DNA of 64,000 nucleotides from an uncultured delta proteobacterium (GCA_963735595.1 CAVTLK010000001.1:384001-448000), one strand, 5' to 3'; shown: positions 1-64,000, counted from the first letter of the stretch. The notes: a model not told the origin generated them from the letters alone. Numbers and translations: made by a program.

Positions 1-716
1 ATGACTTTAGCCAGAAGCTCTTTTGCCTCTGCCATATCTTTCTTGTCGTCCTTGGTCTCCGGCTTGCCGTTGGCGATTATGAACTCAAGCCGCTCCTTCG
101 CCTTGGCGTATTCTTTCTGCTTGTAGTAAGACTTGCCAAGGTAGAGGTTTACCGCGATGCCGTCAGGGTTATACTTCAGGCCCTTATTGAAGTAGTCAAT
201 ACCCTTCTTAAGGTCTCCACCCGGGACCTCGTATTCAAGCGCACCGAGGATCGTGTAGCCGCCGCCTTCCTCATAACCCGGGTCCTTTGCAACTACGTTG
301 TTGCACGCGGTTTTCATCGGCTTCACCAGGAAGAGGCTCTTGAGCACGCCCTTGATTTTACCGTACTTGCCGGCGTTGAGCGCGAACCAGTAGTTGGTGT
401 TTACGTCCTTGGTGCCCTTATTGAAATACGGTTCGAGGGCTTTGTATCCCTTGCTAAAGATACCTTCCTGCGTTTTTGCGTCATCCGTTCGTGCGCCGAC
501 AAAATAGGAGGCCCGTCCGAATCTCCACGCAGCAGCCTCGTTGGAAGCGGCAAGACCCTCAAGGTCTTTCATGTTCGCTTTGACAGCGGCCACGTCTTTC
601 TTCTTGTAGACGTCATCGGCTACTTTGAATATTTCTTCCGGTGTAGCCGCATAAGCCATAGCTGCAAACATTCCCACTATTACAGCAATCGAGATGAGAA
701 ACAGAACTTTCTTCAT
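1..716 (-). CDS. Secreted TPR-repeat protein, TatT (TRAP-T)-like; runs off the window edge
   Basis: Not in ORF track. Translated by hand from ATG 716 (AGGAGG upstream): MKKVLFLISIAVIVGMFAAMAYAA signal peptide, then helical repeats such as YWFALNAGKYG and NLYLGKSYY; no stop before base 1. Confidence 0.7.
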   Translation of the reverse strand, partial: MKKVLFLISIAVIVGMFAAMAYAATPEEIFKVADDVYKKKDVAAVKANMKDLEGLAASNEAAAWRFGRASYFVGARTDDAKTQEGIFSKGYKALEPYFNKGTKDVNTNYWFALNAGKYGKIKGVLKSLFLVKPMKTACNNVVAKDPGYEEGGGYTILGALEYEVPGGDLKKGIDYFNKGLKYNPDGIAVNLYLGKSYYKQKEYAKAKERLEFIIANGKPETKDDKKDMAEAKELLAKV

Positions 717-797
717 ATCTCCTCCTTATCGAATAAAGGAAACCAAGCACACCCCTTTTTGTATCATTAAAGCACAGTATTTTCAAGGTATTTCTTC

Positions 798-1529
798 TTA
801 CGTCCCTAAAAAAAGTCGCCTTCCGAGATGCTGCGGAAGCCCTTCCCGGACAATCGCGTCTTTTACGGCGCTGACGTTATATTCAACGCGGTGAAACTCG
901 ACGGTCATATCTTCGTCGTCATAGATTAGGAAAGATGCCCGCGGATCTCTATCCCGAGGCTGGCCGATACTGCCCGGATTGACCAGACAGGCGCTACCCC
1001 TCTTAAGAGAGAACGTCCGCCCGACGGTCGGAGTGTTGTCGTATATCCTATCGAAAATCCCCGAAACGTGCGTATGACCAAAGAAACAGAGGTCGGACCC
1101 GAGCCGATCTCGCATAAAGGCCATGTTCTCGCGGGCGATTGACAACGTGAGGATATATTCGTTAGGGTCACGGGGAGACCCGTGAACCAGGATCGTCGAG
1201 CTATCAATCGCCCGCCGATCGGGGAGTTTCGCAAGAAAACTGCTATGCGCTTGTGTGAGGATGCCGCGGGTCCAGAGGATTGCCTCCCTGGCAAGGGCGT
1301 TAAAGTCATCGGGTTCCTCGAGTCCGGCCGCCACCCTGTCGTGATTACCCATTACGCAGGGAATCGATCTCTCCCTTATAACCTGAACGCATTCGTTCGG
1401 CCACGGATTGTATCCGACGATATCACCAAGACAGAATATCCTCTGGACGTTCAGCTGCTCCACGGCATCCAGAACGGCCCGGAAAGCTATAAGGTTTGCA
1501 TGAATGTCAGAAAGTATCGCCGAACGCAT
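798..1529 (-). CDS. Metallophosphoesterase (calcineurin-like, YfcE/MJ0936-type)
   Basis: Motifs SDIHAN, LGDIVGY, GNHD, HGSP, GHTH, NPGSIGQPRD. Confidence 0.9.
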   Translation of the reverse strand: MRSAILSDIHANLIAFRAVLDAVEQLNVQRIFCLGDIVGYNPWPNECVQVIRERSIPCVMGNHDRVAAGLEEPDDFNALAREAILWTRGILTQAHSSFLAKLPDRRAIDSSTILVHGSPRDPNEYILTLSIARENMAFMRDRLGSDLCFFGHTHVSGIFDRIYDNTPTVGRTFSLKRGSACLVNPGSIGQPRDRDPRASFLIYDDEDMTVEFHRVEYNVSAVKDAIVREGLPQHLGRRLFLGT

Positions 1530-1623
1530 AGGCCGGTTCCAATCCCCTCCTATCGCGTAATTATCGTATCACGTTCCCGTTAACTTCGACGGTTGTCGCC
1601 GGGAACACGCCGGCATCATGGTA

Positions 1624-3558
1624 TCACTTATTCTCGGGCACATCACTGCAGTCTGTATCAGTTCCACACGTATCCGGAACCTCGATTCCGAGTTCTGCGA
1701 TCCTTTCGGCCGTCGGGTATCCAGTATCAGTATCCCATCCCATCTCGTCGTAGAAGTCAGATCGCATTGTATAAAAACCGTTTTTCTCTATGCCGAGCCG
1801 GTCTCGGTACGGGCCGTCTTTCATATCTCGGGTGAACTGTTCGGGGAGTAAATCGTCGCGTTCCGTAAATCCTTCCCGGTGGTTGTAGATACGGGAGAGC
1901 GTCATTGCCCGTTCGCCGGCGGTAAGGAGCTCGTCGATGTCCGTATTCCACCCGGTTATAGCATTAATCATCTCGACGAGTCTCTCAATATTCATCGGCC
2001 CTCTCGGAGCAAAGCCGAAGTGGCAACAGCCCAGGCAGTCCTGCATCCTCCAGTATCTGGCAGCAATCGCAAAGTTACGCGCTTTGTTGCGCGTCATCTC
2101 GAAGATGTCGGCCGGGTGCTCTATCCCGAGGTGCTTCAATCCAAGAAACACAGCGGACTGGCCGTCGGCAAAGAATGGGTCGTGGGCCGACACCATATGA
2201 TCGGCGCCGATATCGGAGACTGCGTATCCGATGCCGACCCCGGTCTTGATGCGCGGGTCGTGCATCGGGACTTCCTGCTTCTTTACCGTAATAAGGAATT
2301 CATCGGCTCCCCTTCCTATCCGCTCGGCGGCCCTGAAAGACCCCTCCGCCAGAATATCACCAAGCCCCTCGCGGCGAGCAATCAGATCGATTATCGCGAG
2401 AAAGGCATCGCCGTTGCCGAATTCAAGCTTGATTCCGCCCGTATCGTCATCGGTGAGTATTCCCTCACGATAGCATTTCATGGCAAAGGAGATCGTCATT
2501 CCCAGGGAGATGGTGTCCATCCCGTATCGATTTGCCAGCTCGTTTCCCTTGGCAATAACGGTAAAATCATATATACCGCAGTTGGAGCCGAGGGCCGCGA
2601 TTGTTTCGTATTCAGGCCCTCCGTACCGTGAATCGACCGCACGTTTGTCTTGTTTCACGGATACGACACGCTTACACCTGATCGCACAGGCAAAGCATCC
2701 CTTTCTTCCCGTAAGGATCTCTTCGTTATACCGGTCACAGAAGAGCCGCGGACTTTCGTCGGTCACGCCCGTTTCCCAGTTATTAGTCGGCAGGGCCCCG
2801 AACCCTACGAGGGAGTCGACCGTTGCCGCGGTCCCGTACTCGTAGAGCGTCCACCCCTGCTTATTTTCCTTGAACGTCCGCGCGAACTCCCGGGTAATCT
2901 CCCTGAACGCCGCTTCGTCGGCTATCGGCACCTTGTTTGTCCCCCTGACGGCCACCGCCTTCAGGTTCTTGCTTCCCATAATCGCCCCGAGCCCGTTTCT
3001 CCCGTTGTAGTGACCGAACTCGTTTCCGATATTCGCGAAGCGGACGAGCCGCTCCCCGGCCGGCCCGATCATAAGCACACGGGTCTTTACGTCCCCCAGC
3101 TCGTCCCTGATTGTTGTGTCGGCCGGCAGCGCCTCAAAACCCCAGATATGCCGCGCGTCCCGTATCTCGATAGTATCGTCGCGAATCGATATGTAGACCG
3201 GATTTAGCGCTCGTCCTTCGACGATGAGAGCGTCGTACCCCGCAAATTTCAGCTCCGGGCCCCAAAATCCTCCGGCCTCCGACGCCCCGAGCCCTCCCGT
3301 CAGCGGTGATTTCGAAACTGCCGTATAGCGTGGAATGGCCGGTCCCGCCGCACCCGTGAGCGCGCCGGTGGCAAGGATGATAGGGTTTTCAGGAGAGAAT
3401 GGTTCAAGTCCGGGGCGTGTCTCTCGGAGCAGATACGGGAGGGCGAGTCCCCTTCCCCCGAGGTACTTCCTCATGACGCCGTCATCGAGTTGTTCGGTTC
3501 GGCGGCTCCCATCGGCAAGATTAATACGAAGAATCCTGTTCCAGTATCCCCAGGCCAC
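1624..3558 (-). CDS. aor: Aldehyde:ferredoxin oxidoreductase (tungsten AOR family)
   Basis: YLGGRGL, GRNGLGAIMGSKNLKAVAV, CFACAIRC, GPEYET, GMDTIS, DCLGCC. Confidence 0.93.
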   Translation of the reverse strand: MAWGYWNRILRINLADGSRRTEQLDDGVMRKYLGGRGLALPYLLRETRPGLEPFSPENPIILATGALTGAAGPAIPRYTAVSKSPLTGGLGASEAGGFWGPELKFAGYDALIVEGRALNPVYISIRDDTIEIRDARHIWGFEALPADTTIRDELGDVKTRVLMIGPAGERLVRFANIGNEFGHYNGRNGLGAIMGSKNLKAVAVRGTNKVPIADEAAFREITREFARTFKENKQGWTLYEYGTAATVDSLVGFGALPTNNWETGVTDESPRLFCDRYNEEILTGRKGCFACAIRCKRVVSVKQDKRAVDSRYGGPEYETIAALGSNCGIYDFTVIAKGNELANRYGMDTISLGMTISFAMKCYREGILTDDDTGGIKLEFGNGDAFLAIIDLIARREGLGDILAEGSFRAAERIGRGADEFLITVKKQEVPMHDPRIKTGVGIGYAVSDIGADHMVSAHDPFFADGQSAVFLGLKHLGIEHPADIFEMTRNKARNFAIAARYWRMQDCLGCCHFGFAPRGPMNIERLVEMINAITGWNTDIDELLTAGERAMTLSRIYNHREGFTERDDLLPEQFTRDMKDGPYRDRLGIEKNGFYTMRSDFYDEMGWDTDTGYPTAERIAELGIEVPDTCGTDTDCSDVPENK

Positions 3559-3813
3559 TTACCCTCCGGTTACCATGGGATATATTTCCACTACATCGCC
3601 GTCTTTGAGCGGATAGGGTATAATCAGTAACGATTCTACAGGCTGTTTGTTGACGAGCACCAATCCCACTTCCCCGCGATCGATAGGAAGCCCAAAGAGC
3701 ACATCCCGAATATCGGCGGCTTGAAACGACAGGGTGTGTCTTCCTTTCATGTATCGTCGAAAGGAACCGTACAGGTTCACCTTAACTCTCGGGGATGATG
3801 CGTCAGTTGTCAT
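3559..3813 (-). CDS. MoaD/ThiS-family sulfur carrier
   Basis: 84 aa beta-grasp protein ending LKDGDVVEIYPMVTGG; directly abuts the AOR start. Confidence 0.9.
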   Translation of the reverse strand: MTTDASSPRVKVNLYGSFRRYMKGRHTLSFQAADIRDVLFGLPIDRGEVGLVLVNKQPVESLLIIPYPLKDGDVVEIYPMVTGG

Positions 3814-3863
3814 ATATCCTTTTTCTGTTATTCTGCCGATCGATACGATAGCAACGACGTTTC

Positions 3864-5105
3864 TCAGTGTTGGGCCCTGAGGCTCTCGATGAACGCCTCG
3901 ACCCTCGTCCTGGTCTGCGCCTCGGAGAAGGACCGCTCATCGGTCATGTCGGCTTCGATAATTATCGTCGGTATATCGAGGTCCTTCTGGATTATACGCG
4001 CTATATCCAGCTGGCCCAGCGAATAGGGCTTACATGAACGGTTCGAATGCATAACAAATCCGTCGGCGGAGTATCGCTTTATGAGCGCTTTTATCTCCGA
4101 GACCATCTGCTCGATGTCGATATTAAGGTATACCTCGGTATAGGATCGAGACATCGTCTCGATTAGGTTATCCGGGTCAAGGCAGGCCCTGGCCCACGCG
4201 TTAGTATACGTATCTGCGACCAAACACGCCCCGTTAACAGCGAACAGCTCCGATAGGGGCCGGAGCGCGAACCAGACCGGAATATTGTCCCAGAGGAGGC
4301 GGTATTTCTCGTTATCGACGGCCGCGATCCCGTCGGTAATCCGCTTCCTGAGCTCGGCAAGTAGCCCTACGTAGAAATCGTTACACTGGGTTGTGCCCCG
4401 CAGCGTGACGATGGGTGCGATAAAGAAGAAGGCATCAAAACAGCTCATGGGAGACGGCCGATTCTCGCACGTCGAGAGGACTTCGTTCCAGAGACCGACT
4501 CCCTCAACGGAGAGACGGCCCACCTCTTTGAGGCGGTCGCGGTCCATCTTCTTGCCGCACTGTTCCTCCAAAAAACGGATATACTCCTCCATCTGGCTCG
4601 TCACGTAGCGATGTGCCGATTCGGTCTTATGCTGGTGGATGAAGGGAGTGTCGATAAGAAACATCGGAACATCAAAGTGCCGGGCCAGGATCTCGTACCA
4701 CTTGGTGACGGTTCCGCAGATGTTGTTGCACGCTATCACGAAGTCGGGCTTCGGAAGGCCGCCGGGAATCGGGCTCTTCTTAGTGACGGCGCTCCCGATA
4801 TCTCCCCGAAAGTATGAACACAGGTCGCGGGAATATCCCATATCTTCCGAAATCCCGCACATCTCCACGCTCATCTTCGACGCCCCCAGCATCGCCCCGT
4901 GGTTCTCCGGATAGATTGGAATGATATCCATGGCGTGCAACGGCTCCACCGGCCCCCCGGAGGTGATCCACGCAATCTTCTTATTCCCGCTTGCCTCGGC
5001 GACCTTGGATTCGGTATAATACGCCGTCATCAGGTCCCGCATCGTCCGGGCCGATTGAAATTTCTTTTTTTCTTTTTCCGGGTCTTTTATTTTTTCATCT
5101 GCCAC
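3864..5105 (-). CDS. 2-hydroxyacyl-CoA dehydratase / benzoyl-CoA reductase subunit (HgdA/BzdO-like)
   Basis: YPENHGA, SRDLCSY, CNNICGTVTKW, HSNRSCKPYSLGQ, EADMTDER, TRVEAFIE. Confidence 0.88.
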   Translation of the reverse strand: MADEKIKDPEKEKKKFQSARTMRDLMTAYYTESKVAEASGNKKIAWITSGGPVEPLHAMDIIPIYPENHGAMLGASKMSVEMCGISEDMGYSRDLCSYFRGDIGSAVTKKSPIPGGLPKPDFVIACNNICGTVTKWYEILARHFDVPMFLIDTPFIHQHKTESAHRYVTSQMEEYIRFLEEQCGKKMDRDRLKEVGRLSVEGVGLWNEVLSTCENRPSPMSCFDAFFFIAPIVTLRGTTQCNDFYVGLLAELRKRITDGIAAVDNEKYRLLWDNIPVWFALRPLSELFAVNGACLVADTYTNAWARACLDPDNLIETMSRSYTEVYLNIDIEQMVSEIKALIKRYSADGFVMHSNRSCKPYSLGQLDIARIIQKDLDIPTIIIEADMTDERSFSEAQTRTRVEAFIESLRAQH

Positions 5106-6250
5106 GGCCGTCTCCTATCATCTCCATGAATGCATCGATACGTGTTTTTATCTGACCAAGTGAGGGATTGTCCATCTCCGTTTCGAGGAGCATATGGGGG
5201 ACCTTGAGCGAATCCACCGACTCCTTCAGGTAAGGGTAGTCAAAGGAATGGGGATCGCAGAATTTTATCATCAGGAATATAACCCCCTGCGCTCCACTGT
5301 CCTGCACCATCTTTTTGAGATAGGCTCCCCGATCGAACTGCGGATTATGTTTGGCCGCACAGATCGGCCGCCGTATGATTCGATCGGCGAGCGCTTCAAT
5401 CGGCTTTGTGCCCTTTTCATCCGCGTTAACGACAAAATAGCGTGAGCCGGTACACATATCGTCCCCGACGACGGTTCCTCCGGCCGATTCGATATAGTCA
5501 TATATTTCGTTAAAGACGCAGAGGTTGCCGGCGAGGAAAATCCTTGTCGGATGCCCTCCTCCCGCCGTATTATCGAGATCCGTCAGCAACGATTCCATGA
5601 GGAGGTTATGCTCCTCAACCGGCATAAACATAGCGGCCTGTACGCAGTCGTTGAGGGCTGAGGATGGCAGTATTGCGGGATTTTCCTTCTTGGCCTCGTA
5701 GAGCCGCGCGAGATTTCCCCTCATGCGGTTATAGAGTTTGATCGCCTCGACGAGCGAGTCGTCACCGATCGTTCGTCCGGTGAATGCCTCGATCTTCTTG
5801 ACAAATGACCCAAGCTCTTCAATCAGATAGGTTCGTGCGCTCTCGGTCTGGAGTTTAACGGGTAGGACGATGTCGGCGTGAAACGAATAGCCTGTATTGA
5901 TTCTCCAGATATCCGAAAGCCGCTGAATAGAATCACAGGTATGCGGGAAAACCGCCCCCTCCAGGAAATCGAGCTGGTTGGTCAGGGCCATGTCAAGGCC
6001 CGTTCTAACGAGTGAACATGAGTAGCTCTGGAGGTGAGAATCGGAACATACGACGCTCTTTTTGCTGACCTATGATGCGAAAGGGAATCCCCCCCCCCGC
6101 GTGGATGATCTCTTCGGGTGTGTAGGTGCAGAAATATCCGAATACCGGGCGCTTGTAGCGATCCTTGTATTTCCTCGCGGCACCGACGGGATCTTCTACG
6201 GTATTCTTCATGATAGCAAGCACTTCATCACGTGTCATCCGGTACCTCAT
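5095..6250 (-). CDS. 2-hydroxyacyl-CoA dehydratase / benzoyl-CoA reductase subunit (HgdB/BzdN-like); one frameshift near 6060
   Basis: GYFCTYTPEEIIHA (6005-6250) continues, after removing one A from the A5 run at 6059-6063, into SHLQSYSCSLV, PHTCDSIQRL, DDMCTGSRY, KFCDPH, TRIDAFME. Confidence 0.85.
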
Positions 6251-6253
6251 TTA

Positions 6254-7232
6254 TTAGGCATGCATAAGATATCTATTAATCGGGAGCGTTTTCAGTCTCA
6301 GGTTCCCGGACTCGTCGGGACCGACCTGGAAATGGCTCCCTCCCGTCTTTTTCGAGAGGATCCGGAGGATTTCCGGCGATTCCTTTTTACCTATGTAGAT
6401 TGAGTGAACCGCGATCCCGTCGGCATGAGCAAGCCTTATTTCCCGCGAGATTTCCCGGTCTCCCTCCGTCGGTCTTCCGTCGGTAATGAACACGACGTGT
6501 TTTATCCGGTCATAAACCGCCCTGAACTCCTTTATTGCGTCAAGGAGCGGTAGCTGGTAATTTGTAAAACCGCTGCATCGACATCGGGAAGCCATATCGC
6601 CGATCATCGCATAAGAACGATTGAAGAAGACTCTGCTTTTTAAAAACTTGGTTGACTGGTGGTTGAATTCAAGATACCCGATACGCATACGCCTCTTGCG
6701 CGCTATCCTGATAAGCCCGAGAATGAGCATCGAAGACCACTGCGCCCGGCTTCCGGTCATGGAGGAACTGATATCCCTGATTATGGCCAGCGCGCCTCCC
6801 TTGAGCTTACGCTTTCGCAGCATCGCCAACGGCATTTTTGGGTTGAGGTGGGCCAGCCATACCGCCGAATCGACCGGGTCCACGTCGTCAAACAGGGAAA
6901 AGTCCTCAAGATGCGACCAACTCCGTGGGGATCCGCCGTAATCCTTCATCAGGTCTTCGGTTTTTTGGACTATATTTCCTTCGATGACCTTGAGAATCGG
7001 GTAAACATCGGTGAGAGATTCCTTATTTACCTCTTCCTCTCCCCGATCGACGACCTCTTCCCCGGTCTTTTCTCTGGTCGGCAGCAAGTCCTTAACAATG
7101 AACGACTTGTCCGGGAACTGGTCGAAATCCTTATCGGAGAGTTCCGTGGGCTCCGCCTGACCCTCGTTTATCTCCTGGGGCTGGGCGTCTTCTTCACGCT
7201 CCTGGAATTCGGGCGGATTTAGTTTTTTTTTT
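6254..7232 (-). CDS. vWA domain with acidic N-terminal linker (-1 frame continuation of the MoxR ATPase)
   Basis: MIDAS DISSSM, GFTNY, FITDG. Frame is open from 7252 with no ATG/GTG before the ORF-track TTG at 7087. Confidence 0.8.
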
Positions 7233-8163
7233 CGACGAGGTCCACGAGCATTTCATCGAGCCGCTGGGCGACTTCCGGCGGAACACGGAAGGTCATAAGA
7301 TATTTCATGACGGAGAGGTCCTTGGGTAGGACCTCGGTGCGACCCTCAAGGATCGCCTTTGCCTTGAGAATGCTGATCGCCTTAACCAGGAAGGTCCTGT
7401 CGGTTAATAGCGAGTTCGTTTCGTTGAGATGGAAGTTCGTTATCAAGTGTTCGAGAAGCGCGATAAGCTGCTGTTTGACCTTAGCTCCGACCTTTATATC
7501 GAGTAAATATCCTGCCGGACGCTGGAAAACGGCATCCTCAAATCCCTTTACCGTATCCTTATCAAAGACGTGCTCGGTATAGTAATCCATGACCGAGATC
7601 GCTTCTTCCCAGTTTCCCCGGTTGATAAGCCCGGACGACCTGAGCTGAATCGTGAACCGGTCAAGGTTCGCCAGGTCCAGCGGCTCGTTATAGTAGTCAT
7701 CCTGGGTCGGGTTGCTGGTGGCGATGGCCGTTAACAACGGGAGTTTTGTTCCCTTATATTCCCGTTCGTTGAGGAGCCGCAACATGATATTGAGGGCTTC
7801 ACCGGGCGCGCGGGTAATATCATCAAGGACTACCAGTTGCGCCGTAAGTATGCCGCCGGGGATGAGTTTCTGGCTGATGAGTTCACCTCCGCCGTTCCCC
7901 GACTGGGGTTCCCTGCAGATGATATAGTCACCGATCAGCTCTGAGAGTCTCGTATCCCGATGGAACTGATAGAAATAGAAATTGAGGTTTGCCGCCTTGG
8001 CGGTGAGCTCGGCCAACATCGTCTTCGCCGTTCCCGGGGCGCCCTCGATATAGACGTGCTCCCTGGCAATCAGCGCCAGCAAAAGCCCTTCCTTGATATC
8101 GTTATGGCCAATAACGTATCGGTCCAGAATTTCCTTGATCTTTACGGCCGTATTGAGCATCAC
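7219..8163 (-). CDS. MoxR/RavA-like AAA+ ATPase
   Basis: Walker A GAPGTAKT, Walker B LVVLDDI, TSNP, LDRF; ends EKKN* on an A10 run. Confidence 0.9.
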   Translation of the reverse strand: MMLNTAVKIKEILDRYVIGHNDIKEGLLLALIAREHVYIEGAPGTAKTMLAELTAKAANLNFYFYQFHRDTRLSELIGDYIICREPQSGNGGGELISQKLIPGGILTAQLVVLDDITRAPGEALNIMLRLLNEREYKGTKLPLLTAIATSNPTQDDYYNEPLDLANLDRFTIQLRSSGLINRGNWEEAISVMDYYTEHVFDKDTVKGFEDAVFQRPAGYLLDIKVGAKVKQQLIALLEHLITNFHLNETNSLLTDRTFLVKAISILKAKAILEGRTEVLPKDLSVMKYLMTFRVPPEVAQRLDEMLVDLVEKKN

Positions 8164-8191
8164 TCAGTCCGTTTTAGGTATATGAATAAAC

Positions 8192-8220
8192 AGTATACCA
8201 AATGAGACTACGTTTATCAA
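8192..8220 (-). promoter_or_regulatory. Sigma70-type promoter for the MoxR-vWA-dehydratase-MoaD-AOR unit
   Basis: Minus strand TTGATA-N17-TATACT with TG upstream of the -10. Confidence 0.6.
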
Positions 8221-8227
8221 GTCAAAT

Positions 8228-9325
8228 CTAAAGCTCCGAACAATCCATGTTGAAGGCCTCGGCCACGGCTCGATAGGTTACCTTCTTGTTGAGTATATTG
8301 ACGCCCTTCTTGAGGGCCGGGTCCTCACTGATCGCCCTGTCCAAACCCTTATCTGCGAGGGCAAGGGCATACGACAACGTTGAATTGGTCAACGCAAAGG
8401 TCGAGGTCCGCGGCACCGCCCCCGGCATATTCGCCACCGCGTAGTGAACAACGCCGTCGACTATGTACGTAGGATCTTTATGCGTGGTGGGCTTGGTGGT
8501 TTCGGCGCATCCGCCCTGATCCACCGAGATATCGACGATGGCCGATCCCTTCTTCATCCTCTTGACCAGGTCTCTCGTTATGAGCTTTGACGCCTTCGCG
8601 CCGGGTATGAGTATCGTCCCTACCACAAGATCGGAAGATATGACTTCTTCCTCGATATTGGCCCTGTTGGACATGACCGTTACCACATGCCCGCCCATGA
8701 CGTCATGGATATATCTGAGCTTTGCCGGATTGATATCGAGGATACTTACCCTGGCCCCCATCCCCACCGCCACGAAACAGGCGTTGGAGCCGGCAATCCC
8801 CGCTCCGAGAATCGTAACTTTTGCCGGCGGTACCCCGGAAACCCCTGAAAGGAGGATCCCTTTGCCTCCGCCGATCGACTCCAGGCAGCGCGCCCCCATC
8901 TGTATGGAGAGCCTCCCGGCAACTTCGCTCATCGGGGCCAAGAGCGGCAGCGACCCATCCGGCAGCTGGATCGTCTCATACGCGATCGCCTTGACGTTTG
9001 TGGCGAGCAGTTTCTTGGTCAGATCTATGTCAGCCGCCAGGTGAAGGTACGTAAATAGTATGTGGTCTTTTATCAGGCCGAACTCGGGACCGAGCGGCTC
9101 CTTGACCTTGATGATCATCTCCGCCTGATCCCAGACGTCTTCCTTAGTGGGAAGGATCGTGGCGCCCATCGATGTGTATTCCTCATCCGACAGACCGCTA
9201 CCGATACCGGCCCCCCTTTCCACCAACACCGAATGACCGTGTCCTACCAGCGCCGATACTCCCGCCGGCGTGAGGGCAACGCGGTTCTCTTCGGCCTTGA
9301 TTTCTTTTGGAACCCCTATTTTCAT
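8228..9325 (-). CDS. ald: Alanine dehydrogenase
   Basis: MKIGVPKEIK..ENRV, KVKEP, FTYLHLAA, PMSEVAGR, VDQGGCAET, VANMPGAVPRTST. Confidence 0.96.
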   Translation of the reverse strand: MKIGVPKEIKAEENRVALTPAGVSALVGHGHSVLVERGAGIGSGLSDEEYTSMGATILPTKEDVWDQAEMIIKVKEPLGPEFGLIKDHILFTYLHLAADIDLTKKLLATNVKAIAYETIQLPDGSLPLLAPMSEVAGRLSIQMGARCLESIGGGKGILLSGVSGVPPAKVTILGAGIAGSNACFVAVGMGARVSILDINPAKLRYIHDVMGGHVVTVMSNRANIEEEVISSDLVVGTILIPGAKASKLITRDLVKRMKKGSAIVDISVDQGGCAETTKPTTHKDPTYIVDGVVHYAVANMPGAVPRTSTFALTNSTLSYALALADKGLDRAISEDPALKKGVNILNKKVTYRAVAEAFNMDCSEL

Positions 9326-9373
9326 GGTTTTAACCTCTCTTGAAGTACTTGTTTTATATCCTGGGTATATCGC

Positions 9374-10723
9374 TTAGTCGGTTACACCCGGCCTCCGGCG
9401 GCGCGGTACGCGTGCTGCCATTCTTTTTTCGTAGGCCGACCGCAGCCGAGGGGGTACAAGAAACGTATATATCAGACAAAACACAAAGACCCCCGCCATT
9501 ATATAGAGGACGGTAATGTCCTCTACGTATATCCCCGCCAGCAGGACCAGGAAAAAGACCACGGAGATAATGGGGATAACAAGACCGCCCGGAACCCGAT
9601 AGGACCTTGTGGCCCCGCGCATCGTGAATCGGAGCCGGATAACCGAGAGGGCCATCACTGTATAGATGATCACCTCGATGGCGGCGGCCACCAGGATCAG
9701 GCGCATATATTTCCCGGTAAGGTGGCAATAGATAGATATTAAGAACGCCAGTGTAAACGCAAAAAGGATGGCGAACCACGGTGTCGCGTAGCGGTCACTG
9801 ATCCGTGAGAATATCCTCGGCAATACATTATCCCGACCCATGGCGTATATGAACCGCGAAAAATTCAAAAAACCCGCATTGTAGGAGGTCAGCGACGCAA
9901 GGCAGCTCATGAAGACAAACGAGTAGATACCGACCTTCCCGAACAATGCGTTACCGACAATAATATGGGGGATTTTTGACACCGCGAGCGTTTCCTTGGG
10001 CACTACCGCGGTCATTCCCGTAATAAAGATCACGTACGAAAGACAGAGAAGCCCGATTGCGATCATCATTCCCTTCGGAATCATGCTGCTTTCAGTGACC
10101 TCTTCGGCCAGCGGCGTTACCCACTCGAATCCGACGTAAAGAAAGACGCCGACGGCCGCCGCCTGGAAAACGTTCGTAACTCCCCCCGTGTTAAACAGCT
10201 CCGGGGCTGAGACGCCTGATGTCGAAATAGCATATATACCGACGACTATCATAAAGGTGAGCATAGTGTATGTCATGATGTCTTCAGCCAGACCGGCGAG
10301 AACGACTCCCCTCAAATTTAGCAGTGCAATGAGTCCAAGGAAAACCACGACCCACGTAAAGGGAGGAATACCGGGGAGTACCGTGGCGATGACGCCGCTG
10401 AGGATATGCGTTTCCGGGCCGACCATAGCGATGGCGCAGCCCAGGTAAAAGGCCCCGATGGCAATAGCGGCCTTTTCCCCGAAGGCCCGCTCAATAAAAA
10501 GTCGAATCCCCGCCGCCGACGGGTACATCCCGTTGAGCTCCGAAAAGCACATGGAAGCCAGGATGCACATAATACCCGCGACAAGTATCGATATCCAGGC
10601 CGACTGGCCGGCGACGAGTATCGCGACCTTTACTCCGGCAGCGTAACACGAAGTCGCCATCGCCATGCCGGCGCTCGTGGCGATCACCGTCCTGAGCGTT
10701 ACGACCTTCTTCAGACCGGTCAT
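9374..10723 (-). CDS. APC-family amino acid/amine permease
   Basis: About 12 hydrophobic segments; ELNGMYPSAAG, YVGFEWV, SRFIYAMGRD. Confidence 0.9.
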   Translation of the reverse strand: MTGLKKVVTLRTVIATSAGMAMATSCYAAGVKVAILVAGQSAWISILVAGIMCILASMCFSELNGMYPSAAGIRLFIERAFGEKAAIAIGAFYLGCAIAMVGPETHILSGVIATVLPGIPPFTWVVVFLGLIALLNLRGVVLAGLAEDIMTYTMLTFMIVVGIYAISTSGVSAPELFNTGGVTNVFQAAAVGVFLYVGFEWVTPLAEEVTESSMIPKGMMIAIGLLCLSYVIFITGMTAVVPKETLAVSKIPHIIVGNALFGKVGIYSFVFMSCLASLTSYNAGFLNFSRFIYAMGRDNVLPRIFSRISDRYATPWFAILFAFTLAFLISIYCHLTGKYMRLILVAAAIEVIIYTVMALSVIRLRFTMRGATRSYRVPGGLVIPIISVVFFLVLLAGIYVEDITVLYIMAGVFVFCLIYTFLVPPRLRSAYEKRMAARVPRRRRPGVTD

Positions 10724-10773
10724 ATCCCTTACCTCGCACTGGAATCCTTTCTCACAGACAGATATCTGATCTC

Positions 10774-10816
10774 ACGGAACGCGCCCATCCACGCGGCGTG
10801 GGTGTGCGCGTTCCGT
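10774..10816. other. Long intergenic stem-loop without U-tract
   Basis: ACGGAACGCGC...CCACG-CGG-CGTGG...GCGCGTTCCGT between two co-oriented genes. Confidence 0.55.
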
Positions 10817-10843
10817 TCCGCAGTAGTTTCAGGGCCGTCTAGC

Positions 10844-11621
10844 CTACGTCTCCTTAATCCAGGCGTCTATTGTGAGCATGAACTTACCAAGGTCCTTGCC
10901 GTATTCAGGAGAGCCTTCCTGCGCCAGGTATCCCAGGACGATAGCCTGGACGAGGTCAACCTGGTTGGTAAGGACCTTTATCGCGTTGTCGACTCCCATG
11001 AATTGCATGTCGATAAACGGGCGCCGTCGCGTATAGAGTCCCCTGCCCGCCTTTGTCTTCCCGAACTTGATCCGAAGATAGGCGTACGGGCCGTCCGGCA
11101 GGCACGTCCACTGGATGACCCTGTCGGGCATCTTTTTGGTGAATTCGTTAAACTCCTCGTAACCCGCCTTGTTCATCTGGGACAGCCCGGAGCTGAGCAT
11201 ATAGAAGAGGAGCTTTACCTTGAGGGCCTTCTTCTCCGGGTCCTTCGGGAGCTTCGTCGGCAGCAGCAACGTCAGACCCAGCAGTAGCGGGCACGACCTT
11301 CAGCAATAGGCCGATTTTCGTCAGCCCCTTGATTTTAGGGACGGCCGCTTTACCCGCGAAGAAGGCATTGAGCTGCCTGGCGCTCTTGAAGATGAAGGCG
11401 AGATCAGGATTCTCGGCACGCTCGAAAGACGTTTTGGGAATTCCATCTTCGAATTTCAACTGAGTGACGAGATCGTCGTTTCCTTTCACCTCGAACTGGA
11501 CAATCTTATTGAAACCACGGTACTTTTCGCGCGTCTTCGGGTCGTCTTCGATCAAGACTTTAACGAGCGGCACCGCGGCCCGAAGCATGATCCTTGCCAG
11601 GATATAGTCTTTGTCGGGCAT
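10844..11621 (-). CDS. Tandem SCP2-like (sterol/lipid carrier fold) protein; one frameshift near 11290
   Basis: ORFs 11148-11621 and 10844-11269 join at GTGCCCGCTACTG. Each half has an SCP2-like pattern (VQFEV..PDLAFIF..NAFFAGK; IQW..PFIDMQF..VLTNQVDLVQAI..GYL..EGS). Fold assigned by eye. Confidence 0.55.
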
Positions 11622-11636
11622 AATGCCTCCTTTTGT

Positions 11637-12656
11637 TTATAGCTCGTCCTGCCAGTCTTCGTCTTCCTCGAATTCCTTCCCCATGACTTCCCGCACCGTT
11701 TCGATGATGCCGTCTGAATCAAGCTTGTAGTGGTGGTACAGGTCCTCGGGATATCCGACCGGCGAGAACTCGTCGGGTACCCCTACACGCTTAAAGGCGC
11801 ACCCCTTTCCAAGGTCCGCGATGACCTCGGCCACCGCGCTGCCGAGCCCCCCGACGATGCTGTGATCCTCGAACGTGATGATCCGTCTGGTATCCATGAC
11901 CGCCTTTTCGATCGCTTCCCGGTCAATCGGCTTGATCGTGTGCATGTTGAGCACCCGCACCGAAAGACCGTCGTTCTTCTTGAGAAAGTCGGCGGCATCG
12001 ACGGCCGCCACCAGCGGCGTGCCGCACGCGATTACGGTAACGTCCGTGCCGGGCCGCATCTCGTGCGCCTTTCCGATAGTGAAATCGAACTTGTCGTCCT
12101 TATAGACCCGGGGCTCAAAGCCGCGGCCTATCCGAATATATACCGGGCCCTTCCAATCGACGCACGCAGTAACCGCCTTGGCGGTTTCGAAACCGTCGGC
12201 CGGGGCGATAACGGTCATGTTGGCAAACGACCGGAGAATCGCCAGGTCCTCGGTACAGTGATGCGTTGTGCCGGCCTGTCCGAACGAAATACCTGAGTGG
12301 GTTGCGATTATCTTGCAGTTCAGCTTCTGGTAGCAGATATCGGTCCGCACCTGTTCACCGGCCCGCATCGCCACGAAAACCGCAAACGTAGAGATGAAGG
12401 GCATAAATCCCGCGAGCGCCAGGCCCGCCCCGATCCCGAACATATCCTGCTCGGCAATTCCAACGTTGAAAAACCGGTCCGGGTATTTTTCTCCGAATCT
12501 TCCAATTTTAGTGGACTTCGCGAGATCCGCGCTCAGCGCAACGATTTCGGGACGCTGGTCACCGAGCTGGGTCAACACATCGCCGTAGATCTCGGCTGCC
12601 GTCATCTTATCGGCATCATAGACCGTATATGTCAAGCCTCCAACTTGCTCTGCCAT
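11637..12656 (-). CDS. Transketolase C-terminal (pyrimidine-binding) subunit
   Basis: SADLAKST, FFNVGIAEQ, GTTHHCTED, GPVYIRIGR, HTIKPID, EDHSIVGGLGSAV. Confidence 0.93.
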   Translation of the reverse strand: MAEQVGGLTYTVYDADKMTAAEIYGDVLTQLGDQRPEIVALSADLAKSTKIGRFGEKYPDRFFNVGIAEQDMFGIGAGLALAGFMPFISTFAVFVAMRAGEQVRTDICYQKLNCKIIATHSGISFGQAGTTHHCTEDLAILRSFANMTVIAPADGFETAKAVTACVDWKGPVYIRIGRGFEPRVYKDDKFDFTIGKAHEMRPGTDVTVIACGTPLVAAVDAADFLKKNDGLSVRVLNMHTIKPIDREAIEKAVMDTRRIITFEDHSIVGGLGSAVAEVIADLGKGCAFKRVGVPDEFSPVGYPEDLYHHYKLDSDGIIETVREVMGKEFEEDEDWQDEL

Positions 12657-12666
12657 GGCTTACCTC

Positions 12667-13509
12667 CTACTTTTTGGCGTACATCTTATCGATGGACTCA
12701 AGTGCCTTTTTCGTCTTGTCCGCGTCAAGCCCGCCGTAGTGCCAGCCGGCGACATCTTCCATGAAGTCGACCCCTTTGCCCTTGACGGTATGCGCAATGA
12801 TGACACACGGGCCTTTCTTATAGGCTATTGCCTCATCAATTGCCCCGCATAGCTTTACAAAGTCGTGGCCGTCCACATCGATGACCTTCCAACCAAACGC
12901 CTCCCACTTCTTTGCCAGCGGCTCGATGCCCATGACATCCTGGCACGCACCGTCGATACAGAACTTATTGTTATCGACGAATCCGACGAGATTCGAGAGT
13001 TTGAAATGGCTGGCGCACATCGCGGCTTCCCAAATCGTTCCCTCATGCTGTTCGCCGTCTCCCATGATGCAGTAGGTTAGCCAGTCTTTCTTCTTGAGCC
13101 TGGCCCCGAGGGCAAGCCCAACCGCGATCGGCAATCCGTGACCGAGCGAACCTGTGGAGGCGTCCACCCCCTTTACTTTCAGGCTGTCCAGGTGCATGCC
13201 GAAGGGAGAGCCGGTGTGGTTGAAATCCTTAAGGAGCTCCTTATCGAAATACCCCTTGTCGGCCAGAACCGGGGCATACCCGATCCCGCCGTGCCCTTTT
13301 GAGAGCACGACCCGATCTCGATCCGCCATGTCGGGGCGCTTCGGGTCGATGTTGAGGTATTTGTAATAGAGACTCACCAGAATTTCTACCTGGGACAGGG
13401 CTCCTCCGGCATGCCCGCCGCCGGACCAGATCAGCGTCTGGATTATGTCCTTTCTGATCTGCCAGGCCTTTTCCGTTAGTTTCTTCAATTCGGTGTCGGA
13501 AAGTGCCAT
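12667..13509 (-). CDS. Transketolase N-terminal (ThDP-binding) subunit
   Basis: GHAGGALS, DRVVLSKGH, STGSLGHG, GDGEQHEG..WEA, DGHD, TVKGKG. Confidence 0.93.
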   Translation of the reverse strand: MALSDTELKKLTEKAWQIRKDIIQTLIWSGGGHAGGALSQVEILVSLYYKYLNIDPKRPDMADRDRVVLSKGHGGIGYAPVLADKGYFDKELLKDFNHTGSPFGMHLDSLKVKGVDASTGSLGHGLPIAVGLALGARLKKKDWLTYCIMGDGEQHEGTIWEAAMCASHFKLSNLVGFVDNNKFCIDGACQDVMGIEPLAKKWEAFGWKVIDVDGHDFVKLCGAIDEAIAYKKGPCVIIAHTVKGKGVDFMEDVAGWHYGGLDADKTKKALESIDKMYAKK

Positions 13510-13671
13510 AATGCTACCTCCAAGAATTGTTAGTACTCTGGATTACTCGTGCTATATCTCTTTTGCGGTTCGGCTTGCCGGCCTCCCGATCGGACACCGC
13601 CGATCCAATCACGGCATACGCCCAAACAAAATCCGGGAACAATAACCGCCGGTTCATACCCGTTCGTACCC

Positions 13672-15081
13672 TCAATCGCCCTCCGGCGCCACCCCTCCTT
13701 CTCTTCTGCGACGTCTGGGCACCCGTTCGTCCGCTATCTTCTTGTATCTCGCTCGAAGCCGCGGCCATACCGTGAAGACGTAAAGCGAGTTGAGCACAAA
13801 CAGGCCGACGATGAAGAAGAGGCAAATACGCTGGTCCATCACATCCTCGGGTTTTACCGGCCCAAAGAGAATAAAGCCCGCCACAACGCTGTAGATTACG
13901 ATAACGATGATCGGTACCGCGATGCCTCCTTTTAATTTAAAACTTCTCTCCTTGTCCGGCTCCTTGTAGCGAAGGCGGATAACACACAGGGCCATCACCA
14001 CGTAGATCAGGCATTCGGTCGCGGCAATTATGAGAATCAGCGAGAGGACGAAATTAGTCATGAATCCGTATACCGTAACCGCGACGCAGTAGGCGAGGAT
14101 GACAATCATGGCGACCCAGGGGGTCGCATATTTCGGGTGGAGCTTGGCAAGAAAGCGGGGTAAAGACCAGTCACGCGCCATGGCATAGATAAATCGCGAC
14201 GAGGTCATGATGCCGGCATTGAGAGACGTCGTAGAGGCCAACAGCCCCATGATAATCATGAAGTAAAGCCCGAAATTACCTAACAGGAATTTGCCGTAGA
14301 ATACATGGGGAGCCGGGATACCATCGGGCGCGAGGACCGGGTTAAGCACCTCCCAGCCGAGGACGGACGTCATGGCGGTTGAAAAGATAGCGTAGGTAAT
14401 CCCCAGGAGGCCGAGGGCAATCATCATCCCCTTCGGAACCAGCTTTACGTCCGTCACCTCTTCCGATACGGTGATGACCCACTCGAAGGCAATGTAGGTT
14501 GATATACCGATAGCTACCGCCTGTATAAATCCGTCGAACGATCCGATGGCAAAGGGGTTGGTGATATGGAAATCGATCGTATAAAAGCCGTAGAGGGAAA
14601 CGAGGATAAGGCCGACAAACATAGTGTAGGAGAGGATATCCTGGGCCATTCCTGCTATCGTAATCCCCCTGAAGTTGAGATAGAGGAGGATCAGTATACA
14701 CGCCCCCGCCCATATAAACGGCGGGACTCCCGATACTCCCATGGATACGGCCTGGGAGAGTATATAGATCTCTGCGCCGACGATGGCAAGCTGTCCGAGG
14801 ACATACACTCCCGAAATAATAATGGCCGTTCGCTCGCCAAAGGCGCGCTCAATAAAGAGCTTGATACCCGCCGCCGTCGGGTACATTGAATTCAGCTCAC
14901 AAAAACACGACCCTGCCAAAACCGCCATGATACCGGACGTCAAGATTGCAATCCAGGCGGAATTACCCGTCAGATAGCTCGCCAGCTGAATAAACGAGAT
15001 ATATGTAACCGATGCCAGGGCCATTCCGGCCCCCGTGGAGATTACCGTTCGAAGTCCGATCGCGCGTCTGAGCTGGGTCAT
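13672..15081 (-). CDS. APC-family amino acid/amine permease (paralogue of 9374-10723)
   Basis: Start placed at ATG 15081 behind AGGAGGT; ELNSMYPTAAGIKLFIERAFG, SRFIYAMARD. Confidence 0.9.
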   Translation of the reverse strand: MTQLRRAIGLRTVISTGAGMALASVTYISFIQLASYLTGNSAWIAILTSGIMAVLAGSCFCELNSMYPTAAGIKLFIERAFGERTAIIISGVYVLGQLAIVGAEIYILSQAVSMGVSGVPPFIWAGACILILLYLNFRGITIAGMAQDILSYTMFVGLILVSLYGFYTIDFHITNPFAIGSFDGFIQAVAIGISTYIAFEWVITVSEEVTDVKLVPKGMMIALGLLGITYAIFSTAMTSVLGWEVLNPVLAPDGIPAPHVFYGKFLLGNFGLYFMIIMGLLASTTSLNAGIMTSSRFIYAMARDWSLPRFLAKLHPKYATPWVAMIVILAYCVAVTVYGFMTNFVLSLILIIAATECLIYVVMALCVIRLRYKEPDKERSFKLKGGIAVPIIVIVIYSVVAGFILFGPVKPEDVMDQRICLFFIVGLFVLNSLYVFTVWPRLRARYKKIADERVPRRRRREGGVAPEGD

Positions 15082-15150
15082 GAATCGTACCTCCTGCGTT
15101 TTCTGATCACGGTGATAAATATCATTGAAGATACGTATCACACGGCTATT

Positions 15151-16506
15151 CTATGTAGCTTTTCCGGACCTTCTCCGGCGTTTCCCTGCACCCGGTACAT
15201 CGTCTCCCGGCACACTGCCGGGACCATTGTTTTCCTCCTGTTTTGTGATTTCCGCGAGCGACCGGTCGAACGCCTCCAGCACAAAATCGACCTCCTGCTC
15301 GGTAATCACAAGGGTCGGCATAATACGAATGATCCGCGGATTATTGAAGGTATAGATCGATATAACGCCGTTTTGTTTGAGCTGGTAGGCCATACGGGGG
15401 CCGATACTGTCCTCGGGAAACTCCATGCCGAGCATCAATCCCCTGCCCCGGACGTCCAGCACGAGGCTCGGGTACTTATCCTTCAGCGTGGAGAGGCCCT
15501 TTTTGAACCGATCTCCCATGCGGGCCGCGTGTCCCGGCAGGTCGTTCTTCTCAATATACTCAATCGTCGCCAATGCCACGAGGCATGCCAGCGACGTCCC
15601 TCCGAAGGAATTGATGATAATGAAGGGGTGCGTCATGAGAAATTCAGCGATTTCCTCGGTAAAAACCGCACACGACAGGGGATACAATCCGCCCGATAGC
15701 GATTTTGCCAGGACCATAATGTCGGGCGCAACCCCCGAGTATTCGGCGCAAAACATCTTACCGGTGCGGCCGAATCCGGTCTGGACCTCGTCAAAGACCA
15801 GGAGAATCTCATTTTCCGTACAGAGCTCTCTCAATTGACGCAGATACCGATCGTCGGCGGGAATGATACCCCCCTCCCCCTGGATGGGCTCCAGCAGCAC
15901 CGCCGCCGTTTCTTCGGTAATCGCCTCTTCTACCGCCCCGATATCGTTGTATCGGACGTGCCGGTAACCGGGCGTCAGCGGGGCAAAGGGCTTTTTATAC
16001 ACGTCCCGTCCGGTGGCCGGAAGGGCAAAACCGGTAACCCCGTGGTAACCGTTTTCCATGCAGATGATCTCGGTCTTATCGGTATGTCCGCGCGCGAGCT
16101 TTACGGCCACCTCAATGGCCTCTCCGCCGCCGCAGCAAAACAGCGAGTATTTCAGATCCCCGGGAGTGATCTGGGCGAGCTTTTTTGCCAGAAGCCCCCG
16201 TTCCCTCACGATCGATATCCAGCCGCCCATGTCGTAGGTATCCAGCGCCTTCTTGAGGCCTTCAACGATCTCCGTATTATGCCTGCCGACGTTGAATATC
16301 CCCGCCCCGGTGACGCAATCGATATATTTTTGCCCCGAGATATCCCAGACCGACGCGCCCTCCCGCCTCCCCTCAATAATGTCGAGGCTGGCATTTTTAA
16401 ACATCCGCAGCGCGAAGGGATTTACGTACTGCCGGTAGTTCTCCTCGGTCTCCTTTCTGATTTCATCCACGTTAGTCTGAGAGAGGATGTCGTCGATTAT
16501 TGACAT
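15151..16506 (-). CDS. Class III PLP aminotransferase (putrescine/ornithine aminotransferase-like)
   Basis: YHGVT, EPIQGEGG, FDEVQTGFGRTG, AKSLSGG (PLP lysine). Start likely ATG 16506; extreme C-terminus may be frameshifted. Confidence 0.9.
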   Translation of the reverse strand: MSIIDDILSQTNVDEIRKETEENYRQYVNPFALRMFKNASLDIIEGRREGASVWDISGQKYIDCVTGAGIFNVGRHNTEIVEGLKKALDTYDMGGWISIVRERGLLAKKLAQITPGDLKYSLFCCGGGEAIEVAVKLARGHTDKTEIICMENGYHGVTGFALPATGRDVYKKPFAPLTPGYRHVRYNDIGAVEEAITEETAAVLLEPIQGEGGIIPADDRYLRQLRELCTENEILLVFDEVQTGFGRTGKMFCAEYSGVAPDIMVLAKSLSGGLYPLSCAVFTEEIAEFLMTHPFIIINSFGGTSLACLVALATIEYIEKNDLPGHAARMGDRFKKGLSTLKDKYPSLVLDVRGRGLMLGMEFPEDSIGPRMAYQLKQNGVISIYTFNNPRIIRIMPTLVITEQEVDFVLEAFDRSLAEITKQEENNGPGSVPGDDVPGAGKRRRRSGKAT

Positions 16507-16507
16507 A

Positions 16508-16867
16508 TCAGACCTCGGGCCAGATAACGGCCGATATGACGTCGATGCGCATGACATCCTCCTGGGTCCCCTTGACCTTGATCTCGCCCCTCAGGTACTT
16601 CTGGGTGGGATTTATATCTCCCCAGAACATGTCGCACATCGTTTCGCTGTCCGTCTCCACGATGATATCGGGCGTTCCGTCCGACCCCTTGTCGTTCTTC
16701 ACGATCTCACCTTCTACCACCTTCATGGTAAAGGAATCACCCGTGTCGACGGCCTTGAAATGGAGCAGCTTAGTCCAGTCTCGCTGCATTTTGCGCAGGC
16801 GCTTATTGGTGTTGCACTGCTCCGTGAAATCGGCCAAGGCTTCCCATATCTCGTCAGCGGTCGCCAT
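16508..16867 (-). CDS. SCP2 sterol/lipid-binding domain protein
   Basis: 119 aa; PDIIVETDSETMCDMFWGDINPTQKYLRGEIKVKG is the SCP2 C-terminal pattern. Confidence 0.85.
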   Translation of the reverse strand: MATADEIWEALADFTEQCNTNKRLRKMQRDWTKLLHFKAVDTGDSFTMKVVEGEIVKNDKGSDGTPDIIVETDSETMCDMFWGDINPTQKYLRGEIKVKGTQEDVMRIDVISAVIWPEV

Positions 16868-16885
16868 ACAAGAACCTCCTGTCTA

Positions 16886-18165
16886 TTAGTACTTTTCTAT
16901 TCCGCCCTGTTTCATTATCTCGACCATCGATTTATCGAGGGCATCTAAGACAAAGTCAACCTCCTCGGGCGTGATCACCAGCGACGGCATTATCCTCATC
17001 ACCGAGGGCTCGTTGCCGGTATAGATAGCCATAACACCATGCTGCGCCAGCTGGTAGCTCATCCGCGGACCGATGCTGTCGTTGGTGTACTGTAATCCCA
17101 TCATAAGGCCTTTACGCCTCACCTCCGTGAGAAGCTCGGGGTATTTCTTGATCAGCTCATCGAAACCTTTTTGGAAGCGCTCTCCCATCTTTGCCGCATG
17201 CTCGGGGAGCTTGTTTTTTATGAGATAGTCAATAACCGCCAGCCCGACTATACAGCCGATATCCGATCCGCCGAAGGTAGACAGATGGGTAAAGGCGTGC
17301 GTCATGACGAAATCGCCCAACTCCTCCCGGTAGATTGTCGCAGAGATCGGATAGAGCGCCCCCCCAGTGATTTGGCGACGGTAATGATATCCGGAACGAC
17401 GCCGGAATGCTCGCAGCAAAACATCTTTCCCGTCCGCCCGAATCCGGTTTGAATCTCGTCGAAGATAAGCATCACATCATGGTCGTCGCAGAGCTTTCTC
17501 ATGCCTTTTACGTAATCGTCTGTTGCAAGGTGAATACCCCCCTCCCCCTGCACAAGCTCGATGATAATCGCCGCCGTATCCTCGGTGATCGCCTCTTCCA
17601 GCGCCGAGAGGTTATTATACGGGACATGTTTATACCCCGGCACCATCGGGCCGAAGGGCTTCCGGTATTCATCCCGGCCGATCGCCGCCAGTGAAAATCC
17701 CGTATGTCCGTGGTAGGCCTTGATCGTCGAGATTATCTCGTTTTTCATGGTATAGCCGCGGGCGAGTTTTATGGCAAAATCATTGGCCTCCCCGCCGCCC
17801 GACCCGTACATGACATACTGGAGGTCGCCGGGCGTGATCTCGGCGAGACGCTTGGCCAGGTCGGCCTTGGGCTTGCTGCAGAGCAGAAAGACGCCGAGAT
17901 CATAGTCGTCCAGCGCCTTTTTCAGGGCATCGATAATCTCGGGGTTTCTCCTGCCGACGTTAAATGATCCCGCGGACGTGATGCAATCGATGTACTTCTT
18001 CCCGGTAATGTCCCAGACGGCCGCTCCCTCGCGCTTCCCCTCTATGATATCCAACCCGGCGTTTTTCAATACCCGTGCCTTCTGCGGATTGACGTATCGC
18101 GAGAAGTCAGCCAGCGCTTGTTTCTTTATTTCCTCCAGCTTTTCCTTGGAATCCTTACCGCCCAT
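16886..18165 (-). CDS. Class III PLP aminotransferase, second paralogue; one frameshift in the G7 run near 17360
   Basis: YHGHT, ELVQGEGG, FDEIQTGFGRTG, AKSLGG, then ALYPISA and STFGG in the adjacent frame. Confidence 0.88.
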
Positions 18166-18296
18166 GTTTTTCTCCGTACTAGATCCTTTCAAAATAGTGT
18201 GCTATATGTCTATGAAAATATCTATTTATCACGAGACCGGCACGTATCTATTGCATCAACCTCGCTCTTTCGCTCAATATCTCGCGCCAAAACGCC

Positions 18297-18956
18297 CTAT
18301 TTCGGTGATCGTGCCATGACTCCTCTCAGCAGTATTTCCAGCTGAGAGGCAACCAGCGCTTCCAGGTTCAGATTAAAGCCCTTCAGATACCCCATGAGAT
18401 CAAGGATGAGTATCCCCTCTAATCCCGCCCAGAGATTAAAGCTGGCCTCTATGCTGTTAAGGTCGGATGAAAAATCTCCGGCGGACATCCCATCTGCCAC
18501 AACGCCTTCGATGATAGTAACGGCCTGGGTCGTTAAATCTCTGAGCCGTTCTCTGAGATGCTCCGATTGACCCCGCTTGGTGAAACCAAGATCATGAAAA
18601 GTGAGCATCTCGAAATATTCGGTGTAGTCGGTATAGAAGGTAACGTACTGGCGGGCGACGGCCCGTATGCGGTCTTGCGGCGTGCCGTCTATCAGGGCTG
18701 CCTTTTTAATGAGGCCGATAACTACCATGAAGGCCTCTTCGCAGACTTTCTCGTAGATCTCGTCTTTTCCGGAGAAATAGACGTAGATCGCCCCGGTGGA
18801 AAGCTCCGCGCCAAGGGCTACATCCCGCATCGTGGCGCCGAGGTAGCCCTTTTCGAGAAATAGTTTGCGCGCGGAATTCAGGATGCGCTCTACACGCTCC
18901 TGCTTTTCGACCTCAATCCGTTGAGCGATGACGCTTTCCATATGCAGGACACTCAA
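18297..18956 (-). CDS. TetR/AcrR-family transcriptional regulator
   Basis: ILNSARKLFLEKGY..ATMRDVA..AELSTGAIYVYFSGKDEI. Confidence 0.93.
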   Translation of the reverse strand: MSVLHMESVIAQRIEVEKQERVERILNSARKLFLEKGYLGATMRDVALGAELSTGAIYVYFSGKDEIYEKVCEEAFMVVIGLIKKAALIDGTPQDRIRAVARQYVTFYTDYTEYFEMLTFHDLGFTKRGQSEHLRERLRDLTTQAVTIIEGVVADGMSAGDFSSDLNSIEASFNLWAGLEGILILDLMGYLKGFNLNLEALVASQLEILLRGVMARSPK

Positions 18957-18983
18957 TGGGAATTACTAAAAAGGCCGGTCATG

Positions 18984-19021
18984 AACATCGTTATGCTACA
19001 AAACAGCGTTACATAAGTCAA
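18984..19021 (-). promoter_or_regulatory. Sigma70 promoter of tetR overlapped by two AAC-N3-GTT boxes (candidate operator)
   Basis: Minus strand TTGACT(19021-19016)-N17-TAGCAT(18998-18993); AACATCGTTA at 18984-18993 and AACAGCGTTA at 19002-19011. Confidence 0.55.
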
Positions 19022-19199
19022 GGTTTTTTTATTGGTCAATCCCGCTATTCTTCCCAAATCACGGAAATCACTCCTCATAAAAACCTACACGCGCTCAAGG
19101 AGTCCGTTCCGCATCGATGCATCTCTGATACTATCTGCTATTACCCGATTGTCACGCACCCGGGATTTCTCGGAAAAATAATGCCCTGGCATTTTAAGT

Positions 19200-19439
19200 C
19201 TATCCGCCGATAATTGGCGGGAGGATCGTGACGGTGTCCCCATTTTTGAGGGGCCTGTCTCTCGTAACCCGCTCGGAGCCGACAAAGAGCAGATATTCAC
19301 GGTCAGACGGCACGCCGAGAGCAGTGAGGGCTTGGCCGAGAACTGCGCCGTCAGCCACGGTGAGGGTAAACGGCTCCCTGTAGTCTTTTCCGGGCGCGTA
19401 GGCTTTCAGCACGTAATGGAGCTTTATCATGATTTCCAT
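19200..19439 (-). CDS. MoaD/ThiS-family sulfur carrier
   Basis: Ends LKNGDTVTILPPIIGG; start placed at ATG 19439. Confidence 0.85.
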   Translation of the reverse strand: MEIMIKLHYVLKAYAPGKDYREPFTLTVADGAVLGQALTALGVPSDREYLLFVGSERVTRDRPLKNGDTVTILPPIIGG

Positions 19440-19545
19440 CACTACCCAACTACTTATCGCTATCGATCGACCCTGCCCCGTATATGGAATCCGTCCTCTG
19501 GAAACGATACACAATGACCGTTCGCCGGATAGGCGGGGAAAGCAT

Positions 19546-20163
19546 TCATTCTTCAAATATGATGGAGGTATCTCCCTTGCCTTCCCTTATTACCGTTGGG
19601 GTATCGCCGGATAGATCAATAATGGTAGAGTGATGCGCGGCAATCCTTCCCCCATCGACTACCAGGTCTACTGATCGCCCCAGTCTCTCAGCGATCTCTT
19701 CAGCATCGTTGAACAGCTCATTTTCGGCATTCTTGACACTTGTAGTAATGATTGGGTTACCGAGGAGTTGAACCATCATGATGCAAATATTGTTATCAGG
19801 AATTCGTATTCCGACCGTCTTATGTCGTGTGAGCATGATCTTCGGAACATTACGGGAGGCCTCGAGGACAAACGTGTATGGTCCCGGGATCAGTCGCTTC
19901 ATGATATTGAACGCCTGGTTGCTCACCTGGGCATACGTGCTGATATCGGTAAGGTTTGGGCAGAGAAAGCTGAGTGGTTTGTTCGGGTCTTTACCCTTGA
20001 TTTTATAGAGCCGTTCGATGGCTCCTTTCTGGAGGATATCGCACCCGATACCGTAAATCGTATCGGTCGGATAGGCAATAACATCGCCCTTCCGAAGTCT
20101 CTCGACGACAAGCCGGATAAGCCGTTGCTCGGGATTGACTGGATTGATCTTCTGGATCTGCAT
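19546..20163 (-). CDS. YrdC/Sua5-family threonylcarbamoyl-AMP synthase (TsaC/YciO-like)
   Basis: YPTDTIYGIGC, KPLS, PGPYTF, TVGIRIP, STIIDL. Confidence 0.9.
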   Translation of the reverse strand: MQIQKINPVNPEQRLIRLVVERLRKGDVIAYPTDTIYGIGCDILQKGAIERLYKIKGKDPNKPLSFLCPNLTDISTYAQVSNQAFNIMKRLIPGPYTFVLEASRNVPKIMLTRHKTVGIRIPDNNICIMMVQLLGNPIITTSVKNAENELFNDAEEIAERLGRSVDLVVDGGRIAAHHSTIIDLSGDTPTVIREGKGDTSIIFEE

Positions 20164-20332
20164 GTCCCTCCCTCTCCTGTCATTGCACGTGTATCATCTA
20201 TCACACTGCCCCATAAATGTCAACAACGATACCAAGAAACCCGCCCTATATCAGAATTCCGCGCCTCCGTTATCTCCTTGACATAAGCGCCTGTAATCAC
20301 CTATAATTTAGTAATACTACGGTAATAGTTGC

Positions 20333-21001
20333 ATGAGCCTGATAGAAACCCATTGCCCGAAATGTAGGAAAAAGATATTCCTCGATCTCGAAGAGGTTGT
20401 CTCCGACAGCGCCGTTCGCCCGATTAAATGCTCCCAATGCGGCAACGAGTTTATGTTCGGATTCGACTCGGAGGCATATCCGGTTTCCTCCGAAACCTCT
20501 CCCGACATACCCTCTCAGCCAAAAAGCGATTCCCCGGGGCAAGAACAGGGACCTTCGGACCCACAAACCCCAAAGACACGGCTTGTAAAAAAGTTCGTAG
20601 TCAAACGGGTCCCCAAGGCGCGCCCTAAAGCCGATAAACGTGTTCTTATCATCGAGGATTCGGTAATTACCAGGCAGCAGGTGGCCGACCTCTTCCTTGA
20701 TGACGTCCAAACGGTCATAGCCCACGAAAAAGCCGAGGATGGTCTCAGGGAACTCTCGAGGGGCGTACCCGACCTCCTCATCGTTGACCTCGTACTCCCC
20801 CGAATGTCGGGAGATGAATTCATCACTATCGCGAGGAAGCACGTCCCGACAAAAAATATTATAATCTTCACCGCGACTCACGCAACGAACCTGGACATTT
20901 TCGACGAGCGCATGGAGGGGATGAGCCTGGTTTTTAAGGAAGGCCCCGACTCATTTGAGGAACTCAGAGAAAAGGGAATGCAGATATTAGGACTCGAGTG
21001 A
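20333..21001 (+). CDS. Zinc-ribbon plus response-regulator receiver protein
   Basis: CPKC..CSQC, Pro/Ser-rich linker, VLIIEDS..PDLLIVDLVLPRMSG..IIIFT..K. Confidence 0.85.
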   Translation: MSLIETHCPKCRKKIFLDLEEVVSDSAVRPIKCSQCGNEFMFGFDSEAYPVSSETSPDIPSQPKSDSPGQEQGPSDPQTPKTRLVKKFVVKRVPKARPKADKRVLIIEDSVITRQQVADLFLDDVQTVIAHEKAEDGLRELSRGVPDLLIVDLVLPRMSGDEFITIARKHVPTKNIIIFTATHATNLDIFDERMEGMSLVFKEGPDSFEELREKGMQILGLE

Positions 21002-21026
21002 AGACCGTTATCGTGTCTTTGCGGAT

Positions 21027-21057
21027 AAAAAAACCCGGCACAGAGTCCGGGTTTTTT
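21027..21057. terminator. Bidirectional intrinsic terminator
   Basis: A7-CCCGG..CCGGG-T6 between convergent genes. Confidence 0.8.
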
Positions 21058-21073
21058 CGTTTATTTTATCTTT

Positions 21074-21403
21074 CTAGTTGGACGATTTGCGCCGCTTAAG
21101 AACCGCGCCTACCCCCCAGCCTAACCCGAAGAGCACGAGCGTTCCGACGAGACTTGCCGCCATGCCGGAGATCGGCCTCTCTCCCAGTAAGGGAATCGTA
21201 TAATCGGGCATGAGCGAATGTCCCCAGGCAAGAACTTCACCGAGGTGCAGAAAACCGAGCTTTTCCGCAGCCTTCTCCAGCCCGTCGGGGCTCGATGAAG
21301 CAAAGGGCGACAGAAAAAACGCGATCACCAGGCAAATGCCAAGGGCAACGACAATAAACCCCGTATTATTTTTCTTAACCCCCGTAGCGTTCTTTTTACC
21401 CAT
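21074..21403 (-). CDS. PDGLE-domain Ni/Co ECF accessory protein (CbiN/NikN-like)
   Basis: SPFASSSPDGLEK..MPDY, two transmembrane segments; start overlaps the cbiM stop. Confidence 0.88.
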   Translation of the reverse strand: MGKKNATGVKKNNTGFIVVALGICLVIAFFLSPFASSSPDGLEKAAEKLGFLHLGEVLAWGHSLMPDYTIPLLGERPISGMAASLVGTLVLFGLGWGVGAVLKRRKSSN

Positions 21404-22079
21404 TTTCCGCGACCTCCCCTCCGATGAGCCCGGTCTTTCCCCCAGACCACGCATATACCAGATCCGGCCTGGCGTTGAGCATGTACGAGAGAACGGCCGT
21501 TGTCACCACCGCATCCCCCAGCCCGATGAGGACGTGAAACACCGTCATAACCGGAATCACCACCGCAAAGGGGATTGTCCCCGATACGCCGAGCTCTATG
21601 CTGCACACAAACGCGGCCAGGACCACGGCCAGCCATGAAACGCCGAAGGTCACCGCCAAGAATGAGCCTTTCGTTTTGGGAAGAACCTTGACGATCAAGG
21701 CGAAGATCGCGTAGGGAATTATCCCTCCAATGATCCCCATGTTCAGGACGTTGGCCCCGAGGGCGGTAATCCCGCCGTCGGCAAACAGGAGACACTGCAT
21801 AGCCAGCACCAGCGTCATAATCCAGAATCCCACCGACGGTCCCAACAACAGGCAGGCCAGCATCGCCCCCAGGAAATGGCCGCTCGTTCCCCCGCCAATC
21901 GGAAAATTGATCATCTGTGCGGCGAAGATGAAGGCGGCCGATATCCCCGCCAGGGGGACAAACCGGTCAGCGAATCGACGCTTGGCCTGCACGATCGTCG
22001 CGGCGCCGACCGCGGCAGACACCCCATATGTCGCCGCCGCAACCGGCAGAGAAAGAAATCCATCAGGTATGTGCATCAT
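21396..22079 (-). CDS. cbiM: Ni/Co ECF S-component CbiM/NikM
   Basis: Diagnostic MHIPDGFL N-terminus; FAAQMINFP.GGTSGH, FADGGITALGAN. Confidence 0.93.
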   Translation of the reverse strand: MMHIPDGFLSLPVAAATYGVSAAVGAATIVQAKRRFADRFVPLAGISAAFIFAAQMINFPIGGGTSGHFLGAMLACLLLGPSVGFWIMTLVLAMQCLLFADGGITALGANVLNMGIIGGIIPYAIFALIVKVLPKTKGSFLAVTFGVSWLAVVLAAFVCSIELGVSGTIPFAVVIPVMTVFHVLIGLGDAVVTTAVLSYMLNARPDLVYAWSGGKTGLIGGEVAENG

Positions 22080-22087
22080 TGCCCTCC

Positions 22088-22513
22088 TTAAGGTAAATCT
22101 TTTCCGGTAGTGGTCAGTATCATTTTGCCGTGCCTGACGCCGCGCGTACTGATAAGTTTATTACCAAGATCGAGGATGGACCCGGCCGGGCCCCTGAGGA
22201 CGAGAATTTCGAGGCAGTTATGCCGGTCGAGATGGATATGCAGGGCCGAGTGGACTACCCCGTGCCGTTCGTGCTGTAGTTCCGTAAGCTTCGAAGGTAA
22301 ATCCGACTCGTGATGGTCATACACGATGGACACGACGGCCATCCGCTCTTCATCCCGGTCGGGCGCCTCCCATTCCTGGCCGACCAGGGTATCCCTTATC
22401 AGGTCACGGATTGCCTCCGACCGGTTTTCATACCCTTTCCCGGAAAGATAGGTGTCGAACAGCTCGAGGAGCTGCCGGTCAAGCGAAACACCGAAACGAA
22501 TCAGATCGCTCAT
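22088..22513 (-). CDS. nikR: Nickel-responsive regulator NikR
   Basis: RFGVSL..NRSEAIRDLIR (ribbon-helix-helix); YDHH, QH, HIHLD..NCLE. Confidence 0.95.
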   Translation of the reverse strand: MSDLIRFGVSLDRQLLELFDTYLSGKGYENRSEAIRDLIRDTLVGQEWEAPDRDEERMAVVSIVYDHHESDLPSKLTELQHERHGVVHSALHIHLDRHNCLEILVLRGPAGSILDLGNKLISTRGVRHGKMILTTTGKDLP

Positions 22514-22526
22514 AGTACCCTCAATC

Positions 22527-22553
22527 GTGTTACTAATTTTGCTTTCGTGTTAC
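22527..22553. promoter_or_regulatory. Candidate NikR operator
   Basis: GTGTTAC-N13-GTGTTAC 13 bp upstream of the nikR start codon. Confidence 0.75.
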
Positions 22554-22655
22554 CATTGTAGCGCCATGCATATTTTTGTCAAGATAATTTTTGTGGCTCA
22601 AATTCCGTTGTGTTATTCCACCATTTCGTCTACAATCTTTTAGTAGGATATTAGA

Positions 22656-23621
22656 ATGAAAGAACTACTGCGTATAGAGGATCTCAGGACCTATTTCTTC
22701 ACCGAGCAGGGCGTCGTCAAAGCAGTCGATGGTGTTGATCTTTCGGTCAACACCTCACAGACGATCGGACTTGTTGGGGAGAGCGGGTGCGGCAAGAGCA
22801 TGACGGCCCTCTCTATCCTCGGCCTGGTCCCCTCCCCCCCGGGAAAGATCGTATCCGGCAAGATTCTCTTCGAGGGAACCGACCTTGTGACCCTCGGCGA
22901 GGCCGAAGTTCTGAGAATCCGGGGAAATCGAATCTCCATGGTATTCCAGGAACCGATGACTTCCCTTAATCCCGTTTTTACCGTCGGAGAACAGATTGCC
23001 GAGGTCTTTTGCTATCATACCGACCTGCCAAAGCGCGAACGTCATCTGCGGGCGGTCGATATCCTTAAGCAGGTGGGAATTCCTTCCCCCGAACGGAGGT
23101 TTTTTGACTACCCTCACCAGCTATCCGGAGGGATGCGGCAGCGTGTCATGATTGCCATGGCGCTTGCCCTATCCCCCACGCTGCTGATAGCCGATGAGCC
23201 GACAACCGCACTTGACGTTACGATTCAGGCGCAAATACTGGAGCTGATCGACGCCCTGAAAAAAGAACATACGATGTCGATGGTTCTGATTACACACGAC
23301 CTGGGCGTCGTATCCGAGGTGGCCGAGCAGCTCTTCGTTATGTACGCGGGAACCATCGTTGAGGCCGGTCCCGTAAAATACATATTCGACACACCGCTTC
23401 ATCCCTATACCCAGGGACTCCTCAAGGCTTTGCCCGCCCTTGGGTCGGGAGGCAAGGCCCTCTATACCATACCGGGAAACGTCCCGAGGCTCTCGGAAAT
23501 ACCAGCCGGATGCAGGTTTTCGCCGCGCTGCCCGTACGTCTTCGACATCTGTAAACGGGAAGAACCGCCGATGTTTCGGCAGGATGCCGCCGGCCTGGTA
23601 AAGTGCTGGCTTTTCAGGTAG
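22656..23621 (+). CDS. Peptide/nickel ABC transporter ATPase (OppD/DppD)
   Basis: [38 protein letters not shown]. Confidence 0.93.
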
Positions 23622-23627
23622 GACGCA

Positions 23628-24591
23628 ATGGAACCGTTGATCGAGCTTATTGCCGTTCGGAAATACTATCCGGTCAGCCGCGGATTCTTTAAACGCAAGG
23701 ATCTCACCGTAAAAGCGGTAGACGATGTCGACATGGTTATCTATCGGGGTGAGACGCTCGGTATCGTGGGCGAGAGCGGGTGCGGCAAGAGCACCCTCGG
23801 GAGGCTGATCCTCCGGCTTGAGGAACCGACCCGGGGGAAAATTATATATGCGGGTCAGGACATGGCCTCGTTTTCACCGGGACGGCTGCGGAGGCTTCGC
23901 GCCAGGCTCTCGATAATCTTTCAAGACCCCTACGCCTCACTGAATCCGAGAAAAAGCGTCTATTCAATAATCGCCGAGGGAATGACGAATCCATCGGCTT
24001 TCCGACCGTTCGGGATTGCGCCGGCGTGCCGCCGATCTCCTTGAGCAGGTCGGTATGTCCGAGGACGACCTTGACCGCTACCCGCACGAGTTTTCCGGCG
24101 GTCAGCGACAGAGAATCGGGATTGCCCGCGCCCTGGCGCTCTCGCCGGAGCTGATCATCGCCGATGAGCCGGTATCGTCGCTCGATGTCTCTATTCAGGC
24201 GCAGATCATTAACATTCTGATGTCCCTCAAGGAGCGCTTCGGCCTTACCTATGTGTTTATATCTCACGACCTTTCAGTGGTTCGGTATATGAGCGACCGA
24301 GTGGGGGTGATGTATCTCGGAAAGATCATGGAGCTTTCCGGCAAGGATGAGCTGTACGAAAAGCCCCTCCATCCCTATACCGCCGCCCTCCTTTCCGCGG
24401 TTCCCACAATACGTGGAAACGGCCGTAAGCGGCGCATTATCCTCCGGGGCGACATCCCCAGCCCTATCTTCGTGCCGACCGGATGCCGATTTCATACCCG
24501 ATGCCCGGAGGCCCAGGGTATATGCTCACAAGAAACGCCGCTCCTTTTAGATAAGGGCGGCGGAAGGTTCTGCGCATGTCATTTCAGGTAA
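23628..24591 (+). CDS. Peptide/nickel ABC transporter ATPase (OppF/DppF); frameshift(s) near 23990-24030
   Basis: GESGCGKST and [11 protein letters not shown] in the first frame; [25 protein letters not shown] in the second. Confidence 0.88.
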
Positions 24592-24639
24592 GTTGTAGCC
24601 CGACAGGACCACGGTAGGGTCGGCATCGGGCGCTTATCG

Positions 24640-25485
24640 CTATTTCAAGAGACGCGGGCCGATCCATTTCTCGATATCCTTGTAGACGGCAACGCGCTCT
24701 AACTCGTTCAATATCTCGTGGTACATCCCCGAATAAATAGAAAGCTTCTTATCGGTTGAAGCGATGGCGTCAAAAAACCGCTTGCTCCCGTCAGGCGAAA
24801 CCACCTGATCCGCGCCAGCATGCATGATGAGGAACGGGAGAGTCACCGTTTCGGCCTTATGGAAGGCCACCTTCATCGCGGATGAGCACTCGGTGAAAAA
24901 CCGCGCCGTGACCTTGTTGTGGACGAGATCGTCTTCCATATACTTCTTGACAACATCCTTGTCGTGCGAAAGGTTAACCGGATCGATCTCATTGGTCAGG
25001 GAAAACCGCGGAAGATACCTGGATAGCTTATCCCCGACGTAGGCCATGAACGGGGATACAGTATGCCTCAGTTTGAGCGCGGCCGACGAGATAATAGCGC
25101 CGGCGAATAGGTCGGGATGCTCCTCTATATACCTTACGATGATGAGCCCCCCCAGCCCGTGGCCCATAATAAAAAACCGTTTATCGCCTTCACGCTTACG
25201 GACTATATTGACGAAGGTCGATAGGTCATCGAGGTAATCGGAGAAGGAGTCTATGTGTCCCCTCTTACCCGTGGATCTCCCATGACCTCTATGATCAAGA
25301 CCATAAAACGCGACTTTTCTATCTACGAAATACTCAATGGGAAAGAGATATCTGCCGCTGTGCTCACCCATGCTGTGGACATATATAACGACGTTATTAT
25401 ACGCCTTGGGCTTGAAAAACTGAAAAAAGATCTTCTCTCCTCCTATCCCTTCGAAGCTTCCCTCATCGTGAATATACTGCGACAT
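24640..25485 (-). CDS. Monoglyceride lipase/lysophospholipase-family alpha/beta hydrolase (nucleophile Ser replaced by Gly)
   Basis: GEHSGRY, DHRGHGRS, DQVV, YHEILNE; elbow reads GHGLGG. Confidence 0.85.
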   Translation of the reverse strand: MSQYIHDEGSFEGIGGEKIFFQFFKPKAYNNVVIYVHSMGEHSGRYLFPIEYFVDRKVAFYGLDHRGHGRSTGKRGHIDSFSDYLDDLSTFVNIVRKREGDKRFFIMGHGLGGLIIVRYIEEHPDLFAGAIISSAALKLRHTVSPFMAYVGDKLSRYLPRFSLTNEIDPVNLSHDKDVVKKYMEDDLVHNKVTARFFTECSSAMKVAFHKAETVTLPFLIMHAGADQVVSPDGSKRFFDAIASTDKKLSIYSGMYHEILNELERVAVYKDIEKWIGPRLLK

Positions 25486-25637
25486 GAGACCTCCATAACA
25501 CCCTCCGAAGACCCTGTCTTCGCGGGGGCCCCGACAAAAACCAAGAAACCAAAACCGTCATGGGTAACCGTATTACCCTTTTCTTTCGAATAGATCCATT
25601 CCCCGGTAACCACGCCGATGGTGCGTGCTATAGCGCC

Positions 25638-26561
25638 TTACAGAAAATCCATCTTTACCGGAACCGGAATGAAGGTAACGATAAATAGCAGGAAACAAAA
25701 CCATCCGATAACCCTGCGCCTGCGGTCAAGCCCAACGTCATCGTCGGAGACCGGCGGATGATCGACTCCGATAATAAGCACCAGCGCGGCCCAGACAAGC
25801 CATCCCGCATAGTAGACGATCCCCAGCACAACTAACACTCCGACGAATACCCTTGAAACGATGCGCTGTCTCCGGCCGAATAGGGCGTAGGCAATGTGCC
25901 CGCCGTCAAGCTGACCCATCGGCATTAGATTGAGGCTCGTCACCAGGAAACCGACCCACCCCGCAAAGGCGATGGGGGACAGCATAATATCATATCCCTC
26001 AGGAATCGTACCGACTATAAGATAAGACAAAAGCTTAAACAGGAGGGAATCGCCGAAAAATAAATACGATTGTTCTCCCGCAGTCACCTGGATCAGTTGG
26101 GATTGATACAGACCCCAGATTACCAGCGGCAAGGCGATTACGATCCCCGCCAGGGGTCCTGCGGCCCCGATATCCAGCAGCATCGTCTTCTTTCGGATTG
26201 CCGAGCGCATTTTGATGACCGCACCCAGCGTGCCGAACAGTGTTGGAGCGGGGATAAAATACGGGAGTGTCACGTCTACCCGATAGCGCCGTGACGTGAT
26301 GAAGTGCCCCATCTCGTGGGCCAGAAGAATCGAAAGGAGCGAACAGGCAAATGGGATTCCGGTTGCGATGAGACGGGGACTATTAATGAGATCCTCATAG
26401 GATACGTAAAAGGAGCTGCCCGCTATCAACGTAGTTATGACGGTCAAGAGAAAGAGTAGAACCGGCACTCGATACGCGGTTTTCTTCGGTTCGTGGGCTA
26501 TGCTCGTTATGCGGCTTTCTTGCCGGTCTTCCGTACCGTTATGGAACGTGTTATCGGTCAA
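25638..26561 (-). CDS. Site-2 protease (M50)
   Basis: HEMGH, AGPLAG, NLMPMGQLDGGH; start uncertain (TTG 26561 chosen). Confidence 0.88.
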   Translation of the reverse strand: MTDNTFHNGTEDRQESRITSIAHEPKKTAYRVPVLLFLLTVITTLIAGSSFYVSYEDLINSPRLIATGIPFACSLLSILLAHEMGHFITSRRYRVDVTLPYFIPAPTLFGTLGAVIKMRSAIRKKTMLLDIGAAGPLAGIVIALPLVIWGLYQSQLIQVTAGEQSYLFFGDSLLFKLLSYLIVGTIPEGYDIMLSPIAFAGWVGFLVTSLNLMPMGQLDGGHIAYALFGRRQRIVSRVFVGVLVVLGIVYYAGWLVWAALVLIIGVDHPPVSDDDVGLDRRRRVIGWFCFLLFIVTFIPVPVKMDFL

Positions 26562-27069
26562 AGTGAATGTTCTTTCCGGTAGCCGACAGGGGGATTCCCA
26601 TTGCAAAATCCCAATCAACGATGCCCATATTTCGGGCGACCGCTCCGATACGATACATAATCCGATTGTCAACGTTCAGTATCGAGGCGGTTTTTACGGC
26701 CGATCCGAGGGCAATCCCCATATCGAGGAGGCGGAACGCACAATGGGGGCCGGCAAATTCCGGCCCCTCTTTCTTTTCAAGCAACGTACACGTTTCATAG
26801 CCGCACGCGCCGCAGTTCAAAGAGATCGGGGTAGCGTTCTGTAACCCGATCAGCAGCAGTACCGCCGAATTCCTGACGCTCTTGGCATCCCGATCGAAGT
26901 TTGTCTTCCCGGTCTTCTTACCGAATTCCTCCATGGAATCGGCAATTTCCCCGAGCAGGTCGCCTTCGATAATTTTTGTGACAACGAAGTTCTCGCCCCT
27001 CGATTTAGGGGCAGTCACCGCAGAGAGCTCCATGAGCTGGGCGGCAATTCCCAGGGCCTTGTCGCTCAT
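26551..27069 (-). CDS. DUF2148-type Fe-S/ferredoxin-domain protein
   Basis: TAPKSRG, NCGACG..C, GPHC..DMGIALGSA, VDNRIMY, KNIHFDR. Confidence 0.8.
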   Translation of the reverse strand: MSDKALGIAAQLMELSAVTAPKSRGENFVVTKIIEGDLLGEIADSMEEFGKKTGKTNFDRDAKSVRNSAVLLLIGLQNATPISLNCGACGYETCTLLEKKEGPEFAGPHCAFRLLDMGIALGSAVKTASILNVDNRIMYRIGAVARNMGIVDWDFAMGIPLSATGKNIHFDR

Positions 27070-27073
27070 CGTA

Positions 27074-27829
27074 TCACTTCTTCTCCGCGAGAAACTTCTT
27101 AAACGGCTCGAAGATATCTATGGGCACGGGGAAGATCGTGGTGGAGTTATTCTCCGTGGCTATCTCCGCCAGGGTCTGCAGATACCGCAATTGAAGGGCG
27201 ATCGGGTTCTTTCCAAGGACAACCGCCGCCTCGGCAAGCTTAGCGGAGGCCTGGAACTCACCGTCGGCGTTGATGACCTTTGCCCTCCTGATCCGCTCGG
27301 CCTCGGCCTGACGTGCGATGGCCCGCTGCATCTCCTGGGGCAGATCGATGTGCTTGATTTCCACGTGGGAAACCTTCACACCCCACGGATCCGTGTTCTT
27401 GTCGAGGACTTCCTGAATGCGGTTGTTGATCTTTTCCCGCTCGGCCAGCATATCGTCGAGTTCCTCCTGGCCGAGGATGCTCCTCAGCGTCGTCTGGGCG
27501 AGCTGGGAAGTAGCGTACATGTAGTTTTCGACTTCGACGATGGCCCTGTTCGGATCCATAACCCTGAAGTAGACGACGGCGTTTACCTTTACCGAGACAT
27601 TATCCCTCGTAATAACGTCCTGAGGGGGTACGTCCATCGTGATCGTCCTGAGTGAGACCCGAACCATTTTATCGATAACGGGGATCAGGAAGATCAGGCC
27701 CGGACCCTTGACGTCGATAATCCGGCCCAATCTGAAGATAACGCCCCGCTCGTATTCATTGAGCACCCTGATGGCCGAGAAGAGTATGGCCAAAAAGATA
27801 CCAACCAGAATAAGGATACCTACACCCAT
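27074..27829 (-). CDS. SPFH/stomatin (slipin) protein
   Basis: [36 protein letters not shown]. Confidence 0.93.
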
Positions 27830-28003
27830 GAGAGACCTCCTGTTTGATTATACTTTTAGTGATTATAGTATAGGTACTGCTCTCGAGTCAATGAATTTAT
27901 AGAGGGAGGCCGGCAGATGCAGACGAAAAACCATCCGTGAGGTTTTCTTTCATTACCTCGACGAAATCCCTATTCGAGCCGGAAGCCGTCGCTTCATATA
28001 AAC

Positions 28004-28032
28004 AAAAAGGCCGCCGGTCCATACCGGCGGCC
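28004..28032 (-). terminator. Intrinsic terminator after the V4R gene
   Basis: GGCCGCCGGT-CCAT-ACCGGCGGCC with A5 on the left (U-tract on the minus strand). Confidence 0.75.
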
Positions 28033-28049
28033 CGACGATCTTCCCGACT

Positions 28050-28598
28050 CTATTTAATAACCTTCCTCGTTTCTCCCATTGGTGTCAGGAGAAAACGGCA
28101 TACCTGATCCCCCTTGCTGACGCATGTTTCTTCCGTCGACTCATAGGGTATTTCAAAGGCACCTTCCGCAGCGCCCCCGGCCAAACCCGCAGAGAAAAGG
28201 CAGGTAGTGGTCTTGGTCTTGGTATCTCCGTGAATCTCGCGGTGTCCACCCGATTCCCAGGTATTCAGGTATTCAAGAACTATCTTTCCACTGCCCTCAT
28301 CATGCTCGACTTTATGGATCTTTCCCCAGCCAAGGGTGGTGCTGAGATTAACGTGTTGTTTGAACTGCTCAATTCCCCCCTTAAATATCTCGCGCATCCT
28401 CTGGCCGCCCAGCTTCCCGGACGAGTATCCCACCTCGTAAATCTGGCGCTTCGCGACGGGACCCAGGATGGACTCCATTCTGTCCATCATATTAATCAAT
28501 AAGGCATTAGAAAACAGGACCCAGCGTCTGTTCAATCCCCAGATCTCTTCGTCGTCCTTCACCTCAAACATTCCAGAACCGACAACCTTATCAGCCAT
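28050..28598 (-). CDS. Stand-alone V4R (small hydrophobic ligand-binding) domain protein
   Basis: LGWG, C..SAG, EETCVSKGDQVCRF. Confidence 0.8.
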   Translation of the reverse strand: MADKVVGSGMFEVKDDEEIWGLNRRWVLFSNALLINMMDRMESILGPVAKRQIYEVGYSSGKLGGQRMREIFKGGIEQFKQHVNLSTTLGWGKIHKVEHDEGSGKIVLEYLNTWESGGHREIHGDTKTKTTTCLFSAGLAGGAAEGAFEIPYESTEETCVSKGDQVCRFLLTPMGETRKVIK

Positions 28599-28893
28599 GA
28601 CGTCCTCCGATAATGAAAATGATGCGCTAAATATAAGCGGCTGGTTGAATCTAAATATACTATTTTATTTTTTATAGAAGATCAAGAATTATCATGCTGT
28701 ATGTACTATACGATATCTCATCCCGTGGATATGTCCATCGTCTCTGACATCGGCGCCCGTTGTTTCCTCTCCAAATCCCGGTCCCGGTATGTTGCGATGG
28801 CCCTCCCTGGGCAGTGACAACCCGCCTTCGGTCGCGTCCCATGAGTTCCCGGGTGTTTACGGGCCCTGGTCTTGAACGCGCTATTGAAGAAAT

Positions 28894-28934
28894 AAAAAAG
28901 AGACTGCCGTGAATACTTACTCGGCAGTCTCTCT
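28894..28934 (-). terminator. Intrinsic terminator of the CoA-transferase/BKACE operon
   Basis: A6-GAGACTGCCG-loop-CGGCAGTCTC. Confidence 0.75.
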
Positions 28935-28975
28935 TCAACAATCGTTCGGAGTCGAACCCGATAGGGACCGGAACG

Positions 28976-29839
28976 CTACTTATTCTTGAGGTGGAGTATT
29001 GTGCGCGCCTCGTCGGGTGACGCTACCTCGCGTCCGGCCAGTTTGGCCACCTTAACCGCCCATTCCACCTGCTCCCAGCTTCCCTTGGCAAGCTCGCCGT
29101 CGGGCATTCTTGTATTGTCCTCGAGGCCCACGCGCATGTGCCCGCCGTTGACGACCGACGTCATATTGGCGAGAACCTGATTCGGCCCCACACCGCAGAC
29201 GCTGTAGGTCGCGCCTTCGGGCAGATGCGCCAGCATCTCCGAGAACATCGACACCTCATAGGGAACGCCGCCGGCAACGCCGAATACCATCTGGAAATGC
29301 ATCGGTTCCTCGAATATATTCTGTTTCCTGACCAGGAGAACGTTGAACAGGCCGCCCATGTCGTAGATTTCGAGCTCGGGTTTTACGCCGTTTTCCCTCA
29401 TCTGCCTGTTGAAGTCAACGAGCATAGCGAACGTGTTCTCGAAGACGATCTCCATCGGTACCTCGCCCGTCTTCCAGTTGGCAACCCCGAAGTTCATGGA
29501 GTTGGTATTGAGGCTCGCCATCGGGGGTTTTATTGCTGCAACCGGGGCAATCCGCTGCTCCTTCGTAACCCAGGGGCCGATAGCCGAGCTCATATTGATG
29601 ATGAGCTTCGGGCATTTTGCCCGGATCGCATCGATCGTTGTCTTGATCTTGTCGATCTCGTGGGTGGGGACTCCGCTCTCGGGATCGCGTACGTGGATGT
29701 GAACAATCGAACCGCCGGAGTTGTAGACCTTGTATGCGTCTTCGGCGAACTCCTCTGGCGTGTAGGGAACGGCCGGGTTCTGTTCCTTTCTGGTTACCGC
29801 ACCGGTCAGCGCGGCGGTGATGATGACTTTATCGCTCAT
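28976..29839 (-). CDS. Beta-keto acid cleavage enzyme (BKACE/Kce, DUF849)
   Basis: IITAALTGA, HIHVRD, ASLNTNSMNF, KPELE, HMRVGLEDN. Confidence 0.9.
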   Translation of the reverse strand: MSDKVIITAALTGAVTRKEQNPAVPYTPEEFAEDAYKVYNSGGSIVHIHVRDPESGVPTHEIDKIKTTIDAIRAKCPKLIINMSSAIGPWVTKEQRIAPVAAIKPPMASLNTNSMNFGVANWKTGEVPMEIVFENTFAMLVDFNRQMRENGVKPELEIYDMGGLFNVLLVRKQNIFEEPMHFQMVFGVAGGVPYEVSMFSEMLAHLPEGATYSVCGVGPNQVLANMTSVVNGGHMRVGLEDNTRMPDGELAKGSWEQVEWAVKVAKLAGREVASPDEARTILHLKNK

Positions 29840-29989
29840 GAGTTCCTCCTCTGTGAAATGGTAAACAGTACCGGAAGATATACATCCTTTACCTTTGTCG
29901 CATCCTGACGATGTCCGCGGTATTCGGTACCCGGTTGTTCAGGGCCTACTCGCCGGTCGAAACGCCGCCGAGAGTCGCCGTCACACGAC

Positions 29990-30762
29990 CTACCTGCCGA
30001 TGATGTACCGATACGGATCGATCTCCTCCCGCAGCAGCCTCAGCGCCTCGGCGGTCGGGGGCGGTGTCTCGGAGACCTTCGGGGCCTTCAAGAGCTCGAA
30101 TCCGCAGTTATCGCGGACGTCTTTTTCCGTATAACCGTGGTTGATCTGGGCAATCCGCATCCGCTTGGACTCCGGATCGAAGTCCATGACGGCCATATTC
30201 GTTATGATCTTGTAGGGTCCCGATCCCTTCGGAAGGCCCGATTTCATGCCGCGAATCGCCCCCCGTGAGATAGCCGGGAGTGGTGATGAACTCGCATCTT
30301 TCCACGAAACGCCGGGCGTCCTGCGCCGTGATGACCATCATTTTCCAGCAGAAGGACGCGAAATCGTTGGCGCCTCCGCTGCCGGGAAGCCTTACCTTCG
30401 GTTTCTGCTGGTCGCCCGCCGATCCTGGTGGAGTTGAGGTTGCCGTACATGTCTATCTGGGCTCCCCCGAGGAATGTGTAGTCAACGAAGCCCCGGCAGC
30501 ACGTTTCCATGACCTCGCACATGCCCGCGGCCATGTTGGCCTTCCATGTCGTTCGCGAATCCCCCACCGAAATGGGCATCACCGGGATCAGCGGGGCCAC
30601 CCCTCCTGCCTCGAAGAATATCACGAGGTTGGGGGCGGTCGTCTTCTGGGAGAGCATCGCCGCGGCGCACGGCGCGCCGGTACCGACGCCGACGGTTGCG
30701 CCGTCTTCAAGTTCCCGCGCGGCGGTGCAGATCATCAGTTCCATCGTATTAAAGTCAGCCAT
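29990..30762 (-). CDS. Family I CoA-transferase beta subunit (GctB-like); two frameshifts
   Basis: FFEAG, FLGGAQIDMYGNLNST, then LPGSGGAND..FITTPGYL, then ITNMAVMDFD..REEIDP in shifted frames. Confidence 0.85.
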
Positions 30763-30778
30763 GAGTGACCTACCTCCA

Positions 30779-31779
30779 TTATTTCTTGGCGGTGTTGTTA
30801 TCGACCAGGTATTCCTTGTCTCTGAGCTCCTGCATCTTCTTGAGACCGCCGTTAATTTCTATATACTCCGTAAATTCCTTGACGCCGTAGATATTCTTGT
30901 CAAGGAACTTCTTGAGTTCTTCCGGATCCTTTTCGACCGTCAGCCATTCCCTCAGGTGTTCCTCGTCCGAGTAGTATTCGTACGGCATGTTGCCCGGATA
31001 GCTCCCGTACGGCACCTCGCAGACGGCGTCCACGAGGTAGAACGGGATAACCGTCAGGGACGGGTCGCTCCTGATCTGCTCGTTCGAGATGATCCGCTCA
31101 CAGGTGATCACGAGGCGCTTGGAGGCGCGGGCCAGCTCCAGGTCGGCAATGGTTATTCCCCTGATCCGGCAGTTGCCGTAGACGTCCGCCTCGTGCACAT
31201 GGATTGCCGCAGAAATCCGGGTAGAGCGCCGGCGCCAGGACGTAGTTATCTCCCGTGTAGGGGCATTGATCTTCTTGGAGGCGCTGTACTTGAAGGTATC
31301 GGTTCCCATCATGTTCCTGATCGGTATGAACGATATGCCCATCGCCGCGGCCTTGAGCCGCGCGGCCATGGCGTAATTGGTCCATTCGGTAACCTCCACC
31401 TCGCCGCTCTCCATGTAGCGCCGGGCGTTTGGCGGAGAGCCCCCGTGCTTCCAGCCCTATGATGTAGGCGATGTCGCACTTGGTAAAGACCTTGCCCGCC
31501 GCCAGGATTTGAAAATCGTGCGTTGACGTATGACCCGCGAAGGCCAGGTTTTTCTTCTTCTGGCGTAAGAATCTCGTGGCAGATCGCGGTGGGAATTCGG
31601 TTTGCGCCGAACCCGCCGATCGCGAAATAATCGCCGTCGTGAAGCAGCGTCTTGACCGCATCCGAAACGGTCGTCAGTTTATTCTTGAGTTCCCGCGACT
31701 TCTTCCTGAAAAACTCCCGGGCCTTATCGGGATCGGGGTCGGTGAAAAGCCTGCCGATTCCTTCCTCTAATACGTCCAC
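30779..31779 (-). CDS. Family I CoA-transferase alpha subunit (GctA-like); several frameshifts
   Basis: AIGGFG, EWTNYAMAARLKAAAMG, IHVHEAD.YGN, VCEVPYGSYP. Confidence 0.85.
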
Positions 31780-31840
31780 TGAAAACCTCCTCCTTACTGT
31801 TTCCTAATTGAGAATATAGTGTTAACCATTTTCGCGTTAG

Positions 31841-31867
31841 GTAGTACGCGAGTTAAAACGGTACTAC
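31841..31867. promoter_or_regulatory. Perfect 7-13-7 inverted repeat (candidate operator) upstream of the CoA-transferase operon
   Basis: GTAGTAC-N13-GTACTAC. Confidence 0.5.
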
Positions 31868-32125
31868 GTGATCTTTGCGGTATTAGTGTCGTGTATCTAT
31901 AACAGAGTCATGCCGGCAAGTCAAGCTCCCAGATGCCGGCGCCCGTCTGATCGGGCATGTCGATTCGGGAGAGGTATAAACTATCTCGATACGTATCGTA
32001 TGCCCATTCAGTATCCCGTATCGCCGCCACGAAGCCGCCCGCCCCTCGATTACTCTCCGTTTTAGATTGACTTGTCAATCAAATATAAATACTAAAAAAA
32101 TTGCCGCGTTCTGTCAAGTAAAAAG

Positions 32126-33908
32126 TCATTCTTCGTCGTGAACATTGCGCCGTTTCCCTCGTTGTCTTTTGCTGACACTCCGGGCGATAACCCGCTCGAC
32201 GACCGCGCGGCCGACTGCCAGAAAACGAAATCCCGGGCCTTTTTTTTGCCACTTGATTTCGTCCTTGTCGCAGACGACGCCAAGGTCCTTCGTATCTATC
32301 CCGACGATCCGCCCTTTCCCTCTCCGCCAATTGACCGTCCGCTTCTGTCCGACGGCACCACTCCCGAATCGCCCCACCGATCGCCGGCACGTCGTTTCGC
32401 GCCTTTACCCGCCCATACGTCGACCGGTCTATATTGCCCGCCGCAAACTTGAGTTCGTTGAGGCTGGGCGCCTGCCTCGTACGGTAGCCGAGACAAGTTC
32501 ATCTACGGGAAGCGACGCGCTCTCATAGTTGAGCATGTCTTTCCATGACGACGACGACAGCGCCACAAGGTGTTCATCAAAGCTCTTGCATCGGATCGAG
32601 TAACCGTGTTTATCAGGATTCTCGAAGGCGATACTGCCCGGATCGAGAAACGGCGCCATCGGCGATATGAACGGCATGAGACGTGCCCCGAACTCCTTCA
32701 TCAGGCGGCCGCCGTAATCGACGGTCTGGATGACCGATCGATAATCCTGTCGGGGAATACCGGCCATGAAGAAGACGTCGAACTTTCGGGCGCCGTACTT
32801 GCAGCGCCCAGCCGATGTTTTTCTCGACCGCGTCCGCCGTGTAGGGTTTGCCCGACGCACGGCGAAGCGTGTTATCGTGGGTCTCCGGAGATATCTCGTA
32901 ATTGACGTTTGGGAACACCTGCGACACGGCTTTGAAAAACCCCTCGGGTGCGGTATCGAAGAGCTCTAATACGATAGGGTTTTTAATTCGGGCGTCCGCC
33001 AGTGTCTTCAGGAAACGGTCTGCATAGTCGTCTCCGGCCTGTCTGATGTCCCCGACAACGAAGATCGGCGCCCGGGTAAACCGGGTCAGCTTCGCAATAT
33101 CCGACGCGATAACCTCCGGGTCACGATACGCAATCCGGCCGCGCTTGAGGTATCGGTTTGCCGCCCATTTCGAGCCGCCGCAGATGACGCAGTTGTTGGT
33201 GCAGCCGCGGCAGGTAACAATCATGGTTATCGGATAACGCCACCAGTCGTGGATTGGCGTCATACCTATCGGATCGCGGTATTTTACGGCCTTCCGAAAA
33301 AGGTTTACGTAGTTATTCGAAAAGCTGTTCAAATGGTCGTCCACGACGAATGATTCGTTGAAAACGACCCGGTCGCCCCGTTTATAGACGAGGTTGGGGA
33401 CATCCTCGAGTTGCCCGCTGCCGCCGATAGCCCTCATCAGGTAAACGAGGGCCCGCTCGGTAGAGTCCCCCCGAACGACGTAATCGACGAAAGGGTACCT
33501 GATGATTTCGTCGGCAAAGTAGGTCGAGGAATACCCGCCGAGGATCACCGGGACGTCCGGGTGGACCTCTTTGAGAAGCCGGGCAAGTTCCATGGCACCA
33601 TGGGCATGGGGGAGCCAGTGAAGCGATATCCCGAACGCCGACGCCTTGATCGTCTTGAGGTAGCGCCTCACGTCCATCCGCGGGTGCGTTACCATGAGGT
33701 AAGCGAGATTGACGATACGCGCCCCTATCCCGTTGCGCGACAGTACCTCGGCGATAGAGGAAAATCCGATCGGGTACATCTCGAAGGCCGGCGTGGACGG
33801 TACAACGTCGCTGATCGGACCGAAGAGTATTTCCCGCTGCCTGAAATCAAACACGCTGGGGGGGTGAATGAGGCAAGGGTCGGTCCTGGGTGACGGGAGC
33901 CTGAACAT
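32126..33908 (-). CDS. B12-binding radical SAM protein; several frameshifts in the 3' half
   Basis: LHWLPHAHG, ILGGYSS, RGCTNNCVIC (CX3CX2C); continuation FFMAGIP..FLDPGSIAFE..VCDKDEIKW. Confidence 0.82.
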
Positions 33909-34167
33909 GCTGATCAAATCCTTCCTTGAATTTTATATTATCACACGCGCCCCGCCAAAAGGCAACCGAAAAAAGGTCCGTCAATTCCGTCGGCCTATGT
34001 CAGCGCGGGCCTGCCGACGACACTCCGGCGCAGTATCGTATCAATGCCTATCGCGTATGGAGGATCAGGTATGTACCGATTCACCGGCCACTTTTCGAAA
34101 TATCTGAAAAAAGGCTTGCGCATCGGTCAAACAAAACTATATAATGATTTGTTTTTTGGGATGGGAT

Positions 34168-34944
34168 ATGAAGCACCACTTTCTTGACGAAGAGAGCACC
34201 ATCGAGAGCCCCATCCGGTCTCTCAATCCGAAGACGAAGCTTATCACCATTATCGCCGTCGTATTGCTCCTCGTCTCAACACCCGCGGACGCCTTTACCG
34301 TCTTTGCCCTCTTCCTTTCCCTGGCCCTTGCCCTGATCGTGATTTCGAGGGTACCCGTCACGGTATTCCTGAGGCGCGCCCTGATCGCCCTTCCCTTTGT
34401 CGCGGTTGCCTTAGCGGCGGTTCCCTTTGTATCGAAGGTTCCGGGGGCGACCTCCTACTCCCTCGGTATCGGGGGAGCCTCCGTCACCATGACCGGGTTT
34501 TTCCTTGTTTTCAATGTGCTGTGCAAATCGATCCTATCAATCCTCTTCCTGACCCTGCTGATTTCCTCCACCCCCTTTCGCGACCTCGTTTCGGGCCTCC
34601 GGGAACTAAGGGTACCGTCGTTCATAACCGATACCCTCTCGTTCATGTACCAGTACCTCTTTATCATCATGGACGAGATTCAGCGCGTCGCCTTTGCGCG
34701 GGACGCCCGTCTATACGGAAACCGATGGATCTGGCAGGCGCCTGTTGTCGGGCATATGATCGGCAGCATCTTCGTGCGCAGCTTCGAGAGGGGCGAGCGG
34801 ATATTCCTGGCAATGAAGGCGCGGGGATACGACAGCAGCATCGGCGGGAAGCCCGCGGCCCCCTTTGCCGCGCCGGATTATATCTTTACGATAGTCGTCA
34901 TCTCGGGGGCACTGGCCGCGAGACTATTCGGTGTCAGACTATGA
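34168..34944 (+). CDS. cbiQ: Ni/Co ECF transmembrane component CbiQ/NikQ
   Basis: NPKTKL, LRELRVP, YQYLF..ARDAR, RSFERGERIFLAMKARGY. Confidence 0.92.
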   Translation: MKHHFLDEESTIESPIRSLNPKTKLITIIAVVLLLVSTPADAFTVFALFLSLALALIVISRVPVTVFLRRALIALPFVAVALAAVPFVSKVPGATSYSLGIGGASVTMTGFFLVFNVLCKSILSILFLTLLISSTPFRDLVSGLRELRVPSFITDTLSFMYQYLFIIMDEIQRVAFARDARLYGNRWIWQAPVVGHMIGSIFVRSFERGERIFLAMKARGYDSSIGGKPAAPFAAPDYIFTIVVISGALAARLFGVRL

Positions 34945-35660
34945 CCGACCATTCCGGCTCAATCCAAATCGGCGACCTTTCCTATACCTATCCCGACGGA
35001 ACCCGGGGGCTTACCGACCTCAGCCTTTCCATTGACTCCGGCCAATCCGTCGCTATACTCGGACCCAACGGTGCTGGAAAATCGACCCTTCTCCTGACCC
35101 TCCCCGGCCTCATCTTTGGGACCGGCCGGATCGTTGTTTCGGGGATCCCCGTTTCCCCCAGAACGGTCCGTGAAGTCAGAAAACGGGTCGGTATCGTCTT
35201 CCAGAACCCGGACGATCAGCTCTTCTGTCCCACGGTATATGACGACGTCGCGTTCGGGCCGGAAAACATGGGCCTTTCCGAAAACGAGGTCAGGCGCCGA
35301 ACCGAGGATGCCCTTTCTTCGATGGGACTTGCCGGATATGGACGCCGCTCATCCCATCACCTGTCCTACGGCGAGAAGAAGCGAGCCTCGATCGCCACGA
35401 TACTGGCGATGGACCCGGCCATAATAGCCTTTGACGAACCGTCGGCAAATCTCGATCCCGAGGGGGTTCACGATCTATCCGCCGTGATCAGCGCGATCAC
35501 CAAGACCAAGATCATCGTCACACACGACGTCACGCTCGCCGGTAAACTGGCCGACCGCGCCGTCGTCATGCGGGATGGCCGCATAATCGAAGATATGCCG
35601 ATGAAGAAACTTACCGGCGATAAGAAACGGCAGAGGGATCTCAAGCTCGCGTTCGACTGA
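34941..35660 (+). CDS. cbiO: Ni/Co ECF ATPase CbiO/NikO
   Basis: ATGA overlap with cbiQ; GPNGAGKST, FQNPDDQLF, LSYGEKKR, FDEPSANLD. Confidence 0.92.
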   Translation: MTDHSGSIQIGDLSYTYPDGTRGLTDLSLSIDSGQSVAILGPNGAGKSTLLLTLPGLIFGTGRIVVSGIPVSPRTVREVRKRVGIVFQNPDDQLFCPTVYDDVAFGPENMGLSENEVRRRTEDALSSMGLAGYGRRSSHHLSYGEKKRASIATILAMDPAIIAFDEPSANLDPEGVHDLSAVISAITKTKIIVTHDVTLAGKLADRAVVMRDGRIIEDMPMKKLTGDKKRQRDLKLAFD

Positions 35661-35703
35661 TTAGTTACGGCGACACCGCCTAAAACCCATATCGGAGGCA
35701 CTC

Positions 35704-36469
35704 ATGCCGACCACCAAGATCGTCTATAACGACGCGTACCTTACGGACTACCCGACCGCGTCCGTCGAAAAACCCCAGCGGGTCGAGGCGATCCATCGGG
35801 AGCTCTCGTCGTCCGGGTATCCGTTCGTCGAGGCCCGCCCCGCCGACGAATTGCGACGTGCTCCTTGTCCACTACCCGAGCCTCGTGCAGGCCGAGAAGC
35901 GCGACCATGATCGTTACGAGGTCGCCCTTCTGGCGGCCGGCGGCTCGATCCTCGCGGCCCAGATCGCCATGGATTCCGTTCCCGCCTTCGGCCTTGTTCG
36001 CCCGCCGGGCCACCATGCCAGCCCCGGCACTAATTGGGGATTCTGTTTCTTCAACAACATGGCCGTCTCGATTCAACGTCTGATCCTCAAACGGCAGATC
36101 AAGCGCGCCGTTATCCTTGATATCGACCTGCACTTCGGAGACGGTACCGAGAATTACTTCATGGGACGCAAGGATGTTTCGGTCATTAACGTACAGTCGT
36201 CGGACCGGGTGGAGTTTCTCGCACAATGCCGGGAGGGGCTGGCCCGCAGCGCCCCGTATGACATCATCGGGGTCAGCGCCGGTTTCGACCGCTACATCAA
36301 GGATTGGGGCAGCACGCTTACGACCGAGGATTTTAAGGCGATCGGGGAGACCGTCAAGGAGTTTTCCGAAAAGCACTGCTCGGGCCGGCGGTTCGCACTG
36401 CTCGAGGGCGGCTACTACCTGCCCGATCTCGGCGCCAACGCCCGAAACTTCATCGAGGGGATGGAATAG
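35704..36469 (+). CDS. Histone deacetylase-family Zn amidohydrolase; frameshift near 35850
   Basis: EKPQRV, RPPGHHA, GFCFFNN, DIDLHFGDGT, SAGFD, LEGGY. Confidence 0.88.
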
Positions 36470-36474
36470 GGATA

Positions 36475-37671
36475 ATGGCCCACGTGAAAAAGAAATCGCC
36501 CTATTCCTATATCGACCTGATTGCTGATATCGTCCGGGAGCGCAGCGCCGAGCGGGGAGTTCGCGTCCACGACCTCAGGCTCCAGGCCTTGAGAACCCGC
36601 CCCACGATGAAGCGGGGTACCTGGGGAACCCGGCCCGATGGGAGCCCCATGACGCGTGAAGAATATGAACAGCGGCTCACCGAATATAAGAAGGGACTCC
36701 CCGACCTCCTCTTCCCGCCCATCGACACCGAGTTCACCCTGAAGGACGCCGATGGAAAGATCGTGACGATGGGCAATCTCATTGCCCGAAAACACCAGGG
36801 GATGCTGACCTTTCCCAGCGCGATTACCTCCCCCATTGCCGCGAATAACACCGCCTGCGCCTTTGTTTATCCCGCCACGGCCGGGAAGGCCGTCGTGATC
36901 CTTCCCAACCTCAGGGCGGAGGAAGGCGCCTTCTCGCGCCTTGCCGGTTTACTTACCCGTTTCGGCTACACCTGCATCGAGGCAGTCCACCCGTACCACG
37001 GGAGGCGGCACGATCCCAATGATACGGCAATGGTCCCCGGAGAACGTCTCTTTTCCTCCAATGTTCACGAGACCCTCTGGTCTTTCTCGCAGGGTATATC
37101 GGACATCCTAGCCCTCTACCTCTTCCTGATGAAAGAGGGCTTTTCGCGCATCGGCGTCATCGGTACGAGCATCGGCTCGACATTGACGATCATGAGCCTG
37201 GCCAACGCCGAAGACTACCGCGCCTATCTCGGTAGCCGGGACCCCGGCCTGGTCGGGGACGTCCCCGACGGGATCTGCCGGGCGGTCGTCCTCAACCTTT
37301 CCGGCGGACTCCTGTCCGATTTTATCGTCGACGGAGACAACATCGAGGCCTCATATGTCCGCAAGGGGCTCATCGAAGACCTCGGGCTTACCGGTCCCGA
37401 CATCGAACATATCTGGCCGGAGGCCGACCCTCTGCGGTTTGTCCAAAAGATCACGATGCCGGTGCTCTCGGTAAAGAGCAAACAGGACCCGGTGCTGCTG
37501 TACCGGTATTCGAAGACACAGCGCGAGTTCTTCGCCGGGAACGCCGTCTCCGGGAGAAACTTCAGCGAGTTCTATATCCCGGTGCCCGCCGGTCACTACA
37601 GCGCCACCTACTTTCTGCCCAAGATGTTCCTGGGGATCGCCGACCTGCTGTTTATCCTCAGAAACGTGTAG
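36475..37671 (+). CDS. Alpha/beta hydrolase-fold protein
   Basis: PYHGRR, GTSIG nucleophile elbow, QDPV, GHYS. Confidence 0.75.
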   Translation: MAHVKKKSPYSYIDLIADIVRERSAERGVRVHDLRLQALRTRPTMKRGTWGTRPDGSPMTREEYEQRLTEYKKGLPDLLFPPIDTEFTLKDADGKIVTMGNLIARKHQGMLTFPSAITSPIAANNTACAFVYPATAGKAVVILPNLRAEEGAFSRLAGLLTRFGYTCIEAVHPYHGRRHDPNDTAMVPGERLFSSNVHETLWSFSQGISDILALYLFLMKEGFSRIGVIGTSIGSTLTIMSLANAEDYRAYLGSRDPGLVGDVPDGICRAVVLNLSGGLLSDFIVDGDNIEASYVRKGLIEDLGLTGPDIEHIWPEADPLRFVQKITMPVLSVKSKQDPVLLYRYSKTQREFFAGNAVSGRNFSEFYIPVPAGHYSATYFLPKMFLGIADLLFILRNV

Positions 37672-37889
37672 GTTGTATCGTCTCCCCGGTATCATCTCCC
37701 CGTTCCTTCTTCCGTACCGATTCTACCTGACCTCCGCAGTCAGCCGCATCACTGGCGCGCACGTAAGCCCTCGTTTTTACTCACAAATACCATACTATTG
37801 ATATATTTACTTGAACCTGGTCAAAATTAGTGCTATATATCGCCAGCGATCGTTTTTGAATATACTTTTCTGAAGGATTTGAGCGACGT

Positions 37890-38630
37890 ATGGGGAAAAC
37901 GGCCAAAATAGACGACCAGGAGATAAGACCAAAGGCCCGGGATACCATTCATTACGATATCATTGAGTGGTTTCGCGACAAAAAACGAGGTTCGGTGCTG
38001 GACGCGCCGGCAGGCTTCGGACACCTCAGCCTGAGATTAACTGAAATGGGATTCACGGTCGTGTGCGGCGAGATCGAGCCGGAGATATTCCGGGTCAAGG
38101 ACCTAACCTGCACCTTTACCGATCTCAACCGGCACATCGACGCCCCGGACGATTCCTTCGACTACGTATGCTGCGTCGACGGGCTTGAGCACATGACCGA
38201 TCCGTACCAGGCGGTGAAGGAGTTTTCGCGGGTTCTCAGGCGGGGCGGGTACGGCATCTTTTCAGTTCCGAACTATACGAACATCGAAAAGCGGATGAAA
38301 TACCTCTTGAACGGATACCTTACGAAACCCGTCGGCATGGAGCGCTACCGCAAGCAGGGGTCCCTGTTCAACTTCCACAATTCCCCCCTCACGATCACGA
38401 TCCTCGAATTCATGTTTTCCATAAACGGCCTTGAGATCGTCGAAATCAGAAAAAACGCGCCAAAGAAAAAGCAGTATCTTTTACTGCCGCTGGTCGCGGT
38501 TATCAAATTCGCAAATCTCTTCGGCTCGAGGCGTCACCGGGAAAAACACCGGACCGACCTCACGCTCCATCCCAACGTTATACTCGGCGGTAATAATATC
38601 ATCTGCATCACGCGAAAGACCGCCTCATAA
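37890..38630 (+). CDS. Class I SAM-dependent methyltransferase
   Basis: VLDAPAGFG, DSFDYVCC..LEH, RVLRRGG..SVPN. Confidence 0.88.
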   Translation: MGKTAKIDDQEIRPKARDTIHYDIIEWFRDKKRGSVLDAPAGFGHLSLRLTEMGFTVVCGEIEPEIFRVKDLTCTFTDLNRHIDAPDDSFDYVCCVDGLEHMTDPYQAVKEFSRVLRRGGYGIFSVPNYTNIEKRMKYLLNGYLTKPVGMERYRKQGSLFNFHNSPLTITILEFMFSINGLEIVEIRKNAPKKKQYLLLPLVAVIKFANLFGSRRHREKHRTDLTLHPNVILGGNNIICITRKTAS

Positions 38631-38964
38631 TAGTAGCGTCCCGCCTTCTCAAGAACGCACGCTTCCGCGTGTGTTCTTGTCTCACGAGTGGTGCTCTTTA
38701 CCTGACATATCCGCCGCCTATCAGCGTAATCTTTACTATCTCCGGGTGCGCGAAGACGCGGACTGGCGCATCCCACCGCGCCGGCCCGTCCGAGACGTAT
38801 ACCCGCGGATGGCGAGACACGCCCAAACCGTCATTAATAGAGGGACGTAACCGAAGGCTGACTCATTGCCTCGATAAATCAAATCTTCACTGATTATCGC
38901 GGTTTTCTTGGAAGAACTGACCGGTCGTTCCTTTTTACGAATGCATCGGTAAACTGGAGCGGTA

Positions 38965-39908
38965 TCACGCAATACGGTAGCAGACGTACGCCACATACAT
39001 GAGTACGAGATCCCCCCTTCCACGCGATGGAGGCGGCGGCTGCTAAGTGCGAGTAAGAACGCTAATACCGCCACCGCGATCATCGCCACCAGATCAGATA
39101 TCCGTATGGTTTCAGTTTCCAGCGGAGATATCAGGGAGACGATGCCCAGGATAGCAAGGATATTGAAAATGTTCGAACCGATAATATTCCCAATCGAAAT
39201 ATCGTTTTCTTTCCTGATCGAGGCTACTACGGAGGTCGTAAGCTCCGGAAGGCTCGTACCCACAGCCACGATGGTAAGCCCGATAACCGCCTGGCTCATC
39301 CCCATCATCTGTGCGATGGTAACCGCCCCCGTAACAAAGAGGTAACCACCTGCTATCAACAGCGCGCCTCCGAAAAATACGAATACAACATCGCGCCAAA
39401 CCCTCGGGTTTTCTCTCGGTATATACGGCTGGTCTATCCCAAGCGCTTTTTTCTTTTCCTGGGCTTTTGCTCGGGCAATACTGAAGACGGTATAGCAGAC
39501 TATCCCCGAAACCAGCAATAAACCTTCCCAACGCTCAACTGATCCATCCATGAGCATCATGAGTAGCAAGACGGATACTAAGATCATTATCGGGATCTGG
39601 ATTATCACGAGATCCCTCGTCTTTCTTAATGGGTAGATAAGAGAAGCAATCCCGAGGATCAAGGCAATGTTCATGATGTTAGACCCGATCACATTGCCGA
39701 CGGCGATATCGGCGTTCCCGTCCAACGCCGCCCTAATACCCACCGCGAGTTCGGGGCTGCTGGTTCCAAGTGCGACGACCGTCAGGCCCACAACAAGCCG
39801 CGTAATACCCATCTTCAGGGCGAGCGATGAGCTTCCGCGTACCAATCCCTCGGCACCGCCGTACAGGAGAAGCAGTCCAATAGTAAGAAAAGCGATTGAA
39901 ACTAGCAT
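38965..39908 (-). CDS. Ca2+/Na+:H+ antiporter (YrbG/CaCA); frameshift in the G-run near 39015
   Basis: Two alpha repeats GTSSPE..GNVIGSN and GTSLPE..GNIIGSN; restored end EGGILVLMYVAYVCYRIA*. Confidence 0.88.
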
Positions 39909-40006
39909 AGCCCTCAGTCCACACGATAAAGGACAGTTGGTATGAAACACAGATACGTCCTGGCCATTCTTCCGTATGATTGTGATCCACGATCCTCAGG
40001 AAGACA

Positions 40007-41173
40007 TCACTTCTTGCCTTCTCCCCCATACAGCGTAATCTTCACGATCTCGGGGTGTGTGAAAACGCGTGCCGGCGGGCCCCAGGTGCCCAGGCCGCTC
40101 GACACGTAGCCCTGCATCAAACCGACACGATAATAGCCGTAGTCCACGAGGTAGACCATACGAGTGATCAGGTTGAGGGGGAACATCTGGCCGTGGTGGG
40201 AATGTCCCGACAGCATCAGGTCTATCCCGTAGCCCGAGTATTCCTTCATTCTGATGGGCGGGTGAAACATTAGGATCGTTGGGAGGTCCGGGTCACCCTG
40301 TTTCATAAGCCCCGGCACCGACGCCTCTTCTTTCTTGCCGAACCTGATGTCGGCGGGGTCGTCCAGCCCTATGAGGTTGAACAGGCCCGGCAGCGTCACC
40401 GCCTCGTCCCGGAGCACGCGTATTCCCGCCGACTTCATGAAGCTCTCCGCCTTCTCGTGGCCGGCGTAGAACTCGTGGTTGCCCAGCACCGCGTAGATCC
40501 CCCGCGGCGCCGTGAGCCGCGCCAGGATCTCGGGCATATGGTCCAGCCCCTCCACGCTCTCGTCCAGCAGGTCTCCCCCGATGAGGATCACGTCCGGCTT
40601 TTGTTCATTGATCGTGTTTACGAAGGCCGTAAGGCGCCGCTCGTGGATTATCAATCCCAGGTGCACGTCAGAGATATAGACGATCGTCGTGGGATTGTGC
40701 GCCTTTGAGAGAGTCGGTAGCGTTATCTCGAGCGGCTTTACCCGCAGAAAGAGGGTATTTACCCACCCGAGAAGGAGGATGAGCGCCACCAGCCCGATCG
40801 ATCCGAAAAAGACGGCCCGTCCAAAGAGAACCCGGTCCGCCGTGAGCCGTGTCGGGACGAAGGGGATAAACGACTGGATCAAACGCACGATGTCGGAGGC
40901 AAACGCGATCAGGAAGAAATAGAGCATCGCACCCATCCAGACCGACCCGACGATCGTCAGGACGTTGCACACCTGGCAGTAGGACGTATTCCTGAAAAAG
41001 ACGCTCACCGGGAACGCCAGGACGATCACGGCAAACAGGATCTTCAGGGAGATGACCCACCTCCCCTCCCCGGACAGCGCCGCAAACCCGCGAAAATAGA
41101 CGTAGGTATTGATCAGCGCATAGATCGAGATGGCGACGATCAGGAAGATAACGAAAGCCTTCGTGCTCTGCAT
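40007..41173 (-). CDS. Membrane-anchored metallophosphoesterase (YkuE/YaeI-like)
   Basis: Four N-terminal TM segments; SDVHLG, GGDL, GNHE, SGHSHHGQ, SSGLGTWGP. Confidence 0.9.
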   Translation of the reverse strand: MQSTKAFVIFLIVAISIYALINTYVYFRGFAALSGEGRWVISLKILFAVIVLAFPVSVFFRNTSYCQVCNVLTIVGSVWMGAMLYFFLIAFASDIVRLIQSFIPFVPTRLTADRVLFGRAVFFGSIGLVALILLLGWVNTLFLRVKPLEITLPTLSKAHNPTTIVYISDVHLGLIIHERRLTAFVNTINEQKPDVILIGGDLLDESVEGLDHMPEILARLTAPRGIYAVLGNHEFYAGHEKAESFMKSAGIRVLRDEAVTLPGLFNLIGLDDPADIRFGKKEEASVPGLMKQGDPDLPTILMFHPPIRMKEYSGYGIDLMLSGHSHHGQMFPLNLITRMVYLVDYGYYRVGLMQGYVSSGLGTWGPPARVFTHPEIVKITLYGGEGKK

Positions 41174-41313
41174 CGGCGGTTCCTGTTCATATACACAAAA
41201 AATATATTATACTATACTCTTGTCGGCACCGTAATCAAAAACGACCGGCGCGGGAACAAAACGCCCCCGTTCCTGTCAATACCCGTTAGAAACCGATTTA
41301 CAGGAGCAGCTAC

Positions 41314-43437
41314 ATGAACATACGACGCTTCCTTTTTGCGGCCCTGGCCCTTCCCCTGGCATTACTCGTCGCGCCGGGGCTGTCGATGGCCGACGGGATT
41401 ATCATAATCGACCCGCCGCCGCATCCCCCCAAACCGATCGTACCCCTCGAGGTGAAGTACCACAAGGTAACCGTTGAGATTGAGAACCAGGTCTCCACCA
41501 CCCACATCGACGAGGTCTTCGTCAACCCGAACGACATGGACCTGGAGGGGACATTCATTTTCCCCCTGCCTGAGCGTGCCTCGTTTTCCGACCTTGACAT
41601 GTATATCGACGGAAAGAAGGTCGAGGGGAAGATACTGGACGCCACGGAAGCCCGAAAGACCTACGAGGATATCGTCAGGCGGCTCAAAGACCCGGCCCTT
41701 CTCGAATACGTGAACCGCAACACCTTCAAGCTCCGGGTCTACCCGATTCCCGCCCACGGTGAGAAGCGCGTCGAGATAACCTACACTGAGACCCTCACGT
41801 ACGATTTTTCGACCGTCAGGTACGTGTACCCCCTCAATACGGAGAAGTTCTCGTCGGCCCCCCTGCACGAGGTCTCCCTGGACGTCTTGATCAAGTCGTC
41901 TGCTCCCGTGACCACCGTCTACTCTCCGTCCCACGAGATAGACATCGCCCGTAAGGGAGACCGGGAGGTTAGGCTTTCCTACGAGGATAAAAACGTGCTG
42001 CCCGACCGGGACTTCGTCCTCTACTACACCCTCTCCGATAAGGAGGTGGGCCTCTCCCTGATCACCTACAAAGACCGCCGCGGCCCCGGGTATTTCATGC
42101 TCCTCATTTCCCCCCAGCAGGATATCGACCCGTCGGACGTTGTCCCCAAAGACGTGACGTTCGTGCTGGATACGTCAGGCAGCATGAAGGGGGAAAAGCT
42201 CGTCCAGGCCAAAGACGCCCTGAAATACTGTATCGGGGCCCTCAACACCCGTGACCGCTTTAATATCGTCCGCTTTTCCACCGACACGGAAAAGTTCCGC
42301 TCGGGGCCGGTCTCTCCCGACCGGGCCAACCGGGACGCCGCGTTTGACTTTATCGACGGCTTAGTGGCCCGTGGCGGAACGAACATAAACGACTCATTGA
42401 CCGAGGCGCTGGCCGGCACCCCGGACAGGAATCGTCCCCGCATCGTCGTCTTTATCACCGACGGCGATCCGACCGTCGGGATTACCGACATCGGCTCCAT
42501 CATCAAAAACGTCGCCGCAGCAAACCGAGCGAAGGCCCGGATATTCGTCTTCGGCGTCGGGGAGGATATCAACACGCACCTCCTGGACCGGATATCCTCG
42601 GGCAACCATGGGACGTCGGAATACGTCACGCCGACCGAGAATATCGAATCCGTCGTTTCGGGCTTTTTTACCAAGATCAACGACCCAGCGATGACCAACC
42701 TCGTGTTGAAGTCGAGCCGCGTAAAGCTCAGGGACTACTACCCGGTAACGCTGCCCGACCTCTTTGCAGGCTCCCAGGTCACCGTGGTCGGAACGTACGA
42801 GGGATCCGGGCCCTCTACCATCACCCTTTCAGGGACTACGGGGACACGCGAAACAGTATTTGAATATCCGGTCAACTTCTCCGAGCGCGACGCGAAGAGC
42901 GATTTTCTCCCCCGCGTATGGGCCAACCGGAAGGTGGCCTACCTCCTTGACGAGATCAGGCTGAACGGAGAAAACAAGGAGCTGGTCGACGAGATCAAGG
43001 ACCTGGGCATGACCTTCGGCATCGTAACGCCCTATACGAGCTTCCTGGTGCTGGAAGACAGGGAACAGGGGTTTGAGGCCCCGTCACCGGCGGCCCGGGA
43101 TGACCTCGATATGATGTCGGGAAGCGGGATGCTCAAGGAAGAGCGGGGCGGATTTGCCATGAAGTCATCTGAGGCGGTGAGGGACATGAAGGAAAAGACG
43201 TTCGTGGATACCCCCAAGCTGATGAGCATCAAGCAGGTGGGCGACCGGACGTTCCTGCTGCGCGACAAGACATGGATCGACTCCGCGTACACCGAAGGTA
43301 CACGAACGACCGATCTCTCGTTTGATTCCGACGCATACTGGAAGCTCATCGGCGACCATCCGGATATCGGGAAATTCCTGGCCCTCGGCAACAGCGTGAT
43401 CTTCACCTATGACAGCGTATGGTACCGGGTGAAGTAG
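41314..43437 (+). CDS. Secreted VIT plus vWA domain protein (inter-alpha-trypsin inhibitor-like)
   Basis: Signal peptide; EGTFIFPLP..DPALLEY (VIT); DTSGSM, GGTNI, FITDG; IVTPYTSFLVLE. Confidence 0.9.
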   Translation: MNIRRFLFAALALPLALLVAPGLSMADGIIIIDPPPHPPKPIVPLEVKYHKVTVEIENQVSTTHIDEVFVNPNDMDLEGTFIFPLPERASFSDLDMYIDGKKVEGKILDATEARKTYEDIVRRLKDPALLEYVNRNTFKLRVYPIPAHGEKRVEITYTETLTYDFSTVRYVYPLNTEKFSSAPLHEVSLDVLIKSSAPVTTVYSPSHEIDIARKGDREVRLSYEDKNVLPDRDFVLYYTLSDKEVGLSLITYKDRRGPGYFMLLISPQQDIDPSDVVPKDVTFVLDTSGSMKGEKLVQAKDALKYCIGALNTRDRFNIVRFSTDTEKFRSGPVSPDRANRDAAFDFIDGLVARGGTNINDSLTEALAGTPDRNRPRIVVFITDGDPTVGITDIGSIIKNVAAANRAKARIFVFGVGEDINTHLLDRISSGNHGTSEYVTPTENIESVVSGFFTKINDPAMTNLVLKSSRVKLRDYYPVTLPDLFAGSQVTVVGTYEGSGPSTITLSGTTGTRETVFEYPVNFSERDAKSDFLPRVWANRKVAYLLDEIRLNGENKELVDEIKDLGMTFGIVTPYTSFLVLEDREQGFEAPSPAARDDLDMMSGSGMLKEERGGFAMKSSEAVRDMKEKTFVDTPKLMSIKQVGDRTFLLRDKTWIDSAYTEGTRTTDLSFDSDAYWKLIGDHPDIGKFLALGNSVIFTYDSVWYRVK

Positions 43438-43451
43438 AATCGCACATCACG

Positions 43452-43486
43452 AAAAAGGCCGGGCTTCGCTTGCCCGGCCTTTTTTT
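43452..43486. terminator. Bidirectional intrinsic terminator
   Basis: A5-GGCCGGGC..GCCCGGCC-T7 between convergent genes. Confidence 0.85.
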
Positions 43487-43502
43487 GTCTCGCAATATCG
43501 AG

Positions 43503-43940
43503 CTATCGCATCATGAAGACGACCTTTTTCAAAATGCGGTAGATTTCCTCTTTTTCCGGAATCGGCAGCTCTTTTAGCTCCTCGAAGAGCTTCGTGCGGC
43601 ATCCCAACGGCACCGCCTTGATGATCTGCTCTCCCCTGGTTGTCAGGGAAACAATAACCCGGCGGGAGTCGGCGGGGTCCTTCGTTTTCAGCAGGAATCC
43701 CTTGGTACTCAGCCGGTTGGCATACCCCTCGACGGTGGTGATATGAAGCCGCGTGAGCGTGGCAAGCTCGCCGAGGGAAGTTTCCGGGTTCTCCCTGACC
43801 GCCCGCAGGATTTCCAGCTGCGGGGCGGTTACAGAGTAGCCGTCTTCCAGCAGTTTCCTTGTGTACGATTTCTCGATGGCGTCAAAATCGTCCAGAAGCC
43901 GGGAAATCAGATAGTAGACGTTCTCTTCACTGATATCCAT
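43503..43940 (-). CDS. MarR-family regulator
   Basis: TAPQLEIL..LGELA..DPADSRRVIVSLTTRG. Confidence 0.9.
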   Translation of the reverse strand: MDISEENVYYLISRLLDDFDAIEKSYTRKLLEDGYSVTAPQLEILRAVRENPETSLGELATLTRLHITTVEGYANRLSTKGFLLKTKDPADSRRVIVSLTTRGEQIIKAVPLGCRTKLFEELKELPIPEKEEIYRILKKVVFMMR

Positions 43941-44037
43941 GGTTTATCACGTTCGTCGCTGTCCGCACCGGTCGATAGCTATACATAAAATGAGACCGCC
44001 GTGCGACTAATGGGTGTTCATTCTCGGGCAAAACGCC

Positions 44038-44523
44038 TTACAGCTGTTTGATATACTCCATCAGATCGACCATTTCCTGTCGAGGCACGTCAAATCGCGG
44101 CATCTCGTTAGAAAGCGCCGTGCCGCCGGGGCGCTCACCCCATTTGACCAATCCGGTAAATTTCTCGACCGACGTCTCAACGATCGGCCCTTTGACGGAC
44201 CGCCTGATATTCGGCGGTACAGTGGTCAGCCCCTTAACCGGTTCTCCACCGCGGCCGTTTTGCCCGTGGCATACCGCACACCCCCCGCCCTCTGTCACGT
44301 ACCAGCTCGGCCCACCCGATATCGGGATCATTGTGCCGGCGAGATCCATCCCCTTCTCGTAGATCGACCCGCCGTTGACGAGATCGGGCTCCCCTCCCCT
44401 TGGGTCCAGCGCATTTCGTGCCTCCCTGTTGATACCACACATCTGGATAGAAAGATAGGCAAGCATCCCAATGAGAATTACGAGCAGTACAACGAGATAG
44501 ACCATAAGTCTTCGGGATTCCAT
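44038..44523 (-). CDS. Membrane-anchored monoheme cytochrome c
   Basis: N-terminal TM, CAVCHG, distal MPRF. Confidence 0.85.
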   Translation of the reverse strand: MESRRLMVYLVVLLVILIGMLAYLSIQMCGINREARNALDPRGGEPDLVNGGSIYEKGMDLAGTMIPISGGPSWYVTEGGGCAVCHGQNGRGGEPVKGLTTVPPNIRRSVKGPIVETSVEKFTGLVKWGERPGGTALSNEMPRFDVPRQEMVDLMEYIKQL

Positions 44524-44525
44524 GT

Positions 44526-45335
44526 TCAGGGCTCCTCGACCAAAAACGTCCGTTGCACGATTTCAAGGAGGACCGGGTGTATCCTTACCGGCGCCGCAAT
44601 GACGCCGCCGCCGTTCAGGTAGTTATCCGTGCTGGAAAAATCCGTCACGATCCCCCCCGCCTCGGTTACAATCAGCGATCCAGCCGCCATATCCCATATC
44701 GAGAGCTTCGGCTCCCAGAAACCGTCGGCCCGGCCCGCCGCCGTATAACAGAAATCCAGCGCCGCCGACCCGAGGCGCCTGATCCCCGCGCAAATACCGA
44801 ATATTTCTCTGAAGCCCGCCAGGTACGGTTCCAGTTGACGCCGGACCTGGTGAGGAAAGCCGGTTATGACAATCGATCGCGAAAGCTCGGACACGCCATT
44901 GACCCGTATCGGACGGTCGTTGAGGAAGGCGCCGCCGCCCTTGACCGCCGAAAACAGCTCGTTTCTCGTCGGGTCAAAGACGACCCCGACCTCCACGGCA
45001 CCGTTACGCATGTAGGCAATCGAGACCGAAAAAATGGGCAGAGATGACATGTAGTTTATCGTGCCGTCCAGCGGATCGACCACCCAGAGGGACTCCTTGC
45101 TGCCGGACAGGAGACCGCCCTCCTCCGCCAGAAACGAGTGATCGGGATGCCGCGAAAGGACAATCCCGCGTATCGTATCTTCCGAGTCCCGATCGACCTG
45201 GGTCACATAGTCCATTTCTCCTTTTCCCGTAATACCGCCCGGCCGTCCGGCATTCATACGGGAAACAAGGAGATTTCCGGCCTCCCGCGCCGCGTAAACG
45301 GCGGTCTCAAGGATATTCTTCGTATCAATCGCCAT
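44526..45335 (-). CDS. suhB: Inositol monophosphatase-family protein
   Basis: VTQVD, AEEG, WVVDPLDGTINY, RRLGSAALD, WDMAAG. Confidence 0.9.
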   Translation of the reverse strand: MAIDTKNILETAVYAAREAGNLLVSRMNAGRPGGITGKGEMDYVTQVDRDSEDTIRGIVLSRHPDHSFLAEEGGLLSGSKESLWVVDPLDGTINYMSSLPIFSVSIAYMRNGAVEVGVVFDPTRNELFSAVKGGGAFLNDRPIRVNGVSELSRSIVITGFPHQVRRQLEPYLAGFREIFGICAGIRRLGSAALDFCYTAAGRADGFWEPKLSIWDMAAGSLIVTEAGGIVTDFSSTDNYLNGGGVIAAPVRIHPVLLEIVQRTFLVEEP

Positions 45336-45449
45336 ACTCTCGTCCAAATGTCTCTCTTATCCTACCATAGTATCGGTTCGGAGCAAAGCACGATTCTTTT
45401 TCTTGTAATTGACCGCGTGTACGGTATAATACGCACGAGGAGGTATTCC

Positions 45450-45746
45450 ATGAAAAAGATCATCGATCATATCGACGAGAAGACTGCTGCTGTCCTCGCG
45501 GGCCTGAAAGAGGAATTTACCGCCGCGGATTACGTCGCGGCGTTTCGCGAAAAATATGCGTCGGACTGGAAGCGGCTGGAAGAGCGGCTCTCCGCCGATG
45601 AGAAGAGCGCCGCGTTCAGCGAATGGAAACGGGGGCCGATGCCGACCCCCGAAAAATATCTTGCCAATGCCCTCAAGGATTTCGCAAAGAAAAACGAAAA
45701 GTCCCTCCACAAGGTTTCAAACGACCATTTCAAGAAGAAATCGTAA
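45450..45746 (+). CDS. Hypothetical protein (98 aa)
   Basis: GGAGG RBS before ATG 45450; charged, helical composition. Confidence 0.65.
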   Translation: MKKIIDHIDEKTAAVLAGLKEEFTAADYVAAFREKYASDWKRLEERLSADEKSAAFSEWKRGPMPTPEKYLANALKDFAKKNEKSLHKVSNDHFKKKS

Positions 45747-45790
45747 CGCCGGCCGCCCAACCGTAAGGACATCGCTACCCGTGTTTGTCC

Positions 45791-46974
45791 CTACACGATA
45801 ATTCCGTTGCCGCGAAGCCGCTCTATTTCTTCCTGAGACATGCCGATCATCGAGAGGATCTCGTCGTTATGCTGGCCCATGATCGGCGGCGGCGCGATAT
45901 CCGTCGCCTTGGTCTCGGAAAACTTGATCGGCACCCCGATCGCCTTGAGGATGCCCTCGGTCGGATGATCCATCTGGACGATCATCCCGCGGGCGATCGC
46001 GTGAGGATCGTGCTCAACCTCCTCGATCGAAAGCACCGCGTCGCACATGGACTCCTCCCCGCGGAGAAGGTCCACCCATTCCTGCATCGTCCTGCTTGCG
46101 AAAAGTCCGGCGACCTCCCCGCGGAGCTGCTCATATTCCTTCCCGGTAACGAACTGCTTGTCGGTCCATTCAGGCTTTTCAACCAGCTCGCAGAAACGCT
46201 TCCAGAACTTGAACTCTAACGCGCCCATCGTTATATATCGATCGTCTTTTGTGCGGTATATGTCATAGCATACCAGCGCACCCGGAGAGAAAGGTATTAC
46301 CGCGGTCAGGCAGCCCGCCCCCCGCCTTGTAGTTGGCAAAGATCATCCCCATAAACGGGAGGATCCCGTCGAACATCGAGACGTCTACGTCCTGGCCCTT
46401 GCCGGTGCTCGTGCGCGCGACGAGGGCCGAAAGTACGCCGATGACCGACATCAGCCCTCCACCCGGCCACGTCGGCTACCTGGATGCCCGGAACGACGGG
46501 GGCCCCGTTTTTCGGGCCAATGATGTCGGTGATTCCGGCAAGCCCCATATAGTTGAGGTCGTGACCGGGGAGATCGGCGTAGGGACCGGTCTGTCCGAAT
46601 CCGGTTATGGAGCAGTAGATGACGCGCGGATTGACCTTCTTGGCCTTTTCGTACCCCAGTCCCATCTTCGCGAGGACCCCGGGACGGTACTGCTCGACGA
46701 CGACGTCCGATTTTTCGACGAGCCGAAAGAAGATCTCCTTTCCCCTGTCCGACCGCAGGTCAAGCGCTAAGCTCTTCTTGTTGCGGTTGACCGCGATGTA
46801 GCCCGCGCCTTCCTTGTTGAAGGTCGGCGGGAAAAACCGAATGTAGTCGGGAGAGTTCTTGTCCTCTACCTTGATGACCTCCGCGCCGAGGTCACCCAGA
46901 AGCTGTGTCCCGAATGGACCGGGATACAGCCTGGTGAGATCGATAATCCGTACGCCTGAAAGCGGCCCAGCCAT
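45791..46974 (-). CDS. CaiB/BaiF family III CoA-transferase; two frameshifts
   Basis: DLGAEVIKVE, NRNKKS, ITGFGQTGP, GHDLNY, DVSMFD, YRTKD, PPIMGQHNDEIL. Confidence 0.88.
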
Positions 46975-46983
46975 CTGTGCCTC

Positions 46984-47700
46984 CTATTGGGTGATGAGGT
47001 TTTCTCGTATACGACCGATTTGATCCGAAGGAATGCCGAGTATCTTCGTAGTATAGTAATCCATTCCACCGTATTCGTCAAAATACCGCACGATGATCTC
47101 ACCCCACTCCCGCTTGAGCAAGGCATGGTGCTCGTTGGAAAGCAGGTAATCAGAAACGACATCGGGGCCCGACACGCCCAGCGTAAGCAGGATTAACTGT
47201 GCGGCGACATCGACCTCGTTGACACCGTCCTCGTCAAAGATGACCATCGGCAGGTTCCCTTTATCGGCAAGGAGCGACAGCAGGCCGATGAGGCTCTCCC
47301 TGCTGTTGACGATCATCCGTTTGTAGTAGTCATTCCTATCCTTGAGGGGGTCTGCCCGCATCGGAAGCCGCCTCACCTCAATGGCGCCGCCGGAAAGCTC
47401 CTCGATGCGGGAGGGATCACCCCCCTCTACCCTCAGGTCAACGACGGTCACGATACCCAGCCGCTTAAGGTCCTCGGCACCTTCTTTCGAGATTTTCGAA
47501 AGGTCGTCTGAGCGGAAGAGGACGCCGCTCTTCACGATACCATCGGCCGCCGGGTATCCCCCCATATCACGGAAGGTGGGAATCCCGTTTCACCTCGATC
47601 CATCTTCCATCCTGCGCCGCGGCCGGGTATACCGGGACTATAAATAGTATCAAGGCGACCAACAGCGTTCCTAAAAGAAGCGGGACGGATAGGCCTGCGG
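46984..47700 (-). CDS. Tyrosine-phosphatase-fold protein (PtpB/LipA-like), catalytic motif degenerate; 5' end unresolved
   Basis: FRDMGGY, LFRSD, LGIVTVVDLR, LGV..DYLLSN; IFDEDGVNE where HCxxGKDRTG is expected. Confidence 0.7.
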
Positions 47701-47746
47701 CTCCCGTATCCCACCGGCGGTTTTATTGAAGAGATAGTCCTGACCG

Positions 47747-48888
47747 TTACCATTGTAGAGTTCTCCTTGACGATTCGCTTGAGCGCATCTTGTTTTTGTT
47801 CCATTTCCGCCAGGAGCCGAAACTGGGTCCGCGCCCGGTCAAGGTTATGATCGGGCCTGTCGGTCCTGAAATAGACGTCTCCCGACAGATAGTCCGTCAG
47901 GAATCTCACTCCCGTCTCCAACGTAATGACCAGGCATGCCGTTACCAGGAGCTCGCGCTCCGATTGTGAGAGCGATAGCCCCCTTCCGCCGCGATCGCCC
48001 CAAAAAACCGTTCGCGATCGCCTCGAAGATCTCCAGATCGACGTGAACGGCGTCCAGATTTGTTTCGTCTTCCGGGCTGCGGCAGACGGAGCTTCTCACC
48101 AGATCGCCGAAGTCAAAGAGCGGCGATCCCGGCATGACCGTGTCCAGATCGATAACGCACAGTGCCCGCGGATTCCCGGCCCGATTATCGGTGAAGACGA
48201 CGTTATTTATCTTCGTATCGTTGTGGGCTATCCTCAACGGGATATCGACCCCTGTTGAGGGGACCGGTGATTCCGCCGCACCGGTCCTCCCGGCCGAACG
48301 CCGAATCGATCTCCCGGGCAGCATCGTGCGCCCTCCCGCGTGGGTCACCGGTAACGGCCTCACGCAGCCGAAGAAAACGGGCGGGAGTATTATGGAAATC
48401 CTCGATGGTGACGTGGAAGCTATCCGCTTCCATTTCCTTGAGATGATCGGCAAAGCGCCGAAAGCGCCGGCCGCCTCCCGCGCAACCAATAATCCTGTCC
48501 TGCCATCCGGCACCCGGCTGTACGTGATTCCTTCGACGTAATGATAGCATCGCCAATACGCCCCATCGTTGTCCCGATGGTATGAGTCCCCTCTTCTGGT
48601 CGGCACGAGCATGAGCGCCGGAACGTCTCTACTAACCGCCTTTCCCCCGGTCCTTTGCCCGATCGCCCCGGTGATCAGCCCGATATTGTGCATGATAAGA
48701 TCCGGACGGGTGAAAACCGCGCCGTTGATACGCTGCAGGGTGTATCGTTTACTCCCTGCACCTGCCCTGATCGCGGCAATAAAGGTGTCGTTGATATGCC
48801 CGGCCTTACACGGGCTGACGTCGGCGACGTCGCCGCCGAGATCGAACCGGTCCAGGATAGTATGGAGCTGCTGGATCGTTTGATTCAT
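47747..48888 (-). CDS. N-acetylhexosamine 1-kinase-like / APH-family phosphotransferase; several frameshifts, 3' end approximate
   Basis: GHINDTF, LQRIN, HNDTKINN, VIDLDTVMPG..DFGDLVRS, RFLTDYL.GD.YF. Confidence 0.85.
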
Positions 48889-49778
48889 CCGGTAAGCTGC
48901 TGAGGATATATCCCTGCCGCTATCATCCGGGATATCTCGGCCGTTACCACCTGCCTGTCCTCGGGATGGGTCATACCGAACCACCGGTCGGCCGTATTGA
49001 TCACCTTAACCCGGATAATCCCCTTGGTGATAAGGGTCTTGACTACCTCCGGGATCAGGAACTCGGCCTTCGGATCGTCTTTAACGCTGTCACGAAACGA
49101 CCGGTAGAGGCCTTCCAAGTGCTCAAAGAGACTCGGCGAGAAGCCCCAGATGTTCATGGAGATGAACGATTCGGGGCTCAGCTCAGCGAACCGGTTGTCT
49201 CGATCCGTCCCGATGCGCCCGTCCCTGATCTCGATACCGCTCGTTTCTGCGATATCGGTGAGCCAGCCGTTGGAAACCGCGCAGACGCCCCTGGTTACCG
49301 CCCCGTGCGGGCTCACGGTGTTTTTAAGGCGATATCCGATCATGGCGAAGTTCTTATCGTTATAGTCGTCGGAGACCAGAAACGAATGGAGCGACTCAAT
49401 AGCGTTCCTGCCGTAGTAGTCGTCGGCATTCACGACGCCGAAGGGAACTTCGATATAGTCCCTCGTTGCCAGAACCGCGTGTCCCGTCCCCCAGGGCTTT
49501 TTTCGACCGTTCGGAAGGTCGGTCAAGTCCTGGTGTGCGTAGGCAGGGGTGAGTCCGGCGGGCATATGGCGGCCGATTCGATCGACGAACTCCGACTCGA
49601 AGTCCTTCCTGATGACGAATACCACCCGTGAGAATCCCGCGCGGGCTGCGTCATACAGGGTGTAATGAATCAGCAGCTCCCCGTTCGGCCCCACGGGGTC
49701 AAGCTGCTTGAGGCCGCCGTATCGGGTCCCCATTCCCGCCGCCATGATTACGATTGCCGTCTGGACGTCCTTGTTCAT
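48885..49778 (-). CDS. Sugar-1-phosphate nucleotidyltransferase
   Basis: MAAGMGTRYGGLKQ, KPWGTGHA, NADDYYG, SMNIWGF, WFGMT; ATGA overlap with the kinase. Confidence 0.9.
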   Translation of the reverse strand: MNKDVQTAIVIMAAGMGTRYGGLKQLDPVGPNGELLIHYTLYDAARAGFSRVVFVIRKDFESEFVDRIGRHMPAGLTPAYAHQDLTDLPNGRKKPWGTGHAVLATRDYIEVPFGVVNADDYYGRNAIESLHSFLVSDDYNDKNFAMIGYRLKNTVSPHGAVTRGVCAVSNGWLTDIAETSGIEIRDGRIGTDRDNRFAELSPESFISMNIWGFSPSLFEHLEGLYRSFRDSVKDDPKAEFLIPEVVKTLITKGIIRVKVINTADRWFGMTHPEDRQVVTAEISRMIAAGIYPQQLTG

Positions 49779-49845
49779 ATTTCATACACCGTATAGTAAG
49801 CTATCTATATAACCCAACCCGCCTTTGGAGGTCAAGGGGAATCCA

Positions 49846-50715
49846 TTATTTGAGGAACAATCCCACGGCAGCCGCTATTATTATCACCGTTATGATTCGC
49901 ATCAGAGCCACCTGGTTTATCGTATGGACTTTAGCGGCCGCCCACCTGGCGGCAAACGACCCGGACAGGGCCATGATGCCGCCGGCAACGTAATTCACGT
50001 ATCCTACGGAATGCGGAATATGTTCCGAAGCCGAGAGGCCCGCAATCGTCTGAACAATCACGCCCACGATGGTACAGACGGTCATGAGGCACGTGGAGTA
50101 GCAGATGGCCTCGATCATCGTAAAACGGACGAGGATTATCCCGATGGGAATCGTTATTGCTCCGCCGCCTATCCCGAAGAAGGTCGCCACGAATCCCGAG
50201 AAAAACCCGATAACACCACAGAAGAACATTCTCTTCGGTGGATACTGTCGCTCGTCGATCGGGCACTCTATTGTACCCTCCGGTTTCGAGTCTTTCAGAT
50301 CGCCGCTCTTGCCCGAGCGAGCGGTGCGCATGAACCGCAGAGCCGTCACAATCAGGAACGTGCCGAGGAGCTTCTTGAAGAGGGGACTTGCCGTCATTGC
50401 GGACATCGTACCCCCCGCAACCGCGCCTAGGATTCCCGAGATCACCATGATGACAAGGATACGGTGATTGATAATGTCTTTTTTTAGATGAACCAGTGAG
50501 CTTGACGCGGCATTGAAGATGATAACGAAGAGGCTTGTTCCCACCGCCGTGTGTACGGAGGCGTTTTCGGGATAGCCGAGGAGCGCAAAGACATAGATGA
50601 GGATTGGTACGGTGATAACGCCTCCCCCTCCCCCCAGAAAACCGGTACTCATACCGGCGGCGACGCCGACAACCAGGTAGAGGGCGAGCAGGCCCAGGAA
50701 AGCAATGTCAAGCAT
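49846..50715 (-). CDS. TauE/SafE (TSUP) family membrane protein
   Basis: GFLGGGGGVITVP, AVGTSL, FGIGGG. Confidence 0.88.
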   Translation of the reverse strand: MLDIAFLGLLALYLVVGVAAGMSTGFLGGGGGVITVPILIYVFALLGYPENASVHTAVGTSLFVIIFNAASSSLVHLKKDIINHRILVIMVISGILGAVAGGTMSAMTASPLFKKLLGTFLIVTALRFMRTARSGKSGDLKDSKPEGTIECPIDERQYPPKRMFFCGVIGFFSGFVATFFGIGGGAITIPIGIILVRFTMIEAICYSTCLMTVCTIVGVIVQTIAGLSASEHIPHSVGYVNYVAGGIMALSGSFAARWAAAKVHTINQVALMRIITVIIIAAAVGLFLK

Positions 50716-50883
50716 GATATGTGGATATGTATTGGAACGGCCACAGAATCCTGCGGCCGCTCTCGCGTATAGAAACCCCCGCATCGGACAGACAACGGTT
50801 ATCCCGCACGACGTCCGGTTCTCAATGCACCGGACTATGGGCCCGCCGACGCGGGCCTAAGACCGCCTTCCGCCCGATACGCG

Positions 50884-51414
50884 CTAAAAGGCCTTTGACT
50901 CCGACACAAACTCCAGTATCTCGTCCTTCATCTCGGAGAAAAACTTTTCCTTGATCCGTTCCTTGGAAGGGAAGTACTTAGTCGTTTTCAGGACACCCTT
51001 CTTAGAGGTTATCTCGTCGAGCGTCCGGTTGTCGACAAAGGACGCGGTGTAGGACATGGAAGCTGCGTCCCTGACCAGCCCCAAGGTGCCGCGGGCCACC
51101 AGGCGCTCGTTTCTGCGTACCAGCACGAGATCATCGACCGTAACCGTAAGGAACATGTCGGCCCGGTCCGGGGAAGTTGCAATACTAAAGCCCATACCGT
51201 GCAGGCGAGATTGAAGGTCCTCGACAACGCTGATCTTTTCGTCGTTGGTGATCAACAGGATCGGATCATAGACCATGTCGATAAAAACGCTCTTGTATTT
51301 CTCCGGCGAAACCGGCGGCGGTACATAGGCCTGCGGGCCGGATTTGCAGCTCGGCAGGCTGACTGCAATTAAAAGAGCCGATATAACCGATATGAGAACA
51401 CTGATCTTCTTCAT
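50884..51414 (-). CDS. Putative lipoprotein
   Basis: MKK, hydrophobic stretch, LPSC lipobox-like. Confidence 0.7.
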   Translation of the reverse strand: MKKISVLISVISALLIAVSLPSCKSGPQAYVPPPVSPEKYKSVFIDMVYDPILLITNDEKISVVEDLQSRLHGMGFSIATSPDRADMFLTVTVDDLVLVRRNERLVARGTLGLVRDAASMSYTASFVDNRTLDEITSKKGVLKTTKYFPSKERIKEKFFSEMKDEILEFVSESKAF

Positions 51415-51507
51415 TACCCCCCCGTAACGGATGATTCCCTGCGTAAAATGTTCAAAAGATGGTGCGATTACCCGTATACCCGTAGCGGAAAAACCGCTCT
51501 CCTCGCC

Positions 51508-52560
51508 TCACTGGATCGGTCTGGTGTAGAGAGTCAGATAGCTGAACGCGTAGGTTCCGTCAGGAAGCCGATCCACGCAAAAGTCGACCCTGTTTACCTG
51601 GATCTCATAGTAATTGAGATTCCAGGGCTCGGTCACGATACAATACCCAACGATATTCCCGACCTCGTCAATCCTCGTGGATACCTCCTTGATTTTCCAT
51701 GATGTATCCCATGAACCGGTCAACCATACCTGACGGCCGAGCTCCTGCGCGCCGAGCCGTATCACCCAGTCGGTGTGAGCTACCCAGACCTCAAAAATCC
51801 CGGGAACGGCAAGCTTCGACACGAGGGACAAATCCCTCTTCTCAAGTGCGGCCTTGATCTTCTTCATCGGCTCACCCGGCGCACTGAAGAGGGGGGCCAA
51901 AGAATAGGAGTCTATAAATACCATATACGGGTCGAGAAGCTCTGTAGCCGTAGCGAAATTTTCTTCCAGCTCCACGCCCGGATATGTCTTCATGAAATAA
52001 GCGTACGCCGCCCGCGCCTCGTCGAATCGGTGGAGGTATACTAACGCCTCGATCCGATCTGAAAACGTGCCGAGCAAGGCGCCCGAGAGCCGTGCACTCC
52101 CGGTGATTGAAGCCCGGGAAAAATTTCGTTCGATCTGATCTATAATGAGCCGGCACTGCCCCTCTGTTTCCGTTAGTTTTCCAGACCCGCGTAATTGATA
52201 AAGCCTGTTTATTTCCTCGGAGAGCGAGGGCACGTCCCGGTAGGATGTTTCCGCGTCCGGGTCTTTGGTATTAAGCGCCGTATCGAAGACCCATCCCTCG
52301 ACTCCCCGATATCTGGCCAAACACCAGTGCCCCGAACTACCCCCCATCGTATCGGTTTCTTTCAAACAGAGGATAATAAGTACCGCCTCTCCCGCGCCCG
52401 GAGAGACGATCGTTTCCGAATTGACGTCGGGCCGTTCCCTGAGGTCCGTCTCTTCTCCCACGAGAAAGGCCTTAGGGTTTTCGGCGCCAAGAAGTGAAAG
52501 AGGAGAAAATAGACATCCTATCCAGACAAATAGAAGGAATGTGAGCACACGATATTGCAT
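51508..52560 (-). CDS. Secreted protein with N-terminal SH3b-like domain
   Basis: Signal peptide; LRERPD..W..EGWVF. Confidence 0.65.
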   Translation of the reverse strand: MQYRVLTFLLFVWIGCLFSPLSLLGAENPKAFLVGEETDLRERPDVNSETIVSPGAGEAVLIILCLKETDTMGGSSGHWCLARYRGVEGWVFDTALNTKDPDAETSYRDVPSLSEEINRLYQLRGSGKLTETEGQCRLIIDQIERNFSRASITGSARLSGALLGTFSDRIEALVYLHRFDEARAAYAYFMKTYPGVELEENFATATELLDPYMVFIDSYSLAPLFSAPGEPMKKIKAALEKRDLSLVSKLAVPGIFEVWVAHTDWVIRLGAQELGRQVWLTGSWDTSWKIKEVSTRIDEVGNIVGYCIVTEPWNLNYYEIQVNRVDFCVDRLPDGTYAFSYLTLYTRPIQ

Positions 52561-52562
52561 GA

Positions 52563-53957
52563 TTATCCCTTTCCTGATGCCCCCCTGCTTTCCTCCAGGA
52601 CCTCCATAATCTTCTTTTCCGGATAGAATAAATAGACGATGATTCCCAGGATGCAGACAAAGGCGGTAAGGAATGCCGAGAGTCGTATACCCCCGGGGTC
52701 GGCAACGTCCTTTCCGAAGGCGGCAAACAGGTAGGCAAGCACCAGCGTCGCCACACCGAGGTTGACCTTCTGAACAAGGCCCTGCGCGCCGAAGTACATG
52801 GCGTCCCGATTTATACCGGTCTTGACGGCATCATATTCGGCAAGATCCGCAATCATTGCGTTAGGGACGGCGAGGAGCGCAGAGACCGGTATCCCCATTA
52901 CACCGAAGATGATGAAGGCCTGATTAACGGGAGACAGGATCAGTGCATCGCTGCCTAAAAAGTAGATGAGTACGGCGCATACGGCAAAAACCGCAAGGCT
53001 CAAGATCATGATCATCTTCTTGCCGATAACCCGGCTGGCTATATTTATTATCGGGAAAAATATGAGGGCCACGCCGAATACGAAGGCAAAGACAACGCTC
53101 GCGAACGTTTCGGGTTTCCCGAGGAGGACCGTGACATAGTAGGTCGCCGATTCCGATACAACATTGAGGCCGAACCAGAGGCAGATCGTGCCGACGAGAT
53201 ACGGGATAAAGGGGCGGTTCTTGAACGTAAGCTTGAGCGAGTCCCACATTCCGATCTGCGCGGGACCGGTCGCGCTGTAGCGTTTCTCATCAAGGGGGAT
53301 GATGCACAGATAGCAGAAAACGAGGCCCAGGGCACAAAGGATAACGATAGTATACTGGAGTGCCAGGGTCTTATCGATTCCCGCGCCTTCCAGAGCACCC
53401 CAGAGGGCGTATCCCCCGATCATGACGATAACCACGCCGACCAGCGAGAACGCCGCCTGCATCGTGGTAATGTTTATCCGCTCCTTGTTGGTATGTGATA
53501 GCTCCGGTATCAGCGCGAGCCACGGCGTAACATAGAAGGTAAAGAAAAAGAGGAGGCACCCCAGCATCAGCGCCATATAGACGGCGTTTCCCATCGTCGC
53601 GTGATCAGAAGGCGGGAAAAAGAGGAGCGCCGTCGCCACCATAAGGGGGAGCCCGCCGTATACGAGAAAGAACTTCCTCCTGCCGAGCTTCGACGTGCTG
53701 CTGTCGCTCCAGCTTGCCACCAGCGGGTTGGCGATCGCATCCACCACCCTGCCGAATATCGTGGCCAGACCCGCGACCGTCAATACCCAGAGAAACGTCT
53801 TGTTGCTGATGAGCTCGGTCATTCCCGATTCTTTGGGGGGAAGGTAAAAATAGAGCATAAAAGTAATCCATATCCGATCGGCGATGGTAAATCCGATATA
53901 GCCGCTCGAATACAGGATTTGCCCCCAGAGCGGGAAGCGTTTGACTTTTTTCTTCAT
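52563..53957 (-). CDS. MFS/GPH (MelB-like) transporter
   Basis: DAIANP..SD..LGRRK, PWLALIPEL, ADLAEYD..G.NRDAMYFG. Confidence 0.88.
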   Translation of the reverse strand: MKKKVKRFPLWGQILYSSGYIGFTIADRIWITFMLYFYLPPKESGMTELISNKTFLWVLTVAGLATIFGRVVDAIANPLVASWSDSSTSKLGRRKFFLVYGGLPLMVATALLFFPPSDHATMGNAVYMALMLGCLLFFFTFYVTPWLALIPELSHTNKERINITTMQAAFSLVGVVIVMIGGYALWGALEGAGIDKTLALQYTIVILCALGLVFCYLCIIPLDEKRYSATGPAQIGMWDSLKLTFKNRPFIPYLVGTICLWFGLNVVSESATYYVTVLLGKPETFASVVFAFVFGVALIFFPIINIASRVIGKKMIMILSLAVFAVCAVLIYFLGSDALILSPVNQAFIIFGVMGIPVSALLAVPNAMIADLAEYDAVKTGINRDAMYFGAQGLVQKVNLGVATLVLAYLFAAFGKDVADPGGIRLSAFLTAFVCILGIIVYLFYPEKKIMEVLEESRGASGKG

Positions 53958-54092
53958 ATATAATGCCGCTCAGTAGTTTGTATTAGGCTAAACCATCAGG
54001 CCTAATTTGTCAATATTTTTCATTCTCTTGACGTAACCACGATCGGTATGCTATTGTTCTTGGACAATTTACCGTCTATCGTTGAGGTTCTC

Positions 54093-55556
54093 ATGCCGCT
54101 CCTAATCCACAACTCGCTTTCCGGTAAGAGAGAGGAATTCGTTCCCGTGACACCCGGGACTGTCACGATGTATGTCTGCGGGATCACCGCCTACGACTAT
54201 TCACATATCGGCCACGCCCGGGCCTACGTGGCGTTTGACGTTATCTACCGATACCTGAAATACAAGGGGTATGCCGTCACTTACGTGCGCAACTTCACCG
54301 ATATCGACGATAAGATCATTAAGCGGGCCAACGAATCGGGACGCGATACGAAGACCCTTTCGGAACAGTTTATTCATGAATACCACGACGACATGGACGC
54401 CCTCGGAATACTTCGGCCGGATATCGAGCCCAGGGCCACCGGGACGATCCCAGCCATGATCGACCTCATCACCCGCCTCTTCGAGAAGGGCTATGCTTAT
54501 CGCGCGGGTGACGACGTAGCGTTTTCCGTCAAGAAGTTCGCCGGATACGGGAAGCTCTCCGGCAAGAGAATCGACGACCTGGAATCGGGAGCTCGGGTTG
54601 AAGTGGACGACAACAAGCAGGACCCGCTGGACTTTATCCTCTGGAAGGCCGCCAAACCGGGTGAACCCTCCTGGGAGAGCCCCTGGGGTAAGGGGCGCCC
54701 CGGCTGGCACATCGAGTGCTCGGCCATGAGCGGCAGTATCCTGGGCGACACTATTGATATCCACGGCGGGGGTAAGGACCTCATCTTCCCCCATCACGAA
54801 AACGAGATAGCCCAGTCGGAAGCCGCCACCGGCAAGCCCTTCGTCCGATACTTCTTGCATAACGGGTTCGTCAACATCGACTCGGAAAAGATGAGCAAAT
54901 CCACCGGCAAGTTTTCCACCGTTCGGGACATCAGGAAACAGTACCATCCCGAGGTAATCCGGCTCTTCCTCCTTTCGGTGCAGTACCGCAATCCCGTGGA
55001 CTTTTCCGAGAAAAACCTTCGCGACGCCGGCGAAGCCCTCGACCGGCTCTATACGACCAAGGCCCGCGTGTTCGAGACGGCCGCAGGAGCCCCGCCCGAC
55101 GGCCCCCAAAACGCGGACCTGAAGGAGATCGATGACGCGGCTTCGGCCTTCGTCGCGGGGTTCGCCGAGGCCATGGACGACGACTTCAACACGGCCCTCG
55201 TGCTGGGAAGGATCTTCGACCTTTCCCGCCTGTTCAACCGGGTGCTCGATCGGCAAAAGGATGCGCCGAAGGCGCAATGGGTATCGCTGTCCGGCGCATG
55301 GAAGACGATTTCCGACGCATTAGGCGTTCTGGGTATTCTGGGGCGCGACCCGTCCGTCTACTTTGAGGAGGTAAAGGGGCTCAGGCTTGCCGGCGCGTCG
55401 CTTACCGCCACCGATATCGAGCGGCTCATCGCCGAGCGCAACGCGGCCCGAAAGGCCAGAGACTTCAAACGGGCCGATGCCATCCGCGATGAGCTGACCG
55501 GAGGCGGCGTTATCCTCGAGGACGGCTCGGGCGGCACGACCTGGAAACTGAAATAA
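54093..55556 (+). CDS. cysS: Cysteine--tRNA ligase
   Basis: YVCGIT.YD..HIGH, GRPGWHIECSAM, HHENE, KMSKS, DDFNT. Confidence 0.97.
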   Translation: MPLLIHNSLSGKREEFVPVTPGTVTMYVCGITAYDYSHIGHARAYVAFDVIYRYLKYKGYAVTYVRNFTDIDDKIIKRANESGRDTKTLSEQFIHEYHDDMDALGILRPDIEPRATGTIPAMIDLITRLFEKGYAYRAGDDVAFSVKKFAGYGKLSGKRIDDLESGARVEVDDNKQDPLDFILWKAAKPGEPSWESPWGKGRPGWHIECSAMSGSILGDTIDIHGGGKDLIFPHHENEIAQSEAATGKPFVRYFLHNGFVNIDSEKMSKSTGKFSTVRDIRKQYHPEVIRLFLLSVQYRNPVDFSEKNLRDAGEALDRLYTTKARVFETAAGAPPDGPQNADLKEIDDAASAFVAGFAEAMDDDFNTALVLGRIFDLSRLFNRVLDRQKDAPKAQWVSLSGAWKTISDALGVLGILGRDPSVYFEEVKGLRLAGASLTATDIERLIAERNAARKARDFKRADAIRDELTGGGVILEDGSGGTTWKLK

Positions 55557-55589
55557 ACAGACAGACACCTATTTACTGGATAGAGCCAC

Positions 55590-56366
55590 ATGTCTTCACA
55601 CGTTGTCATCCACGAAAACCGCGGCCCCGTCTCATGGGTCATCTTCAACCGACCCGAAATCTATAACGCGTTCAACCTCGAGTTGGCCCGTGAGGCGTTT
55701 TCAGCCCTCTCACGCGCCATCGAAGACCCGGCCACCAGGGTCCTGGTCCTGGCGGGTGCCGGTAAGGCCTTCTCCGTGGGGGCCGACGTGCTGGAGGTGG
55801 GCGCCTCCGACGACCCGCCCCGGATCATCGGAGAGCTTGCCACCATCGCCCACCGCGCGATCGCCGAGGTCAGGCAGTCCCCCAAGCCGGTGGTCGCCGC
55901 GATAAACCGCCTCGCCGCCGGATACGGCCTCGCGCTGGCGCTCGCATCCGATGTCAGGATTGCCACCGAACGCCTGCGGCTCCGATATGCGTATTCATCC
56001 ATCGGACTGACCGGCGACGGCGGCATCAACTGGACACTGCCCCGCCTCGCGGGGACCGCCCGCGCACTGGAAGTGGCGCTCCTTGCCGAAGACATCCACG
56101 AACAGGAGGCGGCCCGACTCGGGATCGTCACGAAGTTCGTGCCGGAGGACCGTCTTGTCGAGGAGACCCAGGCGCTCGCCGAGCGGATAGCGGCGCTGCC
56201 CCCCAAAACGGCCTCCGCCATCAAACGGATGATCTACGGCTCGGCCGCAAGCGACCTCCTGGTACACCTGTCTGTCGAGCATGCGGCGCTGACGGACGCC
56301 GCCCGGACGCCGGAGTTCGCGGACCTCTTGAAGAGCCTCCTCGAGCAGTTTTCACCAAAGGGATAG
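55590..56366 (+). CDS. Enoyl-CoA hydratase/isomerase (PaaG-like)
   Basis: FNRPE..NA, AFSVGAD, AAGYG, IGLTGDGG. Confidence 0.88.
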   Translation: MSSHVVIHENRGPVSWVIFNRPEIYNAFNLELAREAFSALSRAIEDPATRVLVLAGAGKAFSVGADVLEVGASDDPPRIIGELATIAHRAIAEVRQSPKPVVAAINRLAAGYGLALALASDVRIATERLRLRYAYSSIGLTGDGGINWTLPRLAGTARALEVALLAEDIHEQEAARLGIVTKFVPEDRLVEETQALAERIAALPPKTASAIKRMIYGSAASDLLVHLSVEHAALTDAARTPEFADLLKSLLEQFSPKG

Positions 56367-56524
56367 GCGCGCGCATGTGATGTGATCGCGGCCGTCGCGG
56401 GGGGTATGACGAAGACCTCTGGAAATGCGGCATCCGAAGGTGACGGCCGGGAAACCGGACACACTAAGCAATACTAAACATCAACCCATAAGCTTACCGC
56501 TTTGAACGGTACCCGAACATAACC

Positions 56525-57313
56525 ATGGGAAGACCGGCTTTTCTCTATCACCTCATGATGCGCTTCTATAAGCCCTTTCAACGGCTTGAGCGCCTCCGGC
56601 TCTTCGGCGGTCCGTCGACCGATGAAACAAGCTCTTCCCATATCATTCCGGTCAACGAATCGATTGTGCCGGAAGGGGCGGTTATAGTTCCGATGAATAT
56701 CATAGCCGCCTTTGTCAGGCGGGCGGATTCGATTGCGATCCTGCGGGAATGCCTCTGCCGCCGCGGCGAAGGATGTTCCGCCTACCCGGCAGACCTGGGA
56801 TGTCTCCTCCTGGGCCCGGCCGCCCGGGATCTCCATGGGGGGTTGGGCCGGATAGTCGGCCCGGACGAAGCCATCCGGCACGCCGAACGGGCGATCCGTC
56901 TGGGACTTACTCCCCTGGTCGTGCACAACACGTTTGACGCGTCGCTGTGGGGGCTCGACTACCGGCGGATGATGAACATCTGTTTCTGCTGCGACTGCTG
57001 CTGCTCGGTCCGCCGGGCCGTCCGCCTCGGCATTGATACCGGGGCGTCTTCCGCGATGCACCGGCTGGACGGCCTTACCGTCACCATCGACGATCGATGC
57101 GACGGCTGCGGAGCATGTGTAACCGGCTGTTTCGCCGGGGCGATCCTAATCACGGGGGGACGTGCCGTTATCGACCAGGAACGGTGCAAGGGATGCGGCC
57201 GGTGCATGGCCGTCTGCCCGAAGGCTGCCATCACGATGCGCCTCGATCCCCGCCTCGACACCCCGGGGCGGCTCCTGGCCCATTACCGGAAGAGAAGCAG
57301 CGTCGGGATCTGA
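56525..57313 (+). CDS. 4Fe-4S dicluster-binding protein
   Basis: CLCR..C, ICFCCDCCC, CDGCGACVTGC, CKGCGRCMAVCP. Confidence 0.85.
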   Translation: MGRPAFLYHLMMRFYKPFQRLERLRLFGGPSTDETSSSHIIPVNESIVPEGAVIVPMNIIAAFVRRADSIAILRECLCRRGEGCSAYPADLGCLLLGPAARDLHGGLGRIVGPDEAIRHAERAIRLGLTPLVVHNTFDASLWGLDYRRMMNICFCCDCCCSVRRAVRLGIDTGASSAMHRLDGLTVTIDDRCDGCGACVTGCFAGAILITGGRAVIDQERCKGCGRCMAVCPKAAITMRLDPRLDTPGRLLAHYRKRSSVGI

Positions 57314-57349
57314 ACCGCAATCTACGAAAAACAGGGAGAAGCCCGCATA

Positions 57350-59356
57350 ATGCCGCTGACACGCACGTCACCGTTCGATATGCTTACCGATTTCGTCCCC
57401 AGGGGGGACCAGCCCCGCGCCATCGGCGAGCTGACCGAGGGAGTTATCCGCGGCGACAAACACCAGGCGCTGATGGGCGTCACCGGCTCCGGCAAGACCT
57501 TCACCATGGCCAACGTCATAAAGAATACGGGACTTCCGAGCCTTGTTATCGCCCCCAATAAGACACTGGCCGCCCAGCTCTACTCCGAGTTCAAAACCCT
57601 CTTCCCTCACAACGCCGTGGAGTATTTCGTCAGCTACTACGACTATTACCAGCCCGAGGCCTACATCCCCCGGACCGACACGTTTATCGAGAAGGACACG
57701 GCCATCAACGAAGAGATCGACAAGATGCGCCACTCGGCCACCCATTCGCTCCTCTCACGGGACGACGTCATCATCATCGCCTCGGTCTCCTGCATATACG
57801 GCCTCGGCTCGCCGGACGCCTACGGCGATATGGTGGTCCGGCTGGTCGTGGGTGAGACATTCTTTCGGGATGAGCTCTTGTTGTCGCTGGTCGAGAGCAA
57901 GTACGACCGTAACGATATCGATTTTTCCCGCGGGACTTTCCGCGTTCGGGGGGACACCGTCGAGATATTTCCCGTCTACGAGGACGACCGCGCCGTTCGA
58001 ATACAATACGACGGCGACACCGTGGAAAAGATCAGTTATATCGATCCATTGCGCGGCCGGGTCATCCAGACGCTTGACGAGGTAAGCCTCTTCCCCGGCA
58101 GCCACTACGTAACCCCCCGTGACCTGATGATCAGGGCCGTTGAGACGATCCAGGAGGAGCTCGCCCTTCGTATCGACTTCTTCCGGGAGAACAACAAGCT
58201 CATTGAGGCCCAGCGCATTCAGGAGCGCACCAATTTCGACCTCGAGATGATGCGTGAGATCGGTTACTGCCAGGGGATCGAGAACTATTCCCGGCACCTG
58301 ACCGGCAGAAAACCGGGACAGCCCCCGCCGACGCTCCTGGATTATTACCCAAAGGACTGGCTCATCTTCATCGACGAAAGCCATATCACGGTCCCCCAGA
58401 TCGGGGGGATGTTTCGCGGCGACCGGTCCCGCAAAGATACCCTCGTCCAGTACGGGTTCCGGCTCCCCTCAGCGCTCGACAACCGCCCGCTGACCTTTGA
58501 GGAGTTCGAGGGTATGGTGCACCAGGTGATCTACGTATCGGCAACCCCGGCAGACTACGAGCTTACAAAGGCGGGCGGCGTGGTGGTGGAACAGGTTATC
58601 CGGCCTACGGGACTCATGGACCCCAGGGTGGAGGTAAGACCGGCAACCCACCAGGTGGATGACCTCTATGACGAGATCAAGAAGCGCGTGGCGCTCGGTA
58701 ACCGCGTCCTCGTTACGACACTGACCAAGCGGATGGCCGAAGAGCTGACGACCTACTACGCCAATCTCGGCCTTCGAACCCGCTACCTTCACTCCGAGGT
58801 GGATACGCTGGAGCGCGTGGCGATTATTCGGGACTTACGGCTCGGCAAGTTCGACGTGCTTGTCGGCATCAACCTGCTGAGGGAGGGCCTGGATATTCCG
58901 GAGGTGTCGCTCGTGGCGATCCTGGACGCCGATAAGGAGGGGTTCCTGCGTTCCGGGCGTTCCCTCATCCAGACCAGCGGCCGGGCGGCCAGGAATATCG
59001 ACGGGACGGTCATCATGTACGCCGATATCGTCACCCGGTCGATGGACCAGGCCATCGCGGAGGCCAACCGCCGCCGCACGATTCAAAACGAGTTCAACAT
59101 AAAGAATAATATCACGCCCGAAACGATCAAAAAGGAGATCAGCGAGATCCTCAGCTCGGTCTACGAGCAGGATTACTACACCGTCAAAAAGGAAGAGACG
59201 GAGGAGATGAAGTTCAAGTCTCAGCATGAGGTCAAGCGCTACATAGAAAAGCTCAGAAAACAGATGCGCAAGGCCGCCCACGACCTGGACTTCGAGTTGG
59301 CGGCGGAGCTCAGGGACAAGATCCTTGAGGTCGAGAAGATGGAGATGATGTCCTGA
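57350..59356 (+). CDS. uvrB: Excinuclease ABC subunit B
   Basis: [52 protein letters not shown]. Confidence 0.98.
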
Positions 59357-59531
59357 CCGTCTCGAAAGCACGGGCGCCGTCGTCATGTTCCGTCCGTCGG
59401 AACTTGAGGATTTAATCTGCCTCTATTATCACGTCTCTCACTCCTCCGCGCAGCCGGTATCGCCTCCCGCGAATGAAAACGGCCCCTCAAGTCGGGGCCG
59501 TCGAGAATCAATCGGCGATTCACCCGATTTG

Positions 59532-60758
59532 CTACCCCGTCAGCGCCTCCGACGACGATATCCGTATAGAGCAGTTGCCTACCGGGTAGGTCGAGCATGT
59601 ATGGACGAATCCGTACTGCCTGTCGACCCGGCGGCGCGCGTCGGTCTCCGGTTCGATAAAGACCTCGCCGGAGATCAGCTCGGCCCGGCAGTTCCCGCAC
59701 TGGCCCGACCGGCAGCGGCTGTCCGTAACGATCCCGGCGCGCTCCAGCCCCACGAGTATCGGCTCCTCCGCCCGCGCCGTGATCGTCTTCTGGTCCCAGT
59801 CTCGTAAGACGGTTAGTTGATACTCCCTTCCCCGCGCCTTCTTCGGAAAAGCAGGGTGAGTCGCGATGAGTCGGTTTGGCCCGGAGACCTCCCAGCGGAT
59901 CCTCCGGCGCGGAATTCTGAGCCTTTCGGCCTCTGTGATAAAGAAGCTGTAGAGGGCCTGTGGACCGCAGACAAAAAATGACGTATCGCCAGTTTCAATG
60001 TTGTCGCCGATTTCCCGTGTGATCATTTTCGCGTCGATGAATCCCGTGGCGCACTTTTCCGTGCCGTCCGGCTCGCTCACCACGTAGCAGACCCTCAGGC
60101 GGCCGACGGCGGTTTTGGACAGTGACATGAGCTCCTGTTCGAAGAGGGCGTCGGCCATCGTCCTGACGCCATAGAGAATCGTAAGCGTCGCGTCCATTCC
60201 GCCGTGAGCAACCTCGCGCGCCATCGAGAGAAACGGCGTGATCCCCGAGCCCCCCGCAACGGCCACGATGTTGCGCGCGTCCCTCAACGGCTCGTGGTAA
60301 AACTCCCCGTGGGGGCCGGAGGCCGATAGACGCGTACCCTCCCTGAAGGTAGAGAAAACAAGGGGGGATACAAACCCGTCGGATAGCCGCTTGACGGTGA
60401 TCTCATAGAACCCGCCTCCCGCCCCGTTCGCTTCGAAGGGGGCCGACGAGATCGAATAGGGCCGGCTGACGCTCGCCCCGTCGAACGTCCCCTTTAATGA
60501 GAGGTACTGCCCCGCGCGAAACGGCGGCAGCTTCTCGGTCGCACCGGCGGCTTTCAGCCGATACGTCCGGGCGTCCGGCCCGTGCTCGGCGATCCGCGAG
60601 ACAACGAGGTCCAGGACCGGGGGGTGCAGGATCGAAACGGTGCGCCGTACCGGATCGGTGACATCGATAAAGGGGCGGGCCGCGGCCTTCCTGGCGGCGC
60701 GCTGAGCTAGCGCCCCTACCGTTCTGCCAACTCCCGCGACAAACCGAAAGAGATTCAT
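59532..60758 (-). CDS. FAD/NAD(P)H reductase with C-terminal 2Fe-2S ferredoxin (PaaE/Hcr-like)
   Basis: RPYSISS, GGSGITPF, FVCGP, CRSGQCGNC..C; start ATG 60758 overlaps the upstream stop. Confidence 0.88.
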   Translation of the reverse strand: MNLFRFVAGVGRTVGALAQRAARKAAARPFIDVTDPVRRTVSILHPPVLDLVVSRIAEHGPDARTYRLKAAGATEKLPPFRAGQYLSLKGTFDGASVSRPYSISSAPFEANGAGGGFYEITVKRLSDGFVSPLVFSTFREGTRLSASGPHGEFYHEPLRDARNIVAVAGGSGITPFLSMAREVAHGGMDATLTILYGVRTMADALFEQELMSLSKTAVGRLRVCYVVSEPDGTEKCATGFIDAKMITREIGDNIETGDTSFFVCGPQALYSFFITEAERLRIPRRRIRWEVSGPNRLIATHPAFPKKARGREYQLTVLRDWDQKTITARAEEPILVGLERAGIVTDSRCRSGQCGNCRAELISGEVFIEPETDARRRVDRQYGFVHTCSTYPVGNCSIRISSSEALTG

Positions 60759-62391
60759 TGTGCAACGCTCCTTCCTATGACCTCTCGTCCCGATTTCCGT
60801 TTCATCTTTCCCAGCACCGCCAGCGCCGCAAGCCTGCCGGTGCTGATCGCGGCCGAGTATCCCTGCACCAGCAATCCGTGTCCCCCCACGAACTCGAGCC
60901 CCTTGACATACCCCTCCAGCGGCAGGGACAGTGCCCGCGCGATCACCGAGTCCCACACGTCATGCTCGTAGCCGTAGACGACCCCCTTGTGGGAGCCGGT
61001 ATATCGGCAAAAGGTCTGCGGGGCGGCCGACCTCGATCTCCTCGATGTGGTCAAATAGATTCGTGCCCATCGTCCGCTCGACGTGCCCAACGGCCGACCG
61101 GGCAAACCGCCGCTTCGTCTCGAAATAGTCGTCCGGCGATACCTGCCCCCAAACATCGGCGCCGTAGGATTGATTGAGTATCAGCTCGCATGTCCCCGGA
61201 GGTGACACACCCGGGACGACGTGATTGGGGCATAGCGCCGAAGTGGCAATGTGGGGCACCAGCGTATCCCCGATATCGTACGCCTTCCTCGTATCCATGT
61301 CGGGGCCCAGGTAGTATTCGTGATGATGGAGCCCCAGGTCGTTTGCCGGGCGGTCAAGCCCTATGTATACGACGAAGAGGCTGATGCCGTGTTTCCGGGC
61401 GGCGGTGAGCTTCTTTGCGCGCCCGGGGAACCGCGTCGGCGGGGCTGATGAGCCGCCCGTAGACAGTTGTGGGGGACGCGTTTGAAATCACCCAGTCTGC
61501 CCCGACCCGGCGCCCCCCGCTCGTCTCGACCCCTATGACCCGCCCCCGGTCGACCAGGATCTTTTCGACCCGCGTATTGTAGCGGGTTTTGCCCCCCAGC
61601 TCCCTGATCTTCTTGTCCAGCACCGTGGAAATTTGAAACGAGTTAATCGGCGGGTAGTAACATCCCCGGGTGAGCACCGAATTGATGGCCGTCGCCCAGA
61701 TTGTAAAGGACATCCGCTCAAACGGGATGCCGATATAGGGCCAGAATACGCCCAGTATGGATACTGCCTTCGGCGGCAGGTGAAACCGATCCGTCACCTC
61801 TTTTGCAGTATAGCCCGCCGTGGCCAACAGTGCCTTGTGGTTCTTGACAAGCACCAGAGGATCGGGCTTTCCGTCTGCTCCGGCGATGTAGTCGATCGCG
61901 CGTCCGATCTCGAGGCACAGGTCCATATACTCGCGCAGCGGCTTGAAGCTTCCCGGGACCTCTCCCGCCACCACGTCGATGAACCCGTCCATGTCAAACG
62001 GGACATCGACGTTGATCCCCTCGTCGGAGAGGATCAGGTGATACCCCTGGTCCACCCTGACCATGGGGATGTTCAGATCGAGTTCGTCCTCGAAGAGCTT
62101 GCGAACGAACCCCTTGTTTCCTGCCGGCCCATAATCGGTCAGGATGTGGAGAGACGCCTCGAACTCGAAGCGCCCCCGGCGGAACGACGTGGCAAATCCC
62201 CCGGGCATGCCATGCTGCTCCAGGAGCATTACCCCGACTCCCTCCCGGGCAAGCTTTGCCGCCGCCGACAACCCCCCCATTCCCGATCCGATGACGACGA
62301 CTTCCGTAACCTCGTCGAAGGATGAACGAGAGACTCCTTCGTGCTGCACCTGAGACGCTCCTTTTATACGATTTACGAAAACCCGCGACAT
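60755..62391 (-). CDS. Phytoene desaturase / retinol saturase-like FAD oxidoreductase; several frameshifts
   Basis: VVIGSGMGGL, EQH..PGGFATSFRRGRFEFEASLH, ISNAS, P.TFCRYTG..G.VYG, GLEFVGG. Confidence 0.8.
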
Positions 62392-62422
62392 GACTTCGCA
62401 GGAAAGCCGTGCCCGTGCGGCC

Positions 62423-63238
62423 TTATCGGAATATTTTTCTGATCACCCGATTCGTTTTGTGTTTGATGACATTGCCGTCTCTCTTGATATCGTTGACGGC
62501 CGATTCGCCCTTGTTCTGGAGGTACTTCAGGCGCTTCTCGATTAGCTTCTTGGTACGTTTACCTTTGAAATCCAGGTTGTGCAGCAATTTCGTCCGGTTA
62601 GCCTCAACCCACCGCCCGGGCTTCTCGGGGATCTTTCCTCTGACGAGCCGGACACCCTCGTTGCCCCTGACCAGGATGGGGGAAAGACCCTTCCTGACGA
62701 CGTCTTTTGGCCTGAGCTCCACGGTTCCGTCCGAGCACAATACGTCGGTCTCACCGGCGGCCTTATCGTGAGAGACGACGAAGTCCGTCCCCCGCACCCC
62801 CACTGTCGTGTTTTCCGTTTCAATGATAAATCTCGATTCGGCGTTCAGGAGCGGCGCCACGACAGCGCGCACCTTTCCGTAGAGGAGGTTCAGGACGTTT
62901 GACGATTTCTTTGTTACCTCAACGTAGCCCGCCTCTCGCACGACGACCCGGCTTTCCGGCCCGACCCGTACGACACTCTCGTCCGGCAGCAGCAGCTCCA
63001 CCGAGCCGTCCTTTCCCGTATCTATCCGGTCCCCCGTGTTAACGACCCGATCTTCCGAGAGGACAACGGACGTATCCCGTCCGAACGGCGTAAGCGTGGC
63101 CTCCCCCTCGACGTAGGCCACCGTAACAGCCGGGCATGCTTCCTCGCCGCCGAGGCTAAACCCGGTAAGCCCGACCATCAGTATCAGAGACCAGACAAAC
63201 AACGCGGCGGTAACTGCGACGATTCGCTGTGGATTCAT
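62423..63238 (-). CDS. Secreted FecR-domain protein
   Basis: Signal peptide; GDRIDTG.DG..L.DES..V, TVGVRGTDF. Confidence 0.8.
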   Translation of the reverse strand: MNPQRIVAVTAALFVWSLILMVGLTGFSLGGEEACPAVTVAYVEGEATLTPFGRDTSVVLSEDRVVNTGDRIDTGKDGSVELLLPDESVVRVGPESRVVVREAGYVEVTKKSSNVLNLLYGKVRAVVAPLLNAESRFIIETENTTVGVRGTDFVVSHDKAAGETDVLCSDGTVELRPKDVVRKGLSPILVRGNEGVRLVRGKIPEKPGRWVEANRTKLLHNLDFKGKRTKKLIEKRLKYLQNKGESAVNDIKRDGNVIKHKTNRVIRKIFR

Positions 63239-63421
63239 GATCTTCCTCCGAGCGAAATACTGGAAAGGAGTATACCACGCCGCCGTACAGCTTTTCCATA
63301 GGTTTCTGCAGTCAATCTGACGATATTCATGTTTCACGGCGCGCCGCGAGATCCGATCCGTTGCTATTTTCGTATCGAACGGCTATAATTGTTGGTATAG
63401 ATTCAGAGGTCATCGCCCCGC

Positions 63422-64000
63422 ATGAGCATCACCGAGCTCCCCAAGAAACTCGAAAACCTTCCCAACGCCCCCGGGGTTTACCTTATGAAAAACCGCGCGG
63501 GGAAGGTTATCTACGTCGGTAAGGCTATCGACCTCAGGAAACGCGTGACCACCTATTTCGCGGATGTCTCCAAAGACCCGAAAACAACCCTCCTCGTCAA
63601 GGAAATCGCCGATATCGACGTCATCGTGACCGATACCGAGGTGGAGGCCCTGCTTACCGAGAATACCCTCATCAAGGAATACCGTCCCAGGTTCAACGTG
63701 AACCTGAAGGATGACAAGAATTTCCTGTCCCTCCGTATCGACGTCAGGGACGAGTCCCCCCGCTTTACGCTGGTCCGGTCGATAAGACGCGACGGCGGCC
63801 TTTACTTTGGGCCCTACACCAACGCGGGCGTCGTCCGGCAGAACTACAAGTGGCTGTCAGCCACGTTCAGGCTCAGGCAGTGCAGTGATCATAAGTTCGC
63901 CAACAGGAGCAGGCCCTGCATATACTACGAGATAGGCCAATGCTCCGCCCCCTGCGTCGCATATATCTCCCGAAACGATTACCATAAGAGCGTCGACCAG
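63422..64000 (+). CDS. uvrC: Excinuclease ABC subunit C (5' part, runs off the window)
   Basis: Not in ORF track. Hand translation: LPNAPGVYLMK..VIYVGKAIDLRKRV..EALLTENTLIK..PRFNVNLKDDK..YFGPY..RPCIYYEIGQCSAPC. Confidence 0.96.
   Translation, partial: MSITELPKKLENLPNAPGVYLMKNRAGKVIYVGKAIDLRKRVTTYFADVSKDPKTTLLVKEIADIDVIVTDTEVEALLTENTLIKEYRPRFNVNLKDDKNFLSLRIDVRDESPRFTLVRSIRRDGGLYFGPYTNAGVVRQNYKWLSATFRLRQCSDHKFANRSRPCIYYEIGQCSAPCVAYISRNDYHKSVDQ

Follow-up and report, generated by a model that had tools for sequence, protein, structure and literature searches.

A gene row joining SCP2-fold proteins, an aminotransferase pair and a split transketolase: a candidate oxygen-independent route for lipophilic amino-alcohols

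Ten adjacent genes in a 64,000-nucleotide stretch of DNA from an uncultured delta proteobacterium (GCA_963735595.1 CAVTLK010000001.1:384001-448000; the whole stretch is referred to simply as the window) may let this anaerobe remove the amino group from a lipophilic amino-alcohol without oxygen and then cleave the ketol formed; the most plausible substrate is a 2-amino-1,3-diol of sphingoid type. We give this reading a probability of about 0.45. A sphingoid base in particular is our lead guess for the substrate, and a tentative one. According to the proposed pathway, the permeases would import the amine, and the two aminotransferases (AT1 and AT2), along with the small SCP2 protein, would hand its amino group to pyruvate, with alanine dehydrogenase recycling the acceptor. 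The split transketolase would then receive the hydroxymethyl ketol from the tandem SCP2 protein and release an aldehyde and a two-carbon unit; this cleavage is modelled on the steroid desmolase DesAB acting on cortisol. The aldehyde may be oxidised by an aldehyde oxidoreductase, for example that encoded at 1624-3558. An earlier, sequence-only reading had proposed a transaminase–transketolase pathway for lipophilic 2-amino-1,3-diols, and as a whole it is partly supported.

Profile searches of the ORFs placed all ten genes on the minus strand, running from tetR to alanine dehydrogenase in the order given in that reading, and the gene calls and family matches bear out a single co-oriented run (Table 1). 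The absence of sugar kinase and isomerase families was also borne out, with zero matches among the 22 ORFs scanned (positions 1624 to 21001). The intergenic gaps measure 1-162 bases, the largest parting the row into module A (aminotransferase–SCP2–aminotransferase–APC permease) and module B (split transketolase and tandem SCP2-fold protein). A promoter scan gave a weak sigma-70-like site upstream of tetR (19021-18993, 9/12 matches), the count of such sites not being above that in shuffled sequences. The hairpin is strong and is present as a single copy in the genome. The predicted role of alanine dehydrogenase is to restore pyruvate while releasing ammonia.

Table 1. Features of the gene row, in window coordinates
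Feature	Position	Strand	Description	Basis
tetR	18297..18956	-	TetR-family regulator, likely repressor of the row	PF00440
AT1	16886..18165	-	Class III aminotransferase, PatA/YgjG-like clade, frame broken	PF00202 on both pieces
Single SCP2-fold protein	16508..16867	-	119 aa	PF02036; predicted model and fold search
AT2	15151..16506	-	Class III aminotransferase, AT1 paralogue	Family matches, alignment
APC-family permease 1	13672..15081	-		PF13520
Split transketolase N subunit	12667..13509	-		PF00456; best solved match 6YAK
Split transketolase C subunit	11637..12656	-		Family match, alignment, tree
Tandem SCP2-fold protein	10844..11621	-	258 aa in relatives	Model of intact L089 copy
Hairpin	10774..10816	.	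21-nt arms, 90% complementary; between tandem SCP2 gene and permease 2	
APC-family permease 2	9374..10723	-	44% identical to permease 1	
Alanine dehydrogenase	8228..9325	-		TIGR00518, 489 bits vs cut-off 392

Two genes carry single-base frame breaks, neither of which was mentioned in the sequence-only reading. In AT1 the frame breaks at a run of G near 17360; this break is common to one close relative (L081), is absent in three others (L082, L089 and L090), and is spanned by none of the public-run contig matches listed. It is probably an assembly slip. The tandem SCP2 gene is broken near 11290 by one extra base (at 11288), which is absent from the contigs of two public runs and is likely to be an assembly slip as well.

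Both carrier-like proteins proved to have the SCP2 fold claimed for them, in predicted models as well as by Pfam PF02036. The model of the single protein gave Z 12.0 (rmsd 2.5 over 99 residues) in the fold search. That of the tandem protein, built on the intact L089 copy, showed two repeats at pLDDT 95.6, with a best Z of 11.2 (rmsd 3.0 over 112 residues). The single protein is highly conserved (85% mean column identity in an alignment of 16), and is likely to serve as a lipid carrier or as an aminotransferase subunit. Since GNAT/Eis proteins also match this fold in the search, it is no proof of lipid binding.

The catalytic residues of the split transketolase are intact. Its N subunit retains the ThDP motif and the equivalents of His26, His66, His100 and His261, which, with those of Asp155 and Asn185, are found in 72-73 of 73 family members; Glu411, His461 and His473 equivalents are found in 80/80. 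The residue numbers are those of E. coli transketolase, positioned through alignments to a solved split transketolase. The substrate pocket, on the other hand, is altered. While the window's C subunit keeps the Glu411, His461, His473 and Arg520 equivalents, Ala replaces both Asp469 and Arg358. Ala occupies the Asp469 position in 80/80 family members, vs Asp in 5/5 control split transketolases, and Arg358 is lost in 62/80, the other phosphate-site residues (Ser385, His461 and Arg520) being retained. These altered sugar-binding sites agree with the divergent transketolase that the pathway had been said to need. A hydroxymethyl-ketone donor fits the enzyme, as the His100 and His473 equivalents are kept. 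In a quick tree, the window transketolase was sister to two FumI-linked copies (SH-aLRT 92). By CIP reasoning, the ketol from a 2S,3R base would be 3R, whereas the usual transketolase donor is 3S. D-erythro sphingoid bases are 2S,3R (PMC6148460), and the caveat about C3 configuration raised earlier stands, the His26 and His261 equivalents being unchanged. Asp469 binds the 2-hydroxyl of the aldehyde, decides which stereoisomer is used, and is a site at which substrate range is engineered (PMC11387542, PMC7661550).

AT1 and AT2 are paralogues (55-58% identity) and are PatA/YgjG-like, each being ~40% identical to YgjG. The intact AT1 orthologue in L089 has YgjG as its best match (E 8e-86), and PigE is the second-best family match of the aminotransferases. 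Both lie outside the FumI sequence clade (about 21-22% identity to a FumI-like reference), and the FumI structure 6HBS is not in the best 60 structure matches listed for AT2. FumI, which yields a 2-keto-3-hydroxy lipid with pyruvate as its best acceptor (PMC3136697), had been cited as precedent for these enzymes; because both are PatA/YgjG-like, the precedent is not directly applicable. YgjG, the nearest characterised relative, works on terminal primary amines, and the roles of its pocket residues, including carboxylate-site position 183, are taken from the same study (PMC4244111). AT2 retains the PLP lysine and the Glu/Arg switch, with Phe91, Gln119 and Lys183 of YgjG replaced by Ala, Trp and Val. 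The Phe91 equivalent is Ala in 50/50 AT1/AT2-type sequences and that of Gln119 is Trp or Phe; among 49 AT1 and AT2 orthologues, Phe327 alone is retained of the putrescine pocket (Phe91, Gln119, Phe327, Leu419). A carboxylate-site Arg, sought at position 183 in the AT1/AT2 alignment, was absent, the residue being Val in AT2 and His in AT1. It is clear from sequences and models that the substrate pockets of the aminotransferases are remodelled.

These residues bear on whether the row is an ordinary putrescine/ornithine catabolic operon that includes the cell's housekeeping transketolase. JGI labels many AT2 homologues 'putrescine aminotransferase', and no canonical transketolase shows up in the 93%-complete host genome, which has only this one, another altered paralogue and a gene resembling DXS. 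Such an operon is nevertheless quite improbable. AT1 and AT2 fall far under the PatA family cut-offs (for AT2, 398 vs 612 bits with NF008570 and 331 vs 659 bits with TIGR03372) and lack Gln119, Phe91 and the carboxylate-binding Arg; Asp469 is missing throughout the transketolase family; four family genomes hold a separate full-length transketolase-sized match beside this enzyme; and the SCP2 partners would be left unexplained.

The gene row exceeds chance, its order recurring in relatives: it is the same at five loci (L081, L082, L089, L090 and L135), and L136 and L137 have the row with V4R genes inserted at the inter-module gap and tetR missing. The complete row is confined to the host family and elsewhere splits into modules A and B. 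These aminotransferases or an APC permease are found at 0/80 transketolase loci outside that family, so the ten genes are not a conserved unit beyond it. Genome co-occurrence had been suggested as a check: a transketolase orthologue is present in 11/22 non-family genomes with the aminotransferase pair, vs 9/391 of the phylum sample, figures that are overstated because kin are not independent. Tandem SCP2 partners the transketolase in 77/80 loci, and its usual aminotransferase partner is FumI-like (43/80); aldehyde-oxidising genes are near it in 9/80 only. An APC gene occurs in 26/30 close AT2 loci, permease 1 travelling with AT2, and the permease 2 type accompanies single-aminotransferase versions of module A. 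The usual cargo of APC permeases is small polar amines, not C18 bases, which counts against C18-base uptake.

The modularity lends weight to the possibility that two modules under one regulator act on different substrates. The aminotransferase pair, with SCP2, the permeases and alanine dehydrogenase, would then deaminate hydrophobic amines with a terminal amino group (long diamines, amines of alkyl or aryl-alkyl type, or those derived from amides) to aldehydes for the neighbouring aldehyde oxidoreductase, and the transketolase would take its ketol from a FumI-like enzyme or zinc dehydrogenase encoded elsewhere. We regard this as a serious contender, though not a probable one. Five genomes that are 97-100% complete have the aminotransferase–SCP2–permease set and zero match to the transketolase, a close E1 fusion, the FumI-like enzyme or the zinc dehydrogenase. 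AT1 and AT2 are of PatA type, and the residue at their distal-amine site is hydrophobic; the 162-base gap is where L136 and L137 carry their insertion. Two FumI-like enzymes are encoded elsewhere in all 10 family genomes, and one is present in 7/9 transketolase genomes of the phylum sample; the transketolase may therefore be fed from another locus. Four non-family genomes with the pair have the transketolase located with its own FumI-like gene. Against this, no FumI-like match was found in 7 of the 11 pair-plus-transketolase genomes (mostly drafts of unknown completeness, one being 95% complete), nor in four genomes with the pair and an E1 fusion. The Phe91 to Ala change would make the pocket wider than a terminal amine should require. 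Module A is, moreover, linked to a thiamine enzyme in two or more separate settings, one with the split transketolase and another with an SCP2–E1α–E1β fusion.

That SCP2 proteins, class III aminotransferases and thiamine enzymes are linked again and again brings us back to a shared amino-alcohol pathway. Among 30 close loci of the window-type module, the split transketolase is adjacent in 5 and the fusion in 4 (one broken); the fusion also adjoins FumI-like enzymes in 6/78 loci, and does so in this genome too. The exchange of two aminotransferase types with two thiamine enzymes is the best sign of a single amine-to-ketol-to-aldehyde chemistry on a lipophilic substrate. In the host family, the PatA-like pair would replace the FumI-like enzyme of most other carriers. 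It is conceivable, though doubtful, that anaerobes of at least six phyla need neither kinase nor lyase to degrade sphingoid bases and use a modular kit. In it, a FumI-like or PatA-like aminotransferase assisted by an SCP2 protein would make the lipid ketol and a thiamine enzyme, also SCP2-assisted, would cut it, the split transketolase acting on 1-hydroxy bases and the fusion on 1-deoxy bases; the window would represent the PatA-like pair in the transketolase branch.

At some loci, module A is flanked by amide hydrolases belonging to several families, which would fit an amine released from an N-acyl lipid. They bear also on a building direction, in which a fatty aldehyde and a two-carbon unit would give the ketol and then a 2-amino-1,3-diol lipid, with alanine from alanine dehydrogenase. 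Both reactions are reversible, the anisomycin core is made by a transketolase and an aminotransferase (PMC11387542), and PigE is a biosynthetic enzyme for a lipophilic aldehyde. We consider this direction very unlikely: a TetR regulator and two uptake permeases would suit catabolism, genes for amide hydrolases and for aldehyde oxidation turn up repeatedly in the neighbourhood, and the loci examined showed no acyltransferase cluster.

In the reviewed scheme, bases leave the sphingolipid pool by being phosphorylated and then split by S1P lyase, a way out that is closed to 1-deoxy bases (PMC6148460). The literature searched contained no anaerobic bacterial route for sphingoid-base breakdown, nor the deamination–cleavage route proposed here. 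If the route is real, it would identify the enzymes by which a major class of eukaryotic and bacterial lipids is turned over in sediments and guts, and would supply a natural transketolase for long-chain aldehydes, an enzyme-engineering goal at the same Asp469 site. Even if the two modules serve different substrates, the row would define two SCP2-assisted enzyme systems that are uncharacterised and at present carry the wrong labels, putrescine aminotransferase and transketolase. The idea is testable in cultured organisms: Lutispora saccharofermentans and Oceanirhabdus seepicola have the transketolase module, and Desulfoluna species the E1 fusion.

Among known systems, DesAB raises the possibility that the side chain of a ring-bearing lipid is cleaved rather than a sphingoid base, either a steroid ketol or the amino-polyol side chain of a hopanoid. 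DesAB (Clostridium scindens, Agathobaculum desmolans) is likewise a split transketolase of anaerobes that takes a two-carbon unit from a lipophilic ketol that is not phosphorylated (PMC3735941, PMC12065433). The Asp469 equivalent is absent in the DesB encoded beside the characterised desE, and a dehydrogenase is a partner at some loci, as a zinc dehydrogenase is beside the window-type transketolase in 10/80 loci and DesC with DesAB. SCP2 folds bind sterols and acyl chains, going by the titles of fold-search matches. A ring-lipid substrate is unlikely, however. The window subunits are 35.6% and 39.5% identical to DesA and DesB, below ordinary split transketolases (41-49%), DesB lies outside the clade on a long branch, and the desEAB locus has no SCP2 or aminotransferase gene. 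Known DesA/DesB members are 75-82% identical among themselves (PMC5408610), and family searches found no 20-hydroxysteroid dehydrogenase of desC or desE type in the row; its transketolase was rejected as a DesAB member on both counts.

The split transketolase of Carboxydothermus hydrogenoformans (PDB 6YAK/6YAJ), the best solved match, shares the two-chain architecture and catalytic histidines but has Asp469 and Arg358, where the window has Ala at both, plus a fixed tandem-SCP2 partner. For AT1/AT2, the nearest solved relatives are PatA/YgjG of E. coli (PDB 4UOX) and PigE (PDB 4PPM). The equivalents of YgjG's PLP lysine, Glu243, Phe327 and Arg426 are retained, whereas Lys183 is replaced by Val or His and Leu419 by Phe or Gly; AT1/AT2 also differ in being paired, with an SCP2 gene between them, and in scoring under the family cut-offs. 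FumI (Sphingopyxis sp. MTA144, PDB 6HBS) is a class III, pyruvate-accepting enzyme that converts a sphinganine-like 2-amino-3-ol to a ketol (PMC3136697). Its close homologues (E 1e-96) are the usual transketolase partners noted above, but AT1/AT2 are about 21-26% identical to the FumI-like group, and the FumI substrate has no C1 hydroxyl. The sphingosine kinase/S1P lyase route gives the same kind of products, a fatty aldehyde and a two-carbon unit (PMC6148460). The window row is without kinase or lyase, and the best PF00282 match of the host genome resembles aromatic amino-acid decarboxylases. Unlike the kinase/lyase route, the proposed one would be ATP-free, with ammonia released through alanine.

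The ten genes of the row lie in the order that the sequence-only reading had given (tetR, AT1, SCP2, AT2, APC permease 1, transketolase N, transketolase C, tandem SCP2, APC permease 2 and ald), all on the minus strand and with intergenic gaps of 1–162 bases. The host is an uncultured anaerobe, with Candidatus Zymogenaceae and Candidatus Zymogenus as close relatives. Predicted models gave the SCP2 domain fold for both carrier-like proteins, small and tandem. One-base breaks were present in both AT1 and the tandem SCP2 gene. The extra base in the latter was absent from contigs of two public runs; the break in AT1 falls within a G run near 17360 and was common to relative L081, but was not found in L082, L089 and L090. 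Two more window genes, for a dehydratase subunit and an ABC ATPase, were each split into two ORFs, which suggests a noisy assembly; in L089 the former is unbroken, a single ORF. In scans for promoters and terminators, no site count was clearly above shuffles. The RNA runs yielded only short contigs, about 87–100% identical, which do not bear on expression or on a single transcript.

Coordinates of the features, in the window unless a contig or locus is named
Feature	Coordinates	Strand	Remark
Ten-gene row	8228–18956	minus	
AT1	16886–18165	minus	class III aminotransferase
Small SCP2	16508–16867	minus	between AT1 and AT2
AT2	15151–16506	minus	paralogue of AT1
Transketolase N	12667–13509	minus	
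Transketolase C	11637–12656	minus	
Tandem SCP2	10844–11621	minus	extra base at 11288
Hairpin	10774–10816		strong, without T tail, single copy; between tandem SCP2 and permease 2
Promoter-like site	8220–8192		
Downstream row	1624–8163		moxR, vWA, two 2-hydroxyacyl-CoA dehydratase-type subunits, MoaD-like protein, aldehyde ferredoxin oxidoreductase
Split dehydratase subunit gene	5095–6250		
Split ABC ATPase gene	23628–24591		
Genes upstream of cluster	21074–22513		presumably NikR-like regulator and CbiM/NikM-type metal uptake gene
Sister cluster (L132)	G000:C5:474528–480336		same genome; SCP2, E1-alpha, E1-beta, tandem SCP2, FumI-like aminotransferase
Paralogous transketolase locus (L133)	G000:C5:35400–42800		zinc dehydrogenase, glycyl radical enzyme, second zinc dehydrogenase, split transketolase
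SCP2–E1 fusion	L086:5646–8186		

Seven relatives had the full gene order, two of them with insertions; all seven belong to the host family. A search with AT2 returned 36 loci, from which six distant ones (29–38% identity) were left out before counting. The 30 close loci contained the small SCP2 gene in 24 cases, an APC permease in 26, both paralogues in 22 and the transketolase in five, all five being family members. The transketolase loci counted were the best 80 of 592 found with the C subunit, and some close orthologues found later are missing from these 80. Here the N subunit (76/80) and the tandem SCP2 gene (77/80) were accompanied by a FumI-like aminotransferase in 43 loci, a zinc dehydrogenase in 10, an aldehyde dehydrogenase or oxidoreductase in nine and an alanine dehydrogenase in two; window-type aminotransferases or permeases were found in none of the 80. 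The row splits outside the host family, and therefore conservation as a unit, which the sequence-only reading had named as a refuting check, failed for the ten genes together and held for each module, namely aminotransferase–SCP2–aminotransferase–APC permease and split transketolase plus tandem SCP2. Loci from other families (L233–L237) had a single-aminotransferase version of the former (aminotransferase, SCP2, permease, sometimes tetR or ald), with amidohydrolase or penicillin-amidase genes near it in L233, L235 and L237.

That the row encodes one pathway, from uptake through aldehyde oxidation, is given a probability of about 0.45. From the observed gene content, folds, residues and linkage we infer the substrate and the chemical steps: an amine would be taken up, its amino group would be transferred to pyruvate, with recycling by alanine dehydrogenase, the product would be handed over on SCP2 proteins, thiamine-dependent cleavage would turn it into an aldehyde plus a two-carbon unit, and oxidation of the aldehyde would follow. 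The downstream row could process this aldehyde; a promoter-like site suggests that it is a separate transcript. Its dehydratase pair would suit a 2-hydroxy acid derived from phytosphingosine, a point of little weight because such a pair was near the modules in only three non-family loci (L091, L152, L233).

A transketolase orthologue was present in 13 of the 24 genomes with both AT1 and AT2 (11 of 22 outside the family). In the phylum sample, by comparison, it was present in 9/391 non-family genomes, and in 4 of the 13 aminotransferase-clade genomes (Fisher p 9e-5, which is overstated, as kin are not independent). No FumI-like match was found in seven genomes having the pair and the transketolase, or in four having the pair and an SCP2–E1 fusion. 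The main rival, that the two modules act on separate substrates, is somewhat less probable, and several observations were counted against a single pathway. In five genomes, 97–100% complete, that had aminotransferase–SCP2–permease, neither the transketolase nor the close E1 fusion, a FumI-like enzyme or the zinc dehydrogenase was matched; all ten family genomes had two FumI-like enzymes elsewhere; and in four other genomes that have the pair, the transketolase had a FumI-like neighbour of its own. A sphingoid base specifically, the example given in the proposal of 2-amino-1,3-diol catabolism, is the leading candidate substrate, less probable than the pathway itself. APC permeases are better suited to small polar amines than to C18 bases. 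The configuration of D-erythro bases is reported as 2S,3R (PMC6148460); by CIP reasoning they would yield a ketol opposite to the usual donor. Both points were also counted against the reading.

FumI, the aminotransferase acting on hydrolysed fumonisin (aminopentol), had been cited as a precedent for AT1 and AT2. Membership of these two in the FumI group was ruled out, the nearest solved relative being the putrescine aminotransferase YgjG, followed by PigE or an acetylornithine enzyme. PatA was likewise rejected, the scores being well below its cut-offs. When 29 AT2 and 20 AT1 orthologues were aligned, the Phe91 site was Ala, the Gln119 site was Trp or Phe, and there was no Arg at the carboxylate site. 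In the available account of YgjG residue roles, the Gln119 site holds the far amine of putrescine (PMC4244111). The pocket residues argue against putrescine or ornithine; an amine that is branched or more hydrophobic would suit them better. A YgjG-related domain is reported in a pathway producing long-chain amines (PMC9594044). Searches of plasmids found no annotated protein closely related to AT2 or the transketolase; the best annotated matches were YgjG (40% identical) and, for the transketolase, one 47% identical.

The expected divergence of the transketolase from the usual sugar-phosphate kind was borne out. The equivalent of Asp469 was Ala in 80/80 members vs Asp in 5/5 controls, and that of Arg358 was lost in 62/80, while the catalytic histidines and the cofactor site were all kept. 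Residue numbers follow the E. coli enzyme and were positioned through alignments to solved transketolases. Asp469 is described as selecting the stereoisomer (PMC11387542) and as an established target for broadening the range of substrates (PMC11387542, PMC7661550, PMC5073344). No canonical transketolase was found in the host genome (93% complete), which gave just two split copies, both altered, plus a DXS-like gene; the window transketolase may therefore have some housekeeping use, although four family genomes have both the divergent and the other kind. The paralogous copy on contig C5 (L133) is 56% identical to the window's, has Gly at the Asp469 site and adjoins no SCP2 gene; the glycyl radical enzyme of that locus falls in no assigned family.

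Another thiamine enzyme, about 845 residues long, is an SCP2–E1α–E1β fusion. Immediately upstream of the aminotransferase module it stood intact in L086, L087 and L095 and as a broken copy in L101; L166 and L181 had the same join. It adjoined FumI-like enzymes in 6/78 loci (seven with L145) and also on contig C5 of the host genome, where the SCP2/E1-alpha/E1-beta gene is broken; it is one fused ORF in relative L230. Therefore, two aminotransferase groups that are unrelated to each other combine with two likewise unrelated thiamine enzymes, each of them having an SCP2 partner of its own. The fusion (the L086 copy and 78 loci) is widespread in Desulfobacterota, usually without an adjacent E2 gene; E2 lay beside only six, among its more distant relatives. 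A 2-hydroxyacyl-CoA lyase-like gene adjoined it in L146, L151 and L167. More class III aminotransferase groups were paired with the same zinc dehydrogenase family or the E1 fusion in L240, L241 and L229.

Both thiamine enzyme types are able to cut alpha-hydroxyketones. A deaminated amino-alcohol is such a ketone, and FumI is reported to carry out this deamination with pyruvate (PMC3136697). In the literature searched, mostly outside subscription journals, neither this set of enzymes nor an anaerobic route without the lyase was found described; one paper found there concerns a bacterial S1P lyase (PMC5234717). Steroid-17,20-desmolase (DesAB) is reported to remove a two-carbon unit from cortisol (PMC3735941, PMC12065433, PMC12876203, PMC5408610). 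Its locus in Agathobaculum desmolans was located through a published desE primer; no genome matched the desC primer. Like the window transketolase, DesB has no Asp at the 469 site, yet identity to DesA and DesB is no more than 35.6% and 39.5%, and they fall outside its clade in a quick tree in which DesB is on a long branch. Membership in DesAB was therefore ruled out, and by analogy the window transketolase may work in the manner of a desmolase. The proposed chemistry draws on known kinds of reaction, desmolase-like cleavage and FumI-like deamination.
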